Assembly (NCBI GenBank): GCA_029552065.1 | Contig: JAKPEG010000068.1 | Coordinates: 3,033-67,032, forward strand | Direction of reading: 5' to 3' | Source of the DNA: Actinomycetes bacterium | GTDB lineage: Bacteria > Actinomycetota > Actinomycetes > Actinomycetales > Dermatophilaceae | DNA length: 64,000 bases | Part shown: one piece after another, positions 1 through 64,000 of the stretch | Position numbering within the stretch: position 1 is the stretch's first letter | How the letters are laid out: every line of letters begins with the position of its first letter | Program-made: the position numbers and the translations under genes | Notes under the pieces: model-generated | Told to the model about the DNA's origin: nothing | The model's database searches: none | Seen by the model: the letters and a program-made list of their open reading frames with translations, nothing else

Positions 1-705
1 GTGGCGCGCCTCGGCCTCGGCCGAGTATGCCGGCAGATCGGCCATCGTATAGCCGTGTGCCGCACCGGAATAGAGCTCGCCCCGGAAGTCGCAGCCGGCG
101 TCGGCAGCAGCGGCGGCGAAGGTGTCCTGGGCGTCGATCGGCATGGACGGATCGGCGTCGGCATAGCCGAAGTAGAGCCTGGCCCGCACCTTCGGCAGGA
201 GCTGGTGCGGGCTCTGCGGGGAGTCGGTGACGAGGCCACCGGGGTGGAAGCCCGCGACCACCCCGACCCGGTCGGGGCACTGGGCGGCGAGTGCGACGCC
301 GAGTCGCCCGCCCATGCAATAGCCGACCACCCGGGTGGGGGCGTCGGTCACGCGGGCCACCTGCGCCAGCTGGTCGAGGTAGACCGGCCCGTCGGCGGCC
401 CAGAGCGCCGGGGTGAGCGCTGCGATGAGTTCTCCCATCGCCTTGTGCCGGGCGGGAGCCCGCTCGGCGGTGAGCAGCTCCGGGTCGATGAGGGGCTGCC
501 GACCGGCGCGCCAGAAGTGGTTGGGCGCGAGCACGGCCAAGCCCCAGTCGGCGATGCGTTGCGCCATCTGTGCGATCCGCGGGCGCAGCCCGATCGCATC
601 CATGATGAACAGGACGCCTGGATGGGGGCCGGGGTCTTCTGGCAGGGCCAGGAACGCGTCGCACGGGCCATCAGGCATCGGCAGGTCGATCTCCTGGACG
701 GTCAT
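1..705 (-). CDS. dienelactone hydrolase family protein (partial; C-terminus runs off the left edge)
   Basis: Not in the ORF track because there is no stop inside the window. Manual minus-strand translation from ATG 705-703 gives MTVQEIDLPMPDGPCDAFLALPEDPGPHPGVLFIMDAIGLRPRIAQMAQRIADWGLAVLAPN...VVGYCMGGRLGVAL...FGYADADPSMP. It has the G-x-C-x-G nucleophile elbow typical of DLH and high GC3. There is an ATGA start/stop overlap with the upstream MBL gene at 702-705. Confidence 0.8.
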   Translation of the reverse strand, partial: MTVQEIDLPMPDGPCDAFLALPEDPGPHPGVLFIMDAIGLRPRIAQMAQRIADWGLAVLAPNHFWRAGRQPLIDPELLTAERAPARHKAMGELIAALTPALWAADGPVYLDQLAQVARVTDAPTRVVGYCMGGRLGVALAAQCPDRVGVVAGFHPGGLVTDSPQSPHQLLPKVRARLYFGYADADPSMPIDAQDTFAAAAADAGCDFRGELYSGAAHGYTMADLPAYSAEAEARH

Positions 706-1412
706 GTGAGCATGCCCTCTCGACGTAGGAAGCCTCGGATCGCTTCGCGCGGGCGAGTGGCGATCTCCGGACCATGGGTGAAAGCCGCTGTGCGGTAATC
801 GATCTCGGCCAAGCGGAGCGCGGTCCGTTGGCTCATCCGGAAGTTGCTGCAGAAGGCGCGGAACGACCAGCGCAGCCCGAGGACGTTGAAGATCGAGTCG
901 CCCGTGACGAGCGTGGCCGTCGGTTCGTGCAGGTATGCCGCGTGGCCGGGTGAGTGACCGGGCGTGTGGATCACCCGCAGGCCGCCAGCGATCGGGAGCA
1001 ACTCGCCGTCGTGCAATTCCTGTCCCACCTCGACCGCGTGGAAAGGCGTGCGGTCGACCCGGGCGAGCAGGCGACCCAGCCGCGAGTCCCGCGGGGTGTT
1101 CGTGCCGGTCCGCGCGTAGTGGGCGTCGTCGGCGTGGACGGCGACCGTGCGGCCGGTCGCCGCGGCGACCGCCGCCGCACCACCCGCGTGGTCCTGGTGG
1201 GCATGGGTGAGCAGCAGCCGGGTGACGTCCGAGGGCCCGGATCCGATCGCGGTGAGCGCGGCGAGCACCTTGGGGGCCGAGCGCGGGAGGCCCATGTCGA
1301 GGACGGTCACCTGCCCGTCATCGTCGCGCAGGAGGAAACCGTTGACGACGTCGCCCACGAGTCGCACCCGCCAGATCCCCGGCGCGAGCGGGACGACGAG
1401 CGGCCCGGCCAT
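702..1412 (-). CDS. MBL-fold metallo-hydrolase
   Basis: This is the last 236 aa of track ORF 702..1877 (MAGPLVVPLAPGIWRV...). It carries the HxHxDH motif (THAHQDHAGG) and a later PGHSPGH. ATG at 1412 overlaps the stop of the upstream gene (ATGA). The Arg/Pro-rich N-terminal part of the track ORF looks like non-coding read-through. Confidence 0.88.
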   Translation of the reverse strand: MAGPLVVPLAPGIWRVRLVGDVVNGFLLRDDDGQVTVLDMGLPRSAPKVLAALTAIGSGPSDVTRLLLTHAHQDHAGGAAAVAAATGRTVAVHADDAHYARTGTNTPRDSRLGRLLARVDRTPFHAVEVGQELHDGELLPIAGGLRVIHTPGHSPGHAAYLHEPTATLVTGDSIFNVLGLRWSFRAFCSNFRMSQRTALRLAEIDYRTAAFTHGPEIATRPREAIRGFLRREGMLT

Positions 1413-2089
1413 CAGAGGGGGTCCAATTCTGGGGCGCCGAGCCGGGTGAGTTCGCGGTCGAGGTTGACCCGGGCCCGCGGCTCCCACTCCGAGCGCGCGT
1501 GGTCGGTGCGGTAGATCCGGTCGCGGCCGGCGAAGGTGCGCAGCAGGTGAGCGCGCCCGGCGCGGTATGCCGCGTCCGGCACGAAGGAATACTCGGCCCG
1601 CACCTGCCCGCAGTAGGCGTCGAACCGGTCGGGTTCGGCGGACAGGATCCACAGGTCGGCGTCGTGGAAGCAGCGGCCGGCGTCGGCCGGCGCCTCGGCC
1701 GCATCGCTGTGGGCGGCGGTCATGAGCACGAGCGACTCGACGGCGTCGACGTCCGCGTGGTCGAGGTCGAGGCCGGGCAACACGGCCCGGGCGAGCAGTG
1801 CGCTGTCGGCCTCGTTCGCCCCGGCGGGAGCGTCCGCAGCGTAGACGGCGTCGTGGAACCAGCCGGCGAGGCGGCATACCGTCGCGGATCGTTCGCCGAT
1901 TTCGCGCGCGTCCTCGAGCTCCTCAAGCGCCCAGAACACCTCGACGAGGTGGCGGGTGTCGTGGTAGTGCCGGTGTGGCTGACTCCACCGTGCGAGCAGG
2001 TCCGCCCCGGCAGCCTGGACGGCGTCCTCGAAGGCCGTGGGGGCGACGGCGAGCACGTCCTGGGTCCACCAGTGGATGAGCGCCGGCAT
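1412..2089 (-). CDS. uncharacterised HD-superfamily-like metal-dependent phosphohydrolase
   Basis: 225 aa. His/Asp pattern HRHYHDTRH...WFHDAVY...FHDADL. It is the first gene of a three-gene translationally coupled minus-strand unit (2089 to 1). Confidence 0.62.
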   Translation of the reverse strand: MPALIHWWTQDVLAVAPTAFEDAVQAAGADLLARWSQPHRHYHDTRHLVEVFWALEELEDAREIGERSATVCRLAGWFHDAVYAADAPAGANEADSALLARAVLPGLDLDHADVDAVESLVLMTAAHSDAAEAPADAGRCFHDADLWILSAEPDRFDAYCGQVRAEYSFVPDAAYRAGRAHLLRTFAGRDRIYRTDHARSEWEPRARVNLDRELTRLGAPELDPL

Positions 2090-2124
2090 GGGGTCAGTCT
2101 CGCAGACCGGCCGGGCTTCCCAGG

Positions 2125-4164
2125 TCAGCGCAGGGGCTCGGGAAGCTCCCCGGCGTGCACGACGGTGAGGGTCGAGACTGCGCGGGTGAGCACGACATAG
2201 AGCCGACGCAGACCCGTGCGCTCGTCGGGCTCTGCGGCGGCAATGTCGGCGGGTTCCACGACGAGGACCCGGTCGAACTCCAAGCCCTTCGCGACTGTCG
2301 CGGGGACGAGGTCGACCTGGTGCTCGACGTCACCGTGATCGGCGCCAAGGACGCCGTGCCCGATCCCCGCGTTGTCGAGGGCGCGGTGCAGGCCGGCAAT
2401 CGCGCTGTCGGCGGCGATCACGCCGATGGACCCCTCGGCACGGGTCCACTCGGCCACGACGCTGGCCACTGTCGTGGGGAGTTCGGTTGCGGCACAGCGC
2501 TGCACGACAAGTTCTCCCGGGTTGTCGCGGACCGACCGCGGGATCCCAAGGCCGGGAGCCATGTGTGGCAGAAGGCGCGCGGCATAGCCGATGACTTCGG
2601 CCGGCACACGGAAGCCGCGGTCGAGCACCTCGACGTGCGCCTCCGGTTTGCCGAGGTGGGTGAGCGACTCCGTCCAGGAACTCGTCGCCCACGGAGTCGT
2701 GCCCTGGGCGATGTCGCCGAGGACGGTGGCCGAGCCGGTGGAGCAGCGCCGGCCTACGGCCCGCAGGTGCATGGGCGAGAGGTCCTGCGCCTCGTCGAGG
2801 ACGACGTGCCCGAGGCTCGGGGTGCGCTCGAGGAGATCGGCCAGCTCGTCGAGCAGGACGGCGTCGGCGGCCGACCACCTTGCCGATCCTCGTGAGCGGG
2901 GCGGCTTGTCCCACAAGAGGATTTGCTGTTCCTCGGGGGCGAAGAGGTCGCCGGCATGGCGAGCGAGCAGATCCCCGTCGGACAGCAGCCCGGCCAACAT
3001 GGCGCGCGGCTCGACCGGCGGCCACAGCTGCGCGGCATACCGCTGGACGGCGCTGCTGCGGGCGACGGCGTCTTGCACCCGGTCGTCGGGCGAGCCGCCC
3101 GCGCGCTCCATCCCGAGCAGGACGAGGTGAGCGAGGCGCTGGGGCAGCATCGCCCGCGCTGCGCCGTAGCGGACGCCCCGGCCGGCCAGCTCGTCGAGCA
3201 CCTCCTGCACGAGGTATGCCGCGACCCGCCACCGGTGCGCTCCGCGGGGGACGACGAGGGGTTCGTCGGCCGTGCCCACGTGACTCCACACCGCACGGTG
3301 GAGCAGGGTCGCCATCCGCGGGTCGCCCTTGAGGGTTGCCGCGGCGGGGGAGTCGGCGCCGCGCACCGGCACGTGGGCGACCAGGCCGGCCGCGGTCGTG
3401 TGTCTCACCTCCACCTCGCCGAGAGCGGGCAGGACCGCCCCGATGTGGTCGAGGAAGGCGCTGTTGGGGCCGACGACGAGGACGCCCGTCCGGGTGAGTC
3501 GATCGCGATGGGCATAGAGCAGCCACGCGGCTCGGTGCAGTCCGACCGCGGTCTTGCCGGTCCCGGGGGCGCCCTGGACGCAGACGGTCGTGCCGGCGTC
3601 GGCGCGGACGAGGGCGTCCTGTTCGGGCTGGATGGTCGCGACGATGTCGCGCATCGGCCCCACACGTGGACGTTCGATCTCGTCCTGGAGGATCGCGCTG
3701 CGTCGCTCGCCTTCGGTCGGGTCGAGCAGGTGCTCGTCCTCGTATGCCGTGAGCCGGCCACGGTCGACGCCGAACCGGCGCCGCCGGCGCACCCCGAGCG
3801 GGGCGGCGCGGGACGCCCGGTAGAAGGTGGCCGACAGGTCCGCCCGCCAGTCGACGACGACGGGGTCCCCGCGCTCGTCCCGGACGTGGCGCCGCCCGAT
3901 GTACCAGCGCTCGTGTCCCTCGACGTCGTGATCGAGATCCAGCCGTCCGAAGAAGAGGGTTGAGGTGGGGTCGTCGGCGAGGGTGGCGAGGCGGGCGTGG
4001 AGGGTGAGGGCGAGGAATTCGCTGGACACCCGGTCTCCGCCGAGAGGGTTGTCGCGCAGTGCCTCGGTGGCCCGGCGCATCCGGGCCAGCTCGGCACGTG
4101 CGTGGTCGAGATAGCCCTGCTCGGCGGCGAGGTCGGGATCGGGAGGGTGGTCGGGGACGGGCAC
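2125..4164 (-). CDS. helD: HelD/HelR-like UvrD-family (SF1) ATPase, RNA-polymerase-associated
   Basis: 679 aa. Walker A is VQGAPGTGKTAVGLHR, with LDEAQDLSP (motif II-like) and a C-terminal VAKGLEFDRVLVV...RRLYVVLTRA. The N-terminal coiled-coil-like arm (EQGYLDHARAELARMRR) followed by FFGRLD...WYIGRRHV is typical of actinobacterial HelD. GTG start at 4164 is preceded by GGAGG. Confidence 0.82.
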   Translation of the reverse strand: MPVPDHPPDPDLAAEQGYLDHARAELARMRRATEALRDNPLGGDRVSSEFLALTLHARLATLADDPTSTLFFGRLDLDHDVEGHERWYIGRRHVRDERGDPVVVDWRADLSATFYRASRAAPLGVRRRRRFGVDRGRLTAYEDEHLLDPTEGERRSAILQDEIERPRVGPMRDIVATIQPEQDALVRADAGTTVCVQGAPGTGKTAVGLHRAAWLLYAHRDRLTRTGVLVVGPNSAFLDHIGAVLPALGEVEVRHTTAAGLVAHVPVRGADSPAAATLKGDPRMATLLHRAVWSHVGTADEPLVVPRGAHRWRVAAYLVQEVLDELAGRGVRYGAARAMLPQRLAHLVLLGMERAGGSPDDRVQDAVARSSAVQRYAAQLWPPVEPRAMLAGLLSDGDLLARHAGDLFAPEEQQILLWDKPPRSRGSARWSAADAVLLDELADLLERTPSLGHVVLDEAQDLSPMHLRAVGRRCSTGSATVLGDIAQGTTPWATSSWTESLTHLGKPEAHVEVLDRGFRVPAEVIGYAARLLPHMAPGLGIPRSVRDNPGELVVQRCAATELPTTVASVVAEWTRAEGSIGVIAADSAIAGLHRALDNAGIGHGVLGADHGDVEHQVDLVPATVAKGLEFDRVLVVEPADIAAAEPDERTGLRRLYVVLTRAVSTLTVVHAGELPEPLR

Positions 4165-4201
4165 GGGAGGTCACCTCCGTGTCGGCGGGGAGCGCTCGGT
4201 G

Positions 4202-4222
4202 GGGGAAGGACTTTCCTACCCC
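4202..4222. promoter_or_regulatory. imperfect inverted repeat GGGGAAGGA-CTT-TCCTACCCC upstream of helD-like gene
   Basis: Read directly: 9-nt arms with one A/A mismatch and a 3-nt spacer, 38-58 nt upstream of the helD-like start, in the divergent helD/HNH intergenic region. Function is not established. Confidence 0.3.
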
Positions 4223-4293
4223 GGCGAGCGCCCAGGGTCAACCGGGTTTCCCGTCGGGCCACCGTCATCGAGTGTGTACTGACACGAAAAGTG

Positions 4294-4322
4294 TTGACAC
4301 GCAGAGGATTTCACTCTAGAAT
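4294..4322 (+). promoter_or_regulatory. consensus sigma-A-type promoter (TTGACA-17 nt-TAGAAT) predicting a leaderless mRNA for the HNH gene
   Basis: TTGACA at 4294-4299, a 17-nt spacer, TAGAAT at 4317-4322. The ATG at 4330 lies 7 nt after the -10 hexamer and there is no Shine-Dalgarno sequence in between. Confidence 0.6.
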
Positions 4323-4329
4323 CGAACAC

Positions 4330-6015
4330 ATGTCCGAGATGGCGTTTGAGGCGTTGGAGGCCCTTCCAGGGTCGGTCGACGCGATCGCGCACGCCGACCT
4401 CGGCGAGCTGGGGGAGGCGGTCCTCGGCGCGACCGTCCCAGGGATCGAGGGCTTCTCTCGTGACTGTCTCGAGCGCTACGTCGCGGCGAGCAACCGGGTG
4501 CTCGCCGCGGTGGCGGCACGGCAGGCTGCCGCGGTCGCGGCATATGCGTTGGCGGTCGTCGAAGAGGAGGCCTCCCGCGAGCGCGATCGGCTCGCTCGCT
4601 GGGAGGTGGCCGCCGAGGCGGCCGCCCAGACGGGTATGCCGCGCCCGCACCGTCCGCGCCCGCTCGGCTGCTCCTCGGTCCAGATGGCCGCGGCCTCGCT
4701 CGCGCCGCTGCTTCATGTCGCTCCGCGCACGATGGCCGCACGGATAGGGTCCGCCCTCCTGCTGGGCGAGTTGCCGCGCACCCTGGCATCGGCGCTCGAC
4801 GGACGGCTCGAACCGCATCGGTGGATCCACGTGACTCGGGCGCTCAGCCACGTGGGGATCGAGCGCGGCCAGGAGCTCGAGGCCCGGCTGCACGACCGGG
4901 ACATCGCCGAGCTCTCCGGATCGCAGGTGAAGGCGCGCTGCCAGCGGATCGAGGCGGCGTTCACGGCGCTCGACGCGAGCGTCGAGCGTGCCGCGAAAGC
5001 ACGGCGCATGGTGACCATCGACCCGGCCGACGAGCCGGGGCTCACCGCCTGGTCGGCACTGCTGCCCAGCGAGGACTCGACCCGGATGTGGTCGGCGGTC
5101 GAGGAGTTGGCTCGCGAATACCGGGTCGCCCGAGCGGAGCTCACCGTCGGCCAGTCGCGGGCCGACGCCCTCACCGACCTCGTCCTCGCGCAGGCACGGG
5201 TGAGCTCCGAGGTCGTCCTCGTCGTGGCTGCCGACCGCACAGACGACACCGACGACGCCGACTGCACCGACCGCACAGACGACACCGACCGCACCGACTA
5301 CGCCGACCGCACCGACCGCACCGACCACGCCGACGACGCGTGGCCGGTGGCCACGGGCGCGGTGGACGTGGACACCGAGCTCCCGGCCACGATCCTCGAT
5401 CATCCCCGGCAGCCAGCCGCGGCCCCGGCGCATCGGCCCGGGCTGGCTTGGGTCCCTGAGTCGGCCGCTGGGCCGGCCGCTGAGTCGGCATTGGAGTGGC
5501 GCTGGTTACTCGCCGCCTGCGACTCCGAGGCGGCCGACGCCAACCCGAGGCTCCGGCGCGATCGCGGCGGGTCGGTGTGGTTCGTCCCGGCGGCCGTCAC
5601 CGTGCCGCGGGTCGGCACCATCCTCCCGGAGCACGTGGCAGCGCTGTTGGCCGATCCGGACACCCTGGTCCGCCTCGGCACACGTGACCCCCGGACCGGG
5701 GTCGTCCTGGCGGTCGGCGCCGGCTATCGTCCCGGGGCGAACCTGGCGCGTGCGGTGCGGCTGCGCGATGGGACCTGCCGGTTCCCGGGATGTGCGACGC
5801 CCGCGGAGCGCTGCGACCTCGACCACGTCGTCCCTTGGCCGTGCGGCCGCACCGAGGCGGGCAACCTCGTCGCACTGTGCCGGACCCACCACGGCTTCAA
5901 GCACCACGCAGGGTGGACGCTCGAGCTGGCCGGTGACGGCGAGTGCACGTGGACCGCCCCCACGGGCAGGTCACACCGGACCCGCCCACCAGACCTCGGC
6001 GACCGGGCCGCGTGA
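4330..6015 (+). CDS. DUF222-domain HNH endonuclease (REP13E12-type family)
   Basis: This is the C-terminal 561 aa of track ORF 3997..6015, starting MSEMAFEALEAL. The C-terminal HNH module is RDGTCRFPGCATPAERCDLDHVVPWPCGRTEAGNLVALCRTHHGFKHH. The N-terminal and central part has the usual DUF222 architecture. Confidence 0.85.
   Translation: MSEMAFEALEALPGSVDAIAHADLGELGEAVLGATVPGIEGFSRDCLERYVAASNRVLAAVAARQAAAVAAYALAVVEEEASRERDRLARWEVAAEAAAQTGMPRPHRPRPLGCSSVQMAAASLAPLLHVAPRTMAARIGSALLLGELPRTLASALDGRLEPHRWIHVTRALSHVGIERGQELEARLHDRDIAELSGSQVKARCQRIEAAFTALDASVERAAKARRMVTIDPADEPGLTAWSALLPSEDSTRMWSAVEELAREYRVARAELTVGQSRADALTDLVLAQARVSSEVVLVVAADRTDDTDDADCTDRTDDTDRTDYADRTDRTDHADDAWPVATGAVDVDTELPATILDHPRQPAAAPAHRPGLAWVPESAAGPAAESALEWRWLLAACDSEAADANPRLRRDRGGSVWFVPAAVTVPRVGTILPEHVAALLADPDTLVRLGTRDPRTGVVLAVGAGYRPGANLARAVRLRDGTCRFPGCATPAERCDLDHVVPWPCGRTEAGNLVALCRTHHGFKHHAGWTLELAGDGECTWTAPTGRSHRTRPPDLGDRAA
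5230..5340 (+). repeat. in-frame Asp/Thr/Arg-rich tandem repeat inside the HNH gene
   Basis: It encodes ADRTDDTDDADCTDRTDDTDRTDYADRTDRTDHADD. A 23-nt block ccgaccgcacagacgacaccgac is exactly duplicated at 5231 and 5267 (36-nt period), followed by reiterated cgcaccgac units. Confidence 0.85.
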
Positions 6016-6043
6016 GCGCTCCGATCGCGCGGGCCTACGAGGT

Positions 6044-7483
6044 TCAGTTCGCGGGGCGGGCCGCGAGCGTGACGGTGACCTCCTGGGTCTGGCTGCCCCG
6101 GACGACCGTGAGCTTGACGGTGTCGCCGACGTTGCGCTGCCGGATGGCCGCGACGAGGGAGAGCGAGCCGTCGACGCGCTTGCCGTCGATGGTCGTGATG
6201 GCGTCGCCCGCCTGCAGACCGGCCTGGGCGGCCGGCGTGCCGTCCGCGACCGACTTCACGACGGCCGCCGCACGTTTGGCGTTGCCGTCGGGCACCGTGC
6301 CGTCGGCGGAGGAGATGCCGAGGTAGGCATGCTGCGCCTTGCCGGTCGAGATGAGCTGGTCGGCGATCGAGACGACCTCGTTGACCGGGATCGCGAAGCC
6401 GATGCCGATGTTGCCGCTCTGCTGGGTCGACGAGCTGCCGAGCGAGGCGATCGAGGAGTTGATGCCGACGAGCTGGCCGTTGGCGGTGACGAGTGCACCC
6501 CCGGAGTTGCCCGGGTTGATCGCAGCCGAGGTCTGGATCGCGTTGGTGACGACCGGTTCGGTGCTGCCGCCGGTCTGGCTCTGGCTGCCACTGGTCCGCA
6601 CCGGCCGATCGAGAGCGCTCACGATGCCCGTCGTCACCGTGCCGGCGAGGCCGAGGGGGTTGCCCACGGCCATGACCGGGTCGCCGACGGCGAGCGTGTC
6701 CGAGTCGCCCACGCTCATCGGGACGAGGTCGCTCGGAGGGTCGGTGATGGTGAGGACGGCCAGGTCGGTCGAAGGGTCGGTTCCAGCGATGGTCGCGTCG
6801 AAGGTGCGCCCGTCGGCGAGGGTGACGGTGATCTCCGCGCCATTGCCGGCACCGGTGGCGACGTGGTTGTTCGTCACGACATGCCCGGCCTTGTCGTAGA
6901 CCACGCCCGAACCTTCACCCTCGCCCGACGAACTCGTCACCGAGATCGCCACGACGCTGGGGGCGACAGCCTCGGCCGTGACCGCCCAGTCGACGGCCGC
7001 CCCGTTCGCCTGGACGACCGGGGCGTCGCGGTTGGTCGACTGCCCGGAAGGTGCGGTGGCCGTCGTCGTCGACGAGGCGGGCCGGGTGAGGGCATAGGTG
7101 CCGCCGCTGGCCAGCCCCGCCGCAAGGACGGCGACGGCGGCCAGCTCGGCGACCCTCCGGCCGGCACCGTGGGGCCGAGCTGGGGAGTGCGCCGCGACCG
7201 GGGTGGGGGGCGCGCCGGGGATGGGCGGCATACCGGCCCCTGTCGGGGCGGCCGGATAGGACGGCCAAGCGGGCGGCGATGCGACCGGCACGGGCTGGGT
7301 GGGTGAGGGGGGCGGGAAGGCCGTAGTGGCCTCGGCCCCGCTCTGCGGACCGGCCGGGGTCGGCGCCCAGGCGGTCACCGGCGGCTCGGCCGAAGCGGGC
7401 GGTGCCGGCGGCACGGGTGGCGTCTCGTAGGCGGCATACCAGGGCTGCTGGGGCTGCTGGGGGGGACGCTGCGGGTCCGTCAT
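6044..7483 (-). CDS. HtrA/PepD-like S1C serine protease with PDZ domain
   Basis: 479 aa. It has a Pro/Gln-rich N-terminus, a TM segment (LAAVAVLAAGLASGG), a trypsin-like core with GNSGGAL, and a C-terminal PDZ (VADGTPAAQAGLQAGDAITTIDGKRV). AAGGAGAG lies upstream of ATG 7483. Confidence 0.9.
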   Translation of the reverse strand: MTDPQRPPQQPQQPWYAAYETPPVPPAPPASAEPPVTAWAPTPAGPQSGAEATTAFPPPSPTQPVPVASPPAWPSYPAAPTGAGMPPIPGAPPTPVAAHSPARPHGAGRRVAELAAVAVLAAGLASGGTYALTRPASSTTTATAPSGQSTNRDAPVVQANGAAVDWAVTAEAVAPSVVAISVTSSSGEGEGSGVVYDKAGHVVTNNHVATGAGNGAEITVTLADGRTFDATIAGTDPSTDLAVLTITDPPSDLVPMSVGDSDTLAVGDPVMAVGNPLGLAGTVTTGIVSALDRPVRTSGSQSQTGGSTEPVVTNAIQTSAAINPGNSGGALVTANGQLVGINSSIASLGSSSTQQSGNIGIGFAIPVNEVVSIADQLISTGKAQHAYLGISSADGTVPDGNAKRAAAVVKSVADGTPAAQAGLQAGDAITTIDGKRVDGSLSLVAAIRQRNVGDTVKLTVVRGSQTQEVTVTLAARPAN

Positions 7484-7602
7484 GCGGTGATCTCTCCTTG
7501 TCGACCTTCGACACCGACCCCCACATCATCTCTCGCCCCTGGGGGTCCGCTGGGCGGATGCTGTGTGGAACCTGTGCGTGCCGGGTGGGTCACACTGGTC
7601 CG

Positions 7603-8010
7603 GTGATCACGCTCGAGCTCGCCCGGCGCCTCCGCGAGGCGGGTATGCCGTGGACCCCGGCTTCGGGGGACCGCTTCGTCGTGGGCCGTCCGGGGATGGA
7701 GGACGAGGTCTTCGTCCTCGCCGACATGCTCGCCGAGGTGCACGACTTCGTCGACGGTGCGGTCGTGGGCTTCAACGGGACCGTCGAATGGGCCCTGGAC
7801 TCCGTCGCACTCGCCGAGGTCGTCTGGCTGCCGCGCGAGGAACAGCTGCGCGAGGCGTTGGGTGGGTCCTTCGAGCGGTTGGAAGCGGTCACCGGGGGCT
7901 TCGTCGTCGTCACCCGGTCGCCGGACGGGCAGGTGACCACCCGGCATACCGACCTCGACCCGGAGCGCGCCTATGCGCGGGCGGTGCTCGCCAAGCTCAC
8001 CGGGTCCTGA
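7603..8010 (+). CDS. hypothetical protein
   Basis: GTG at 7603 (VITLELARRLREAGMPWTPASGDRFVV...), 135 aa, with high GC3. The start choice within track ORF 7402..8010 is uncertain. No family recognised. Confidence 0.5.
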   Translation: MITLELARRLREAGMPWTPASGDRFVVGRPGMEDEVFVLADMLAEVHDFVDGAVVGFNGTVEWALDSVALAEVVWLPREEQLREALGGSFERLEAVTGGFVVVTRSPDGQVTTRHTDLDPERAYARAVLAKLTGS

Positions 8011-8028
8011 TTCCGGCCCACGGGTAGC

Positions 8029-8955
8029 GTGGCGGTCATGGGGAACCTCGACATGCGGGCATGGGCGCAGCGTGTCGCGCCCCTGTGGCTGGTCTGGGTC
8101 CTCTACCTGACGCCGGTCGGCTGGCTCTGGTCGCTGTGGTTGGCCGCCCAGAACGGCGCTGCGATGGTCGGCGGCAGCCGCACCTACGACGAGTACGGCA
8201 ATCTGGTCGGCTCGACCGCCGCGGACACCCCGGGGATCCTCGCCGAGTTGGTCATGGTGCTCTCTTTCGGCTACTACCAGCCGGTGCCGGTCGACGTGGT
8301 CCTGCTGTCCCTGGGCTTCGCTGCGACGGTTCTGGCCATTCATCTGCCGCGGGTCGGCCGCCGGAAGGTGCGACCGCCAGCAGCAGTGGGTGCGCTGCTG
8401 GCCGCAGGACCGGTGCTGCTGGCTGTCGCGGTCCTCGCCGTGGGCGACTCCGCGGTGGACGCGTTCGCGCCGCAGATCAGCGCCACCGAGGCACACTGGC
8501 TGTGGACGTCGACTCTCCGCTTCGTCGTGCCGGCGATGGTGTCTGTGCCGCTCGGGTGGATTCTCCTGCGGATCGGCTGGGGGCCGCCGCCGTCGAGGGT
8601 CACGCCCGGGGCCGAGGGGACCGTCGGGGAGGACTCGGAGGCGTCGGAGCCGTTCGCCACCACGGCAGCGGAGGCGGACGCCGACCACGAGGCCGACCCG
8701 GTCGCGCCCGCACCGTCCCGCGCCGAGGCCCAGCCGCTGCCCGAGGGTGAGCTCGAGGCACGTGGGTGGGACCGGCGACCGGAGTTGCCGGCCGACTTCC
8801 GGGCGCCCGCTGCCGGTGCCTCGCCCTATGAGCGCCCCTCGCCGACCCGGGCCGGTGCCGGGCCGGACGGGCTGCCCGGTGCCAGGGAAGAGGGGGCCGA
8901 CCCCTCGGCACTCGACCCGCTCGCGGCATACCGCCGCCCGCGCGCCGACGGCTAG
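8029..8955 (+). CDS. hypothetical integral membrane protein with acidic/Pro-rich C-terminal tail
   Basis: 308 aa with several hydrophobic segments (LWLVWVLYLTPVGWLWSLWLAA; VVLLSLGFAATVLAI; LLAAGPVLLAVAVLAV). Its stop TAG (8953-8955) overlaps the convergent XPB stop (CTAG). Confidence 0.55.
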   Translation: MAVMGNLDMRAWAQRVAPLWLVWVLYLTPVGWLWSLWLAAQNGAAMVGGSRTYDEYGNLVGSTAADTPGILAELVMVLSFGYYQPVPVDVVLLSLGFAATVLAIHLPRVGRRKVRPPAAVGALLAAGPVLLAVAVLAVGDSAVDAFAPQISATEAHWLWTSTLRFVVPAMVSVPLGWILLRIGWGPPPSRVTPGAEGTVGEDSEASEPFATTAAEADADHEADPVAPAPSRAEAQPLPEGELEARGWDRRPELPADFRAPAAGASPYERPSPTRAGAGPDGLPGAREEGADPSALDPLAAYRRPRADG

Positions 8956-10586
8956 AGGTCGTCGGCGTCGACGATGCGGTAGGCGTAGCCCTGCTCGGCG
9001 AGGAAGCGCTGCCGGTGGGCGGCGAAGTCGGCGTCGACCGTGTCCCGGGAGACGATCGTATAGAAGTGCGCGGTGCGGCCGTCGACCTTGGGCCGCAGCA
9101 GGCGGCCGAGCCGCTGGGCCTCCTCCTGGCGTGAGCCAAAGGTGCCCGACACCTGGACCGCCACCGAGGCTTCGGGCAGGTCGATCGAGAAGTTCGCGAC
9201 CTTGCTCACGACGAGCACGGGCACCTCGCCGGCCCGGAAGGCGTCGAAGAGCCGTTGGCGTTCCCGGACGGTCGTCTCGCCGGTGATGAGGGGGGCGTCC
9301 AATCGGCCTGCAAGGGTGGCGAGTTGGTCGAGATACTGGCCGATGACGAGGGCGGGCTCGCCGGTATGCCGCGCGAGCAGGCGTTCGACGACTCGGTCCT
9401 TCTCCGTCGTGCAGCTCGCGAGCCGGTAGCGCTCGTCCGGCTCGGCCATCGCATAGACGAGCCGCTCCCGCTCGGGCACCGTCACTCGCACCTCGACACA
9501 GTCGGCCGGGGCGATCCACCCCTGGGCCTCGATGTCCTTCCACGGGGCGTCGAAGCGTTTGGGCCCGATGAGCGAGAAGACGTCGGACTCGCGGCCGTCC
9601 TCGCGCACGAGGGTGGCGGTGAGGCCGAGTCGACGGCGTGCCTGCAGATCGGCGGTCATCCGGAAGATCGGTGCCGGCAACAGGTGGACCTCGTCGTAGA
9701 CGATGAGCCCCCAGTCGCGGGCGTCGAGCAGTTCCAGGTGCGGATAGGCACCCTTCCGGCGGACCGTGAGGACCTGATACGTCGCTATCGTCACCGGTCG
9801 GATGTCCTTGCGGGCACCGGAGTACTCGCCGATCTCCGCCTCGGTCAACGAGGTACGGCGCAGGAGTTCGTCGCGCCACTGCCGGGCTGCGACCGTGTTG
9901 GTCACGAGGACGAGGGTCGTCGCCTGGGCCTGCGCCATGGCAGCCGCCCCGACGATCGTCTTGCCCGCCCCACACGGGAGCACGACGACGCCCGAGCCGC
10001 CGTGCCAGAAGCTCTCCGCCGCGTGCCGCTGATAGGACCGCAGCGCCCAGCCCTCCTCCCGCAGCGCGATCGGGTGGGCCTCGCCGTCGACGTAGCCGGC
10101 GAGGTCCTCGGCCGGCCAGCCGATCTTGAGCAATGCCTGCTTGAGGTGTCCCCGCTCGGACGGGTGGACGAGCACCGTGTCGGCGTCTATCCGGGCACCG
10201 AGCAGCGGCTGGATCCGCTTGTGCCGCAACACTTCCTCGAGCACGGGTCGGTCCGAGGTGTGCAGGACCAGGCCGTGGACGGGGTCCTTCTCGAGGGTGA
10301 GCCGCCCATAGCGCGACATCGTGTCGGCGATGTCGACGAGCAACGCCTGGGGGACGGCATAGCGGCTGTGCCGCAGAAGGGCGTCGACGACCTGCTCGGC
10401 ATCGTGGCCCGCGGCCCGGGCGTTCCACAGGCCCAGGGGCGTCACGCGATAGGTGTGCACGTGCTCGGGGGCGCGTTCCAACTCGGCGAAAGGCGCGACG
10501 TCGCGCCGCGCCTGCTCGGCCTGCGGGTGGTCGACTTCGAGGAGCAGGGTCTTGTCGCTCTGGACGATGAGGGGGCCGTCGGTCAT
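8952..10586 (-). CDS. xpb: XPB/Ssl2/ERCC3-type SF2 DNA helicase
   Basis: 544 aa. The N-terminal damage-recognition-like domain begins MTDGPLIVQSDKTLLLEVDHP. Walker A is VVLPCGAGKT, the DEAH-type box is VYDEVHLL, followed by GLTATLVRED and a C-terminal RecA2 domain. It resembles the mycobacterial XPB architecture. Confidence 0.92.
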   Translation of the reverse strand: MTDGPLIVQSDKTLLLEVDHPQAEQARRDVAPFAELERAPEHVHTYRVTPLGLWNARAAGHDAEQVVDALLRHSRYAVPQALLVDIADTMSRYGRLTLEKDPVHGLVLHTSDRPVLEEVLRHKRIQPLLGARIDADTVLVHPSERGHLKQALLKIGWPAEDLAGYVDGEAHPIALREEGWALRSYQRHAAESFWHGGSGVVVLPCGAGKTIVGAAAMAQAQATTLVLVTNTVAARQWRDELLRRTSLTEAEIGEYSGARKDIRPVTIATYQVLTVRRKGAYPHLELLDARDWGLIVYDEVHLLPAPIFRMTADLQARRRLGLTATLVREDGRESDVFSLIGPKRFDAPWKDIEAQGWIAPADCVEVRVTVPERERLVYAMAEPDERYRLASCTTEKDRVVERLLARHTGEPALVIGQYLDQLATLAGRLDAPLITGETTVRERQRLFDAFRAGEVPVLVVSKVANFSIDLPEASVAVQVSGTFGSRQEEAQRLGRLLRPKVDGRTAHFYTIVSRDTVDADFAAHRQRFLAEQGYAYRIVDADDL

Positions 10587-10610
10587 GGTGCGCTCGGATC
10601 CGGTGCCGAC

Positions 10611-11234
10611 TCAGCGGCTCCGCCACCACCAGACGAAGGCGACGAGCAGCACCGCTCCCACGACGGCGTTGACGGCGAAGACGATCCAGCCGGTCTTGGC
10701 CTGCTCGATCGCACCTGCGTGGTCGACGGCGTTGCGGCGCAGGGCGAGGATCGCGATGACCGCGCTCGGCGGGCCGATGATCCCCGTGGCGAAGATCGCG
10801 AGCACCGAGGCGGCGAGCAGGGCGACGGCCGGGACGTTGGTCGGGGCCACGGCGATCGCGCCCGGCACTCCCGCACCGCTCGCCCAGGGCGGACGCGGGT
10901 AGCCCTGGGCGGGCGGGTAACCCTGGGTGGGCGGGTATGCCGGCGCAGTCGGGTATGCCGCCACGGGCCAGGGTGCCCCACCCGGCGGTGGGTACTCCTG
11001 GGCGGGTGCGGGGGCCTCGGGGGGTGGTGGCGCCGGCGGCGGCACGGTGGCGGTGTCGGGCTGGCTGTCGGGTGCGGTCGGCGGTCGGAACGAGGGCGGT
11101 ACCCACGACCGATGGGGCGAGGGGTCGAAGGCGGGTCGCGTGCCGGACGCAGGAGGTCCGGGCGGGGCCGGTGGCGGCCCGGCAGTGCCGGGCGGCGCGG
11201 CCGGGTCGAAGGTCCGCTCCTCCTGCTCGCTCAT
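10611..11234 (-). CDS. Pro-rich membrane protein (DUF4190-like C-terminal TM domain)
   Basis: 207 aa. The N-terminal roughly 120 aa are Pro/Ala/Tyr-rich (PAYPPTQGYPPAQGYPRPP). The C-terminus has three hydrophobic helices (VPAVALLAASVLAIFATGIIG...WIVFAVNAVVGAVLLVAFVWWW). Confidence 0.7.
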   Translation of the reverse strand: MSEQEERTFDPAAPPGTAGPPPAPPGPPASGTRPAFDPSPHRSWVPPSFRPPTAPDSQPDTATVPPPAPPPPEAPAPAQEYPPPGGAPWPVAAYPTAPAYPPTQGYPPAQGYPRPPWASGAGVPGAIAVAPTNVPAVALLAASVLAIFATGIIGPPSAVIAILALRRNAVDHAGAIEQAKTGWIVFAVNAVVGAVLLVAFVWWWRSR

Positions 11235-11354
11235 CTGCGCATGCTCCTTGTCCTCGCCGCGAGACTACCCGCTCACCGCGGGGCTCAGGGGCACCCCCAC
11301 GGCTGCGAGAATGGACCGACGGGGCCGCAGGAGCGCCCGGGAACGGGAGTCGGC

Positions 11355-12287
11355 ATGCGAACGCCCCAGGTCGAGCAAGCCGCTGGTCTGCCCGAGCGGG
11401 TGACCGTCTACGAGGTGGGCGCCCGCGACGGACTCCAGAACGAGGCCACCGTCGTGCCGGCCACGGTGAAGGCCGAGCTCATCCGGCGGCTCGGTGCCGC
11501 GGGGCTGCCGGTCGTCGAGACCACCTCCTTCGTCAACCCGGCCTGGGTGCCTCAGCTCGCCGACGCGGCCGAGGTGCTCGCGCTGCTCGGCCCCGAGGGC
11601 ACCGGGCGGGACCGACCGGTGCTCGTGCCCAACGTTCGCGGGCTCGACCGGGCGCTCGAGTCCGGGTGCGGGGCGATCGCGATCTTCGGCAGTGCGACCG
11701 AGACCTTCGCCCAACGGAACCTCGGCCGCTCGATCGCCGAGTCGGTGGCGATGTTCGCCCCGGTCGTCGAGCGGGCGCTCGCGGCGGACCTGTGGGTGCG
11801 GGCCTACGTCTCGATGTGCTTCGGCGACCCGTGGGAGGGCGACGTGGCAGTCGGCCAAGTCGTCGACGTCGCTCGCCGACTCATGGACCTGGGTTGCCAC
11901 GAGTTGAGCCTCGGCGACACGATCGGGGTCGCGACGACCGGACAGGTGCCGGCTCTGCTCGACGCCCTCGACGCGGCCGGGATCGGCCGCGAGGTCGTCG
12001 CCGTGCACTTCCACGACACCTACGGCCAGGCCCTGGCCAACACCTTCGCCGCTCTGCGCGAGGGGGTGGCCACCGTCGATTCCTCTGCCGGCGGGCTGGG
12101 CGGCTGCCCCTATGCGAAGTCGGCGACCGGCAACCTCGCCACCGAGGACCTCGTGTGGGCGCTGCACGGAGCCGGGGTGTCGACCGGCATCGACCTCGAG
12201 GCGCTCGTCGCCACGAGCACCTGGTTGGCCGAACGTCTCGGCCGACCCTCGCCCTCGCGGGTGGTCGCGGCGCTCGCCGCCGGCTGA
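11355..12287 (+). CDS. hydroxymethylglutaryl-CoA lyase
   Basis: This is the C-terminal 310 aa of the artefactual track ORF 9255..12287. It starts MRTPQVEQAAGLPERVTVYEVGARDGLQNE (the EVGxRDGLQ signature) and later has HFHDTYGQALAN and GGLGGCPYA. Confidence 0.9.
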   Translation: MRTPQVEQAAGLPERVTVYEVGARDGLQNEATVVPATVKAELIRRLGAAGLPVVETTSFVNPAWVPQLADAAEVLALLGPEGTGRDRPVLVPNVRGLDRALESGCGAIAIFGSATETFAQRNLGRSIAESVAMFAPVVERALAADLWVRAYVSMCFGDPWEGDVAVGQVVDVARRLMDLGCHELSLGDTIGVATTGQVPALLDALDAAGIGREVVAVHFHDTYGQALANTFAALREGVATVDSSAGGLGGCPYAKSATGNLATEDLVWALHGAGVSTGIDLEALVATSTWLAERLGRPSPSRVVAALAAG

Positions 12288-12315
12288 CCGCGGTCCGCTC
12301 GCAGTCTGATCCCGG

Positions 12316-14685
12316 TCAGCTCGCCGCGACACCCGTGATCCGGTGCAGGAGGAAGACCTGCTCGCCCTCGGACTCGCCGGACACGGCATACAGCCGTCCG
12401 CCGTCGAGCCGGACCGGCCGCACGAGGTGACGCGCGGTGCGGCCGTTGCCGTCGGCATAGCCGAGCCAGACCGCCCTCGAGTCGGACACCGCCAGGCGCA
12501 GCACCGCGGAGGTCGTCGCCGGGTCGGTCGCGAGCGCGCCGGCGGGGGTTCGGGCGGCCGCCGGACGGGCGGGGGCGCGTCGCACGGCCGCGACGACGGC
12601 GGCGGCGAGCTCCCGGTCGACGTCGAGGGCCCCGGGGGTCGGCAGGCCTGGGCGACGACCACGGGAGCGGCGGCGGGGCGGTTCGGCGACGACCAGGCTG
12701 CCGTCGAACGCCTCCTGCGCCGGGGCGTAGCCGCCGTCGCGGAGCAGGTCGAGCAGGACGCGTGGCTCGGCCGAGGAGACGAGCACCGTCGGCGCGAGCC
12801 GGCGCAGCATGGCCGGCGCGAGGGCGCGATCGGCGAGCATCGTCGCGAGGGTCGCCTCGTCGTCGCTGCGCAGGTATGCCGTCGCGCCGCCCACGCGCGC
12901 CTGCCCGTGTCGGCGGCCGGTGTCGCGCACGAGGTAGTCGACCGGCTGCGGGACGGGGGTCCGGCTGAATCGTCGGAGTGCATCGAGCAGGTCCTCGGCC
13001 GTCCACCCGGCGTCGAAGGCCCGGCGGACCGACGCGGGGGTCAACCGCAGGACGGTCGCACCGCCGCGAGACTCGACGTCCGACACCAGCCGGACGAACC
13101 TGCCGAGCTCGCCCTCCAGCGGCCCGGGGGCCACGAGGGTGAGGTCGGCCTGGACGAGGACGTGATCGACTGCGGCCGGCAGGGCGACGAGGTCGGCCAG
13201 CTGCTCGTCCTGGGCGCGCCCGGCGAGCGCTCGGCCTGCGCGGGTGAGCGTGCCGAGCGCCGTGACCCCGAGCCATTCCGCCTCGCGCAGGACGACCGCA
13301 AGCCCGGCGGCGGTGGCGCGGGGGTCCCGCAGCGGCCGGTTCCAGGCGAGCGCGGACGACAGGGACGCGCCGTCGAACGCGGTCCCGGCCTCGGCCCGCC
13401 CGACCTCGGCGAGGACGTCGGCGCGCAGCGCCCGGATCGGTGGCCAGGCGCCGTCGGGAGCGAGGGTGAGGCCCTGTCGGCGGATCCCGCCGGGCGCACG
13501 TGAGGTGCGGGTCACCGGCCCGAGCGCCGGCGCCGAGCTGCCGGCGGTGTCCTCGGGCGGAGCTTCCTGGGCCGTCCGCCGAGTGACATAGGCGGCCGCG
13601 CGTGCGGTGTCCCGCCATGCCCGGGCGAGCAGCGCCCAGCGCTCCCCGGGCGCGCGCGCGGCCCAGATGTCCGCCTCCGGGGTGGGCGCCCACGCCGGCG
13701 TGTGCCCGCCATCGTCGGCCACGAGGCCCGCCCCTAGCGCGAGCTCGGCGACGAAGGCGGCCTGTTCCTCGGGCAGGTCGAGGGTGCGGGCGAGGGCCGC
13801 GAGGTCGCGGACGGCGAGTCCGCCCGTGCGCAGCACCCGCGGCGGCTCGGCCGACCAGTGGTCGACGAGTCCGTGGACGGCGTCGACGCAGTCGCGTCCC
13901 GCTGCCCCGCCGGCTCGCTCGACCGCCTCGGCGTCCACGGCCCGCGACGTGGCTGGTGGAGGGTCGAGCAGCGGCTCACGGTGCAGCCGGCCTCCGCGCA
14001 GGGCCAGCGCGACCTCGCGGACCAGCGTGACGTGTCCCAGCCCGCTCGGGGCCAGGACACCCCGTTCGACGAGCCAGCCCGCGGCCTCGTGGGTGGGCCC
14101 GCTCGGGGGTACCGAGCCGGTCGGGGGCCCCCAGGTGAGCGAGTCGAGGACCGCCCGAGCCTGCGGGGGCGCCGCCTCGAGCAACTCGGCGAGCTGGGCG
14201 GCGTCGGGTGGGGTGTGCGCGGCATACCGTGGGTCGACGTTCGCTGCCGGCTGACCGAGGCCGGCCGGGTGGGGGCCGAGCACCTGGGCGACCTCGCCGA
14301 CGACCCGCCATCCCCCGTCGGTGGGCCAGACGAGCGCGAGCCCGCGCAGCCGCTCGAGTCCGGGCTCGACGGCGGCGGGATCTGCGCCGAGGAGGGCGGC
14401 GATGGACCGGGTCGCGGCGGGCGCGCGGTCGGCTGCCACGACCACCCCCAGGAGGACCTGCAGGGTCCCCGCGTCGAGGCGTTCGACGGCCCGGTGGACG
14501 CTGCCGCGGGTGGCGGCTCGGGCGGCCAGGGCGGCGAGGTCGGCCGGTGCCGGGCGGGCGAGGTCGGGTCGGTCGACGAGCAGGGCGACGAGTTCGTCGT
14601 CCGAGCGCTCGCTCACCTCCTCGGCGAAGGTGCGCACGGGCAGCCCCGACCCGGTATGCCGGGTGGCCCCCTGTGCGCGTGCCAT
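12316..14685 (-). CDS. helicase-associated domain protein (conserved actinobacterial partner of XPB)
   Basis: 789 aa from ATG 14685 (MARAQGATRHTGSGLPVRTFAEEVSERSDDELVALLVDRPDLARP...). Ala/Leu/Arg-rich with high GC3 throughout. The family call rests on its size, N-terminal sequence and linkage to XPB. Confidence 0.68.
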   Translation of the reverse strand: MARAQGATRHTGSGLPVRTFAEEVSERSDDELVALLVDRPDLARPAPADLAALAARAATRGSVHRAVERLDAGTLQVLLGVVVAADRAPAATRSIAALLGADPAAVEPGLERLRGLALVWPTDGGWRVVGEVAQVLGPHPAGLGQPAANVDPRYAAHTPPDAAQLAELLEAAPPQARAVLDSLTWGPPTGSVPPSGPTHEAAGWLVERGVLAPSGLGHVTLVREVALALRGGRLHREPLLDPPPATSRAVDAEAVERAGGAAGRDCVDAVHGLVDHWSAEPPRVLRTGGLAVRDLAALARTLDLPEEQAAFVAELALGAGLVADDGGHTPAWAPTPEADIWAARAPGERWALLARAWRDTARAAAYVTRRTAQEAPPEDTAGSSAPALGPVTRTSRAPGGIRRQGLTLAPDGAWPPIRALRADVLAEVGRAEAGTAFDGASLSSALAWNRPLRDPRATAAGLAVVLREAEWLGVTALGTLTRAGRALAGRAQDEQLADLVALPAAVDHVLVQADLTLVAPGPLEGELGRFVRLVSDVESRGGATVLRLTPASVRRAFDAGWTAEDLLDALRRFSRTPVPQPVDYLVRDTGRRHGQARVGGATAYLRSDDEATLATMLADRALAPAMLRRLAPTVLVSSAEPRVLLDLLRDGGYAPAQEAFDGSLVVAEPPRRRSRGRRPGLPTPGALDVDRELAAAVVAAVRRAPARPAAARTPAGALATDPATTSAVLRLAVSDSRAVWLGYADGNGRTARHLVRPVRLDGGRLYAVSGESEGEQVFLLHRITGVAAS

Positions 14686-14811
14686 CGCGCCATCCTCCCA
14701 GAGTGACGAATCAGGGCGACACGCCCCCACCCGGCCCGGATAGGCTTGGCCCCGTCACGCGTATGCGTGGGGGTGCCGGACCGCCCGGCCGACGAGCATG
14801 AGGTGAGACGG

Positions 14812-15207
14812 GTGCCCACAGGCAAGGTGAAGTGGTACGACGCGGAGAAGGGCTTCGGCTTCCTCTCCGACGACGAGGGCGGCGACGTCTTCCTGCACGC
14901 CAACGCGCTGCCCGCCGGGGTGACCACGCTCAAGGGCGGCACCCGGGTCGAGTTCGGGATCGTCGAGGGCCGGCGCGGCGCCCAGGCGCTGCAGGTCAAG
15001 GTGCTCGAACCGGCCCCCTCGGTGGCCGCGTCGCAGCGAGCCGCTCACCGCAAGCCGACCGAGGACATGGTCGTCATCGTCGAGGACCTCATCAAGCTGC
15101 TCGACAACACCTCCGAGTCGCTGCGTCGGGGCAAGTACCCCGACAAGGGGCACGCCCAGAAGGTCGCGAGCGTCCTGCGAGCCGTCGCGGCCGACCTGGA
15201 GGCCTGA
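14812..15207 (+). CDS. cold-shock-domain protein with C-terminal extension (CspB-like)
   Basis: GTG at 14812 is preceded by GAGGTGA. The sequence VPTGKVKWYDAEKGFGFLSDDEGGDVFLH carries RNP1/RNP2-like motifs. 131 aa. Confidence 0.85.
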   Translation: MPTGKVKWYDAEKGFGFLSDDEGGDVFLHANALPAGVTTLKGGTRVEFGIVEGRRGAQALQVKVLEPAPSVAASQRAAHRKPTEDMVVIVEDLIKLLDNTSESLRRGKYPDKGHAQKVASVLRAVAADLEA

Positions 15208-15209
15208 GC

Positions 15210-15968
15210 GTGGCGGTGAAGAACGACTCGACCCTGTCCGCGGCCCTCGACCTGGCCCGCGAGGCGGCCGAGGCGATCGCCGAGCCCGGTGCCGTCGGCG
15301 AACACGTCGACTGTGTGATGGAGGCCGAGCACCTGGCGACGCACTATTTCGCGTGTGCCCATCCGGCATACGTCGGTTGGCGTTGGTCGGTGAGCGTCGC
15401 GCGGGCGCCCCGGCAGAAGTTCGCGACCGTGTGCGAGACCTCGCTCGTGCCCGGGGAGGGCGCGATCCTTGCCCCCGAGTGGGTCCCGTATGCCGCGCGG
15501 ATCGCCCCGGGCGACCTCGGCGCGGGCGACGTGCTGCCCTACCGCGAGGTCGACCCGCTCCTGCAGGCTGGCTTCGAGGCGACCGGCGACGAGGAAGCCG
15601 ACGCCCTTGCACTCGACGAGCTGGGGCTCGGTCGCAAGCGCGTCCTCTCGCTCGAAGGCCGCGAGGCTGCCGCCGAGCGGTGGTATTCCGGCGGCCACGG
15701 CCCCCGTGCCGAGGTGGCCGAGAAGGCCACCGAGCGGTGCACGACGTGCGGCTACTTCCTCCCGCTCGCGGGGGCGCTGCGGCGCACCTTCGGGGTGTGC
15801 GCGAACGAATGGTCGCCCTCGGACGGGCGGGTCGTGAGCCTCGATCACGGCTGCGGGGCGCACTCCGAGGTCGAGGTGGAGCCGGTCGCCGCCGCGGCGT
15901 CGGCCCAGCCGATCCTCGACGACTTCGTCCTCGACGTGGAGCCCCGGGAGCTCGAATCCGCCGAGTGA
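15210..15968 (+). CDS. DUF3027-domain protein
   Basis: GTG at 15210, 3 nt after the csp stop. 252 aa. The Cys-rich C-terminal half (CTTCGYFLPLAGALRRTFGVCANEWSPSDGRVVSLDHGCGAHSE) is characteristic of the family, as is its linkage to the csp gene. Confidence 0.75.
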   Translation: MAVKNDSTLSAALDLAREAAEAIAEPGAVGEHVDCVMEAEHLATHYFACAHPAYVGWRWSVSVARAPRQKFATVCETSLVPGEGAILAPEWVPYAARIAPGDLGAGDVLPYREVDPLLQAGFEATGDEEADALALDELGLGRKRVLSLEGREAAAERWYSGGHGPRAEVAEKATERCTTCGYFLPLAGALRRTFGVCANEWSPSDGRVVSLDHGCGAHSEVEVEPVAAAASAQPILDDFVLDVEPRELESAE

Positions 15969-15974
15969 CGCGCG

Positions 15975-16004
15975 CCTGACGGCTCCGGTGCGGAGCCGGT
16001 CAGG
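15975..16004. terminator. GC-rich hairpin between convergent genes (candidate bidirectional terminator)
   Basis: CCTGACGGCTCCG-gtg-CGGAGCCGGTCAGG: a 13/14-nt stem with one bulge. It lies between the DUF3027 stop (15968) and the DUF2530 stop (16000). No U-tract. Confidence 0.5.
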
Positions 16005-16218
16005 CCTCGGCCGCGTTGCCCCGGCCGCGTCGCAGGTAGACCCAGCCGAGCAGCCCGAAGCCCACACCGGCGGCCGCACACCACGGCCACCAGGAGCGCT
16101 CACCCGCGTGCCAGTCTGGCACGAGCAGGAGCGCAGCAAGGACGAGTGCCCACACGGCCGTGCCGACCTCGACGACCCTCCTGGTCGACACCCGCATCGG
16201 TCGCAACTGCTCGCTCAT
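16000..16218 (-). CDS. small two-TM membrane protein (DUF2530-like)
   Basis: 72 aa: MSEQLRPMRVSTRRVVEVGTAVWALVLAALLLVPDWHAGERSWWPWCAAAGVGFGLLGWVYLRRG. ATGA overlap with the upstream permease stop at 16215-16218. Confidence 0.6.
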   Translation of the reverse strand: MSEQLRPMRVSTRRVVEVGTAVWALVLAALLLVPDWHAGERSWWPWCAAAGVGFGLLGWVYLRRGRGNAAEA

Positions 16219-17171
16219 CGGGCTTCGCGTTCGTAGGGGGTACCGAGGGCGTCGGGGGCGGACAGCCTGCGGCTGGACCAACCGGCCGACACGACGACGA
16301 GCACGATCACCGTCATGAGGTAGGGAATGGAGTCGAGGATCTCGGGCGCGATCGCCACGCCGCGGGCCTGAAGGATGAGGCTGAGGCTCGAGAGGGCGCC
16401 GAACAGGTAGGCGCCGACCATCGTCCAGGTCGGCCGCCAGAAGCCGAAGATCACCAGGGCCAGGGCGATCCAGCCACGGCCGGCGGTCATCCCGTCGACC
16501 CACGTGGGGACGATCGAGAGGGAGAACGAGATGCCGGCGAGGCCGGCGAACGCGCCGCCGACGAGGGTGTGGACATAGCGCGTGCGGATGACGTCGAGGC
16601 CCATCGCATCGGCCGTCGAGGGCGATTCCCCGACCGATCGGAGGTTGAGGCCGGCGCGGGTGCGGAAGAGATACCACGAGCAGACCGCGACCAGGATCCA
16701 GGACAAGTAGGTGAGCAGGGTCTGGTCGAAGAGCAGCGGCCCGACGATCGGCAGGTCCTTGAGGCCGAACAGGTTCATCGGGCCGAACTGGTGCGGGACG
16801 GGGTCCTTGAGCTTCCACACGTTCGCGAGATAGGACGACAGGCCCGCGGCGCCGGCAAGGATCGTGAGGGCCAGGCCGCTCACCGTCTGGTTGACCCGCA
16901 GCGTGATGGTGACGAAGGCGTGCAGGAGGGCCGTGAGGGCGCTGGCGGCCATCGCCCCGAGCAGGGCGACGAGCAGGACGAGCCACCCGGCACCGGGCAT
17001 CCGCGCGGAGATGAACGAGCCGACGACGGCGCCCATGAGCATCATGCCCTCGACGCCGAGGTTGAGCACCCCGGAGCGCTCGGCGAGCACCTCCCCGAGT
17101 GCGGCGAAGAGCAGTGGCGTCCCGTAGAAGATCGCCGAGACGGCGATGACGATGACGAGGCTGTCGTTCAT
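16215..17171 (-). CDS. ABC transporter permease (BMP/nucleoside-type system, second permease)
   Basis: This is the last 318 aa of track ORF 16215..18356 (MNDSLVIVIAVSAIFYGTPLLFAALGEVLAERSGVLNLGVEGMM...). It is polytopic. ATGA overlap with the upstream permease (17168-17171). Confidence 0.88.
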   Translation of the reverse strand: MNDSLVIVIAVSAIFYGTPLLFAALGEVLAERSGVLNLGVEGMMLMGAVVGSFISARMPGAGWLVLLVALLGAMAASALTALLHAFVTITLRVNQTVSGLALTILAGAAGLSSYLANVWKLKDPVPHQFGPMNLFGLKDLPIVGPLLFDQTLLTYLSWILVAVCSWYLFRTRAGLNLRSVGESPSTADAMGLDVIRTRYVHTLVGGAFAGLAGISFSLSIVPTWVDGMTAGRGWIALALVIFGFWRPTWTMVGAYLFGALSSLSLILQARGVAIAPEILDSIPYLMTVIVLVVVSAGWSSRRLSAPDALGTPYEREAR

Positions 17172-18295
17172 GCCGCCTTCGCTTCCGCTTCGCCGGTGGA
17201 CGCCCGACGTCGGTTGCCCAGGCGCACCCGGTAGCGGGTGAGGAATTCGCCCGACACCGCGCTGAACAGCAGCAGGCCCTGGAGCACCCCGACCAGGCCT
17301 GCCGGGAATGACTCGCCCTGGAGCGAGCGCCCGGCGTTGGCGAGGGCCCCGAGCAGGAGGGAGACGGGGACGACCGCGATCGAGTTCCATCGGGCGAGGG
17401 CCGCGACGACGATCCCCGTGTAGCCGTAGCCGGTCTGCCCGAGCCCCTTGGGATCGAGGGTATGCCGGATGTCCCCGACGTCGCTCGCCCCACCGAGCCC
17501 GGCGAGGGCGCCCGAGAGCGTCATCACCGCGAGCGACGTGCCGCGGACGCTGATGCCGGCATACCGGGCCGCCTCGGGGGAGTCGCTCACGACGCCGACC
17601 TCGAAGCCGAAGCGGGTGTAGCGGTAGAGCGCCCAGAGTCCGACCGCGGCGAGGGTCCCGAGGACGAAGCCGAGCGGGATGCTCAGCCCACCGCCGCCGA
17701 AGGCGGGCCACACGGCGTCCTCGCCGATCGGCCGACCCTGGGGGAAGACCCGACCGGTGCCGGTGAGCAGCCGCCAGAAGGACTCGGAACCGAAGATGAG
17801 GTAGGAGGCGATGTTGGCCGCGACGTAGTTGAGCATGAGCGTCGTGATGACCTCGTTGGTGCCGAACCGCACCTTGAAGTAGCCCGGGATCGCTGCCCAA
17901 AGTCCGCCGGTGAGCATGCCGGCGACGATCATGAGCGGCACGGTGACGAGTGCGCTCGATCCGTCGAGCGCCAGGCCGATGCCCGAGGCGGCGACCGCAC
18001 CGAGGACGAACTGTCCCTGGCCGCCGATGTTGAACAGGCCCATCTTGAAGGCGGCGGCAGCGGCCAGACCCGTGAGCAGCAGCGGCGTGGCCGCGACGAT
18101 CGTGTCGGTCCACGCGCCGACCGAGCCCATCGATCGCTCGACGATCCGGCTGTAGGAGGCCATTGCGTCGTTCCCGCTCAGGGTGATGACGATCGCGCCG
18201 AGGATCGCCGCGACGGCGATGCTGCCCAGTGGCACGGCGAAGGACAACCACCGGGGGCGCACGAGTCGGGGCTCGAGGCGCAGCAGCCGGTTCAT
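17168..18295 (-). CDS. ABC transporter permease (BMP/nucleoside-type system, first permease)
   Basis: 375 aa, polytopic (FNIGGQGQFVLGAVAA...). ATGA overlap with the ATPase stop (18292-18295). Confidence 0.88.
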   Translation of the reverse strand: MNRLLRLEPRLVRPRWLSFAVPLGSIAVAAILGAIVITLSGNDAMASYSRIVERSMGSVGAWTDTIVAATPLLLTGLAAAAAFKMGLFNIGGQGQFVLGAVAASGIGLALDGSSALVTVPLMIVAGMLTGGLWAAIPGYFKVRFGTNEVITTLMLNYVAANIASYLIFGSESFWRLLTGTGRVFPQGRPIGEDAVWPAFGGGGLSIPLGFVLGTLAAVGLWALYRYTRFGFEVGVVSDSPEAARYAGISVRGTSLAVMTLSGALAGLGGASDVGDIRHTLDPKGLGQTGYGYTGIVVAALARWNSIAVVPVSLLLGALANAGRSLQGESFPAGLVGVLQGLLLFSAVSGEFLTRYRVRLGNRRRASTGEAEAKAA

Positions 18296-19794
18296 GCCGA
18301 CTTCTCCTGGCCGTGGCCGCCCATGAGCAGGCCGATCTTCTCGATGTCGTAGTCACCGCGGGTGAACTCGCCGGCGATGCGGCCCTCGAACATCACGACC
18401 AGACGGTGCGCGAGCGCCATCGCCTCGTCGAGATCCTCGGTGATGAGCAGGACGCCGGTGCCGTTGCGCGCCGCCTCCATGAGCACCGACCGGACGGTCT
18501 CGATCGCCCCGACGTCCAGGCCGCGGGTCGGCGTCGAGGCGATGAGGACGTGCGGGTTGGCACCGATCTCCCGCGCGAGCAGCACCTTTTGGACGTTGCC
18601 GCCGGACAGGACTCGGGTGGGGGTGTCGATGCTCGGCGTCTTGATCCCGAACCTGGCGACGAGCGCCTCGGCGTGGGCCCTGATCACCCGGTATCTCAGC
18701 AGCGGGCCCGAACTCATCGGCGGCCGTCGGTAGCCCTTGAGGGCGAGGTTGCCGTAGATCGGCAGCGAGGGGGACAGCCCGGTGCGCAGGCGGTCCTCGG
18801 GGATGAAGGCGAGCCCGAGGGCCGTGGACTCACGTGGCCCGGAGCCGCGGGTCCGCGTGCCGTTGATCTCGACCGTGCCGGCGGTGCGGGGGCGGATGCC
18901 GTAGATCGCCGCGGCGAGCTCCCGCTGGCCGTTGCCCGAGACGCCGCAGATGCCGAGCACCTCGCCCGCGTGCACGTCGAGGGTGACCCCCTTGGGCGAG
19001 CTCTGCGGTCGCACTCCGTCGGCGGACAGGTCGCGCACGGCGAGGACGACGCGGGTCTGGTCGACCTCCGGCCGGTTGGCGGTGTCGTCGGCGTTGAAGA
19101 CGACGGTGCGTCCGACCATCTGGCGGGCCAGTTCGGCCGAGGTCGTCTCGGCGGTGACGACGGTGCCGACCGTCCGGCCGTCCCGCAACGTGGTGACCCG
19201 GTCGGAGACCTTCATCACCTCGTGCAGTTTGTGGCTGATGAAGATGATCGACCGTCCGTCGGCGGCCATCCGTCGCATGGTCGCGAAGAGCGCGTCGGCC
19301 TCCTGCGGGGTGAGGACCGCGGTGGGTTCGTCGAGGATGAGGATCCGCGCCTGGCGGTCGAGCGCCTTGAGGATCTCGACGCGTTGCTGTTCGCCGACCG
19401 ACAGCTCCCACACGTCGGCGTCGGGGTCGACCTCGAGGCCGTATTCCTTGCCGAGGGAGCGGATCCGGTCCGCGGCGGTGGCGGCGTCGAACGCGCCGCG
19501 CGCCCCGAGGAGGAAGTTCTCGGCGACGGTGAACTTCGTCACCTGGCGGAAGTGCTGGTGCACCATGGCAATCCCGGCGGCGATCGCGTCACGGGGCGAG
19601 CCGAAGCTCACCGGCGTGCCGGCCAGCGCGATGGTCCCCTCGTCGGGGTGGTAGAGGCCGGTGAGGATGTTGGACAGCGTCGACTTGCCGGCACCGTTCT
19701 CACCCAGGAGCGCGTGCACCTCGCCCGCAGCCACGTCGAGGTCGACCGAGTCGTTGGCCACGACACCGACGAAGCGCTTGGTGATGCCGCGCAT
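18292..19794 (-). CDS. ABC transporter ATP-binding protein with two ATPase domains
   Basis: It starts MRGITKRFVGVVANDSVDLDVAAGEVHALLGENGAGKSTL. The signature is LSVGEQQRVEILKAL and Walker B is ILILDEPT. The second domain has GVSGNGQREL and LSGGNVQK. An alternative GTG start lies at 19800. The N-terminal 200 aa of the track ORF are artefactual. Confidence 0.9.
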   Translation of the reverse strand: MRGITKRFVGVVANDSVDLDVAAGEVHALLGENGAGKSTLSNILTGLYHPDEGTIALAGTPVSFGSPRDAIAAGIAMVHQHFRQVTKFTVAENFLLGARGAFDAATAADRIRSLGKEYGLEVDPDADVWELSVGEQQRVEILKALDRQARILILDEPTAVLTPQEADALFATMRRMAADGRSIIFISHKLHEVMKVSDRVTTLRDGRTVGTVVTAETTSAELARQMVGRTVVFNADDTANRPEVDQTRVVLAVRDLSADGVRPQSSPKGVTLDVHAGEVLGICGVSGNGQRELAAAIYGIRPRTAGTVEINGTRTRGSGPRESTALGLAFIPEDRLRTGLSPSLPIYGNLALKGYRRPPMSSGPLLRYRVIRAHAEALVARFGIKTPSIDTPTRVLSGGNVQKVLLAREIGANPHVLIASTPTRGLDVGAIETVRSVLMEAARNGTGVLLITEDLDEAMALAHRLVVMFEGRIAGEFTRGDYDIEKIGLLMGGHGQEKSA

Positions 19795-19904
19795 CGACAC
19801 CGCCGGGGGGGCGGTGTCGACGCGCGGCGCAGCGTCGATCGTGTTGTCGAGGCCGGGAGAGGGTCGTGAGTCTGGGGCCGGGACCGCGGCCCCAGCCCCG
19901 GTGG

Positions 19905-21029
19905 TCAATTGACCACGCCGTCGACGAACCAGTTGATGGCCTGCAGGTCGTCGGCGGAGATCGTCGCGCCCGCAGCGAGCTTGTCGGCACCCTTGTTGTC
20001 CTTGAGCGGACCCTTGAAGATGGTGAAGCTGCCCGCGATGATCTCCGCCTTCTTCGCATCCACGAGCGCCTGCGTCGCCGGCTCGACGATCTTGCCGTAG
20101 GGCGCGAGTGCGTTGAAGCCGTCCTTGAGGTTGCCGTAGTAGTCGGCCTTCTTCCAGGTGCCGTCGAGGACACCCTGAATCTGGTTGAGGTAGTAGGGGC
20201 CCCAGTTGTAGATGGGGGCGGTGAGCCAGATGTCGGGGAAGTTGGCGCTCTGGTCCGAGTCGTAGCCGACCCAGGGCAGGCCCTTGGCCTTGGCGGCCTC
20301 GCCGGGTGCCGGGGAGTCGCCACCGTTGGCGAGCACGTCGCAGCCCTGGGCGATGAGGGAGTCGGCTGCCTGGCGCTCCTTCGTCGGGTCGAACCACGAC
20401 TTGATCTCCACGGTCTTCACCGTTGCGGCGGGGTTGACCGAGCGGGCACCGAGGGCGAAGGCGTTGATGTGGCGGATCACCTCGGGGATCAGGAACGGGG
20501 CGACGAAGCCGATCTTGCCCGACTTGGAGGCCTTGGCCGCGGCCATCCCGGCGAGGTACTTGCCCTCCTCCGTCGCACCGTAATAGGTCCCGAAGTTCGC
20601 CTGCGGGTTGTGCCAGGCGCCGGTCGCGTGGAGGAACTTCACGTCGGCGTGCTTCTTGGCCGAGGCGAGCATCGCATCGCCGAAGCCGAAGGACGTCGCG
20701 AAGATGATGTTGTTGCCGTCCTTCACCAGGTCCTCGATGACCTGCGCGGTCTCGGCACCCTCGGGGACGTTCTCCTTGTAGGTCGTGACGACCTTGCTGC
20801 CGAGCTTGTCCACAACGTACTTGCGGCCCACGTCGTGGGCCTGGGTCCAGCCGCCGTCGTTGATCGGGCCGACGTAGACCCAGGCGGCCTTCACCTTGTC
20901 GAGCTTGGCCGCGGCACCGGTCGAGGCGGCGCTCGTGGCGGTTGTGGCGGTGTCCTTGTTGGTCACGCAGCCGCTGGTGGTCAGGGCGACGACCCCGAGT
21001 GACCCGATGAGGAACGACCTACGGTCCAT
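19905..21029 (-). CDS. BMP-family (PnrA/Med-like) ABC substrate-binding lipoprotein
   Basis: 374 aa from ATG 21029, with AAGGA 8 nt upstream. The signal peptide has a lipobox (MDRRSFLIGSLGVVALTTSGC). The body is typical of basic membrane protein nucleoside binders (GFVAPFLIPEV...). Confidence 0.9.
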   Translation of the reverse strand: MDRRSFLIGSLGVVALTTSGCVTNKDTATTATSAASTGAAAKLDKVKAAWVYVGPINDGGWTQAHDVGRKYVVDKLGSKVVTTYKENVPEGAETAQVIEDLVKDGNNIIFATSFGFGDAMLASAKKHADVKFLHATGAWHNPQANFGTYYGATEEGKYLAGMAAAKASKSGKIGFVAPFLIPEVIRHINAFALGARSVNPAATVKTVEIKSWFDPTKERQAADSLIAQGCDVLANGGDSPAPGEAAKAKGLPWVGYDSDQSANFPDIWLTAPIYNWGPYYLNQIQGVLDGTWKKADYYGNLKDGFNALAPYGKIVEPATQALVDAKKAEIIAGSFTIFKGPLKDNKGADKLAAGATISADDLQAINWFVDGVVN

Positions 21030-21190
21030 GCTGTACATCCTTAGGACGAGGGTGTGCTTGGTCTCGCCTCCGGAACCCCACCACGATGCAACCCCGCTTG
21101 AGCCCGAAAGCGATGGCTTGACGGTATCGGACTGCGCCATCCGAAGATAAGGGCCCCCTGGGATGGCGGCCCGGCCCGCCCGGGCGCGAT

Positions 21191-22558
21191 TCAGCCACCC
21201 CAGCAGGACGCGGGCGGCTCGTAGGTCGACTTCGGTCGGCTCGTCGTCGAGCTGCCGGAGGAGGCCCCCGATCCGACCGGTGCGGTCGAAGAGGTGCCGG
21301 TCGCGCTCGTCGGCGCCGTGGACGAGGCCGGCGCAGACGTCGCCGTGGCGGAGAGGGCGGCGATGCGGAAGCGCACGAAGGCCTTGACGCCGCTGTAGTC
21401 GAACAGGCCGGCCACCGGCCGCACGACACTGAGCTGCCCGGCGGTCCCGACGGTGAGGACCGGGTGCGCCGGGTCGGTGAGGGAGATCGAGGTGAGCGAG
21501 CCCATTCCACGGGCGAGGTCGACGGCCGTCCGCGCCTCGTCCGTGCTCAGGTTGGTCGTCACGTTGTCACCGAGCGCGTCGATGAGCCGGCTCAACGCGG
21601 CGGGATTGGCGAGGGTGCCCGCCGACACGGCCTTGGCGCGCAGCGCGGAAAGGATCTTCTGCTGGTTGGCCTGCCGGTCGAAGTCGCCGCCGTTGAGGCC
21701 GAAGTTCATGCAGCTGCGGGCCTGGACGTCGCCGCGGGCCCGGGCCAGGTCGAGGGCGTGTTGCCCGTCGATGTGGTAGACGCCGTCCCGGGGGTAGTAG
21801 ACCCGACGACAGCCGACCGCTTCGTGCGGGCAGCCCGCGCCGTCGAGCCCTGTGTCGAAGATCCCCTCGTGCCCGTTGCCGACGATCTCGACGTCGATCC
21901 CGCCGACCGCGTCGACCGAGGTCGACAGGACCGTGTAGTTCACGTGCACCCAATATTGGGGGACCAGCCCGGTGACCGATCCCACGGCCGCGGCCAGTGC
22001 CTGGGCACCGGTCGCGTCGACCGCCTGGTAGTCCGGGATCTTCTCCTGGAGCGTCTCGAAGTGTCCGGTCGCGCATTCGTAGATCGCGTTGATCTTCGAC
22101 TCGGTGCCGACGATGCACGTGCCTGTGACCTTCACCCAGGTGTCGCGGGGGATGGCGACCATCGCCGCCGTGCCGGTCTTCGGGTCGATGCTCAGCACCT
22201 GGATCGCATCGGTGAGCCACATGCCCTGCCCACCCTCGCCCTGGCTGTGCCCGACGTCGTCCTGCGACGTGCCGAAGATGAGGACGTTCACGCGTCCGTC
22301 TGCATCGGTCTTCAGCGGGGTGTCCGCGGGGGCGACGAGGCCGACCACCGAACCGCCGCCACCGAAGACCTTGCCGCTCATGGCGGCGGTCTTCAGGGTG
22401 AGGACGACGGCCACCGTGACGACGGCGACGACGACGACCGCGACGATCGAGAGGAACCGCGCCCGCCGTCGCCGCCGGCGCTCGCGTCGGGACCGGCGCG
22501 ACATCGGCAAATCGAGCGTCCGGCCCCGAGGAGCCCCCTGTGTGGATGAAGTGGTCAT
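21191..22558 (-). CDS. LCP (LytR-CpsA-Psr) family cell-envelope transferase
   Basis: 455 aa. It has an Arg-rich cytoplasmic N-terminus, one TM (FLSIVAVVVVAVVTVAVVL), an LCP core (NVLIFGTSQDD...LSIDPKTGTAAMVAIPRDTWV) and a Ser/Thr-rich C-terminal tail. Confidence 0.85.
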   Translation of the reverse strand: MTTSSTQGAPRGRTLDLPMSRRSRRERRRRRRARFLSIVAVVVVAVVTVAVVLTLKTAAMSGKVFGGGGSVVGLVAPADTPLKTDADGRVNVLIFGTSQDDVGHSQGEGGQGMWLTDAIQVLSIDPKTGTAAMVAIPRDTWVKVTGTCIVGTESKINAIYECATGHFETLQEKIPDYQAVDATGAQALAAAVGSVTGLVPQYWVHVNYTVLSTSVDAVGGIDVEIVGNGHEGIFDTGLDGAGCPHEAVGCRRVYYPRDGVYHIDGQHALDLARARGDVQARSCMNFGLNGGDFDRQANQQKILSALRAKAVSAGTLANPAALSRLIDALGDNVTTNLSTDEARTAVDLARGMGSLTSISLTDPAHPVLTVGTAGQLSVVRPVAGLFDYSGVKAFVRFRIAALSATATSAPASSTAPTSATGTSSTAPVGSGASSGSSTTSRPKSTYEPPASCWGG

Positions 22559-22873
22559 AGTCCCGCAAAACGCCAGTAGTGAGTCACCGAAGTGTAGACG
22601 TCCTCACCTGTGACCCCTTCGGGGCGGGTCTGCGGGCTACGCTCGCCCGGTGGTCCCCCCGAGCGCTCCACCGCCCGTGCGCGGCGCCCACCGTTCGTCC
22701 CGGTATGCCGCGTGGCCGGCCATGGGGGTGGGGGCGAGGTGAACGTGCGCTTCCGCCACCGACTCACGCTCGTCGTGCTCGCCCTGCTCGTCGTCCTCGG
22801 GGTGATCGCCGCACTCGTCCGCTAGCCCACCACCCGCCCAGCACAGGCCCACCGGAAGCTCACCACTAGATTT

Positions 22874-22903
22874 CGTTAGCTCAACTAATGAGCTAAACTA
22901 ACG
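22874..22903. promoter_or_regulatory. nested palindrome immediately upstream of marR-family gene (candidate MarR operator)
   Basis: CGTTAGCTCAACTAATGAGCTAAACTAACG: a perfect 8-bp inverted repeat TTAGCTCA/TGAGCTAA (22876-22883 and 22889-22896, 5-nt spacer), flanked by CGTTAG/CTAACG. It ends 3 nt before ATG 22906. This is the most AT-rich stretch locally. Confidence 0.5.
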
Positions 22904-22905
22904 GC

Positions 22906-23349
22906 ATGACGCGTCCGGCTGCCCCGCTCTCCGCGACCGAGCTCGCCCAGGTGGCCAGCGATCTGAGGCTCGCCTGCATGCGGATCAGTCGGCGGGTCCG
23001 GTTCGAGCATGTGAGCGAGATCGCACCCCATCAGTTCTCCGTTCTCGTGCGGCTCGAGGCCGGGCCGCACACCCCCGGGGAGCTCGCCGAGATCGAGCGG
23101 GTGGCCAAGCCGACGATGACCAAGACGGTCGGGCCGCTCGTCGAGCGTGGCTGGGTGCAGCGCACCGCGGATCCCGCGGACGGCCGGCAGGTCATCCTTT
23201 CGCTCACCCGCGAGGGTCGGGCCACCGTCGAGGCCACCCGACGCCGCCGGGACGCGTGGATGCGCACGAGGATCGGGCGGCTCGCCCCGGCCGACCAGCG
23301 CCTGCTCGCCGAAGCGGAACGGGTGCTCGCCCGGGTGGCCGCCGAGTGA
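22906..23349 (+). CDS. MarR family transcriptional regulator
   Basis: 147 aa with a winged-HTH core (SVLVRLEAGPHTPGELAEIERVAKPTMTKTVGPLVERGWVQRTADPADGRQV). GTGA overlap with the downstream MFS gene. Confidence 0.88.
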   Translation: MTRPAAPLSATELAQVASDLRLACMRISRRVRFEHVSEIAPHQFSVLVRLEAGPHTPGELAEIERVAKPTMTKTVGPLVERGWVQRTADPADGRQVILSLTREGRATVEATRRRRDAWMRTRIGRLAPADQRLLAEAERVLARVAAE

Positions 23350-24647
23350 GCGCCACCTTCGCCTCGCTCGGGGTCCGCAACTACCGCCTATTCGCCACGG
23401 GTGGCGTCGTCTCCAACACCGGGACCTGGATGGGCCGGGTCGCCCAGGACTGGCTCGTGCTCACCCAACTCACCGACCATTCCTCCACCGCACTGGGCAC
23501 GGTGACCGGCCTGCAGTTCCTCCCCTTCCTCGTCCTGGCCCCGTGGACCGGGCTGATCGCCGACCGGTACCCCAAGCGCCGGATCATGCTCGTCACCCAG
23601 ACCGTCCTCATGACGAGTGCCGCCGCCCTGGCCGCGCTCACCCTCGCCGAGGTCGTGCAGCTCTGGCAGGTCTACCTCGTCGCAATCGTCCAGGGCGTCG
23701 CGACCGCCGTGGACAACCCGGCCCGGCAGACCTTCACCGCGGAGATGGTCGGCCAAGGGCTCATCGCCAACGCGGTCGCCCTCAACTCGGCCTCGTTCAA
23801 CCTCGGCCGGCTGGCCGGTCCCGGGGTCGCGGGCCTGCTCATCGCGGCATACGGCACGGGGTGGACGCTGCTCGCCAACGCGGTCTCGTTCGCCGCGGTC
23901 ATCGCCTCGCTGCTGCTCATGCGGGCGGCCGACCTGCACGCGGTGCCGCTCGCGCGCGGCAAGGGCACCATCCGGGAGGGCCTCGCCTATGTGCGCGGTC
24001 GGCGCGACATCCAGCTGGTCCTGCTCCTCGTCTTCGTCCTGGGCACCTTCGGGATGAACTTCCAGATGACCATGGCCCTCATGGCGACGACGGTCTTCGG
24101 CAAGGGGGCCACCGAATACGGGCTGCTCGGCTCGGTGATGGCGGTCGGCTCGCTGTCCGCGGCCCTGCTCTCGGCCAGGCGTGAACGTCCCCGGCTGCGG
24201 GTGCTGCTCGTCGCCCTGGGCGGCTTCGTCGTCACCAGCGGCGCCGCCGCGCTCGCCCCCTCGTATGCCGTGTTCGCGGTGGCACTCGCGGGCTGTGGGC
24301 TCACCGCGCTCACCGCCCTCACGACGGCCAACGCCCTCGTGCAGATCAGCGTCGACCCGGTGATGCGGGGGCGCGTGATGGCGCTCTACATGGCGATCTT
24401 CATGGGCGGTACCCCGCTCGGGGCGCCGTTCATCGGGTGGCTCGGCGACGTGGCGGGCCCCCGTTGGACGATCGGGATCGGCACGGTGACCGTGGGGGTC
24501 ACGGTGGTCGCCGTCGGCGCGCTGCTCCTGCGACGGGAGAACGTCCAGCTCAGCTACGCCTCGCGTCGGCAGCCGCACTTCCGGCTCACCGTCGGACCGG
24601 CCGACGCAGACCTCGTCGGCTCGTCCGAGCCCGAGGTCGCTCGCTGA
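23346..24647 (+). CDS. MFS transporter (EntS/DUF894-like efflux type)
   Basis: GTG at 23346 (VSATFASLGVRNYRLFATGGVVSNTGTWMGRVAQDWLVL...GLIADRYPKRRIM). About 12 TM segments. Co-transcribed with marR. Confidence 0.87.
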   Translation: MSATFASLGVRNYRLFATGGVVSNTGTWMGRVAQDWLVLTQLTDHSSTALGTVTGLQFLPFLVLAPWTGLIADRYPKRRIMLVTQTVLMTSAAALAALTLAEVVQLWQVYLVAIVQGVATAVDNPARQTFTAEMVGQGLIANAVALNSASFNLGRLAGPGVAGLLIAAYGTGWTLLANAVSFAAVIASLLLMRAADLHAVPLARGKGTIREGLAYVRGRRDIQLVLLLVFVLGTFGMNFQMTMALMATTVFGKGATEYGLLGSVMAVGSLSAALLSARRERPRLRVLLVALGGFVVTSGAAALAPSYAVFAVALAGCGLTALTALTTANALVQISVDPVMRGRVMALYMAIFMGGTPLGAPFIGWLGDVAGPRWTIGIGTVTVGVTVVAVGALLLRRENVQLSYASRRQPHFRLTVGPADADLVGSSEPEVAR

Positions 24648-24674
24648 CGCGCGCTCCCGCGTGCGCCTCTGCGC

Positions 24675-25940
<1,266 letters not shown>

Positions 25941-25990
25941 TTAGGAGGTGCGTAATGATGTAATCATGTAAGACAAGCAAGGAGTGAACC

Positions 25991-26812
25991 ATGGATACGC
26001 ATGACATCGACAACTCCCAGCCCCAGGACGCACCGGACGGGCAGCGCCCGTCGGGCGACGGCCACCGACGCCACCGTCACGGCCCGCACGGCCACCACAA
26101 GGGTCGCCCCGGGCCGGACTTCGGCCCTGCGGCCTTCGGCTCAGGCGCACGCTCGCGTGGCGAGGGTTCCGCCGAGGGCGCCGAGCCCGGTATGCCGTTC
26201 GGTCCCGGTGGTCCGTTCGGCGGTGGCCCCTTCGGTGGTCGCCGCGGTGGGCGCGGGCGCGGGCGCGGTGGTCCCGGCCCGTTCGGGCGTCCGGGTGGGT
26301 GGCAACAGGCCGACCTGCCCCCGGCCGACGACGCGGCCGAATGGCTGGCCGGCCGTCTCCCGGGCGACTGGTTCACCGGGACGCCGCAGGTGAGCGTCGA
26401 CCGCGAGGAGATCCTCGTCGTCGGCGAGCTGCCTCCGGTCGACGGCCAGGGCGACAGCCCGGCGGCCGCCGCGGGCCGGATCACCCGGTTCCGGGAGCAG
26501 ACCCGCGACCAGCGGATCGCCATCGCCCAGGAGGCCGAGGCGCGCTACGGCCGCAAGGTGAGCTGGGGAGCGAGCATCGGCGAGCACAGCGAGCTGTTCA
26601 CCCACCTCGCCGTGCCGGTGATGACCCGGCTGCGCCAGCCGCAGCGGCAGGTGCTCGACACGCTCGTCGACGCCGGCGTGGCGCGCTCGCGCTCCGAGGC
26701 GCTCGCCTGGTCGGTCGCCCTCGTCGGGCAGCACATCGAGCCGTGGCTCGCCGAGCTGCGCGAGAAGATGGCCGAGGTCGACAAGCTGCGGGCCGAGGGC
26801 CCGGCGGTCTGA
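25991..26812 (+). CDS. conserved hypothetical protein with His/Gly/Arg-rich disordered N-terminus
   Basis: 273 aa, with AAGGAG 6 nt upstream of the ATG. The N-terminus reads GHRRHRHGPHGHHKGRPGPD...GGPFGGRRGGRGRGRGGPGPFGRPGG. The C-terminal half is structured (ITRFREQTRDQRIAIAQEAEARYGRKVSWG...). It is divergent from serC. Confidence 0.65.
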   Translation: MDTHDIDNSQPQDAPDGQRPSGDGHRRHRHGPHGHHKGRPGPDFGPAAFGSGARSRGEGSAEGAEPGMPFGPGGPFGGGPFGGRRGGRGRGRGGPGPFGRPGGWQQADLPPADDAAEWLAGRLPGDWFTGTPQVSVDREEILVVGELPPVDGQGDSPAAAAGRITRFREQTRDQRIAIAQEAEARYGRKVSWGASIGEHSELFTHLAVPVMTRLRQPQRQVLDTLVDAGVARSRSEALAWSVALVGQHIEPWLAELREKMAEVDKLRAEGPAV

Positions 26813-26822
26813 CCGAGCGTCG

Positions 26823-26863
26823 CGACCCGCACCCCCGTGCCTCAGCGCAGGGAGTGCGGGTCG
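26823..26863. terminator. 10-bp perfect inverted repeat between convergent genes (candidate terminator)
   Basis: CGACCCGCAC (26823-26832) and GTGCGGGTCG (26854-26863) with a 21-nt loop. The right arm overlaps the last codons of the citrate synthase gene. Confidence 0.35.
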
Positions 26864-27987
26864 ACCCGCTTCGGCCAGCCGGGCACGTCCTCGGGCCGGC
26901 GCGGGGCGACCCCGACATAGCGGGCGGGCGGACGGATGAGCCGCCCGTCCCGCTTCTGCTCTAGCACGTGCGCGGACCACCCTGCGGTCCGGGCGCAGAT
27001 GAACATCGGGGTGAACATCGAGGGCGGGACCTCGGCGTAGTCGAGCAGGATCGCGGCCCAGAAGGCCATATTCGTGCCGAGCTGGCGCCCGGGGTGCCGC
27101 TCGTTGAGGCCGGCGAGGGCCGCCTGTTCGAGCGCGAGCGCCGCCTCGTAGCGCGGTGCCCCCAACCGTTCACAGGTCTCGCGGACCACCCGGGCGCGCG
27201 GGTCCTCGCCGCGATAGACGAGGTGCCCGAAGCCCATGAGCCGCTCGCCGCGGTCGAGTGCCCCCGTCACGTATGCCGCCGCGTCGTCGAGTCGTTCGGC
27301 CGCTTCGAGCATGCCGAGCACGCGGGCCGAGGCGCCGCCGTGGAGTGGTCCGCTCATCGTCGCGACCGCGCCGGACAGGCAGGCGGCCGCGTCGGCACCG
27401 GTCGAGGCGATCACCCGCGCGGTGAAGGTCGAGGCGTTGAGCCCGTCCTCGGCCGCAGCCACCCAATAGGCGTCGACCGCCTCGACGTGCTTGGGGTCGG
27501 GCTCGGCTCGCCACCGGATCATGAACCGTTCGACGATCGAGCGGGCCTTGTCGACCTCACGCTGGGGGACCATCGGCTTGTGCCGACCGCGTGCGGACTG
27601 GGCGACGAAGGACAGCGCCATGACCGCCGCCCGGGCCAGGTCGTCACGGGCCTCGGCGACCTCGATGTCGAGCAGCGGCCGGAAGCCCCACACGGGGGCG
27701 AGCTGGGCCAGCGCGGACTGGACGTCGACCCGGGCGTCGCCGGAATGGACCGGCAGCGGGAACGGTTCGGCCGGCGGCAGGCCCGGCTCGAATGCGTCGT
27801 CGACGAGCAGCCCCCAGACCTGCCCGAAAGACACCCGGTCGACGAGTTCGACGACGTCGATCCCGCGGTAGCGCAGGCTACCGGTCTGCGCGTCGAGGTC
27901 GGCGATCGCCGTGTCGAAGGCGAGACCGGTGAGCCCACCCTCCGTCGCTCCCGGACTTTCACCTGTGGCCGCGATCGGTTGTTCCAT
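26842..27987 (-). CDS. citA: citrate synthase family protein (CitA-like, type II small form)
   Basis: 381 aa with LRYRGIDVVELV..., GPLHGGA, GFGHLVYRGEDPRA and the C-terminal ARYVG motif of citrate/2-methylcitrate synthases. Confidence 0.86.
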   Translation of the reverse strand: MEQPIAATGESPGATEGGLTGLAFDTAIADLDAQTGSLRYRGIDVVELVDRVSFGQVWGLLVDDAFEPGLPPAEPFPLPVHSGDARVDVQSALAQLAPVWGFRPLLDIEVAEARDDLARAAVMALSFVAQSARGRHKPMVPQREVDKARSIVERFMIRWRAEPDPKHVEAVDAYWVAAAEDGLNASTFTARVIASTGADAAACLSGAVATMSGPLHGGASARVLGMLEAAERLDDAAAYVTGALDRGERLMGFGHLVYRGEDPRARVVRETCERLGAPRYEAALALEQAALAGLNERHPGRQLGTNMAFWAAILLDYAEVPPSMFTPMFICARTAGWSAHVLEQKRDGRLIRPPARYVGVAPRRPEDVPGWPKRVDPHSLR

Positions 27988-28052
27988 CCTCGGTCGTGCT
28001 CCTCGTGCTGGGGTCGGGCCGGCAGGCGCCGGCGAGCCGGGTTGAAGGGGAT

Positions 28053-28448
28053 TCAGTGGGACCGGCGCAGGAGCGAGCTGCCCCGGCCGGTGGACTGGGT
28101 GGGTGACACCCGCAGGGACAGGTCGGCGTGGGCGACGAGCAGCTCCAGGGTCGGCCCGACCGGGGGATGCGCAGATACCGGTCGGTCGCCGGCGTAGACC
28201 ACCCAGACCTCCTGGCCCTCGTGGAAGACCTTGAGTGTGCTCCCGGCGGTGAGGGTGGCCGCCTCGGCCAGGGCTGCGCAGCGCGCCTGGCGGCCGGCCA
28301 GCCGCCGCCCGGCGTATGCCGTGGCGGGGCCCTGGAGGGCCTTGGCCGCCACGACGAGATGGGGGCCGTACTTCACGCCGTACTTCACGGCATACCCGAG
28401 GACCCTGCCCGTGCTCGTGCCCGTGCTGTTGCCCTTCCCCGCGGCCAT
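28053..28448 (-). CDS. hypothetical protein
   Basis: 131 aa from ATG 28448 (MAAGKGNSTGTSTGRVLGYAVKYGVKYGPHLVVAAKALQGP...). High GC3. This is the last third of the otherwise artefactual track ORF 28053..29270. No family recognised. Confidence 0.42.
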   Translation of the reverse strand: MAAGKGNSTGTSTGRVLGYAVKYGVKYGPHLVVAAKALQGPATAYAGRRLAGRQARCAALAEAATLTAGSTLKVFHEGQEVWVVYAGDRPVSAHPPVGPTLELLVAHADLSLRVSPTQSTGRGSSLLRRSH

Positions 28449-28496
28449 GACCGACCTCCCGTGGTGCGCGTGTGGGGCGAAGCCTAGTCTCGACTC

Positions 28497-29180
28497 GTGA
28501 CCGATCGCGTGGAGTACCTCGGCGAGGGACTGGCCGAGTCGGATCTGGCGGCGACCCCGTTCGCCCAGCTGAGCAGGTGGGTGCAGGAGGCCCACGCCGA
28601 AGGTGCGCGAGGCGCCGAGTCGCCCGAAGGGCTGGCCCTCTCGTTCGCGACGGTCGACGCCGACGGGGCCCCCGACGTGCGCACAGTGCTCATGCGCTTT
28701 CTCGATCCCCGCGGACCGGGCTTCGTCACCGACGGCGGGTCGGCCAAGGCCCGTCAGCTCGCGGCGGACCCGCGTTGCGCCGCCTCCCTGGGCTGGCCCG
28801 AGCTCTTCCGGGTCGTGCGTTTCCGGGGCGTGGCGCAGCCGATCGAGCCGGAGCTGCTCGCGGCCTACTTCGCGCAGCGACCGTGGGGCTCGCGGATCGC
28901 GGCTTGGGCCTCGCACCAGTCCGATCCGATCGGCAGTCGGGCCGTGCTCATGGCCGAGTTCGACCGGTATGCCGCTCGCTTCCCCGACCACGGGTCGCCC
29001 GACGACGTGCCGGTGCCGCCGACCTGGGCGGGCTTCCGGGTGGCGCCGTGGGAGGTGGAGTTCTGGGCCGGCCGCAGCAGCCGGCTGCACGACCGGGTCG
29101 TCTTCACTGCGGCCGGTGCGGGGCACCCGTCGCTGCTCGATGACCCGGGGGCCTGGAGGGTGAGCCGCCGCCAGCCGTGA
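28497..29180 (+). CDS. pdxH: pyridoxamine 5'-phosphate oxidase
   Basis: 227 aa, GTG start. It shows LATVDADGAPDVRTVLMRF..., GSRIAAWASHQS and FWAGRSSRLHDRVVF, which are typical PdxH signatures. Confidence 0.9.
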   Translation: MTDRVEYLGEGLAESDLAATPFAQLSRWVQEAHAEGARGAESPEGLALSFATVDADGAPDVRTVLMRFLDPRGPGFVTDGGSAKARQLAADPRCAASLGWPELFRVVRFRGVAQPIEPELLAAYFAQRPWGSRIAAWASHQSDPIGSRAVLMAEFDRYAARFPDHGSPDDVPVPPTWAGFRVAPWEVEFWAGRSSRLHDRVVFTAAGAGHPSLLDDPGAWRVSRRQP

Positions 29181-29204
29181 CCTGGGACCAGCCGTGACAT
29201 GGGA
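29171..29204 (+). repeat. 17-nt tandem duplication spanning the pdxH stop codon
   Basis: CCAGCCGTGACCTGGGA (29171-29187) is followed directly by CCAGCCGTGACATGGGA (29188-29204), with one mismatch. The first copy contains the pdxH TGA (29178-29180). Confidence 0.85.
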
Positions 29205-29495
29205 ACGGCCCGTGGGGAGCCTCCGGTCGTTGCCGACGGCGCGCACGCTGGACGAGACGTGCCTGCCCACGGGCCGCAGCGACTGCGTGGAATTGCGATC
29301 GCGTGCGTCCCTGGTCTGACCCGCGACCGGAGCCCCGTGGGGCGCCGAAGGCGGTCAGGGGACGGCGCTACCGCGCAGCCACCTCACGTGTCCGATAGGA
29401 ACTCACTACCTGACCACCTCCTTTCTCGTGTGCCCCGACGGTATGTCGGTGGGACGGCTCCGGCAAGGGGTTTGCGCCGGTCCTAGGGTGGGCGG

Positions 29496-30716
29496 GTGAG
29501 CGACCCGACGGTGACGAGCCTGCGCTCGATCGCCGTGGCGGCATACGGGCCTACCGTCCTCGCCTCGACCGCGCTCGGGGTGGTGACCCCGATCCTCGCG
29601 CTCACCGCCCTCGAGCTCGGTGCGGGCGTCGCCGGCGCCGCGGTCGTCGTGGGTCTGCTCGGCATCGGCACCCTGGTCGGCGACCTGCCCGCGGGGGCGC
29701 TCGCGGGGCGGTTCGGGGAACGGACGCTGCTCATCGCGGCCGCGTGCGTCGAGGCGGTCGGCTTCGCGGCGTGTGCGCTCGCCCGGTCGATCGTGGCCCT
29801 GGGCGCCGCCGTGCTGCTCGTCGGACTCGCGGGCTCGGTGTTCGGCCTCGCCCGGCACGCCTACCTCAGCGAGGCCGTCCCCCTCGGGCTGCGGGCTCGT
29901 GCGCTGTCGACGCTCGGCGGGATGCACCGGGTGGGCCTGCTCGTCGGGCCCTTCCTCGGGGCCGCCGCTGTCACCGCGTGGGGACACCCGGGGGCGTATG
30001 CCGTCGCCGCGTGCGCCTCGCTCGCCGCCGCGGGTCTCGTCGCTGTGGCCCGTGACCTCGCCGCCCACGCACGCGACCGCCTGGCCGAGGCGCCCCCCGC
30101 CCCGCCTGTGTGGCGGGTCCTCGCGGACCGGCGCCGGGTGCTCGCCACTCTCGGGGTGGGCATCCTCGGGGTGCAGGCGGCGCGGGCGGCCCGGATGGCC
30201 ATCGTCCCGCTCTGGGCCGAGGCCATCGGGCTGGATGCCGCCGCGACGAGCCTCGTCTTCGGCATCTCCGGGGTCGTCGACCTGGCCCTCTTCTATCCCG
30301 CGGGGTGGGTGATGGATCGCTTCGGGCGCGCACATGTCGCCGTCCCCTCGATGGCCGTGCTCGGCCTGGGACTGCTCGTCGTGCCCTTCGCCGGGTCCTT
30401 CTGGGGGCTCGTCGCGGTGGCGACCGTCCTCGCCGTCGGCAATGGGGTGGGGTCGGGTCTGTTGCTCACCCTCGGCGCCGACGCCGCGCCCGAGGTCGGC
30501 CGGGCCCAGTTCCTCTCCGGCTGGCGGCTGCTCGGCGACGTCGGCGTCTCGACCGGCCCGTTGCTGATCAGCGCGGTGACCGCTATCGCCACCCTCGGTG
30601 CCGCGGCCGTCGTCTGCGGACTGCTCGCCCTCGCCGGGGCGGGGTGGCTCGCGGTGTGGGTGCCGCGCTACGACCCGCTCAGGGGTGCTCGGGCACCGGC
30701 GCAGCCAACCGGGTGA
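29496..30716 (+). CDS. MFS transporter
   Basis: 406 aa, GTG start, about 12 hydrophobic segments, with a GRFGERTLL-type loop motif. Its 3' end overlaps the convergent GNAT gene by 38 nt. Confidence 0.84.
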   Translation: MSDPTVTSLRSIAVAAYGPTVLASTALGVVTPILALTALELGAGVAGAAVVVGLLGIGTLVGDLPAGALAGRFGERTLLIAAACVEAVGFAACALARSIVALGAAVLLVGLAGSVFGLARHAYLSEAVPLGLRARALSTLGGMHRVGLLVGPFLGAAAVTAWGHPGAYAVAACASLAAAGLVAVARDLAAHARDRLAEAPPAPPVWRVLADRRRVLATLGVGILGVQAARAARMAIVPLWAEAIGLDAAATSLVFGISGVVDLALFYPAGWVMDRFGRAHVAVPSMAVLGLGLLVVPFAGSFWGLVAVATVLAVGNGVGSGLLLTLGADAAPEVGRAQFLSGWRLLGDVGVSTGPLLISAVTAIATLGAAAVVCGLLALAGAGWLAVWVPRYDPLRGARAPAQPTG

Positions 30717-31215
30717 GTGCGCCGCCGGTGACTCGCCAGACCGTCCACTCGTCCTGGGGAACGGCGCCGAGGGAGCGGTAGAAGCCGTGGGCGGGGGTGT
30801 TCCAGTCGAGCACCCACCATTCGAACCGGGGATAGCCGCGCTCCTCGGCGACCCGTGCGAGTTCCTCGAGCAGCAGCCGCCCCAGGCGCAGGCCTCGGTG
30901 TTCCGGTTCGACGAACAGGTCCTCCAACCAGATCCCGTGGCGCACCTTCCAGGTGGAGAAGGTGACGTACCAGATGGCGATGCCCGCGATCCGCCAGCCC
31001 ACGCCGGTATCGACCTCGGCAACATGGCAGAAGACCTGGGGCTGCGGCCGGAAAAGGTGCTCGCGCAGCTCCTCGGCGGTGCCTTCGACGGCATCCGGCT
31101 CCCGCTCGTAGACGGCGAGTCCGACGACGAGCGCATGCACGGCCTCGGCGTCCGCGGGGACGGCGGGGCGCACCCGCACGGAGGGAACGGAGGGCACGGA
31201 GGGCAGGGAGGGCAC
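30679..31215 (-). CDS. GNAT family N-acetyltransferase
   Basis: 178 aa. GTG at 31215 with AAGGAG 4 nt upstream. The acetyl-CoA-binding region is FVEPEHRGLRLGRLLLEELAR. An alternative internal GTG lies at 31179. Confidence 0.84.
   Translation of the reverse strand: MPSLPSVPSVPSVRVRPAVPADAEAVHALVVGLAVYEREPDAVEGTAEELREHLFRPQPQVFCHVAEVDTGVGWRIAGIAIWYVTFSTWKVRHGIWLEDLFVEPEHRGLRLGRLLLEELARVAEERGYPRFEWWVLDWNTPAHGFYRSLGAVPQDEWTVWRVTGGALTRLAAPVPEHP
31177..31215 (-). repeat. four copies of a 9-nt repeat (CCCTCCGTG and variants) at the 5' end of the GNAT gene
   Basis: It encodes (M)PSLPSVPSVPSV. The plus strand reads cacggagggaacggagggcacggagggcagggagggcac. Confidence 0.8.
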
Positions 31216-31290
31216 GGGGCTCCTTGTCCGGGTCGGTCGGCTCGGCCGGAACGCAGACTGCGAACCGCGCGAGATGAGAGGCTAGCCCCC

Positions 31291-32016
31291 GTGACCGAGA
31301 TGATCGACACGACGGAGATGTACCTCCGCACGATCCTCGAACTCGAGGAGGAGGGGATCGTCCCCCTGCGCGCCCGGATCGCCGAGCGCCTCGGTCACTC
31401 GGGGCCGACGGTTTCCCAGACCGTCGGACGGATGGAGCGCGACGGCCTGCTCGCCGTCGTCGGCGACCGCCACCTCGAACTGTCCGAGCGCGGCCGACTG
31501 GCCGCCACCCGGGTGATGCGCAAGCACCGCCTCGCCGAGCGATTGCTCGTCGACGTCATCGGCCTGGACTGGGATCTCGCTCACGACGAGGCCTGCCGGT
31601 GGGAGCACGTGATCTCCGACGAGGTCGAGCGCCGGATCCTCGCCCTGCTCGGGCAGGACGCGGCCGACGCCCCGGAATCGCCCTACGGCAATCCCATCCC
31701 CGGCCTCGACGAGCTCGTCGGGGGGGACCGCGACACGCCCGACTTCCTCGAGGGTGTCGTGGCTCTCGCCGAGATCGTCGAAGGCACCGACGCGGTGGGC
31801 TTGCTCGTACGCACGCGCCGGATCGGCGAGCCCGTGCAGGCCGAGCACGCGGCGCTCTCGCTCCTCACGGTCGCCGGGCTCGTCCCAGGCCAGATCTCGC
31901 GAGTCTGGTTGCAGGAGGAGCAGATCCGAGCCCGGCGCGAAGATGGTGGCGGGGCCGAGCCGGTGGTCCTGCCCCGTTCGGTGGCAAACCACGTCTTCGT
32001 GGTCCCGGGTCGCTGA
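31291..32016 (+). CDS. ideR: iron-dependent DtxR-family repressor IdeR
   Basis: It reads VTEMIDTTEMYLRTILELEEEGIVPLRARIAERLGHSGPTVSQTVGRMERDGLL...RKHRLAERLLVDVIGL...EACRWEHV, near-colinear with IdeR as I recall it. Met10 and the Cys-x2-Glu-His metal ligands of the iron type are retained, and there is a C-terminal SH3-like domain. An alternative ATG start lies at 31300. Confidence 0.87.
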   Translation: MTEMIDTTEMYLRTILELEEEGIVPLRARIAERLGHSGPTVSQTVGRMERDGLLAVVGDRHLELSERGRLAATRVMRKHRLAERLLVDVIGLDWDLAHDEACRWEHVISDEVERRILALLGQDAADAPESPYGNPIPGLDELVGGDRDTPDFLEGVVALAEIVEGTDAVGLLVRTRRIGEPVQAEHAALSLLTVAGLVPGQISRVWLQEEQIRARREDGGGAEPVVLPRSVANHVFVVPGR

Positions 32017-32043
32017 CCGGCTCTCGCGCAGCGATCTGCGCGG

Positions 32044-32067
32044 GTATGCCGCGGGCGCACGGCATAC
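32044..32067 (+). terminator. hairpin made of two inverted copies of the GTATGCCG octamer downstream of ideR
   Basis: GTATGCCG (32044-32051), loop cgggcgca, CGGCATAC (32060-32067). It sits 28 nt after the ideR stop. No U-tract. Confidence 0.4.
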
Positions 32068-32169
32068 GTCGTCGTCACCATTCCTTGGTGATTCCGTGAC
32101 CTCAGCGTGACATTGCCGGGCCCGTCGGCTAGGGTGAAGGCGCCTGTCCGGACCACGGACGGGTCCGGG

Positions 32170-32345
32170 ACGGACGCCGAGTCCTGTCACCGCCCCGGCA
32201 CGCCACACACACGCATGACAGGAGCGGGGGAACCACATCCGGGCGTCACGCACGTCCTTGGGGTGAAGTCCTCCGGCCGGTTACACCGGCCGCGGACCGG
32301 GTGAGCACTCCCACCCGAACCCGACAGCTCACCTCGTAGGCGGCT
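32170..32345 (+). promoter_or_regulatory. cyclic-di-AMP riboswitch (ydaO/yuaA class) in the leader of the NlpC/P60 gene
   Basis: It contains the hallmark blocks ACGCCGAGUCC..., GGAGCGGGGGAACCA, GGGGUGAA and CCCACCCGAACCCGACAGCUCACCUCGUAGGCG (compare B. subtilis ydaO ...ACCCGAAUCCGUCAGCUAACCUCGUAAGCG). Stem CCTGTCA/TGACAGG is present. CCTCCGG (32270-32276) can pair with the SD region CCGGAGG (32346-32352). Confidence 0.88.
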
Positions 32346-32360
32346 CCGGAGGCCAATACC

Positions 32361-33074
32361 GTGGCACAGCATGTCGGGCGCCATCGCGCACCGGGCTATT
32401 CGCCCCTCACCGAGATCTCCCAGATCACCGTCGACCTCGCCAAGCCGGCCGCACGCACGACCGCGGTCGTCGCCGTGAGCGGTGCCCTCGTCGCAAGCAT
32501 GACCGCGCCCGCGCAGGCCATGACCGTGCCCGCGTGGGTCGACGGCGTCTCCGCCGAGCCGGCTGCCGTGTTCGGGCCGAGCGTGTCCGCGCCGACCGAC
32601 GCGGCGCCCGCGTCGTCCTTCGGCGCCCTCGGTTTCACCACCAAGGTCGTCCCGGTGACGACCTCTCGGTCCACCACCCGTGCTGCGGCGCCGGCGGCCG
32701 CGCCGGCGACCGCCGCGGCCATCAACCCGGTTGCCGGTGGCTCGGTCATCGCGACCGCGCGGAGCATGCTCGGCATTCCCTACCGCTACGGCGGGGCCTC
32801 GGTGTCCGGTGCCGACTGCTCGGGCTTCACGATGCTCGTCTACCGGATCGCCCTGGGGATGTCGCTTCCGCATTCGGCCTCGGCCCAGCAGGCGATGTCC
32901 AAGCGGGTCTCCAACCCGGCACCCGGTGACCTCGTCTTCTTCGGCTCCCCGGCCTACCACGTCGGCATCTACGCCGGCAACGGCATGATGATCGACTCGG
33001 CGCGCACCGGCACGTTCACCTCGGTCCGCAAGATCTGGACGACCAACGGTGTGTCCTACGGTCGTCTCGCCTGA
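32361..33074 (+). CDS. NlpC/P60 family peptidoglycan endopeptidase (secreted)
   Basis: 237 aa, GTG start after GGAGG. It has an N-terminal signal/anchor and a C-terminal catalytic domain: GIPYRYGGASVSGADCSGFTMLVY...GDLVFFGSPAYHVGIYAGNGMMIDSA. Confidence 0.9.
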   Translation: MAQHVGRHRAPGYSPLTEISQITVDLAKPAARTTAVVAVSGALVASMTAPAQAMTVPAWVDGVSAEPAAVFGPSVSAPTDAAPASSFGALGFTTKVVPVTTSRSTTRAAAPAAAPATAAAINPVAGGSVIATARSMLGIPYRYGGASVSGADCSGFTMLVYRIALGMSLPHSASAQQAMSKRVSNPAPGDLVFFGSPAYHVGIYAGNGMMIDSARTGTFTSVRKIWTTNGVSYGRLA

Positions 33075-33091
33075 CCGATAGCGTCGGGCGG

Positions 33092-33766
33092 ATGGCCGAC
33101 GACGAACTGCCCACCCTCGATGTCGAGGTGTGGGCAGACGTCGTCTGTCCCTGGTGTTACGTCGCCGAGGGCAGGTTGCGTGCCGCCGTGGCGGCATACC
33201 GGGCTGAGCACGACTCGCTCCCGGTGACCGTCCGACACCGGGCCTTCGAGTTCGATCCGGACTTGCCCCGGGACCGGCAGGTGCCGTTCCTCGCGTGGCT
33301 GAGGGAACAGTACGGCGTGAGTGAGGCCGACGGACGCTGGATGATCCGACGGGTGAGCGAGGCCGCGGCCCAGGACGGGCTTGCGCTGCGACTCGAGGAG
33401 GCCACGGCCTCCTCGACCTTCGACGCGCATCGGTTGATCGCGGCGGCAGGTGTCCAGGGAGGGGAGCCGCTCGCGAGCGCGCTTGTGCGCCGGCTCTACG
33501 CCGCGCACTGCGAGGATGGTCTCGTGGTGGCCGACCACGCGGTGCTCGAGCGGATGGCCGTCGAGGTGGGTCTGCCCGGACACGTGGCCGCCGAGGTGCT
33601 GCGCTCGAGCGGGTTCGCGACCCAGGTGCGCGACGACGAGGAGCGGGCCGCCAGGTGGGCGATGTCCGGGGTGCCTTTCGTCGTGGCGGGCGGGCGGGTG
33701 AGCGTCACCGGTGCCCAGCCGGTGGAGGTCTACCGACGAATGCTCGAACAGGCGTCGGCCGGCTGA
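33092..33766 (+). CDS. DsbA-family (FrnE-like) thiol oxidoreductase
   Basis: 224 aa with the CPWC active site in VEVWADVVCPWCYV and a C-terminal GVPFVV motif. Confidence 0.85.
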   Translation: MADDELPTLDVEVWADVVCPWCYVAEGRLRAAVAAYRAEHDSLPVTVRHRAFEFDPDLPRDRQVPFLAWLREQYGVSEADGRWMIRRVSEAAAQDGLALRLEEATASSTFDAHRLIAAAGVQGGEPLASALVRRLYAAHCEDGLVVADHAVLERMAVEVGLPGHVAAEVLRSSGFATQVRDDEERAARWAMSGVPFVVAGGRVSVTGAQPVEVYRRMLEQASAG

Positions 33767-33791
33767 CGGGACCGGCCAGCGCGGCGGCTGC

Positions 33792-34070
33792 TCAGGCGGC
33801 CAGGAGACTGTTGCCGCGAGCGAGGCGGGCGAGCTTGTCGTGCAGGATGCGACGGATCATCTCGGCCTCGGGGGACTCGCTGCGGTCGGCCGCAGCGAGC
33901 AGGTCTTCGATCTCCGAACGGGTGTGGTAGGCGTCGAGCTCCCGCAGGAGCCGGGCGTGCGCCTGGCGCGCCGCGCGCCGGACGCGCAGCTCGTCGCGGA
34001 GGCTGCCCCACAGGCCGGCGAGGCCCGAGGTGGCACCGGTGGTCGTCGGGGTGTCCTTCGTGGTGTTCAT
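33792..34070 (-). CDS. hypothetical protein
   Basis: 92 aa from ATG 34070 (MNTTKDTPTTTGATSGLAGLWGSLRDELRVRRAARQAHARLLRELD...), with alternative ATG 34079. High GC3. No family recognised. Confidence 0.45.
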   Translation of the reverse strand: MNTTKDTPTTTGATSGLAGLWGSLRDELRVRRAARQAHARLLRELDAYHTRSEIEDLLAAADRSESPEAEMIRRILHDKLARLARGNSLLAA

Positions 34071-34106
34071 GTCATCCATCCTGGCCGCCACCCATTCATG
34101 CGTCCA

Positions 34107-34137
34107 ATACCGAAATGGCTGACTATCCATGCGGTAT
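34107..34137. promoter_or_regulatory. inverted repeat ATACCG-N19-CGGTAT (inner ATGG/CCAT) in the divergent region upstream of the LysR gene
   Basis: ATACCGAAATGGCTGACTATCCATGCGGTAT, ending 12 nt upstream of GTG 34149. It is AT-rich relative to its surroundings and plausible as a LysR-type binding site. Confidence 0.4.
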
Positions 34138-34148
34138 CGTCATGATTT

Positions 34149-35042
34149 GTGGACACCGAGGGGCTGCGCTGGTTCCAGCAGGTGGCCGACGGCGCGACCG
34201 TCACGGAGGTGGCCGAGCTGTCCATGGTGAGCCAGCCCAAGGTCTCCCGTGGCCTGGCGGCGCTGCAGGCCGAGGTCGGGACGCCCCTGCTGGCGAGGTC
34301 GGGCAGGCTGTTGCGGCTCACCCACGCCGGCGCGATCTTCAAACGGCACGTCGACGGGATCGTCCACGGGATAGACGACGCGCTCGCCGACGTCGACCAA
34401 CTCGTCGACCCCGAGCGGGGCACGGTGACCCTCGGCTATGACGCCACCCTGGGCACGTGGCTGGTCCCCTCGCTTGTGGGGACCTTCCGGGAGCGGCATC
34501 CACGGGTCCGGTTCGCCCTCGTCGGCGTCGACGACGAGGGCGACGTCTTCGCCGACGGGCGGGTCGACCTCGTCGTCGCCGCGCGCCCGGGGTATGCCGC
34601 CGGGGGTCCCCAGGTCCACTGGCGTCGGCTCTTTCACGAGGCGCTCTTCCTCGCCGTCCCGCCCGGACATCGGCTCGAGGACATCGACACCGTGTCGGTC
34701 GCGGATCTCGTGCATGACCAGTGGGTGGCGCTGCCGGCTAAGGCGGGCCTGCGGCATACCGTCGAGGAGCTCTGTGCGGCAGCCGGCTTCGAGCCGCGGA
34801 TCGCGTTCGAGGCCGACGACCTCGCAACCGTGCGCGGCTTCGTCGGTGCGGGTCTGGGGGTGGCCCTTGTCCCGGCCATGGGGGAGGACCCCATGCCCCG
34901 TTCGGCCGGGGTCGCGCGGCTGGTCGCCGTCGCCGACCCGGGCGCGCGCCGCGACATCGGCCTTGCGTGGTCGGCACAGCGGCGGCTGCTTCCCGCCGCC
35001 GAACTCTTCCGCCGGCACGTGCTCGCGACCGTGAGCCGTTGA
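34149..35042 (+). CDS. LysR family transcriptional regulator
   Basis: 297 aa with an N-terminal HTH (LRWFQQVADGATVTEVAELSMVSQPKVSRGLAALQAEVGTPLLARSGR) and a periplasmic-binding-like effector domain. Confidence 0.88.
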   Translation: MDTEGLRWFQQVADGATVTEVAELSMVSQPKVSRGLAALQAEVGTPLLARSGRLLRLTHAGAIFKRHVDGIVHGIDDALADVDQLVDPERGTVTLGYDATLGTWLVPSLVGTFRERHPRVRFALVGVDDEGDVFADGRVDLVVAARPGYAAGGPQVHWRRLFHEALFLAVPPGHRLEDIDTVSVADLVHDQWVALPAKAGLRHTVEELCAAAGFEPRIAFEADDLATVRGFVGAGLGVALVPAMGEDPMPRSAGVARLVAVADPGARRDIGLAWSAQRRLLPAAELFRRHVLATVSR

Positions 35043-35064
35043 TCCGCGCGGACGGTCTTCGGCT

Positions 35065-35853
35065 TCAGCCGACAGCGTTCGCGGCGGTGGGGCCGGCGCC
35101 GGCCGAGCGGACTTCGCGCACGACTTCGCCCAAGGCCTCGGGATCGTGCGCGAACCTGCCGAGGAACAGACCGTCTGCCCGTCCGGCGAGCCCGGCGAAG
35201 GTGCCGGGGCCCGCGGCACCGCCGTAGAGAACGCGGGTGGCGGGGGCAATCCGACGGATCCGCTCTCGCAGGGACGCGCACACGACGCCGGCGTAGTCGG
35301 CCGGAGCAGGGCAGGGCGCCCCGATAGCCCAGATCGGTTCATAGGCGAGCACGAGCGGGGCGCCCTGGGCCAGGGGGGGAACCGAGGCGACCATCTGCTC
35401 GACCTCGGCCGCGCATTCGTCTGCCGCCTCAGCGGCAGATCCGCGGTGCTCCTCGCCCACGCAATAGAGCGGGGTCATCCCCGCCTCGACCACCTGGTGG
35501 CTCTTGGCGACGATCGTGGCCAGGTCCTCGCCGAACAGCCGTCGTCGCTCGGCGTGCCCGACCTCGACATAGCTGCAGCCGAGCTCGGCGAGCACGGAGG
35601 CCGCCACCTCACCCGTCTGGGCGCCGTCCCCGCTCGCCGCGCAATCCTGCGCGCCCCAGTGAATCCCTGTGTCGCGCAACGCATATGCTGTGGACTCCAG
35701 GAGTGGGAAGCTCGGCAACACAGCCACCTCGACCGGGCCGCTGGCGGTGACCCGGTCGCGGACCTGGGCGACCCACGAGCGGGTGGTGGCGGCAGACAAG
35801 TACATCTTGAGACTCACCGCGACCAGTGGCCGTGCAGTGGAGGGAAAGCTCAC
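35065..35853 (-). CDS. triosephosphate isomerase family protein (paralogue; probable tetrose-phosphate isomerase)
   Basis: 262 aa, GTG start. TIM signatures are present (VAVSLKMY..., VEVGHAERR, LAYEPIWAIG, LYGGA). It is the last gene of the kinase-RpiB-TIM unit and is not in a glycolytic context. Confidence 0.82.
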   Translation of the reverse strand: MSFPSTARPLVAVSLKMYLSAATTRSWVAQVRDRVTASGPVEVAVLPSFPLLESTAYALRDTGIHWGAQDCAASGDGAQTGEVAASVLAELGCSYVEVGHAERRRLFGEDLATIVAKSHQVVEAGMTPLYCVGEEHRGSAAEAADECAAEVEQMVASVPPLAQGAPLVLAYEPIWAIGAPCPAPADYAGVVCASLRERIRRIAPATRVLYGGAAGPGTFAGLAGRADGLFLGRFAHDPEALGEVVREVRSAGAGPTAANAVG

Positions 35854-35862
35854 CGTCGGCGG

Positions 35863-36327
35863 TCAACAGTCGTAGGAACTGATCGCGTCGACCTTGGCGG
35901 CCGACGCGGAGGCCCGATCGAACTCGTAACCGAGCCACTCCTTGGCCAACCGACGGGCCAGCTCGATCCCCACGACGCGCTGACCCATGCACAGGACTTG
36001 GGCGTCGTTGCTGAGCACCGACCGTTCGACGGAATAGCTGTCGTGGGCGGTGACGGCTCGGACCCCGTGCACCTTGTTGGCGCTGATTGCGACACCGAGG
36101 CCGGTGCCGCAGATGAGCAGGGCTCGGTCGGATTCCCCGGCGGCGACCCGTCGCGCGGCCTCGACGGCGACATGCGGGTATGCCGTGTGTTCGTCGGCAC
36201 CGACGCCCACGTCGACGACCTCGCTCACCCGCGGGTCCTTCCGCAGGTCCGCAGCGATCCGTTCCTTGTACTCGTATCCGGCGTCGTCGCAACCGATGAC
36301 GATCCTCCACGTGCGGCCTTGCGACAT
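35863..36327 (-). CDS. RpiB/LacA/LacB family sugar-phosphate isomerase
   Basis: 154 aa with [17 protein letters not shown]...[30 protein letters not shown] upstream. Confidence 0.9.
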
Positions 36328-36375
36328 GCTGATCTCTCCTTGGTGACTGCGGGTAGGTCGCGGTGTGGTGCCGGC

Positions 36376-38094
36376 TCAGCCGGCCGGGGCCGTGGCGGTA
36401 CCTGCGATGTGAGGGGTGAGGGTTTCGGTGATGAGGGCAAAGGAGATCGCACCGGGGTCGGGGGTGCCGATGCTCGCCTCGGCGTGGTTCTTCGAGCGGC
36501 CCCTCTTGGCGGCATACTCCGCGGTCCGTCGGGCCGCCTCGCTGGCGACGGCGACGGCGGCGGGCCACTGGTCTGCGCCCGCGGTCGTGGGATCGGTGAA
36601 GGCATCCTTGAAAGGCACCGCGGCGTCGACCATCGTCTTGTCGCCGACAGCCGCGCCGCCGAGCCCGAGGATGGCCTCGACGGCCGCGCGCACCGCCGCC
36701 GGGATCGTGTCACGCCCACTGACCGTCTGGTCGTCCAGGAGCCGGGCTGCGGCCCCCAGCGCCGCACCCCAGAGGGCCCCGGAGGTGCCGCCGGCCCGTT
36801 CGGCCCAGGCGTCGCCGGCCCGGGCCAGCAGCGTGGCCGCGCCGGCACCGGCGGCCACCGACTGCTGTGCGGACTCGTCCGCGGCACGAGCGCCGCGGAG
36901 CATCCCGATCCCGTGATCGCCGTCGCCGGCGATGGCGTCGATCCGGCCGAGGTAGGGCTCCTTCGCCGCGAGCATGCGGTGGACGTCGCCGAGCGCGGCC
37001 GCGATCCGGCCGGCCAAGGCCTGTGAGGCACTGCTGGCGGGTGGGACCTCAGCCGGGGCGTCCGACCACTCGTCCGCTGCCGCCACGCGCTCTGCGACAT
37101 CGACCGCGCCGCGCCGCAGCGACGGCGTGTCGCACGGGGCCAGCCACAGTGGCTCGAGCTCGTCGTCGAGCCACGTGACGGTGAGCGACACACCTGCCAT
37201 GTCCAGGCTGGTGACCTGTTCGCCGACGATGGGCTCGACGACCTGGTAACCACGGTCGGCCAACGTCTGGGCGACCGTGCCGTAGGCCACGAAGAGTTCC
37301 TCGTACTTCACCGTGCCGAGACCGTTGAAGAGCACCGCGAGGCGAGATCCCTCGGCTGGAGGTTCGGCGAGGATCCGGTCGACCAGTTGGGTTGCCACCT
37401 CGGCAGCCGTGGCCATCGGGGCGTCGGAGATGCCCGGCTCGCCGTGGATACCCAAGCCCAGGCTCATCTGTCCGGCAGGCACGGTGAACAGCGGCTCTGG
37501 CGCTCCGGGAAGGCGGCATCCGGAGAAGGCGTAGCCGAGCGAGCGAGTGCGGTCGTTGGCCTTGCGGGTGAGGCGCTCCACCTCGTCCAGGTCCAAGCCC
37601 GCGGCCGCCGCGGCCCCCGCGATCTTGTAGACCGGCAGGTCGCCGGCGATGCCGCGGCGGGTGTGCGGTTGGCCCGGGTCGCCGGAGGCGATGTCGTCGG
37701 TGACCGGGACGATCCGCACGTCGATCCCCTCGGCGCGCAGGCGCTGCGCGGCCTGGCCGAAGTGCAGCACGTCACCGGCGTAGTTACCGAAGCCGAGCAG
37801 CACCCCGCCGCCGGTGTGCGCGGCCTTGCACACGGAGTAGACCTGGGCCGCGGCGGGAGAGGCGAAGATGTTGCCGCAGGGCGCACCGTGCGCGAACCCC
37901 TGGCCGACCCAGCCGGCGAAGGCGGGGTAGTGGCCCGAACCGCCGCCGACGACGAGGGCGACCTGGCCGGCGGGAACCTTCGTCGCCCGCGCCACACCGC
38001 CGTGCACCGGCCGCACATGGCCCGGGAAAGCGGCCACCATGCCCACGAGAGCCTCGTCGGCGAAGTCTGCCGGGTCGTTGAGCAGGAACGTCAT
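36376..38094 (-). CDS. dihydroxyacetone-kinase family kinase (fused DhaK-DhaL, ATP-dependent type)
   Basis: This is the last 572 aa of track ORF 36376..38706 (MTFLLNDPADFADEALVGMVAA...GGGSGHYPAFAGWVG...). The DhaL half has DAIAGDGDHGIGM and DKTMVDA. Confidence 0.9.
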   Translation of the reverse strand: MTFLLNDPADFADEALVGMVAAFPGHVRPVHGGVARATKVPAGQVALVVGGGSGHYPAFAGWVGQGFAHGAPCGNIFASPAAAQVYSVCKAAHTGGGVLLGFGNYAGDVLHFGQAAQRLRAEGIDVRIVPVTDDIASGDPGQPHTRRGIAGDLPVYKIAGAAAAAGLDLDEVERLTRKANDRTRSLGYAFSGCRLPGAPEPLFTVPAGQMSLGLGIHGEPGISDAPMATAAEVATQLVDRILAEPPAEGSRLAVLFNGLGTVKYEELFVAYGTVAQTLADRGYQVVEPIVGEQVTSLDMAGVSLTVTWLDDELEPLWLAPCDTPSLRRGAVDVAERVAAADEWSDAPAEVPPASSASQALAGRIAAALGDVHRMLAAKEPYLGRIDAIAGDGDHGIGMLRGARAADESAQQSVAAGAGAATLLARAGDAWAERAGGTSGALWGAALGAAARLLDDQTVSGRDTIPAAVRAAVEAILGLGGAAVGDKTMVDAAVPFKDAFTDPTTAGADQWPAAVAVASEAARRTAEYAAKRGRSKNHAEASIGTPDPGAISFALITETLTPHIAGTATAPAG

Positions 38095-38155
38095 CGGTCC
38101 TCCGGTCGGATCGGTTCGGGCAGGAAGCTCGCGGCTCGATGCTGCCGCGATGCGT

Positions 38156-38189
38156 CCCTGCTCCGGGCCGGCGAGGGCCCGGAGCAGGG
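38156..38189 (-). terminator. perfect 14-bp GC-rich stem-loop between the dehydrogenase and kinase genes
   Basis: CCCTGCTCCGGGCC (38156-38169), a 6-nt loop, GGCCCGGAGCAGGG (38176-38189). It starts 7 nt downstream of the dehydrogenase stop on the transcribed strand. No U-tract. Confidence 0.5.
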
Positions 38190-38195
38190 GCATGT

Positions 38196-39053
38196 TCAGC
38201 GCTGGATCGGCTCGCGCAGGTGGAGCATCTGCTGGAGGTTCTTGTCCAGCTCGTCGTCCTGGAAGATCACCTTCCAGTCGTCGCGGACGATCTTGTTCCG
38301 GCCGTAGATCATCGCGATGTGGCAGGCGTCGCTGTAGGGGTTGTCGCCCTGGAGGGAGTTGGCCAGCGAGACCTGGATGTGGCCGAGCAGGATCGCGCGG
38401 GCCGCGGGCTCGGGGACGCCCATCGTGTGCACGGCCTCGTGCAACGCCTCCTTGAGGAAGTCGCCGACCATGCAGGCGACGGTCTCGACGAGGGTCGGCT
38501 CGCACTGGGCGAGCTGCTTCACGGTGATCCAGTGCACCTCGAGGATCGGGGCGTACATCTGCCGGATGACCTGCTCGGCCTGGTCGCGCTTGCCCTGGTT
38601 GTCGTACTCGAAGGCGGCGACGACGTCCATCGGCGCATACTCGCCACCGAAGGTGTCGTTGTGCTCCTCCTCCGTGGGCCGGTAGAGGAAGATCGACGGG
38701 TGGCACGGGTGGGCCACCGCGTAGAAGATGTCCTCGCGGGGGAAGAGCAGGTTCGCGTATGCCGCGGCCGGGTCGAGGGTGAGCACGACGGTGCCGGACT
38801 CGAGCTGGGGCACGACCTGCTGGGTGACCTTGTCCAGGACGATGTCGGGGACGGCCAGCACGACGACGTCGACGCCCCGGATCGCGGTGTCCAGGTCGGT
38901 GAGGCTGCGACCCTCCTCGAGGACCCGGGCCTGGCCGGCCTCGCTGTTCTCGACGTAGCGCACGTCGTTGTCGGTCTTGGCGAGGTTACGCGAGACGCGC
39001 ATCCCCATCTTGCCGCCCGCTCCGACGACGGCGATCTTCAAGATGTCAGACAT
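38196..39053 (-). CDS. NAD(P)-binding dehydrogenase (semialdehyde-DH-like N-domain / phosphogluconate-DH C-terminal-domain type)
   Basis: 285 aa from ATG 39053, with GGAGGAG 5 nt upstream. The Rossmann motif is MSDILKIAVVGAGGKMGMRV. There is an 8-nt overlap with the upstream isomerase gene. Confidence 0.7.
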   Translation of the reverse strand: MSDILKIAVVGAGGKMGMRVSRNLAKTDNDVRYVENSEAGQARVLEEGRSLTDLDTAIRGVDVVVLAVPDIVLDKVTQQVVPQLESGTVVLTLDPAAAYANLLFPREDIFYAVAHPCHPSIFLYRPTEEEHNDTFGGEYAPMDVVAAFEYDNQGKRDQAEQVIRQMYAPILEVHWITVKQLAQCEPTLVETVACMVGDFLKEALHEAVHTMGVPEPAARAILLGHIQVSLANSLQGDNPYSDACHIAMIYGRNKIVRDDWKVIFQDDELDKNLQQMLHLREPIQR

Positions 39054-39837
39054 GGTTGCTCCTCCTGAGGAAATCGATGTTGTGACTGGTCCATTCGGCT
39101 TCGACACGAGCGGTTGTTGCGGGGTCGCCCTGCCAGACCAACCAGTGCTCGATGATCTGGTTGACCCCCTTGCGCTCGGGTTGCACGGCGGCGATCATGC
39201 CGTCGTAGTCGAGCAAACCCTCGCCCAGGCGGGCCCCGGCATAGGTGAAACCCACCCAGCCGTCCTGACGGCTGAACGCAAAGTCCTTCACGTGCAGGTT
39301 CTTCACGTATGCCGCGGTGGTCGCCACCGTCTCGGTCGGCTTCTCCAGTGCGGCAACGGAGTTGGCTGGGTCGAGACAGATACCCAGGTGCTCCGAGCCG
39401 ACCTGCTCGACGATCTCGACGAGCCGCGCCGTCGGCACCTGCTCGTAGGTCTCCAGGGCGACGGTGACCCCGGCCGCCTCGTAGTCCGGCAGGAAGTTGC
39501 CGAGGAGGCCGACGGCCTCCGACGCCTCCGGGCGGGTGACCATACCCCGGACCAGTCGGGCGCCGGTGGCGCCCGCGAGGTCGAGGTAGTGGTGCATGTG
39601 TGCGGTGTCCAGACCCCGGGTGCCCAGTTCGAGTGCGATCCCGCGCTCCGCGGCATACCGACCGACCTCGGCCGCCTCGGCGACCGTCATCGTGTGCAGC
39701 GGCGGGTAGTCGCAGAACTGGAAGACGCGGACGCCCTGGGCGGCGCAGTCGTCGAGCAGGTCGCGCCAACGCATCGGCGTCGACGCCGTCTCGTGCCACC
39801 GCCAGAAATAGGCGTAGGTGCTCAGACCGATCGCCAT
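39046..39837 (-). CDS. sugar-phosphate isomerase/epimerase (xylose-isomerase-like TIM barrel)
   Basis: 263 aa with VALETYEQ..., LGICLDPANS and NLHVKDF motifs of the AP-endonuclease-2/xylose-isomerase-like fold. Confidence 0.84.
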   Translation of the reverse strand: MAIGLSTYAYFWRWHETASTPMRWRDLLDDCAAQGVRVFQFCDYPPLHTMTVAEAAEVGRYAAERGIALELGTRGLDTAHMHHYLDLAGATGARLVRGMVTRPEASEAVGLLGNFLPDYEAAGVTVALETYEQVPTARLVEIVEQVGSEHLGICLDPANSVAALEKPTETVATTAAYVKNLHVKDFAFSRQDGWVGFTYAGARLGEGLLDYDGMIAAVQPERKGVNQIIEHWLVWQGDPATTARVEAEWTSHNIDFLRRSNHV

Positions 39838-39838
39838 C

Positions 39839-41212
39839 TCAGTGACCGGCCGGGACGGACAGTTGCTCGCTGCCTTCGGCGGTGGTGACCCGGCCCATCT
39901 TCACGAGCACGAGCATGAGCACCCCGGAGAGGACCATGAGGGCACCGACCAGGAACATCGAGGTCTGGTAGTTGCCGGTGCCGTCCTTGAGCCAACCGGT
40001 CACGTAGGGGGCTGCGAAACCGGCGATGTTGCCGAAGGTGTTGATGAGGGCGATCCCGGCCGCTGCGGCCATCCCGCTGAGGAACTGGGTGGGCACGGTC
40101 CAGAAGACGGGCAGGGCGCTGAAGATGCAGCATGCCGTCACGGTGATGATGGCCACGGTGAGGGCCGGCGAGCCCGACTGCAGGGCAAGGGGGATCGAGA
40201 CGCCGCCGAGGAAGGCCGGGACGAAGATGTTGGCCGGCTTGACCCCACGCTTGGCGGCCATCGTCGTGACGATGTAGAGGACGATCGCCGCGGGCAGGTA
40301 AGGGATCGCCGTGATCCACGCCTTGCCCATGGTGTCGAGCTTCGTGCCGAACTGGGTCTCGAAGCCGCTGATGATCGTGGGCAGGAAGAAGGCCAGGGCG
40401 TAGAGGCCGTAGACGAAGCCGAAGTAGATGAGGGCGAGGATCCACACGCGACCGGAGCGGAAGGCGTAGGCGAGTCCGGTGTGCTTGCCCGAGCCGGCGT
40501 CACCGGAGGCGTTCTCCTTGGCGAGTTCACCGGTGAGCCAACTCTTCTCCGCGTCGGTGAGCCAGGGGGCCTTCTGCGGGTCGTCGACGAGGACGAACCA
40601 GGCGAGGATGCCGACGATCACCGCGGGGATGCCCACGCCGAGGAACATGACCCGCCAGCCCTCGAGGCCGAACAGGCCGTGCTGGTTGATGAGCCAGCCG
40701 GCCAGCGGGGCGCCGATGACGGTGGTGAGCGGCTGGGCGAGGTAGAAGAGGCCGAGGATCCGGCTGCGGTAGCGCGCCGGGACCCAGAGGCTGAGGAAGA
40801 GGATGGCGCCGGGGAAGAAGCCGGCCTCCATCACACCGAGCAGGAAGCGCAGCCAGGCCAACTGGGTGTAGCTGGAGACCCAAGTGAACAGCACCGCGAC
40901 CAGGCCCCAGGTGACCATGATCCGCGCGAGCCAGGTGCGAGCCCCGAACTTGTGCAGGGCCATGTTGCTGGGGATCTCGAGGATGATGTAGCCGGCGAAG
41001 AAGATGCCGGAGGCGAAACCGAACTGGGCCGCGGTGAGCCCGAGGTCCTTGGTCATCCCGTTGGGGCCGGCGAAGCCGATCGCCGTCCGGTCCAGGTAGT
41101 TGATGAAGAACATGAGCGCCACGAACGGCACGAGACGCGCGGACACCTTCTTGATGGCCGAGCGTTCGACTGAGCTGGCGGCCGGTGTCGGCGCCGGGAC
41201 GGTCTGGGACAT
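39839..41212 (-). CDS. MFS transporter (anion:cation symporter/ACS-like)
   Basis: 457 aa, 12 TM, with INYLDRTAIGFAGP and GWLINQHGLFGLEGWRVMF motifs typical of ACS-type sugar-acid/polyol carriers. It is the first gene of the cluster. Confidence 0.87.
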   Translation of the reverse strand: MSQTVPAPTPAASSVERSAIKKVSARLVPFVALMFFINYLDRTAIGFAGPNGMTKDLGLTAAQFGFASGIFFAGYIILEIPSNMALHKFGARTWLARIMVTWGLVAVLFTWVSSYTQLAWLRFLLGVMEAGFFPGAILFLSLWVPARYRSRILGLFYLAQPLTTVIGAPLAGWLINQHGLFGLEGWRVMFLGVGIPAVIVGILAWFVLVDDPQKAPWLTDAEKSWLTGELAKENASGDAGSGKHTGLAYAFRSGRVWILALIYFGFVYGLYALAFFLPTIISGFETQFGTKLDTMGKAWITAIPYLPAAIVLYIVTTMAAKRGVKPANIFVPAFLGGVSIPLALQSGSPALTVAIITVTACCIFSALPVFWTVPTQFLSGMAAAAGIALINTFGNIAGFAAPYVTGWLKDGTGNYQTSMFLVGALMVLSGVLMLVLVKMGRVTTAEGSEQLSVPAGH

Positions 41213-41269
41213 CTGCGCACTCCTCTTTGAGTAACGGCCACATCGATACTAGGTGACTCTATCCCTGAT

Positions 41270-41299
41270 TGGTCAACTGGTCAACCGGTCAACCGGTAC
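41270..41299. promoter_or_regulatory. triple direct repeat (T/C)GGTCAAC in the MFS/GntR divergent region (candidate GntR operator)
   Basis: TGGTCAAC TGGTCAAC CGGTCAAC CGGTAC, read directly at 41270-41299. It lies 58 nt upstream of the MFS start and about 110 nt upstream of the GntR start. Confidence 0.5.
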
Positions 41300-41407
41300 T
41301 CCTTTCGCTGATCGGCGTGGGCACGATGACGGTGCTACCGTCGCCGGGTGAGCCCCCATGCCCGCAGCGCCGCCGACGTCCCCGGACGTATTGCGCCGCT
41401 GCCCGCG

Positions 41408-42091
41408 ATGGCTGCGGTCGCCACGCCCGTGGCGACGGTGACCCGCCACCTGCTCGACGAACTCATGTCCGGCCGTTGGCGACCGGGGGACCGGCTGCCT
41501 CCCGAGCGCACCCTCGCGACCCAGCTCGGTGTCGGCCGGTCGGCGATCCGGGAGGCCGGCGCGGCACTGGAGATCCTCGGCGTACTCGAGGTGCGCCCGG
41601 GTTCGGGCACCTATGTCCGCGACGGCGCGAGCGGCCTGCTCCAGGAGACGCTCAGCTGGGGTCTGCATCTGTCGGTGGAGCGCACGGGCGATCTCATCGA
41701 GGTGCGTGAGGCCCTGGAGATCCAGGCCGCTCGGGCCGCCGCCGGACGGGTGACCGACGAGCAACTCGACCGGCTCCAGGGTCATCTCGCGGCGATGGCG
41801 GCCAACCTCGCGGACTACCCGGCATTCGTCCGTGCCGACATGCTCTTCCATGAGCAACTCGACGAGGCCGCCGGGAATGCGACCCTGCGCGACCTGGTGC
41901 GCTCGGTCCGCGCGCTCATCCGGGTGTGGGTAGAGCGAGCGCTCGACCAGGGCGGTCATGCCGACACGACGCTGCGCGAGCACGGGGCGATCCTGGCCGC
42001 CCTGCAGGCCCGCGATCCCGACCTCGCGGAGGCGGCGATGCGCAGCCACATGGTGTCCGCGCGTCAACGGCTCAGCGAAACGCTTGAGTGA
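41408..42091 (+). CDS. GntR family (FadR/FCD subfamily) transcriptional regulator
   Basis: MAAVATPVATVTRHLLDELMSGRWRPGDRLPPERTLATQLGVGRSAIREAGAALEILGVLEVRPGSGTYV, followed by an FCD-like helical domain. An alternative GTG start lies at 41348. Confidence 0.85.
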   Translation: MAAVATPVATVTRHLLDELMSGRWRPGDRLPPERTLATQLGVGRSAIREAGAALEILGVLEVRPGSGTYVRDGASGLLQETLSWGLHLSVERTGDLIEVREALEIQAARAAAGRVTDEQLDRLQGHLAAMAANLADYPAFVRADMLFHEQLDEAAGNATLRDLVRSVRALIRVWVERALDQGGHADTTLREHGAILAALQARDPDLAEAAMRSHMVSARQRLSETLE

Positions 42092-42137
42092 GACCGCGAC
42101 GCCGGAGGGGACCCGCGGTCGCGCGGTCAAGGCGCCG

Positions 42138-42956
42138 TCAGGACTCATCGAGGCGGGCGAGCAGGTCGGTGCGGGCGTCGAGGATCGCCGCGCGCAGTTC
42201 GGCCTCACGACCGTAGAAGCGCTGGGCCGGCATGGGCACGCTCACCGCCAGCGGGGCGTCGGCGCTCGGGTCGATGACGACCGCCACCGCGCAGATCCCC
42301 TCCGTGTGCTCCTCGCGGTCGTAGGCGACGCCCGCTTGGCGGATCTGGCGCAGCTCGCGGCGCAGGGCGGCGGAGGTCGTGAGGGTGTTCGCGGTGAGTG
42401 CGGCGGCGCGCGCGGGCAGCAGGTCCGTGCGCCCGCGCTGGGCGAGCACGTCGAGGATCGCCTTGCCGGGGGCGCACGAGTGCAGCGGGAAGGTCTCCCC
42501 GACGGCGCTCACCGCCTGTAGGCGATTGGGTGCCACCACCTGGTCGAGGAAACGCACGCTGTCGCCGTCGAGCACGGACAGGTCGACGGTCTCGCCGAGG
42601 CCGCGGGACAGCTCGGCGAGGGCCGTGTGCAGGGTGGCGAGCGAGTCGCGGTTGACGGCGGCAGCCATCCGGACGATCTCGGGTCCCAGCCGATAGCGCG
42701 AGCCGACTCGCGCAAGGCGCAGCATCCCCTCCGACTCGAGCGCACCGACGATCCGATGGACGGTCGTGCGGGCCAGGCCAAGGCGCTCGGCGAGCTCGGC
42801 CTGGGAGGCGCCGCCGGGCTCGCGGGCGACGGCCCGCAGGATGTCGGCGGCTCGGGCGATGACCTGTATGCCGTTCGCCGCGGCACCGTATGTCGTGGCT
42901 TCCGCCCCGGCACGGGGCGGCGGCGCGGCCGCCGCCCGTGCCGGCGCGGGCGTCAC
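42138..42956 (-). CDS. IclR family transcriptional regulator
   Basis: 272 aa. The HTH is QAELAERLGLARTTVHRIVGALESEGML, followed by an IclR effector domain. The GTG start overlaps the stop of the upstream gene (GTGA), making it the last gene of the long operon. Confidence 0.87.
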   Translation of the reverse strand: MTPAPARAAAAPPPRAGAEATTYGAAANGIQVIARAADILRAVAREPGGASQAELAERLGLARTTVHRIVGALESEGMLRLARVGSRYRLGPEIVRMAAAVNRDSLATLHTALAELSRGLGETVDLSVLDGDSVRFLDQVVAPNRLQAVSAVGETFPLHSCAPGKAILDVLAQRGRTDLLPARAAALTANTLTTSAALRRELRQIRQAGVAYDREEHTEGICAVAVVIDPSADAPLAVSVPMPAQRFYGREAELRAAILDARTDLLARLDES

Positions 42957-43642
42957 CAGGGGACCTTCGGAGTGACCATGTCCCTATGTTCGGCGATGTA
43001 GAGCGAAGGAAGGAAGCGCGAGAGGAAGGTGAACTCGTTGTAGGCGTGCTGGAGCAGCGCCCGGCCGAACTCGTCCGGGAAGATCTGGGCCATCTCGTCG
43101 GGGCTCGCGCCGGTCGCGGGCAGGTCGTAGCCGAGGAAGAAGTGGCTGCGCAGGACCAGCCCCCAGTCGGTGTCCCGGCCGATGTGCGCCATCCGGCCGC
43201 CGAAGATGGTGCCGTCGTCGGCGCGAGGCGGGTCCCAGCCCTCGTTGATCCGTGCGACGACCGCGCTCGTGATCGCTCCGCTCCCTCGCGCCGCGGCATA
43301 CGCCTGGGGGTCGAAGAATTCGTTCGGGTCGCGGAATTGGATGGTGAGGTCGGCCGCGGGCAAGCCCGTGAAGAACTCGGTGACGACGTGCTCGGAGCCC
43401 ACGTGCGTGTCGGGGCGCAGGTCGCCCTTCCAGTCGCTGAAGACGTGGTCGACCGGGTGCCACCAGATGTACTTCTGGGTGTCGCAGCGCCAGCGGAACC
43501 ACCATTCGAACATTTCTCCGGTGCAGCCGTGCATGTCGGTGCGGGCGGCCACGTGCAGGACGCCGTTGGGCAGCCGCTCGTAGCCGGTCTCGATCGGCAG
43601 CGGGGTGGGGTCCAGCAGCGGGACCATCTCCGGAATAGGCAT
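42953..43642 (-). CDS. hypothetical hydrolase, possibly DAPG/phloretin-hydrolase (PhlG)-like
   Basis: 229 aa. The CDS is well supported by GC3 and coupling. The family call is tentative. It rests on WWHPVDH, a downstream acidic residue and a C-terminal H-x3-E (LLQHAYNEF), whose spacing resembles the Zn ligands I recall for PhlG. Confidence 0.45.
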   Translation of the reverse strand: MPIPEMVPLLDPTPLPIETGYERLPNGVLHVAARTDMHGCTGEMFEWWFRWRCDTQKYIWWHPVDHVFSDWKGDLRPDTHVGSEHVVTEFFTGLPAADLTIQFRDPNEFFDPQAYAAARGSGAITSAVVARINEGWDPPRADDGTIFGGRMAHIGRDTDWGLVLRSHFFLGYDLPATGASPDEMAQIFPDEFGRALLQHAYNEFTFLSRFLPSLYIAEHRDMVTPKVPW

Positions 43643-43699
43643 GTCTGATCCTCTCGGTCGGGCGCAGGTCGGTGGTGGGCGGTCGGTTGGGGGTCGGGC

Positions 43700-44515
43700 T
43701 CAGCGGCGGGGAAGGCCGAGCAGGATCTCGGTCTCCTGCACCCCGGCCACGGGTCGGTCGAGCGCCCGGGCGAGGGCGACCGTGCGGGCGACGAGCGGGT
43801 CGTTGCCCTGGGTGAGCTCGCCCTTGCGCAGGTAGAGCGTGTCCTCCATGCCGGCCCGGGCGTTGCCGCCGAGGGCGAGCCCCATCGCGGTGAGCTCGAG
43901 GTTGGCCCGGCCGATCGAGATGATCTGCCAGATCGCGCCCTCGGGCAGCCGCCGGACGATCGTCATGAGGTTGTCGGCGGTGGCCGACGCCCCGCCGACC
44001 ACGCCGAGGACGATGCTGAACTGGAGCGGCTCGGCGAGCAGCCCCTCGTCGCGCAAGCGCAGGCAGGCGTCGAGGTGCCCCGTGTCGTAGATCTCCAACT
44101 CGGGCTTGACGTCCAGTTCGCGCATCCGGGCCGCGAGCCGGCGCACGCCGTCGGGCGGGTTGCGGAACTCGCCGACCCCGAAGCTCATCGAGCATGGGTT
44201 GAGGGTGGCCATCCGGGGGCGCAGCTCGACGAGCTTCTCGCGTTCCTCGAAGGGCACCGACAGCCCGACGCCGGTGGACATCTGGACGAGGATCGGACAG
44301 CGCTCGGCGATGAGGTCCATTGTCCGGCGGGCGATGTCGAGGTCGGCGGTCGGCCGGTCCTGTTCGTCGCGCAGGTGGATGTGCGCGACCGACGCCCCGA
44401 GCTCGTAGGCCCTCCCGACCGCCTCGGCGATCTCGGCGGGTTGGGTGGGCAGGCTCGGGTTGTCGGCCTTCGAGGCGATCGGGCCGGTCGGGGCGACGGT
44501 GATGACGGCGGTCAT
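43700..44515 (-). CDS. BKACE family enzyme (beta-keto acid cleavage enzyme, DUF849)
   Basis: 271 aa from ATG 44515, with GGAGGA SD. It reads MTAVITVAPTGPIASKADNPSLPTQPAEIAEAV...ASVAHIHLRD...GNARAGMEDTLY, typical of 3-keto-5-aminohexanoate-cleavage-type TIM barrels. Confidence 0.88.
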   Translation of the reverse strand: MTAVITVAPTGPIASKADNPSLPTQPAEIAEAVGRAYELGASVAHIHLRDEQDRPTADLDIARRTMDLIAERCPILVQMSTGVGLSVPFEEREKLVELRPRMATLNPCSMSFGVGEFRNPPDGVRRLAARMRELDVKPELEIYDTGHLDACLRLRDEGLLAEPLQFSIVLGVVGGASATADNLMTIVRRLPEGAIWQIISIGRANLELTAMGLALGGNARAGMEDTLYLRKGELTQGNDPLVARTVALARALDRPVAGVQETEILLGLPRR

Positions 44516-44537
44516 GGGTCCTCCTTCGGCGACGACC

Positions 44538-44900
44538 TCAGTCTGGCCTGGGCACGGCGATGACGACGAGCAACCGGGCATCGTCGGTGGACTCGTTGTC
44601 CACGCTGCGGACGGTGCCGCGTGGCATGTGCGCCGAGTCGCCGGCATACAGCGTGGTGGTGGTCTGCGTGTCGCCGTCCGTGACTCGCAGGACGAGTTCG
44701 CCTGCAAGACACACGTAGACGGTCTCGGCTGCGGTCGGTGCCGTGAGCGCGCGCGAGCCCGGCGGATAGACCGAATTCCCGACCCAGAAGGCCTCGGTCG
44801 GCCCCGCCTCGATCCCCTGCAGCCGGTTGGTCACCACCCCTTCGTGCAGGGGAGCGACGTATGCCGGTGCCTCGGCCGCCCGGGTGATCCGCGCGGCCAT
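44538..44900 (-). CDS. cupin domain protein
   Basis: 120 aa (MAARITRAAEAPAYVAPLHEG...VYVCLAGELVLRV...LYAGDSAHMPRGTVRSV). ATGA overlap with the cyclase gene. Confidence 0.72.
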   Translation of the reverse strand: MAARITRAAEAPAYVAPLHEGVVTNRLQGIEAGPTEAFWVGNSVYPPGSRALTAPTAAETVYVCLAGELVLRVTDGDTQTTTTLYAGDSAHMPRGTVRSVDNESTDDARLLVVIAVPRPD

Positions 44901-45730
44901 CACGAACCCGGCTCGAACCGGTAGCTGCCGCTGGGGTCGGTGATCGCGACGAGGCGCACGATGCAGCCGTCGCCGCCGACCCAGCGCCAGGGGAACGCGG
45001 CGAAGGTCACCCGCTTGCCGGTGACCGCGTCCAGGTCGCCGCCGATGTTCTCGAAGCCGTAGATCCCGTGGGAGAGGATCGCGTTGTGGCAGGGCTCCCA
45101 CCACGGGAAGTCCTCCTTCACCGGGCGGCCGGTGAGTTGCTCGTATTCCCTGCAGGCCCAGGGCAAGAGGCCCCCGGTCTCCTCGGCCGGGCCGTGCGGG
45201 CCGATCGCCGTGCCGAGCGGGTGGTCGAGGGCCTGGGTGTCGGCGCCGACCGCCTTCACCTTCTTGGACACGAACCACTCGCCGGCCTCCTTGTAGTAGC
45301 CGGGGGAGTAGGCGTAGTACTCGGCGCTGTCGGCGTATCGGTGATGCCAGCCGGTGTTGACGATGACGATGTCGCCCTCGCGCACGGGGGTGACCTGGCT
45401 GGCCCGCTCGAGGTCTTCGGCGGTGATGACCTCCCACTTGCCCTTGGGGATGTCCAGCACGACGCCGGTGCCGAAGAAGTTGCGCAGCGGGATCTCGTGG
45501 AGCAGCGGCGTGCCCTCGACGACGTGGCCGGGAGCGTCGATGTGGGTGCCCGAGTGCATGACCGTGGTGATCTTCTGGGTGAGCACGCGGCTCTTGGCCA
45601 TCCCGTGCAGCCGCTCGATCTTCACGTCCTCGAAGTAGGGCCAGGCCGGCACCCCGTGTCCCCACGGGTGGGACAGGTCGTAGAACTGCAGGCCGGCCTC
45701 GTTGGGGCCCTCGGCCCAGGTGTAGGTCAT
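44900..45730 (-). CDS. cyclase family protein (kynurenine-formamidase-like metal hydrolase fold)
   Basis: 276 aa. MTYTWAEGPNEAGLQFYDLSHPWGHGVPAWP...HSGTHIDAPGH carries the HxGTHxDxPxH motif. ATGA overlap with the ABC ATPase stop. Confidence 0.84.
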   Translation of the reverse strand: MTYTWAEGPNEAGLQFYDLSHPWGHGVPAWPYFEDVKIERLHGMAKSRVLTQKITTVMHSGTHIDAPGHVVEGTPLLHEIPLRNFFGTGVVLDIPKGKWEVITAEDLERASQVTPVREGDIVIVNTGWHHRYADSAEYYAYSPGYYKEAGEWFVSKKVKAVGADTQALDHPLGTAIGPHGPAEETGGLLPWACREYEQLTGRPVKEDFPWWEPCHNAILSHGIYGFENIGGDLDAVTGKRVTFAAFPWRWVGGDGCIVRLVAITDPSGSYRFEPGS

Positions 45731-47451
45731 GGGAGTTCCTTTCGATGGGTGGGGTGAGCGGGTCGGTCGTGCGACGGAGAAGCAGCAGGTATGCCGCGTG
45801 GTCCCGTGGGTCCGCCCCTCCCGTCGGCCGACTCGCCGACGTAGAGAGCCGCGAGGGCCGGATCCTTGGCGACGTCGGCAGCATTGCCCTGCAATGCGAT
45901 TCGGCCTTGGGCCAGGACATAGGCGCGGTCGGCGAGGGACAGGCCGCGGGCGATGTTCTGCTCGACGAGGACCATCGCGACCCCGGAGGAGCGCAGGGTG
46001 TCGAGCGCCTCGTAGAGCCGGTCGACGGCGATCGGCGCCAGTCCCAGGGAGATCTCGTCGAAGACGACGAGGCGGGGCTCGGACATGAGCGCCCGCCCCA
46101 CCGCGAGCATCTGCTGCTGGCCTCCGCTCATCGCCGTGCCGCTCTGGTTGCGCCGGTCGGCGAGGATGGGGAAGACGTCGTAGACCTGCTCGAGCCGGCG
46201 GGACCGCTCGGCCGCGGACGCGTCGCCGGCGCCGAGCACGAGGTTCTCCTCGACGCTCAGCGTGCCGAAGATCCGTCGCCCTTCCAGACATTGAGCCAAG
46301 CCCGCTGCCGTGACCCGGTCGGCCCGCCAGCCGGTGACGTCGGTGCCAGCGAAGCGGACCGTGCCGCCGGAAAGAGGCAGAGCCCCGGCCACGGCCCGCG
46401 CGAAGGTCGTCTTGCCGGCACCGTTGGCACCGAGCAGGGCGACCGTCTCGCCGGGGTGGACGACGAGATCGACCTCGCGCAATGCCCGCAGCCCGCCGTA
46501 GTCGACGGTGAGTCCGCGCACGTCGAGGAGCGGCTCTGCGGAAGTGGCCGTAGCCGGGGCAGTCCGTGGGGCGAGCGGTGGCGCACCTTTGCCCGAGTCC
46601 GACCCGGGTATGCCCGCAGCCAGACCCGGGCCCGGGTCCGCGGCGGGTGCGTGCTCGCCGGCCGCCGTGCCCAGGTAGACCGCGGCGACGGTGGGGTCGG
46701 CGAGCACGGCCCGGGTCGGGCCGAGGGCGATGAGCTTGCCGAAGTCGAGCACGGCCGTGCGGTCGCAGCAGGCGGTGATGACGTCCATCACGTGCTCGAT
46801 GACGAGCATGCCGTCGACCTCGGTCCGCAGGTCGAGGATGAGGTCGATGAGCTCGGCCGTCTCCGACTCGACCAGACCCGCGCCGATCTCGTCGAGCATG
46901 AGCAGCCGGGGCGACAGGGCCATCGCCCGCGCGAGCTCCAACCGCTTGCGGCGCAAGAGGGTGAGTCCGCCGGCGAGGGTGTCCGCGTGGTCGGCCAGGC
47001 CGGTCCGGTCGAGGATGCGCAGACACTCGGTCCGCCGAAGCGAGGTGCCCGCGCGGTGTCCGGAGTTGCTCGCTGCGAGCAGGAGGTTGTCCAGGACCGT
47101 CATCCGGGCGAACGGCCGCGGGATCTGGTGAGTGCGGCCGATCCCCAGACGCGCACGCCGGGCGGCGCCCTCTGCGCTCACGTCCCGGCCACCGAGCGCG
47201 ACGGTGCCCGCGGTGGGAGCGAGGGCGCCGCAGACGAGCCCGACGAGGGTGCTCTTGCCCGCGCCGTTGGGCCCGATCACGCCGACGACTTCACCGCGCG
47301 TCACGTCGAGGTCGACGCCGTCGAGGGCCGTGACGCCGCCGAAGCGCTTGCCCAGGCCGCGCACGGAGAGCACGGCGTCGCCCGGGCTCGCCTGCCCGGT
47401 GGCGACGGGAGCCGCGGTGGCTGCGGGCGGCATACCGGCGGGGGTGCTCAT
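45727..47451 (-). CDS. fused LivG-LivF-type ABC ATP-binding protein (two ATPase domains in one polypeptide)
   Basis: 574 aa. Domain 1 has GPNGAGKST with a degenerate signature region (LAGGLTLLRRKRLELARA) and LLMLDE. A roughly 40-aa Pro/Gly/Ala linker follows. Domain 2 has GANGAGKTT, MSGGQQQML and VVFDE. It ends in a roughly 40-aa basic/Pro-rich tail. Confidence 0.9.
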   Translation of the reverse strand: MSTPAGMPPAATAAPVATGQASPGDAVLSVRGLGKRFGGVTALDGVDLDVTRGEVVGVIGPNGAGKSTLVGLVCGALAPTAGTVALGGRDVSAEGAARRARLGIGRTHQIPRPFARMTVLDNLLLAASNSGHRAGTSLRRTECLRILDRTGLADHADTLAGGLTLLRRKRLELARAMALSPRLLMLDEIGAGLVESETAELIDLILDLRTEVDGMLVIEHVMDVITACCDRTAVLDFGKLIALGPTRAVLADPTVAAVYLGTAAGEHAPAADPGPGLAAGIPGSDSGKGAPPLAPRTAPATATSAEPLLDVRGLTVDYGGLRALREVDLVVHPGETVALLGANGAGKTTFARAVAGALPLSGGTVRFAGTDVTGWRADRVTAAGLAQCLEGRRIFGTLSVEENLVLGAGDASAAERSRRLEQVYDVFPILADRRNQSGTAMSGGQQQMLAVGRALMSEPRLVVFDEISLGLAPIAVDRLYEALDTLRSSGVAMVLVEQNIARGLSLADRAYVLAQGRIALQGNAADVAKDPALAALYVGESADGRGGPTGPRGIPAASPSHDRPAHPTHRKELP

Positions 47452-48404
47452 GCCGCAGCCTCCTCGCGGCGACCCCGACCCCCGAGGCGGGCGCGAACGA
47501 GCCCCCAGATGCCCTCACGGGCGAACCGGATGACGAGCAGGAGGATCACCCCGGTGATCGCGAGGTGGATCTCGGCATAGCCGCGCAGCACCTGCTCGAG
47601 GGTGACCGCGAAGACCGCCCCGATCCACGGGCCGACCCGTGTCGCGAGTCCGCCGATGATCGCCACCATGACGATGTCGACGGTCCACACCATCCCGAAG
47701 GAGCCGTTGGGCTCGACGATGCCCGAGTCGAGGGCCTGGACCGCACCCACGACGCCCATGAGGAAGGCCGAGATGACGAAGGCCCAGAGCTTGGCCCGGA
47801 AGGTGAATACCCCCATCGTCCGTGCGACGTCTTCGTCGTCGCGAATCGCATTGAGCCGCAACGCGAGTGGCAGCCTCAGAACGACGAGGACGACGGCAGT
47901 CGCGAGGAGCGCGGCACCGAGGGCGAACCAATAGAGCAGGTATGCCGGTGGCGCGGAGCTTTGCAGGAAGATCCCGCTCGTGCCGCCGAAGACAGGCGAG
48001 TTGACCATCCAGATCCGCAGGGCCTCGGCGAGCGCGAGGGTGCCGATGGTGAAGTAGAGGCCGCGCAGCCGGAACATCGCGGGACTCACGACGAGCGCGA
48101 ACAGTGCCGCGAGCAGGCCCCCGGCGAGGAAGGCGAGTGGCAGTGGCAGGCTCTGCAGCTGGTCGAGTTCGGCCATCGTGTAGATGCCGATGCCGACGAA
48201 CGCGGCCGAGCCGAGGGAGACCATCCCGGTGTAGCCGGCGAGCAGGTTCCATGCCGTGCCGAGGGCCGCGAGCTGGAGGACGAGGTAGCCGACCTGGAGT
48301 GCGTAGGTGCCCACGACGTAGGGCAGGAGGAAGAGCACCAAGCCGGCGACGGCGAGCAGGCCGAGCTCGACGGCGAGCGGGGGGAGCCCACGGATCCGGC
48401 TCAT
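47448..48404 (-). CDS. branched-chain-amino-acid-type ABC permease (LivM-like)
   Basis: 318 aa from ATG 48404, polytopic. ATGA overlaps occur at both ends. Confidence 0.87.
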   Translation of the reverse strand: MSRIRGLPPLAVELGLLAVAGLVLFLLPYVVGTYALQVGYLVLQLAALGTAWNLLAGYTGMVSLGSAAFVGIGIYTMAELDQLQSLPLPLAFLAGGLLAALFALVVSPAMFRLRGLYFTIGTLALAEALRIWMVNSPVFGGTSGIFLQSSAPPAYLLYWFALGAALLATAVVLVVLRLPLALRLNAIRDDEDVARTMGVFTFRAKLWAFVISAFLMGVVGAVQALDSGIVEPNGSFGMVWTVDIVMVAIIGGLATRVGPWIGAVFAVTLEQVLRGYAEIHLAITGVILLLVIRFAREGIWGLVRARLGGRGRREEAAA

Positions 48405-49285
48405 GCGGTTGCTCCGCGTCGGAACAGGCCCTGGGGGCGCACGGCGAGGATCACGAGGAACAGGACAAGCCCGACGAAGGTGCGGTAGCCGTCGCCGAGG
48501 GTGACCGCCCCGACGGATTGGAGGACACCGAGGGTGAGGCCTCCGGCGAAGGTGCCGTAGACGCTGCCGAGGCCGCCGAGCACGACGATGGTGAAGGCCG
48601 TGAGCAGGTATTCGGTGCCCGAGGTGGGGGTGAACGAGAAGCACAGGGCGATAAGGATGCCGCCGACGGCCGCGAGTCCGGCGGCCAGGGCATAGGTGAG
48701 CCCGTGGACGCGGCCGACCGCGACGCCGACGATCGACGCGGCGAGCGGGTCCTCGGCGCTCGCCCGCAGCTGCCGGCCGAAGGACGTGCGGGTCATCACG
48801 AGATAGACGGCAGTCGTGACAAGCAGGGAGATGAGGAAGCCGACGAGGTAGATCGTGGGGATCGCATAGCCGGCCAGGGAGATCGCCGTGCGCGTGTAGG
48901 GCCGGTCCAGCGATCGTGTGTCGCCGGTGAAGACCCGGATGAAGAGGTTCTGCAGGATGATCGAGAGCGCGAAGGCGGTGAGCAGCGGCCCCTCCTCGCC
49001 GCCGCGGGCCAGGGGGGCCAGCAGCGTGCGATGGAGCGGATATCCCACGGCCGCCACGACGAGGAAGACGAGGGGGAGGGCGAGCAGGGGGTCGAGTCCC
49101 CACGCGCTGAGGGCGACAAAGCCGAGATAGGAGCCGAGGACCACGAGTTCGCCGTGGACGAGGTTGACCAGGCGCATCACCCCGAGCACGAGCGAGAGCC
49201 CCAGGGCGCCGCAGGCATAGAGCCCTCCGAGCAGGACGCCGGAGATGAGGGCTTGCAGCAGGGCGTGCGGGTCTGGCAGCGTCAT
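48401..49285 (-). CDS. branched-chain-amino-acid-type ABC permease (LivH-like)
   Basis: 294 aa, polytopic (LVNLVHGELVVLGSYLGF...). Confidence 0.87.
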   Translation of the reverse strand: MTLPDPHALLQALISGVLLGGLYACGALGLSLVLGVMRLVNLVHGELVVLGSYLGFVALSAWGLDPLLALPLVFLVVAAVGYPLHRTLLAPLARGGEEGPLLTAFALSIILQNLFIRVFTGDTRSLDRPYTRTAISLAGYAIPTIYLVGFLISLLVTTAVYLVMTRTSFGRQLRASAEDPLAASIVGVAVGRVHGLTYALAAGLAAVGGILIALCFSFTPTSGTEYLLTAFTIVVLGGLGSVYGTFAGGLTLGVLQSVGAVTLGDGYRTFVGLVLFLVILAVRPQGLFRRGATA

Positions 49286-49323
49286 GGCGGTCCTCGGCTC
49301 CTTCCCTCAATGCGCGTGTCTGG

Positions 49324-50568
49324 TCACTTGGCCGGCATGGGGAAGAGCACCGAACCGGTGGCGCGGTCCTTGGGGTAGACCATGACCGGCTTGCCGCCCT
49401 GCCACTGGGAGTTGACCACCGAGATCTTCGCCGTGTGGTCGGCGGCGAACTTCACCGGTCCGACGGGGTATTCCTTGTCGGTCTTGGCGATGGCCGCGTT
49501 GACCGCGGTCGCGTCCGTGGATCCGGCGGCCGCGATGGCGTCCATGAGGACCATGGCGGCCGTGTAGGAGTCGGCGATGTGCTGGCTCGAGGTCTTGCCG
49601 GGGTTGTCCTTCTCCCAGGCTGCCTGCAGCTCCTTGGCACCCTTGAAGGGGAAGCTGGGGTCCCAGTAGGCACCGACCATGACGCCGTCGGCGAGAGTGC
49701 CCAGCGCCTCGGCATACTGCACGGGCTCGGCGCCCTTCTCGTTGACCATGACCTTGGGCGTCCAGCCGACGGCGGCCATCTGCTTGCGCAGCGAGATCGC
49801 CTGCGGCGTCACGGAATCGACGAGCAGGATGTCGGCGCCCGAGTCTTTCGCCTTTTGCACTGCCGCCGAGAAGTCGGTGTTGTCGACCGGGAATTCGACG
49901 TTGACCACCACTTCGTAGCCCGACGCGGCGGCGATGGCCGGCCAGATCTCCCGGCCGACCGCCTGGCCGTCCGGCCCGTTGTCGTGCAGGATCGCGACCT
50001 TCTTGTTCGTCGCGAGCCCGAGGCCGCTCATCGTGTCGAAGGAGAGCTTGGACAGCTCCGGGACGGAGAAGAAGATGTCCCAGGCCCAGGTCCACTTCTT
50101 CACCGAGGTGAACACCTCGAGTGGGTTGCAGCCCGCGACGAACGGGATCTTCGACTGGTCGGCGACCAACGCACCGGGGTTGACCAGGTCGGGGGTGCAC
50201 GAGCCGAGCAGGGCGATCGCCTTGTCGCTCGAGATGAGCGTCTTGATGTTCGTCGTCACCTGGTTGGGGTCGGTCTTGTCGTCGACGATCCGAAGGTCGA
50301 CCTTGCGCTTGACCCCGCCGACGCTCAGGCCACCCGCCGCGTTCACCTCGGCTGCGGCGTGGGTGTAGCCCCACTTGAGGAAGCTGCCGAAGCCGGCCAG
50401 CGGTCCGCTGAGCGGGACGCTCGCGCCGATGACGATCGGCTCGCTCGCGGCGGCGCTGCCGCTGCCGGCACCGGTGCTCGAGCTCGGTGGGGCACAGGCC
50501 GAGAGGGCACCGAGGGCGAGGGCGCACGAGGCGACTGCGGCAACGGACACGTTCCTGGTGCGGGTCAT
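49324..50568 (-). CDS. Liv/amide-family ABC substrate-binding lipoprotein
   Basis: 414 aa from ATG 50568, with GGAGAAGG SD. The lipobox is LGALSAC. A type-I periplasmic binding fold is indicated (IVIGASVPLSGPLAGFG...). ATGA overlap with the dehydrogenase stop. Confidence 0.87.
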   Translation of the reverse strand: MTRTRNVSVAAVASCALALGALSACAPPSSSTGAGSGSAAASEPIVIGASVPLSGPLAGFGSFLKWGYTHAAAEVNAAGGLSVGGVKRKVDLRIVDDKTDPNQVTTNIKTLISSDKAIALLGSCTPDLVNPGALVADQSKIPFVAGCNPLEVFTSVKKWTWAWDIFFSVPELSKLSFDTMSGLGLATNKKVAILHDNGPDGQAVGREIWPAIAAASGYEVVVNVEFPVDNTDFSAAVQKAKDSGADILLVDSVTPQAISLRKQMAAVGWTPKVMVNEKGAEPVQYAEALGTLADGVMVGAYWDPSFPFKGAKELQAAWEKDNPGKTSSQHIADSYTAAMVLMDAIAAAGSTDATAVNAAIAKTDKEYPVGPVKFAADHTAKISVVNSQWQGGKPVMVYPKDRATGSVLFPMPAK

Positions 50569-51512
50569 GCCTTCTCCTTCGGGTCTGTTCCGGACTCCGC
50601 CGCGCCCCTGATGGCGCGGTCGGTGAGTTGCGAGCGGACGTGGGCGGCCAGCCGGGCGCCCGCCCTTTCCCGATCCCCCGGCTCCCAGGTGAGGAAGCCG
50701 GAGCCGGACTTGGCCCCGAGCCGACCGGCGGCGACGAGATCGCGCAACAGCGGCGAAGGCCCGGGACGGTGGTCGATGGCGGGCAGCACGGCCTCGTGGA
50801 TCGCGAGGGTGAGGTCGAGGCCGACGAAGTCGGCGTTCTCGAGCGGCCCCATCTCGGCCAGGCGCAGCCCGATCGTGTTGCGCACGACGAGGTCGACGGT
50901 CTCGGCGTCGGCGATGCCCTCGGCGACGATCGCGATGGCCTCGCGCCAGAGGGCGTGTTGCATCCGGTTGCCGACGAAGCCGGGAACGTCGCGTTCGACC
51001 CGGACCGCGAGTTTGCCCAGACTGCAGAGCAATTGGACCGTCGTATCCATGGTCGTGGTCGACGTGTGGTGGCCGCGGACGACCTCGACGACCGGGATGA
51101 GACCGGGCGGGTTCCACCAGTGGGTGCCGACGACCCGCTCGGGTCGGGCGACCTGGGCGGCGATCGCCGTGACCGGCAGCACCGAGGTGTTCGTGGCCAG
51201 GATCGTCTCGGAGTCGGCGGCGGCGAGCTCGTGGAAGACCGCCTGTTTGACGGACAGGTCCTCCCGGACCGCCTCGGTGACGAAGGCCGCGCCGGCGGCG
51301 ACCTCGGCGAGCGAGCCGACGGGGCGCACGTGCGGGGCATACTCGGCGAGGGAGGCGACCGCCTCGGCGAGGGTCGCCTCGGAGACGTCGAAGAGCCGCA
51401 CCGAATGTCCGCCGCCGGCAAAGACGGCGGCGAGGGCGCGACCCATGAGACCGGCGCCGACGACGCCGACGGTGAGCGCGCCGGGTGAGGCGCCGGCCGG
51501 GATGGTCAGCAC
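50565..51512 (-). CDS. 3-hydroxyacyl-CoA dehydrogenase family protein (carnitine-dehydrogenase-like)
   Basis: 315 aa from GTG 51512. The Rossmann motif is VGVVGAGLMGRALAAVFAGGGHSVRLFD, followed by NTS, HWWNPP and PGFVGNRMQ motifs. It overlaps the SDR stop. Confidence 0.84.
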   Translation of the reverse strand: MLTIPAGASPGALTVGVVGAGLMGRALAAVFAGGGHSVRLFDVSEATLAEAVASLAEYAPHVRPVGSLAEVAAGAAFVTEAVREDLSVKQAVFHELAAADSETILATNTSVLPVTAIAAQVARPERVVGTHWWNPPGLIPVVEVVRGHHTSTTTMDTTVQLLCSLGKLAVRVERDVPGFVGNRMQHALWREAIAIVAEGIADAETVDLVVRNTIGLRLAEMGPLENADFVGLDLTLAIHEAVLPAIDHRPGPSPLLRDLVAAGRLGAKSGSGFLTWEPGDRERAGARLAAHVRSQLTDRAIRGAAESGTDPKEKA

Positions 51513-52342
51513 GCGGTGTAGCCGCCGTCGAGATAGAGCACCTGGCCGGTCATGAACGACGAGGCGTCGGAGAGCAGGTAGACGAGCGTGCCGGCGAAGT
51601 CGTCGGGTTCGGCGAACCGGCCGAGCGGGATCCGCGCGAACATTGCCTGCCGGACGGCCGTGCCGCGCTCGTCGTCGGCGAACATCCAGGCGGTGAGGTC
51701 GGAGCGAAAAACGGTGGGCGCCAAGGCATTCACCCGGATGCCCGCCGAACCCCATTCGGCGGCAAGGGTCTTGGCGAGCAGGTCGACGGCGGCCTTCGAC
51801 GGGCAGTATGCCGTGTAGCCGGCCGGGTGCCCGAGGCGCCCTCGCGTCGAGGAGACGAGCACGAGGCTGCCGCCGGTGCCCTGGTCGAGCCAGGCGCGTC
51901 CGGCCGCCTGGGCAACGAGCCAGGAGCCGCGGACGTTGGCGTCCATCACCTGCTCGAAGGTGTCGACCGGCATGTCGACGATCGGGGCGGTCTTGTTGAT
52001 GCCGGCCGCGACGAGGACTCCCCAGAGGGGGCCGTCGGCGCAGGCCGCGGCGACCATTGCGCTCGCGTCTTCCGGGGTGTCCGGACGCCGGGGCACGGTG
52101 GTCACCCGGGTGAGCGGACGCAGCTCCTGCGCGAGCGCTTCGAGGGCGTCGGTGCTGCTGCCCGTGAGGGTGAGGACGGCGCCTTCCTCGGCGAGGGCAC
52201 GGGCGCCGGCGGCACCGAGCGCACCCGTGGCCCCGACGACGAGAACCGAGCGCCCGGAGACGTCGAATCGGTTGCGCCGCAAGCTGGTTGGGGTGGGCGA
52301 GGAGTTGGGCGAAATGTCCACGTTGGGCTCCTGATTCCGCAT
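51506..52342 (-). CDS. SDR family oxidoreductase
   Basis: 278 aa from ATG 52342 (an alternative at 52393 has poor GC3). It has VLVVGATGALG, NAAG-like AAGIN and catalytic YCPSK. It is the first gene of the operon. Confidence 0.84.
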   Translation of the reverse strand: MRNQEPNVDISPNSSPTPTSLRRNRFDVSGRSVLVVGATGALGAAGARALAEEGAVLTLTGSSTDALEALAQELRPLTRVTTVPRRPDTPEDASAMVAAACADGPLWGVLVAAGINKTAPIVDMPVDTFEQVMDANVRGSWLVAQAAGRAWLDQGTGGSLVLVSSTRGRLGHPAGYTAYCPSKAAVDLLAKTLAAEWGSAGIRVNALAPTVFRSDLTAWMFADDERGTAVRQAMFARIPLGRFAEPDDFAGTLVYLLSDASSFMTGQVLYLDGGYTAC

Positions 52343-52456
52343 GGCGGGAACATTGTCCCGCGATGCGGTTGAGAGTAGAGTGGTCGCCGTCACACGTCAA
52401 GAGCCATCGGAGGCGACGTGCAGGTCCGGTGGCCGGTCGAGCAGGAGGGTCGGGCC

Positions 52457-53281
52457 ATGCGGATCGTCGTCATCGGGGACACGGGAATGAGCGGATCGGC
52501 GATCGCGGCCGAGTTGATCCGCCGGGGCCACGAGGTCACCGGGCTGTCTTCCGGTCGCAGCGGTGCACCGGCCCCCGAAGGGGTCGAACACCGGGACGTC
52601 GACGTCTTCGACGATCGCGCACTGCGCTCGGCGATCGCGGGGCACGATGCCCTTGTCTCGGCCTACTCCGGGGGCCACGGGCTCGAGGTCGACGTCTACT
52701 ACCGACACGCTGAGGGGACGCGGCGGATGATCAAAGCGGTCCGCGAGGCGCAGGTGCCCTACTTCCTGTGCATCGGCGGCGCGGCGTCGCTGCTCACCAA
52801 ACCGGGCGTGCAGTTCCTCGAGGACGAGCGGTGGCCGCGGTGGTTCTACGGCACCCAGCCACCGCTGCACCAGCGGTGGCTCGGCGACCTCATCCCGGCC
52901 CAGATCTTCCACGACTCGGCCGATCGCAAGGAGGCCGGCGTCGTGCCGCGCGGCGGGTCCGACCCGATCCTGGAGGAGCAGGTGAAGGACTGGGTGCACG
53001 TGCCCCTGCTCGAAGGCTGCCGTGTGGCGCTGGACCTGTTCGAGGGTCGCACGGACTTCCGCTGGTCGTTCCTGTCCCCGCCGTGGATGTTCCGCCCCGG
53101 ACCTGGCACCGGCTCCTACGAGCTGGGTGTCGACTACATGATCTTCGACGAGGGCATCCCCGCGGGGATCGACCTGCCCGACCTCGTGCTCGCGGTATGC
53201 GACGAAACCGAGAACCAGGTGCTCGTGCACAAGCACTGGACCTGCGCGGGTCGGCAGGCGAAGTACGCCGAGGATCTCTGA
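52457..53281 (+). CDS. NAD(P)H-binding (NmrA/atypical SDR-like) protein
   Basis: 274 aa from ATG 52457, with AGGAGG upstream. It starts MRIVVIGDTGMSGSAIAAELIRRGHEV. It is divergent from the SDR operon. Confidence 0.8.
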   Translation: MRIVVIGDTGMSGSAIAAELIRRGHEVTGLSSGRSGAPAPEGVEHRDVDVFDDRALRSAIAGHDALVSAYSGGHGLEVDVYYRHAEGTRRMIKAVREAQVPYFLCIGGAASLLTKPGVQFLEDERWPRWFYGTQPPLHQRWLGDLIPAQIFHDSADRKEAGVVPRGGSDPILEEQVKDWVHVPLLEGCRVALDLFEGRTDFRWSFLSPPWMFRPGPGTGSYELGVDYMIFDEGIPAGIDLPDLVLAVCDETENQVLVHKHWTCAGRQAKYAEDL

Positions 53282-53388
53282 GTCGATCCGGGCCGAGGTG
53301 CGCGGCCGTGGCGGGGAGCACCGCCTCGGTGCGCTATTCGCGGCGCGGTAGCGGGCGGCATACCGGATGGGCGACGTAGGCTCGACCC

Positions 53389-54144
53389 ATGGGTGTGCCC
53401 ACGCCTGCCGACCTCGCTGCCGCCTGGCTGCGGCCGCTCATCTTCCAGAGCCGCGGCACGCGGCTGCCGGCGTCGGAGACCGACGTCGAGCTTGTCGTGT
53501 CGGGGGTGACGCTGCGCGGCTGGGTGACCAACCCCGAGGCGGATCGGGCGCTGGTCTACTTCGGCGGCAACGCCGAGCAGGTGGGGCTCTACCGGGAGAT
53601 CTTCGCCTCGCAATTCCCGCGGCATGCAACCTATTTGCTCGCCTATCGGGGCTATGGCGCCAGCGACGGGCAGCCGTCCGAGAAGGCGCTCGTCGCCGAC
53701 GGGCTCGACATCGTCGACGAGGCAGCGCGGCAGCACCCGGGTGCGCCGGTCGCGGTCGTGGGCCGCAGTCTCGGCAGCGGGGTGGCCGCGCAGGTCGCCG
53801 CTCGCCGCCCGGCCCTGGGGCGGCTCGTGCTCGTCACGCCGTTCGACTCCCTCGCCGCGGTGATCCGCGACGGGATGAACGGTATGCCGATCGGTGGCCT
53901 CGTCGCGGACCGGTTCGACTCCGCCTCGGTCGCCTCCCGGATCGAGATGCCGACCCTCGTCCTGCGCGCCGGGCGCGACGACGTCATCCCGGCGGCCCGC
54001 ACGGCCGCACTCGTCGACGCCCTCCCGCCGCGTCTGGTCACGGTGCGGGATTTCCCCGACGCCGACCACAACTCGTTGTCGGCCGACGCGGCCTATTGGG
54101 CGGCCATCCGGCACTTCCTCGACGAGCCCGGCGAGGGTGGCTGA
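53389..54144 (+). CDS. alpha/beta hydrolase
   Basis: 251 aa. The nucleophile elbow is GRSLGSG, with a later Asp and DADHNS (His) completing the triad. Confidence 0.85.
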   Translation: MGVPTPADLAAAWLRPLIFQSRGTRLPASETDVELVVSGVTLRGWVTNPEADRALVYFGGNAEQVGLYREIFASQFPRHATYLLAYRGYGASDGQPSEKALVADGLDIVDEAARQHPGAPVAVVGRSLGSGVAAQVAARRPALGRLVLVTPFDSLAAVIRDGMNGMPIGGLVADRFDSASVASRIEMPTLVLRAGRDDVIPAARTAALVDALPPRLVTVRDFPDADHNSLSADAAYWAAIRHFLDEPGEGG

Positions 54145-54225
54145 CCAGCTCCCTGCGTCACCGTCGCCGGTCGTGGCGGCGAGCCCGGCCGGCGCGAGGT
54201 CCGACCTGCGCCGAGGGGTCGGGGG

Positions 54226-55461
54226 TCAGGACCTGCTGCCGATGCCCAACTCCATGAGATCGCGCCCGATGACGAGCTTTCCCGAGAAGTGTTTCTTCGC
54301 CGGTGTGAGCCAGTTGTCAGGAGCGAACCCGGGGACGATGTGGGAGAGCACGAGTGTGTCGACCCCGGCCCGCTCGGCGATCTTGCCGCAGTCTTCGGGC
54401 AAGGTGTGTGCGGTCATCAGGTGGTTCATCTGGGCGATGTTGTTGTCGGTCCACGGCTTGGGGTAAAGAGTCTGCACCCATTGTTCGGCGATGACCTCGT
54501 GGACGAGGATGTCGGCGCCCTGCGCGAGGCGGACGAGGTTGTCGCTGGGAGCTGTGTCGCCGGAAAAGACGACCGACCCCTGGTCGGTGTCGAAGCGGAA
54601 GCCGAAGGCGGGCACGATGGGAAAGTGGTCCACCAAGGTGGCGCTCACCTTGACGTAATCGTCCTCGAAGACAGTCCAGGGCTCGATTGTGGGATGCGCA
54701 GCGGTGTTGGGGTGATAGCCGAAGCCGCGAGGGATCGCGATGTCGTGCACGTCGAAGAAGGTGCGCAGACTCGGGTTCCGACCGTCGCGCATCCGGTCGT
54801 TGATGTCCAGCGAGTAGGCCTGGAACAGGTAGTCGGTGGTGTCCACGAGGCCCGGCACCGGGTTCTCGGGATTGTTCACCGGGATGTTCGGCGGCGGCTG
54901 ACCCGGCAGTGTCCAAATCGGCTCCAGCACGTCGTTGCCCTGCTCGTCGGTGCGCCTGCCTGGTCCGTAGACCTGGATCTTCGGCATGCCGGCCGCGCGG
55001 CGGCGCAGACCGTTGGACCAGCCGAGGACGAAGTGGTGGAAGTAGTCGGCGATGTGGTCCGAGTGCAGGTGCGTGACGAACATGCCCCGGGTCTTCTCCT
55101 CGCCCCAGTTGCCCCCCACGCTCTGCAGGTCCGCAGGGACGAGGGCGGCCTGCTTGAAGCGGTGACCTGCGCCGTCGCCGAAGTCGACGAGATAGACCGC
55201 GTCACCGACGACGACTGCGGAGCTGATCCCGACCCGGTCGGTGCCGGGGTACCAGATCGGCCCGCCGGCCGTGCCCAACAGGACCAGCCTGGAGCGGTAA
55301 CCCTTCGCCGCTCCGCTGCCGACGCCTTCGGCCGCAGCTGGAGTGGCTATTGCCGTTCCGCCGGCTGCCGCAGCAGCGGCAGCGACCGTCGTGAGCATGG
55401 CTCGTCGACTGAGGGGCCGTTCCCAGGCCTCACGGGCGGCTTCATCCACGATCTGGCACAT
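54226..55461 (-). CDS. Tat-exported MBL-fold metallo-hydrolase
   Basis: 411 aa. The twin-arginine signal is SRRAMLTTVAAAAAAAGGTAIATPAAA. The HxHxDH motif is THLHSDHIADY. Confidence 0.84.
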   Translation of the reverse strand: MCQIVDEAAREAWERPLSRRAMLTTVAAAAAAAGGTAIATPAAAEGVGSGAAKGYRSRLVLLGTAGGPIWYPGTDRVGISSAVVVGDAVYLVDFGDGAGHRFKQAALVPADLQSVGGNWGEEKTRGMFVTHLHSDHIADYFHHFVLGWSNGLRRRAAGMPKIQVYGPGRRTDEQGNDVLEPIWTLPGQPPPNIPVNNPENPVPGLVDTTDYLFQAYSLDINDRMRDGRNPSLRTFFDVHDIAIPRGFGYHPNTAAHPTIEPWTVFEDDYVKVSATLVDHFPIVPAFGFRFDTDQGSVVFSGDTAPSDNLVRLAQGADILVHEVIAEQWVQTLYPKPWTDNNIAQMNHLMTAHTLPEDCGKIAERAGVDTLVLSHIVPGFAPDNWLTPAKKHFSGKLVIGRDLMELGIGSRS

Positions 55462-55643
55462 CGGCGTCCCTCTCGTCCGGCACGGTCGGGGCCGTCAACG
55501 GTTGGGGACCGTCGTCGGTCGCATTCAGGGTGCTTCCGCACATGCGGATGAGTCAATCGCCCTCGGGTATTGATTCTCTCTGGGAGAAACGGGGCAATTC
55601 GGCACCCCGGGTCCTGCGTCGTGCGAATGGGGTAGCGGGATGC

Positions 55644-56744
55644 TCAGCCCAGCCGGAGTTGGCCTGTGACCGCCCAGAAACGGGCGCGGAGGGCGTGCCG
55701 AGAGGCCTCGTCCACGTCGTAGCTTCCGGTGCGGCTGGTGAGGTCGACGAGCAGGGCCCGGTCCAGGTCGCCGGGAATGGACGGTTCACCCTTGCGCAGG
55801 TCGACCAGGTGTTGCGGGGTCGCGGTGGCCAGCCAGGATTCGACCACCCGCTGGACGACCTGGTCGATGAGCCGGGGCGAGACCGGCTCGTGTTCGTCCG
55901 GTAACGGCACCGCCCCACCATTCGACGGCGAGGCTGCCGAGGGGGCGACGATCTTGGTCGGACGGCGGCTCGCGAGCACCGCCGGAGAGGGGGCGCCTCG
56001 TGCGGCGTCAGCCGAGTCAGAATGCGCGGCAACGAGATCGGGCGACGCCTTGTCGTCCCCGCAGGGCGCTGACGGCTGCCGGAAGTCCGCGGTGGCAGGG
56101 ACCTCCGTTGACGTGTCGGGGCTCACCGGCTCGGGAACCTCGTCTGCGTCCGACGGCTCGGTCACGGTGGCCCGGACGAGTTCGTCTGGGATTGCGGCCG
56201 GACGGACCGAGGAGTCGATCGTCGCGGTGTCGATGAGGACGACCTCGTCGGCGGCCCGCTGCAGGTGACGGGCCACCGACGAGGGGCGGCCCGCGGCATC
56301 CGGCACGGCGAGCACGAGCAGTTGGATCCCGTGACTCTGCGCCTCCTCGACCGCCTCCGTGAGGTCGTCGTCGCCGGAGACCAGGTAGATGAGGTCGACG
56401 ACCCGGTTGCGGCCATGGGTGGCAAGATCGAGACCGATCTTGAGGTCGACGCCCTTCTGCTCGCCCTGGTAGGACGTCCGGCCGAGCCGCAACTTCACGC
56501 GGGGCATGAGGCCGATCGCGTCCTGGCCGGCATCCGGCATACCTCCTGGGCGGGCACCGGCGTCGTACCAGTGGACCCGCAGGAGCGGCAGGCCGCTCTC
56601 CCGCTCGGCCTGGGCGATGAGCCCACGGATGAGGGCGTGGGTGTCGACCTGGACGCCACGGCGCAGCGAGGTGCCGGTCACCCGGGTCGCGGAGGCGGCC
56701 AGCAGGTAGCCGGCGTCGACGAAGATGGCGCAGTGCGGCCGCAT
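55644..56744 (-). CDS. NYN-domain (LabA-like) protein with long C-terminal extension
   Basis: 366 aa. The N-terminal 170 aa (AIFVDAGYLL...GVDLKIGLDL...LVSGDDDLTEAVEEAQSHG) match the PIN-like NYN RNase fold. The remainder is low-complexity plus a conserved-looking C-terminal module. Confidence 0.83.
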   Translation of the reverse strand: MRPHCAIFVDAGYLLAASATRVTGTSLRRGVQVDTHALIRGLIAQAERESGLPLLRVHWYDAGARPGGMPDAGQDAIGLMPRVKLRLGRTSYQGEQKGVDLKIGLDLATHGRNRVVDLIYLVSGDDDLTEAVEEAQSHGIQLLVLAVPDAAGRPSSVARHLQRAADEVVLIDTATIDSSVRPAAIPDELVRATVTEPSDADEVPEPVSPDTSTEVPATADFRQPSAPCGDDKASPDLVAAHSDSADAARGAPSPAVLASRRPTKIVAPSAASPSNGGAVPLPDEHEPVSPRLIDQVVQRVVESWLATATPQHLVDLRKGEPSIPGDLDRALLVDLTSRTGSYDVDEASRHALRARFWAVTGQLRLG

Positions 56745-56795
56745 GCCCTCACTCTCGCACAGCCGCGAAGGCTCGGATCGCGCCTGCGGGCCGCG

Positions 56796-57149
56796 TCAGG
56801 CCAGGTCCAGCACCGGGCGGATGTCGATGTCGTAGGCCGGCAGGATCCGGCACAACTCGATCACCGTCTCGAGGTCCGGGGCCTCGAGCAGATAGAACCC
56901 GCCGATGTGCTCCGCGACCTCGGCGAAGGGCCCGTCGGTCACCGACATCGACCCGCCGCGAGTGCGCAGCGTGGTTGCCGCTGCCCCATCGCCGAGCGCC
57001 TCACCGCCGAGCATGCTCACCCCGTCACGGTCGGCGCAGGCCTGCGCGAAGGCCTCGTGACGCTCCAGCCCAGCGGCCTGCTCCTCGGCCGACAGGTCGT
57101 CCCACAACGGCAGCTCGCCGTAGCCCGCCAGCAACACGAAGTACTTCAT
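56796..57149 (-). CDS. YciI-family protein
   Basis: 117 aa (MKYFVLLAGYGELPLWDDLSAEEQAAGLERHEAF...DGPFAEVAEHIGGFYLLEAPDLE). GGAGAGGA SD. Confidence 0.84.
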   Translation of the reverse strand: MKYFVLLAGYGELPLWDDLSAEEQAAGLERHEAFAQACADRDGVSMLGGEALGDGAAATTLRTRGGSMSVTDGPFAEVAEHIGGFYLLEAPDLETVIELCRILPAYDIDIRPVLDLA

Positions 57150-57229
57150 CGTGGGTCCTCTCCGCGGCCCCGACGGTCGGGGCGACACCATGATGACGGG
57201 CGAGCGGGGCCCGGATCGACAGCCGCGAC

Positions 57230-59782
57230 CTAGAGGCGAGGGTCGACCGGCTCGGATTCGAGCGCCAGCACCGCGAAGACGCGTTGGTGGACCTTCCACA
57301 GCGGCTCGTGGTCGACGAAGCCGACCAGCGCGTCGAGGCCCAGCCCGTGCTCACGCTGGGCGAGCTGACGCTTGCGACCCAGGTGGCGCTGGCGCAACAG
57401 GTCGAGCGAATCGGTGTAGTCCGGCCCGTAGATGATCCGCAGATACTCCCGGCCGCGCACCTTGAGCCCGGGCTGGACCCGGCCTCGGGCGTGCCCGACC
57501 GGCCCGGCCGGCTTGACGACCATGCCCTCGCCGCCTGCCGCGGTGAGCCCCAGCCACCAGGTCACGGCAGCAGCCCGCTCGTCAGGAGAGGCCAGCTCGA
57601 CGAATCGGTGCCGAGTGGGGGTGATGAGCGGGTCGTCGAGGGTCGCCAGCTGGGCCAGGTGCCAGTCGTGCCGCTCGCTCACCGCGAGCGCGCGGCCCTG
57701 CGCGGCCAGGATCTGGAAGGGCGCGAGGGTGATCCCGTCGAGTCCCTCGCTCGGCCGGCAGTATGCCGTGTAGGCGTCGCGGAAGGCCGTCGCGTCGGTG
57801 AGTCGGGTCTGGGTGCGGGCGGTCAGCTCGGCGACGTCGAGACCGCGCCGGCTCGCCTGGTCGAGCGCGTCGAGGGCGGCGGGCAGTGCGTGGCGTGCGG
57901 CCGCACCCACGGAGGCGTACTGGTTCTTGATGAGATCCAGGGCTTTGGCCGACCAGGGCAGCAGCTCGCAGTCCAACACCAGCCAGTCGCTGTCCAGCCG
58001 CTCGAACAACGGGGCGACGGCCCCGCGCAGCCGGTCGACCAAGGGTGCGGTGTCGGCGAAGAAGGGCCGCCCGGTGCGGGTGTAGACCACCCCGGTGCAC
58101 CCGTCGTCGACACCGAAGCGCAGCCGGGCGGTCTCGGGGTCCCGCGCGAGCACGGCGATCGCTCGGGAGCCCATGTGCTTCTCCTCGCACACCACCCGGG
58201 TGAGGCCCCACGCGGCATACTCCTCGAACGCCTGCTCGGGGTGCTCGAGGAAGCCGTCGAGCGACGACGCGGCTGCCGGTGACATGGTCGGCGGCAGGTA
58301 GACGAGCCAGCGCGGGTCCACCGCGAAGCGGCTCATCACCTCGAGCGCGGCTGCGGCGTTGTCCTCGGGGATCTTCACCTTGCCGGCGTGGGTCGTCGTG
58401 AGCCATCGGGTGCCGGCGACGTCGTCGATCGCCAGGACGGACGGCTCGCGTTCGGCGGCCTGGGGAGTGAGGGGCCGGGCCGGTTCGTACCACTGCTGCT
58501 CGGCGGGCACCGAGACGAGCTCGCGCTCGGGGTAGCGCAGCGCGGTGAGCGAGCCGCCGAAGACGGCGCCGGTGTCGAGACAGATGGTGTTGTTGACCCA
58601 TTCCGCACGCGGCACCGGGGTGTGGCCGTAGGCGACGAGGGCGCTGCCGCGGTAGTCGCGTGCCCACGGGTAGCGCACCGGCAGGCCGTAGTCGTCGGTC
58701 TCGCCGGTGGTGTCGCCGTAGAGGGCGAAGGCTCGTACTCGGCCGGAGGAGCGGCCCTGGTAGCTCTCCTTGAGGCCTGCGTGGGCGACGACCAGTCGCC
58801 CGCCGTCCAGCACGTAGTGGCTGATCAGCCCGTCCATGAACGCGAGCGCGGCGTCACGGACGTCGGCCGGCTGCGCCTCGATCTGGGCCAGCGACTCGGC
58901 CAGCCCGTGGGAGACGCGCACCTTGGCGCCCTTGAGCGCGCGGACGAGCTTGACCTCGTGGTTGCCGGAGACGCACAGGGCGGTGCCGGCCGCGACCATG
59001 CCCATGACCAGCCGCAGCACCCCGGGGGTGTCGGGCCCCCGGTCGACGAGGTCGCCGACGAAGACCGCCTGGCGCCCGGCCGGGTGGCTGGCCCCGACGG
59101 CGACCTCTCCGTCGAGCTCGAGCTCCCAGCCGAGGGCGGTGAGCAGGCTGCGCAGCTCGGAGGCGCAGCCGTGGACGTCGCCGATGATGTCGAACGGCCC
59201 GGTCAGCTCGGTGCGGTCGTTCCACGGCCGCTCGCGCTCGATGCGGGCAGCGGCGATCTCCTCGACCCCGCGCAGCACGTGCACCCGGCGGAAGCCCTCC
59301 TTGCCGAGCCGGCGGATCGAGCGGGCCAGGTCGCGGCTCTGCCGGGCCACCACGTGGTCGCCGAAGTCGCGGTCCGGGCGCTGCCGGTTGCGTGCGGTCG
59401 CCACCTGCTCGGGCACGTCGAGGACGATGGCGTCGACGAGCACGTCGTGCGACTTGGCCAGCGCGACGAGCGCCGCCCGCGACTGCTGCTGGACGTTGGT
59501 CGCGTCGACGACGGCCAGGAGCCCGCGGCGCAGTCGGGTGCCGACGATGAAGTGCAGCACGTCGAAGGCGTCGGGGGTCGCCGACTGGTCGTTCTCGTCG
59601 TCCGCGACCAGACCGCGGCAGACGTCGCTCGAGATGACCTCGGTCGGCGCGAAGTGTTCGCGCGCGAAGGTCGACTTGCCGCTGCCGGACACGCCGACCA
59701 GCACGACCAGGCCCCTCGCGGGGATCCGCAGCGGAGGCCGCTCTTCGGGCCGGTCGCTGCTCGCCCGGCTGGTTTCAGACAC
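57230..59782 (-). CDS. pnkp: polynucleotide kinase-phosphatase (bacterial Pnkp: kinase, metallophosphatase, ligase-like adenylyltransferase)
   Basis: 850 aa from GTG 59782, overlapping the hen1 stop by 8 nt. The P-loop kinase is VVLVGVSGSGKSTF. The calcineurin-type phosphatase has GDVHGC...GDLVDRGPD...GNHE...GHTP. The C-terminal domain has the lysine motif EEKHMGSRA. Confidence 0.9.
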   Translation of the reverse strand: MSETSRASSDRPEERPPLRIPARGLVVLVGVSGSGKSTFAREHFAPTEVISSDVCRGLVADDENDQSATPDAFDVLHFIVGTRLRRGLLAVVDATNVQQQSRAALVALAKSHDVLVDAIVLDVPEQVATARNRQRPDRDFGDHVVARQSRDLARSIRRLGKEGFRRVHVLRGVEEIAAARIERERPWNDRTELTGPFDIIGDVHGCASELRSLLTALGWELELDGEVAVGASHPAGRQAVFVGDLVDRGPDTPGVLRLVMGMVAAGTALCVSGNHEVKLVRALKGAKVRVSHGLAESLAQIEAQPADVRDAALAFMDGLISHYVLDGGRLVVAHAGLKESYQGRSSGRVRAFALYGDTTGETDDYGLPVRYPWARDYRGSALVAYGHTPVPRAEWVNNTICLDTGAVFGGSLTALRYPERELVSVPAEQQWYEPARPLTPQAAEREPSVLAIDDVAGTRWLTTTHAGKVKIPEDNAAAALEVMSRFAVDPRWLVYLPPTMSPAAASSLDGFLEHPEQAFEEYAAWGLTRVVCEEKHMGSRAIAVLARDPETARLRFGVDDGCTGVVYTRTGRPFFADTAPLVDRLRGAVAPLFERLDSDWLVLDCELLPWSAKALDLIKNQYASVGAAARHALPAALDALDQASRRGLDVAELTARTQTRLTDATAFRDAYTAYCRPSEGLDGITLAPFQILAAQGRALAVSERHDWHLAQLATLDDPLITPTRHRFVELASPDERAAAVTWWLGLTAAGGEGMVVKPAGPVGHARGRVQPGLKVRGREYLRIIYGPDYTDSLDLLRQRHLGRKRQLAQREHGLGLDALVGFVDHEPLWKVHQRVFAVLALESEPVDPRL

Positions 59783-61172
59783 GGGTGAACACCGCAAGCT
59801 GGGTCGGCGCGCCGAACTCGGGGTCTGCGTCGCCGACGCCGCGCAGCTGCACGGCATACCCGTATGCCGTGGCCACCGCCGCGGTCCAGGCGGCGAACTC
59901 GGCGCGGTCCCACTCGAAGCGGTGGTCGGGGTGGCGCAGGCCGCGCAGGCTCTCGTAGCGGACGTTGTAGTCCCGGTTGGGGGTGGTGACGACGACGGTG
60001 CCTGGAGTGGCGGCACCGAAGACGACCCGTTCGAGGGCGGGCAGGCGGGAGGGGTCGACGTGCTCGATGACCTCCATGAGGACAGCCGCGTCGTAGCCGG
60101 CGAAGCGTGGGTCCTCGTAGGTGAGGGCGCCCTGGAAGAGGGTGACCCGCGCGGTCTGGCGCTCGCTCATCCGGTCAAGGCGGAGGCGCCGGGCGGCATA
60201 CTGCAGGCTGCGGGTCGAGACGTCGCTGCCGGCGATCCGGGTGAAAGCCGGTGTGCCGACAAGGCGCTGGAGGAACTGCCCGGGCCCGCAACCGAGGTCG
60301 ATGACCGAGGCGGCGCCGGCAGCTTCGAGGGCATCGAGGACCGCGTCATGGCGCTGGGCGTTGAGCGGGACGCGTCGCTCCTGAGGCTGCAGCGCCTCCT
60401 CGTCGTCGGCAGGTTCGAGCGCCTCCTCGGTCGCGTCGTCGAGCTCGGCGAGCCGGGCCAGGGCCACGCGGGTGAGAGCGCCGTGCCGGCCGAGGTAGCG
60501 GTGGGTGATGAGGTCGCGGTCGGGGTGGTCGGCGAGCCAACCGCCGCCGGAGCGCAGCAGCTTGTCCACCTCGTCGGGCCCCTGCCAGTAGTGCTTGGAC
60601 TCGTCGAGGACTGGAAGCAGGACGTGCAGCTGGCTGAGCGCGTCGGCCAGGCGGATCGTGCCGGTCAGCTGCAGGTGCACGTAGCGGGACTGGCCCCATT
60701 CCGGGAAGGCGTCGTCAAGGGCGATCGGCTCGGCGTCGACCTGCCAGCCCAGCGGCTCGAAGACCCGCCGGGCGATCTCCGGGCCGCCGCGGCACGGCAG
60801 GACGGGCAGGCGGAGCTGCAGCGGGATCGCGCTGTCGGCCAACTCCTGGCGGGAGGTGCACCGGCCCGACCGCGCGGTGCTGAAGACGTCGGCGAGGGCG
60901 ACCGCGAGCAGGGACGACGCGGCATACGAACGGTCGTTGACGTATTGCGCGAGGCTGAAGTCGGGGGAGGTGCGCGAGCGGGAGCGCGCCATCCGGACCG
61001 GGTCGATCTCGAGCATGAGCGTGGCAATGCAGCGCTCGTCACTCGCCTCGGGGTAGAAAACCGTTGCGACACCGAAGGATTGCGTGAATCGCTGCACGCG
61101 GTCAGGGTGCTTGTGCAGCAGATGACCCAGGTCGGTCGCCGGGGTGTGCGTGGTGGTGATACTGAGCAACAC
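59775..61172 (-). CDS. hen1: bacterial Hen1 3'-terminal RNA ribose 2'-O-methyltransferase
   Basis: 465 aa from GTG 61172 (VLLSITTTHTPATDLGHLLHKHPDRVQ...). The C-terminal SAM-MTase has VIDLGCGPGQF and MEVIEHVD. It is translationally coupled to pnkp. Confidence 0.9.
   Translation of the reverse strand: MLLSITTTHTPATDLGHLLHKHPDRVQRFTQSFGVATVFYPEASDERCIATLMLEIDPVRMARSRSRTSPDFSLAQYVNDRSYAASSLLAVALADVFSTARSGRCTSRQELADSAIPLQLRLPVLPCRGGPEIARRVFEPLGWQVDAEPIALDDAFPEWGQSRYVHLQLTGTIRLADALSQLHVLLPVLDESKHYWQGPDEVDKLLRSGGGWLADHPDRDLITHRYLGRHGALTRVALARLAELDDATEEALEPADDEEALQPQERRVPLNAQRHDAVLDALEAAGAASVIDLGCGPGQFLQRLVGTPAFTRIAGSDVSTRSLQYAARRLRLDRMSERQTARVTLFQGALTYEDPRFAGYDAAVLMEVIEHVDPSRLPALERVVFGAATPGTVVVTTPNRDYNVRYESLRGLRHPDHRFEWDRAEFAAWTAAVATAYGYAVQLRGVGDADPEFGAPTQLAVFTRV
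59851..59870. repeat. perfect palindrome formed by two facing GTATGCCG octamers inside hen1
   Basis: The palindrome is CACGGCATAC-CC-GTATGCCGTG, with 10-nt arms. It encodes ATAYGYAV on the minus strand. Confidence 0.9.
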
Positions 61173-61279
61173 GGGGTCAGTCTGCCCGAGGCGGGTATGC
61201 CGTTTCGCGCCGATTAGCCTGGGCTTTGGGGTCGGGAAATCTGTTCCTGTCGACGCGGGCGGGCGGCTACGGTGCGAGC

Positions 61280-62071
61280 ATGCCCGATCGGCCGAATGTC
61301 GAATACGGCGACCGCGCGGTGGCACTGCCCAACGAGATCCTGCGCTCGGTCGTCGGCAGTGGCGTGCACGGGATCGCGATCGCCGGCACCGACGACCACG
61401 ACGAGATGGGCGTCTACATCGAGCCACCGGCATACGTGCTTGGGGTCGAACGGCATCGTGAGGACTTCATCTGGCGGACCCAGCCCGAGGGGGTGCGCAG
61501 CGGGCATGGCGACACCGACCTGGTGCTCTATTCGCTGCACAAATACCTGCGCCTGGCGGTCAAGGGCAACCCGACGGTGATGATCCCGCTCTTCGCGCCG
61601 GAGGAGTCCTTGGTCGTCGTGACCGAGCTGGGGCGGGAGCTGCGGGCCCTGCGCGCGGCGTTCCTCTCGCAGGTGGCGGTGCAGCGCTTCCTCGGCTATA
61701 TGCACTCCCAGCACGAGCGGATGCTGGGCGGGGGGTCGGGAGGCCGGGCGCCGAACCGGCCCGAGTTGGTCGAGCGATTCGGCTGGGACGTCAAGTACGG
61801 CAGCCACGCGCTGCGGCTGGCCTACCAGGGGCACGAGATCGCCGCCGAGGGCACGCTCACGTTGCCACTGCCCGAGCCGCAGCGTGAGCGGGTGCTCGCG
61901 GTCAAACGCGGCGAGGTGGCTCGTGATGAGGTGTCCGCGGAGATCGCGGACTATGAGGTGCGGGTTCGTCGGGTGCTCGAGACCGGTGCTTCGCCGCTGC
62001 CCGAGGTCGCCGACCTGGACGCCATCTCCGACTGGGCGATCAGTGCGCAGCGCCGACACTGGGGTTGGTAG
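61280..62071 (+). CDS. RlaP-like (DNA-polymerase-beta-superfamily) nucleotidyltransferase, divergent from hen1-pnkp
   Basis: 263 aa from ATG 61280. The sequence GSGVHGIAIAGTDDHDEMGVYIEPP matches the G-S-x-hG...D-x-D NTase motif of the predicted-nucleotidyltransferase family linked to RNA-repair loci. The family call is from memory of that motif and the context. Confidence 0.65.
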   Translation: MPDRPNVEYGDRAVALPNEILRSVVGSGVHGIAIAGTDDHDEMGVYIEPPAYVLGVERHREDFIWRTQPEGVRSGHGDTDLVLYSLHKYLRLAVKGNPTVMIPLFAPEESLVVVTELGRELRALRAAFLSQVAVQRFLGYMHSQHERMLGGGSGGRAPNRPELVERFGWDVKYGSHALRLAYQGHEIAAEGTLTLPLPEPQRERVLAVKRGEVARDEVSAEIADYEVRVRRVLETGASPLPEVADLDAISDWAISAQRRHWGW

Positions 62072-62430
62072 AACCGGGGACCATGACGGGGAGTTGGTGG
62101 GCTGCTCGTCGGCTTTGACTTCCCGTCACACGCAAAGGAGATTGCATGTCATGCAAACTCCAAGCCCGCCGCTGCTGCCGCTGCTGCGGTCGCCTGCGCA
62201 GGCGGGCATCCCTTTCGTTCGTTCGGTCGGATCCGGCGTAGCCGCAACCCTTACGAGAACCCGACTCCGATCAGGCTGGCCCTGACGGGGCGGACGTCGT
62301 GGACGCGTTGAGGGTGGCGGCCGAGGCGCGCAGAGCCGCGTTGGGACTCCTCGACTCTGGGCAGCTCGATCGCTGGATGGAGCGCGGGCCGGTTGGGGAT
62401 CGGTCGTGCTGGGACCGCGCGAACGTCGCG

Positions 62431-62503
62431 TGCCCCCGGCGCGAATCGAACGCGCGACACCCGCTTTAGGAGAGCGGTGCTCTATCCCCTGAGCTACGAG
62501 GGC
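62431..62503 (-). tRNA. tRNA-Arg (anticodon CCU)
   Basis: Minus-strand sequence: GCCCTCGTAGCTCAGGGGATAGAGCACCGCTCTCCTAAAGCGGGTGTCGCGCGTTCGATTCGCGCCGGGGGCA. It has a 7-bp acceptor stem (one G-U), a D-loop AGCTCAGGGGATAGAGC, anticodon loop CUCCUAA and a GTTCGATTC T-loop. CCA is not encoded. Confidence 0.92.
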
Positions 62504-62793
62504 GGGGAGCCCGTATGCCGTGCGCCGGGCCGTCGTCAAGGGTAGCCCGTCGCCGCCTGGTCCCTCACGGCCACGGACAGCCACGGACAGGCCATCGGGC
62601 GGGCCGGCGTCGGCCGAGGAGATGCGGACCGAGACAGGGGGTACGAGAACCTGAGAGTCTGCACCGCCACCCGGTGCACACTCTCAGGAAGTCAGACCCC
62701 CTCATGTCCCCCCGGACCCGCCGCGCGCGGACGCAAGCCCGCAACCGGGCGCGGCGGCTCGGTTCGCGCGCCCGGACTAGTTAGCCTGACCGG

Positions 62794-64000
62794 GTGAGCG
62801 TCGCGGAGGCCATTGCGGGATGGGCTCGGGAGCTGTCGGAGGTCGGCGGCCCCAACACCCTGCTGTGGGCACCCGAGCGGCGCGACGGCTTCCTCGACCT
62901 CTCGACGGCCCATCCCGGCGGGGTCTCGATGCTCCTGGCCGGGCGGCCGACGAGCCTGTCCGACCTCGTCCGCGAGCCGGCGGCCTTCGAGGAGGCGCGC
63001 GAGGTCGCCCGCCGGATCCACGCGGCCGCCGCGGACCTGCTCGCGGAGCGGGGCCTCGTCGCCGGCTTCGTCGCCATCGGCGTCGCGACCTGGGATCCGC
63101 CGCGCGCCCGCGCCGTCGTCGAGGCACCCGTCCTGTTGCGCCCGTGCCGCCTGCGGCCGGTGAGCGCGGCGGAGGCCGACTTCGACCTCGACCTCGGGCC
63201 GACCGTCGAGGTCAACCCGGCGCTGGTCACCTACCTGCGCTCCGTCGCGGGCATCGAGATCGACCCGGTCGCGCTCGCCGGCCTCACCGCGCTGCGCCCG
63301 AACGCAGGTCACGGTTCGCAGGCCGCCGGTTTCGACCCCTACCCCGTGTATGCCGCCCTCGGTCGCCTCTGCGCCGACCTGCCCGGCTTCGCGGTGAGCC
63401 CTCGACTCGTCGTGGGCAGCTACCCCTACGCCAAGCCCGACATGGTGGCCGACGTCGGCGGTCACACGGCCTGGCTGGCCAAGGTCGACGTGGTCGCCGC
63501 GCTCGCCAGCGACCCGGAGGCCACCCGCCGACTTGCCCACGCCCTGCCCGATCCGGTCGCCGACGCCGATCCCGAGCAGGAGCTCACCCCGCTGCCGCTC
63601 GACCCGGTCCAGGCGGCCGCGGTCTCCGACGCACAGGCCGGGCGATCCCACGTCCTCACCGCACCGCTCGGCACCGGCCGCACGCAGACCCTCGCCGCCC
63701 TCGTGGCGGCCGCCGCGTACACCGGCCGGCGCGTCCTCTACGTCACCCCACGCCGCGCTAGCCTCGATGCGCTGGTGGAGCGGCTCGGGCGCCTCGGCCT
63801 GGGCGATCTCGTCCTCGACCTCACCGGCGCGGGAGCGGACCGCAGTGCGGTCGCAGCCGAGCTGAGCATCGCCCTCGAACGGCTGGCCGAGCTCGACGAC
63901 TCCACCCTCGCCCGGCAGGCCGAGCCGGCCGGCCGGGTCGCCCGGGCGACCGAGGCCGCCGAACGTCAGGACGTCCTGGCCGAACACGTCGCCGCCGTGC
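62794..64000 (+). CDS. DUF4011/Upf1-like SF1 helicase family protein (partial; continues past the right edge)
   Basis: Not in the ORF track because there is no stop inside the window. Manual translation from GTG 62794 gives VSVAEAIAGWARELSEVGGPNTLLWAPERRDGFLDLSTAHPGGVSMLLAGRPTSLSDLVREP...SYPYAKPDMVAD...LDPVQAAAVSDAQAGRSHVLTAPLGTGRTQTLAALVAAA. That is 402 uninterrupted codons with very high GC3 and a P-loop-like APLGTGRTQT. Confidence 0.72.
   Translation, partial: MSVAEAIAGWARELSEVGGPNTLLWAPERRDGFLDLSTAHPGGVSMLLAGRPTSLSDLVREPAAFEEAREVARRIHAAAADLLAERGLVAGFVAIGVATWDPPRARAVVEAPVLLRPCRLRPVSAAEADFDLDLGPTVEVNPALVTYLRSVAGIEIDPVALAGLTALRPNAGHGSQAAGFDPYPVYAALGRLCADLPGFAVSPRLVVGSYPYAKPDMVADVGGHTAWLAKVDVVAALASDPEATRRLAHALPDPVADADPEQELTPLPLDPVQAAAVSDAQAGRSHVLTAPLGTGRTQTLAALVAAAAYTGRRVLYVTPRRASLDALVERLGRLGLGDLVLDLTGAGADRSAVAAELSIALERLAELDDSTLARQAEPAGRVARATEAAERQDVLAEHVAAV

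Follow-up and report, generated by a model that had tools for sequence, protein, structure and literature searches.

A Pnkp-Hen1 RNA repair operon with a divergent RlaP-family nucleotidyltransferase gene in a high-GC actinobacterium

Gene Content of the Locus

The window, which is the whole 64,000-nucleotide stretch of contig JAKPEG010000068.1 that was analyzed, contains hen1 and pnkp on the minus strand, flanked by an RlaP-family gene that is divergent from hen1 and by YCII-family and NYN genes that follow pnkp on the same strand. The features considered here are, in window coordinates:

55644..56744, minus strand: gene for a NYN/LabA-like predicted RNase (PF01936, E = 1e-9, Pfam); a neighbor rather than a conserved part of the system
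56796..57149, minus strand: YCII-family gene, yciI (PF03795, E = 8e-12, Pfam); also a neighbor, not conserved with the system
57230..59782, minus strand: pnkp, 850 aa, GTG start; predicted 5'-kinase, 2',3'-phosphatase and adenylyltransferase/ligase
59775..59782, minus strand: overlap of the hen1 stop and the pnkp start, 8 nt, GTGTCTGA; translational coupling implied
59775..61172, minus strand: hen1, 465 aa, GTG start; predicted Pnkp ligase-activating Hen1_L N-domain and C-terminal RNA 3'-terminal 2'-O-methyltransferase
61179..61186, minus strand: GGCAGACT, conserved and -10-like, with 6 nt between it and the hen1 GTG; predicted promoter
61280..62071, plus strand: RlaP-family Pol-beta nucleotidyltransferase gene, 263 aa, divergent from hen1; PF10127
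62430..62503, minus strand: tRNA-Arg(CCU) (ARAGORN; Rfam tRNA, 62.4 bits); context only
from about 62794, plus strand: helicase ORF that runs off the window (DUF4011, 20.8 bits, and AAA_11, 24.2 bits, both below the Pfam cut-offs)

The hen1-pnkp Operon

A preliminary description of this DNA had identified the two central genes as a Pnkp-Hen1 repair pair with all three Pnkp modules intact. Both points were borne out at the same coordinates: each protein scores far above the cut-off of its NCBIfam equivalog model, and the kinase, phosphatase and ligase modules follow each other in order, with their catalytic motifs present. The other family assignments that had been proposed were also recovered in the profile searches, which covered Hen1_L, the methyltransferase, the Pnkp ligase, RlaP, NYN and YCII.

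Hen1 scored 683.8 bits on TIGR04074 (bacter_Hen1; cut-off 340), with positions 1–462 of the 462-position model aligned. In Pfam, the N-terminal domain matched Hen1_L over the entire model (1–242 of 242, E = 3e-114), and the SAM methyltransferase domain was matched as well. The two domains correspond to those in the C. thermocellum Hen1 structures (4dqz, E = 5.5e-81, for the N-domain; 3jwi, E = 4e-60, for the methyltransferase domain). The DLGCG, EVIEH and HRFEW motifs align with 3jwi, and the metal-binding EVIEH/HxxHRFEW signature is present.

Pnkp matched TIGR04075 (bacter_Pnkp) with 1309.8 bits (cut-off 750; model positions 3–851 of 851), and its Pfam modules are AAA_33 at residues 25–153, Metallophos at 196–391 and a full-length PNKP_ligase at 478–845 (E = 2e-158). 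Its translation carries the motifs GVSGSGKST, GDVHG, GDLVDRG, GNHE and GHT. A further motif, EEKHMGSR, presumably holds the adenylylated lysine; its counterpart in the alignment with 4drf, the ligase domain of C. thermocellum Pnkp, is EQKHMGSR. Matches to the C. thermocellum structures had E-values of 2e-114 for the ligase, 1e-98 for the phosphatase and 1e-50 for the kinase. The core locus is correctly annotated as a canonical, already known Pnkp-Hen1 repair system. Family membership, the integrity of the motifs and the gene order are direct observations, as are the conserved overlap and the neighborhood statistics given below.

For comparison, we used a sample of 80 actinobacterial loci extending ±10 kb around hen1. 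All 80 contained pnkp within that range, and in 79 of them it lay directly downstream of hen1. In the window, the minus strand at the junction reads ...CGT GTC TGA and includes GTGTCTGA, so that the GTG start of pnkp at 59782 precedes the hen1 TGA stop at 59777..59775. Most members of the family have such an overlap, which occurs in 76/80 loci with lengths of 8 nt (n = 47), 17 nt (n = 15), 4 nt (n = 11) or 11 nt (n = 3). The translational coupling of hen1 and pnkp that had been proposed is supported by this conservation, and the 8-nt overlap itself is real.

Upstream of hen1, the sequence GGCA[G/C]ACT, followed by 6–7 nt and an invariant GTG, was present in all 77 of the 77 scorable hen1 loci, and the GGCAGACT element was retained in an alignment of the window with L175 and the Tsukamurella locus L041. 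Judging from this pattern, GGCAGACT is probably the promoter of a leaderless hen1-pnkp mRNA. A scan of 55300..62800 for consensus sigma-70 promoters and intrinsic terminators found nothing, a result that is uninformative because the host is a 72% GC actinobacterium.

The RlaP-Family Nucleotidyltransferase

The gene at 61280..62071 is separated from hen1 by a 107-nt spacer (61173..61279), and its divergent position there is as originally described. The earlier assignment to RlaP proved right: the product matched PF10127, a family now itself named RlaP, with E = 1.4e-27 and 97.4 bits against a Pfam cut-off of 23, although only over model positions 21–176 of 249, and the catalytic motifs are intact. 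A longer reading of the ORF starts at 61226, but the ATG at 61280 is favored because homologues are mostly 262–263 aa long. The GSG (residues 26–28), DDHDE (38–42) and GDTD (77–80) motifs are near-invariant in 68 aligned relatives, and the Pol-beta catalytic motifs are invariant in 22 database homologues. No PDB chain was matched at the sequence level. An AlphaFold model, based on a shallow alignment of 22 sequences that are 74–82% identical, had a mean pLDDT of 68, with values below 50 in the nucleotidyltransferase core (residues 1–84). With this model, poor in the core, as input, Foldseek returned nothing from the PDB at E ≤ 0.001, the best match being the nucleotidyltransferase-like 3c18 at E = 0.11. 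The weak predicted structure neither supports nor weakens the PF10127 membership.

According to the accounts given in PMC12776372 and PMC7824862, Burroughs and Aravind named RlaP in 2016, tied it to diverse RNA ligases and predicted a role in 3'-end repair. The 2025 preprint PMC12776372 reports that Pseudomonas RlaPs, PfRlaP and PaRlaP, which are encoded within RtcB-RlaP-RtcA operons, add 1–2 NMP to RNA 3'-OH ends and restore the function of over-damaged tRNA, and that the RlaP product fits 5'-phosphate ligases.

In the hen1-anchored sample, RlaP was found within 10 kb of hen1 in 7/80 loci (7/80 species, ≈9%). At most 0.34 loci would be expected by chance if each 5-Mb genome held one copy, so the excess is about 20-fold over an upper-bound expectation (P ≈ 6e-8, or ≈3e-5 when only five independent events are counted). 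The RlaP genes near hen1 belong to three subfamilies and form at least five gene arrangements. RlaP is divergent from hen1 and directly beside it in the window, L041 and L175; in L042, L009 and L174 it is also divergent, with a TROVE gene intervening; it is co-directional and upstream of hen1 in L018, L007 and L012; and it lies downstream of pnkp, overlapping it by 4 nt, in L056. In a pair of Tsukamurella species whose flanks are identical, RlaP is cleanly present in one and absent from the other, exactly at hen1. The linkage between RlaP and Pnkp/Hen1 was assembled independently several times in Actinobacteria.

Seen from the RlaP side, the picture is different. We collected metagenomic loci with close relatives of the window RlaP (53–80% identity), of which 58 were informative, having at least 1 kb upstream. 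None of these 58 had hen1 adjoining RlaP, and in the RlaP-anchored set pnkp was present within 8 kb in 1/80 loci. The ±2 neighbors of these relatives fall into 118 different Pfam families, and no RNA ligase is among the 25 most frequent families listed. With neighbors this varied and no frequent RNA ligase among those listed, the window RlaP clade appears independent of Pnkp-Hen1, and the adjacency is possibly opportunistic. Linkage to an RNA ligase gene, the trait behind the family name, is seen for the window RlaP itself, 107 nt from hen1-pnkp, and is enriched across the family (7/80 hen1 loci); in its own clade, 0/58 informative relatives adjoin hen1. The suggestion that the nucleotidyltransferase is co-conserved with pnkp-hen1 is only weakly borne out by these counts. 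The link is real but sporadic, since 7/80 is far above chance, yet the RlaP-anchored loci gave 0/58.

Genes Flanking the Repair Locus

The NYN and YCII domain calls (PF01936 and PF03795) were confirmed. The genes hen1, pnkp, yciI and NYN are all co-directional, with gaps of 80 nt between pnkp and yciI and 51 nt between yciI and NYN. Given these short gaps, and with no terminator-like site in a scan that is uninformative at 72% GC, NYN and YciI may be co-transcribed with pnkp in the window species. The NYN protein consists of an N-terminal NYN domain, a low-complexity linker and a conserved C-terminal region. Its acidic motifs, FVDAGY, GEQKGVD and VSGDDDL, are conserved in 120 homologues; because these motifs are catalytic, the protein is probably an active nuclease.

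Co-conservation of NYN and YciI with pnkp-hen1, as previously envisaged, did not hold up. Searches with tblastn, profile HMMs and phmmer (for YCII, tblastn at E ≤ 0.01 plus phmmer) found homologues in 0/80 hen1 loci, and thus none in L021, L030 and L034, which are hen1 loci of the same broad family as the window. Five NYN orthologues (52–58% identity; Nostocoides, Knoellia and three MAG/metagenome contigs) have unrelated neighbors, and no YciI, Pnkp, Hen1 or RlaP gene was found near them. The yciI gene was seen beside pnkp only in same-species contigs, in which the order is stable across several metagenomes. YCII is not known to have an RNA function. On this comparative evidence, NYN and YciI are species-specific bystanders, and a functionally meaningful RNA-centered neighborhood, as the preliminary description saw it, is unsupported: among the 80 hen1 loci, pnkp alone is constant.

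The tRNA-Arg(CCU) gene was confirmed by ARAGORN and Rfam in its expected place, 358 nt from the RlaP stop. An earlier aside linking it to colicin D is unsupported, because tRNA-Arg adjoins hen1 in 0/80 loci. The plus-strand ORF beyond it is present as described; its DUF4011/Upf1-like helicase label is tentative, as the matches of the fragment lie below the Pfam cut-offs. Taken at full length, the neighboring helicase has matches to PDC-S37 (5e-102), a PADLOC candidate system, and to Hhe (4.5e-52); it was found in 0/80 hen1 loci. An Rfam search of 54000..64000 at E ≤ 0.1 found the tRNA alone. In seven related loci, among them five of the six with a TROVE gene, neither Y RNA nor any other Rfam family reached the gathering threshold.

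On the far side of the NYN gene, an MBL-fold gene (54226..55461) was considered as an RNase Z/J-type RNA enzyme and rejected, as it gave only generic Lactamase_B_2 matches and has no counterpart in the 80 hen1 loci (0/80). By eye, its product has a twin-arginine-like signal. Recent integration of the locus beside tRNA-Arg was likewise rejected, for lack of evidence: with up to 3 mismatches allowed, the 3' end of tRNA-Arg does not recur in the window, direct repeats of any significance are missing from 44000..64000, and the GC content stays at 0.70–0.73 throughout, without a compositional break. There is no integrase in the window, and the genes flanking the locus are ordinary metabolic genes.

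Working Model and Alternative Explanations

We consider it highly probable that the locus comprises a canonical two-gene Pnkp-Hen1 operon, with RlaP as an optional accessory and the remaining genes as species-specific accidental neighbors. According to this model, hen1-pnkp would be transcribed as a leaderless mRNA from GGCAGACT, with translation coupled by the 8-nt overlap, and the products would form a Pnkp2-Hen1(2) complex, by homology with the Clostridium thermocellum and Anabaena enzymes. The substrate would be ribotoxin-cut RNA, typically tRNA anticodon loops, with 2',3'-cyclic-phosphate and 5'-OH ends. The phosphatase module of Pnkp would remove the cyclic phosphate and its kinase module would phosphorylate the 5'-OH, after which Hen1 would methylate the 2'-OH of the 3'-terminal nucleotide and the ligase module of Pnkp would seal the nick, a step predicted to require the N-terminal domain of Hen1. 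The resulting 2'-O-methyl junction should resist renewed cutting at the same site. RlaP, most likely an optional accessory, would add one or two nucleotides to the 3'-OH after a toxin has excised nucleotides, and the extended end would be a substrate usable by the Pnkp 5'-phosphate ligase. The YciI, NYN, MBL-fold, tRNA-Arg and helicase genes would lie outside the system, placed there by species-specific accident. The enzymology, the promoter with its leaderless transcript, and the cooperation of RlaP with Pnkp-Hen1 in this organism are all inferred.

RlaP might instead be a stand-alone, horizontally mobile nucleotidyltransferase, acting on RNA 3' ends or otherwise, that landed beside hen1 in a variable region. 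Its relatives show no conserved neighbor among the families listed and hen1 next to none of the 58 informative copies, as such a gene would. The clade is 75–83% identical across distant orders (Gordonia, Occultella, Nocardioides, Propionibacteriaceae), tighter than Hen1, which suggests transfer; homologues occur in 595 phage records, and integrases lie close to some RlaP copies. A chance landing is hard to reconcile with a frequency near hen1 about 20-fold above the upper-bound expectation, with the recruitment of three subfamilies in at least five arrangements, one of them overlapping pnkp by 4 nt (L056), or with the link between RlaP and a range of RNA ligases that PMC12776372 and PMC7824862 relate, and we regard this explanation as rather unlikely. 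Another view is that the stretch beside tRNA-Arg is a remnant defense or mobile island, in which Pnkp-Hen1 and RlaP counter phage or toxin conflicts. A tRNA 3' end faces hen1 in the window and, as tRNA-Met, in 7/80 loci, with variable cargo between them; among the cargo and the genes close by are AbiEii in L012, a Wadjet-like JetC/JetD pair in L009, an integrase in L175 and, as read by eye only, IS-like ORFs in L042, and the PADLOC matches of the full-length helicase (PDC-S37 and Hhe) fit the same picture. The window itself, with its uniform GC content, ordinary metabolic flanks and lack of an integrase or tRNA 3'-end repeat, does not look like an island, and we think this origin unlikely.

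The broadest reading joins RlaP, Hen1, Pnkp, YciI and NYN into one RNA damage-and-repair unit, with NYN as the damaging or end-trimming RNase. The shared direction of the genes, their spacing of 80 and 51 nt without a terminator-like site, the conserved catalytic motifs of a probably active NYN nuclease and the stable order in same-species contigs from several metagenomes are compatible with such a unit. They are outweighed by the absence of NYN and YciI from all 80 hen1 loci, including those of the same broad family, by the NYN orthologues with none of the other genes nearby and by the lack of a known RNA function for YCII, and we consider the unit very improbable. The same slight credence goes to a variant in which a single activated-sludge actinobacterial lineage captured yciI and NYN into the hen1-pnkp unit, giving a five-gene RNA damage-response module with RlaP. 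If it were true, NYN would be either the cognate toxin or a nuclease that trims or cleans damaged ends, and the ends would be rebuilt by RlaP before methylating ligation.

Under the preferred model of a two-gene operon with RlaP as an accessory, the locus is one more case of a system that has been crystallized, reconstituted in vitro and covered by curated equivalog models. The link between RlaP and RNA ligases was already published in 2016, as cited in the later papers, and the biochemistry of RlaP in 2025 (PMC12776372). What is added is quantitative: the actinobacterial linkage of RlaP with Pnkp/Hen1 is real, yet restricted to ≈9% of loci. The stand-alone habit of the window RlaP clade warns against assigning a role in RNA repair from PF10127 membership alone. 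A Pnkp-type (5'-phosphate) ligase is the partner that makes immediate chemical sense of the 3'-OH product of RlaP, and the actinobacterial trio of RlaP and Pnkp-Hen1 would test its role against "smart" (nucleotide-excising) ribotoxins more cleanly than the RtcB operons.

Comparison with Known Repair Systems

The Pnkp-Hen1 systems of Clostridium thermocellum and Anabaena variabilis were characterized by the Shuman and Huang laboratories. The window locus has the same two genes with hen1 upstream, the same kinase-phosphatase-ligase order in Pnkp and the same Hen1 N-domain and methyltransferase (PMC3675462; 4drf, 4j6o, 4gp6, 3jwi), and every solved domain of the C. thermocellum proteins is matched (E = 1e-50 to 1e-114). 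It differs in nothing essential, the distinguishing features being the high-GC actinobacterial host, the 8-nt overlap, the probable leaderless GTG start and the RlaP gene beside the operon.

With the RtcB-RlaP-RtcA operons (PMC12776372), the locus shares a PF10127 protein with Pol-beta motifs, an adjoining RNA repair ligase gene and a predicted 1–2 nt add-back. The window RlaP, however, lies outside the operon and is divergent from it, it belongs to a mostly stand-alone clade, and its partner is the 5'-phosphate ligase Pnkp, so that the incompatibility between 3'-OH and 3'-phosphate ends discussed for RtcB (PMC12776372) would be avoided. The Pnkp1-Rnl-Hen1 three-protein complex (PMC4411300) follows a similar logic of healing, methylation and sealing, but there Pnkp1 has no ligase domain and a separate Rnl protein seals. 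Pnkp of the window carries its own ligase domain (residues 478–845), so the locus is of the classical two-component type. Phage T4 Pnkp and Rnl1 perform healing and sealing of anticodon-nuclease damage in a viral context, with separate kinase-phosphatase and ligase proteins and without Hen1 methylation; like the window locus, the T4 genome includes a PF10127 member, NrdC.11.

Gene Content of the Locus

The window has a GC content of 72% and is actinobacterial in sequence. All of the genes named in the preliminary description were present.

Features of the locus (window positions; Pfam assignments where marked)
54226..55461, minus strand: MBL-fold protein, Lactamase_B_2
55644..56744, minus strand: NYN (Pfam)
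56796..57149, minus strand: YCII (Pfam)
57230..59782, minus strand: pnkp, AAA_33 + Metallophos + PNKP_ligase (Pfam)
59775..61172, minus strand: hen1, Hen1_L + SAM methyltransferase (Pfam)
61179..61186, minus strand: window copy of the GGCA[G/C]ACT element conserved upstream of hen1
61226/61280..62071, plus strand: PF10127, named "RlaP, RNA repair pathway DNA polymerase beta family" (Pfam)
62430..62503, minus strand: tRNA-Arg(CCT)
start near 62794, plus strand: large helicase gene, running out of the window

The identification of a Pnkp-Hen1 operon was upheld by the Pfam architecture, by the NCBIfam equivalog models, which scored Pnkp at 1310 bits (cut-off 750) and Hen1 at 684 bits (cut-off 340), and by the solved domains of the Clostridium thermocellum enzymes, all of which matched the window enzymes with E-values from 1e-50 to 1e-114. 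The Pnkp ligase motif EEKHMGSR aligned with EQKHMGSR in the C. thermocellum ligase domain, and the Hen1 methyltransferase motifs DLGCG, EVIEH and HRFEW aligned with the corresponding C. thermocellum enzyme. The divergent nucleotidyltransferase gene at 61280..62071 had been taken for RlaP, and its assignment to PF10127 confirmed this.

Neighborhood of hen1 in Other Actinobacteria

Twenty Hen1 homologues were aligned, and the 80 best-matching hen1 loci (L001–L080) were taken with 10 kb on each side from the GTDB collection, which holds one genome per species. These loci cover the Nocardioidaceae, Streptosporangiaceae, Intrasporangiaceae/Dermatophilaceae, Tsukamurella, Propionibacteriales and others, with a Hen1 identity of 60–77%. 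When they were searched by tblastn with the window proteins, pnkp was found directly after hen1 in 79 of the 80 loci, a RlaP relative lay inside the locus in seven, and NYN, YciI, the MBL-fold protein and the helicase were found in none of the 80, even at E ≤ 0.01. The counts for RlaP, NYN and YciI were unchanged upon rechecking with profile HMMs made from 68 RlaP and 120 NYN sequences, and with phmmer for YciI against all six-frame ORFs. As an independent check, ≈1,380 called genes were clustered all against all; no clusters other than those of Hen1 and Pnkp were universal, and the NYN, YciI, MBL-fold and helicase genes of the window were singletons. There was no tRNA-Arg near hen1 in any of the 80 loci. 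The RNA-centered neighborhood proposed in the preliminary description, in which NYN, YciI, the helicase and tRNA-Arg accompanied the operon, was thus not borne out.

Homologues of the NYN protein number more than 1,400, and most of those with a named source belong to Dermatophilaceae/Intrasporangiaceae (Tetrasphaera, Knoellia, Nostocoides). Its acidic motifs are conserved in 120 homologues, and it is therefore probably an active nuclease. A 99%-identical copy with the exact gene order of the window occurs on contigs from activated sludge and other metagenomes, which shows that the species has kept this arrangement stable. Near-identical gene order was found on seven contigs (L161–L163, L169–L172) from several independent metagenomes in ENA, JGI and Logan, activated sludge among them, which marks the organism as a widespread, though uncultured, actinobacterium. 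Judged by its NYN homologues, it probably stands close to the Dermatophilaceae/Intrasporangiaceae. Around five orthologues with 52–58% identity (Nostocoides jenkinsii, Knoellia subterranea, a Dermatophilaceae MAG, two other metagenome contigs), the flanking genes are all unrelated, and YciI, Pnkp, Hen1 and RlaP are absent from the surrounding 8–10 kb. Nothing beyond adjacency in one species ties NYN to the repair system, and we consider a species-specific five-gene module that includes the NYN RNase to be highly improbable. The MBL-fold protein encoded by the gene after NYN is probably exported, as predicted from its sequence, so that a role as an RNA-processing enzyme is unlikely despite its position. 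By eye, its N-terminus carries a twin-arginine-like signal, RRAMLTTVAAAAAAAGG.

The hen1-pnkp Overlap and a Putative hen1 Promoter

The hen1 stop codon and the GTG start of pnkp overlap within GTGTCTGA. Such overlap is the norm for the family, with a length of 8 nt in 47 of the 80 related loci, 17 nt in 15, 4 nt in 11 and 11 nt in three. At the other end of hen1, GGCA[G/C]ACT followed after 6–7 nt by an invariant GTG start was present in all 77 scorable actinobacterial loci, the element lying about 7–14 nt 5′ of hen1 (near position 10001 in L001–L080). Short spacing between a −10 element and a GTG is the geometry of actinobacterial leaderless transcripts, and GGCA[G/C]ACT looks like a −10 element from which a leaderless hen1 transcript is predicted. 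The conserved element and the invariant GTG fix the hen1 start at 61172, and the position of the element places the putative promoter inside the 107-nt spacer common to hen1 and RlaP. We found no descriptions of Pnkp-Hen1 promoters.

RlaP beside hen1

The linkage of RlaP to hen1 is real but sporadic. The seven cases among 80 loci are ≈20 times the upper-bound chance expectation of 0.34 (P ≈ 6e-8, or ≈3e-5 if five independent events are counted). Together with the window, they comprise three RlaP subfamilies, with 73–78%, 40–44% and 31% identity to the window protein, in at least five arrangements:

Arrangements of RlaP and hen1 (L174 and L175 are Logan contigs)
RlaP divergent, adjacent to hen1: window, L041 (Tsukamurella conjunctivitidis), L175
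RlaP divergent, TROVE/Ro60-like gene between: L042, L009, L174
RlaP co-directional, directly upstream of hen1: L018
RlaP upstream, TROVE gene or AbiE genes between: L007, L012
RlaP downstream of pnkp, 4-nt overlap: L056

Two Tsukamurella species have identical flanks, with RlaP cleanly present or absent exactly at the promoter side of hen1. T. ocularis (L050) naturally lacks the RlaP that T. conjunctivitidis (L041) carries. A distant RlaP, with 31% identity, is that of Microtetraspora niveoalba (L056, 14105-14821; PF10127, E = 7e-32), where the 4-nt overlap between pnkp and rlaP makes a three-gene hen1-pnkp-rlaP operon. The RlaP gene in L009 is split across two frames, which reflects pseudogenization or a fault in the assembly.

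In the reciprocal test, 80 metagenomic loci with RlaP relatives of 53–80% identity were taken, 58 of which had at least 1 kb upstream. No hen1 was found upstream in any of these 58, and pnkp occurred near RlaP in one of the 80, 4 kb away. No neighbor cluster recurred in more than five loci. The 150 flanking proteins fell into 118 Pfam families, each in at most five proteins, and the 25 most frequent families listed in this census included no RNA ligase, RtcB or TROVE. The clade of the window RlaP is 75–83% identical across distant actinobacterial orders (Gordonia, Occultella, Nocardioides, Propionibacteriaceae, Flexivirga), a closer similarity than the best matches of Hen1 show, and the distribution of the clade is patchy. 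RlaP relatives with 42–47% identity were also found in 595 phage records, mainly of mycobacteriophages and Gordonia phages. These sequence comparisons suggest that the clade has spread horizontally; its pattern is that of a mobile gene that mostly stands alone and is now and then recruited beside hen1-pnkp.

Genomic Context and Candidate Defense Genes

In seven of the 80 loci (L010, L012, L016, L025, L034, L035, L039), the operon is preceded by a tRNA-Met(CAT) whose 3′ end points toward hen1, at a distance of 240 nt to 9.6 kb. The variable cargo between them, which includes AbiEii in L012 (Pfam), suggests that this interval is an insertion hotspot. Toxin-antitoxin-like small ORFs were seen by eye amid the cargo. 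The tRNA-Arg of the window occupies a position equivalent to that of the tRNA-Met. An integrase lies near the hen1 locus in L175, and ORFs in L042 appeared IS-like by eye; in the window itself, neither an integrase nor an att repeat nor a break in composition was found.

A TROVE/Ro60-like gene lies directly upstream of hen1-pnkp in five of the 80 loci and one Logan contig, often with RlaP beyond it, and in L009 (a Marmoricola MAG) a Wadjet-like JetC/JetD pair is found directly beside the RlaP-TROVE-hen1-pnkp cluster:

TROVE/Ro60-like and Wadjet-like genes (positions within each locus)
L007, 8046-9641: TROVE/Ro60-like
L009, 8349-9908: TROVE/Ro60-like
L015, 7634-9229: TROVE/Ro60-like
L016, 8343-9902: TROVE/Ro60-like
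L042, 8345-9904: TROVE/Ro60-like (Pfam, E = 1e-18)
L174, 7878-9437: TROVE/Ro60-like
L009, 1669-7121 and 7164-8446: Wadjet-like pair, SMC/SbcC-type 1375-aa protein and DUF3323/DUF2399 protein

No Y RNA reached the Rfam gathering score in seven related loci, including five of the six that contain TROVE. An ORF in L015 (6140-6697) resembles Tpt1/KptA by eye.

The helicase fragment inside the window gave sub-threshold matches to DUF4011 and AAA_11. In same-species contigs, the full-length helicase by the tRNA-Arg is 1315 aa (L169, 11515-15462) and matched the PADLOC candidate defense protein PDC-S37 (E = 5e-102) and Hhe (E = 4.5e-52). This gene, which did not belong to the neighborhood in any of the 80 hen1 loci, may be a defense gene. 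Pnkp-Hen1 is regarded as a component of conflict systems in variable regions, and the tRNA, cargo and defense context fits this view.

Relation to Known RNA Repair Systems

The window itself shows which families the proteins belong to, that their motifs are intact, and how the genes are ordered and coupled, while the predicted mechanism is that of characterized homologues, known from the work of the Shuman and Huang laboratories (PMC3675462, PMC4411300). By analogy, Pnkp would remove the 2′,3′-cyclic phosphate and phosphorylate the 5′-OH of ribotoxin-cut RNA, Hen1 would 2′-O-methylate the 3′-terminal ribose, and the Pnkp ligase, activated by the Hen1 N-domain, would seal the nick to give a junction that resists re-cleavage. 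Where present, RlaP would lengthen a shortened 3′-OH end before ligation.

As cited in PMC12776372 and PMC7824862, RlaP was predicted to put back, ahead of ligation, nucleotides that RloC and similar nucleases have excised. In a December 2025 preprint (PMC12776372), two Pseudomonas RlaPs append one or two NMPs to RNA 3′-OH ends, favor damaged RNA, and are required for restoring aminoacylation of over-damaged tRNA; operons of 5′-phosphate ligases, whose chemistry suits a 3′-OH product directly, also carry RlaP (PMC12776372). The question of whether the nucleotidyltransferase contributes to repair, raised in the preliminary description, has therefore for the most part been posed and settled in other work. 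Overall, the locus is a typical example of a known system, and its accessory gene is likewise known.
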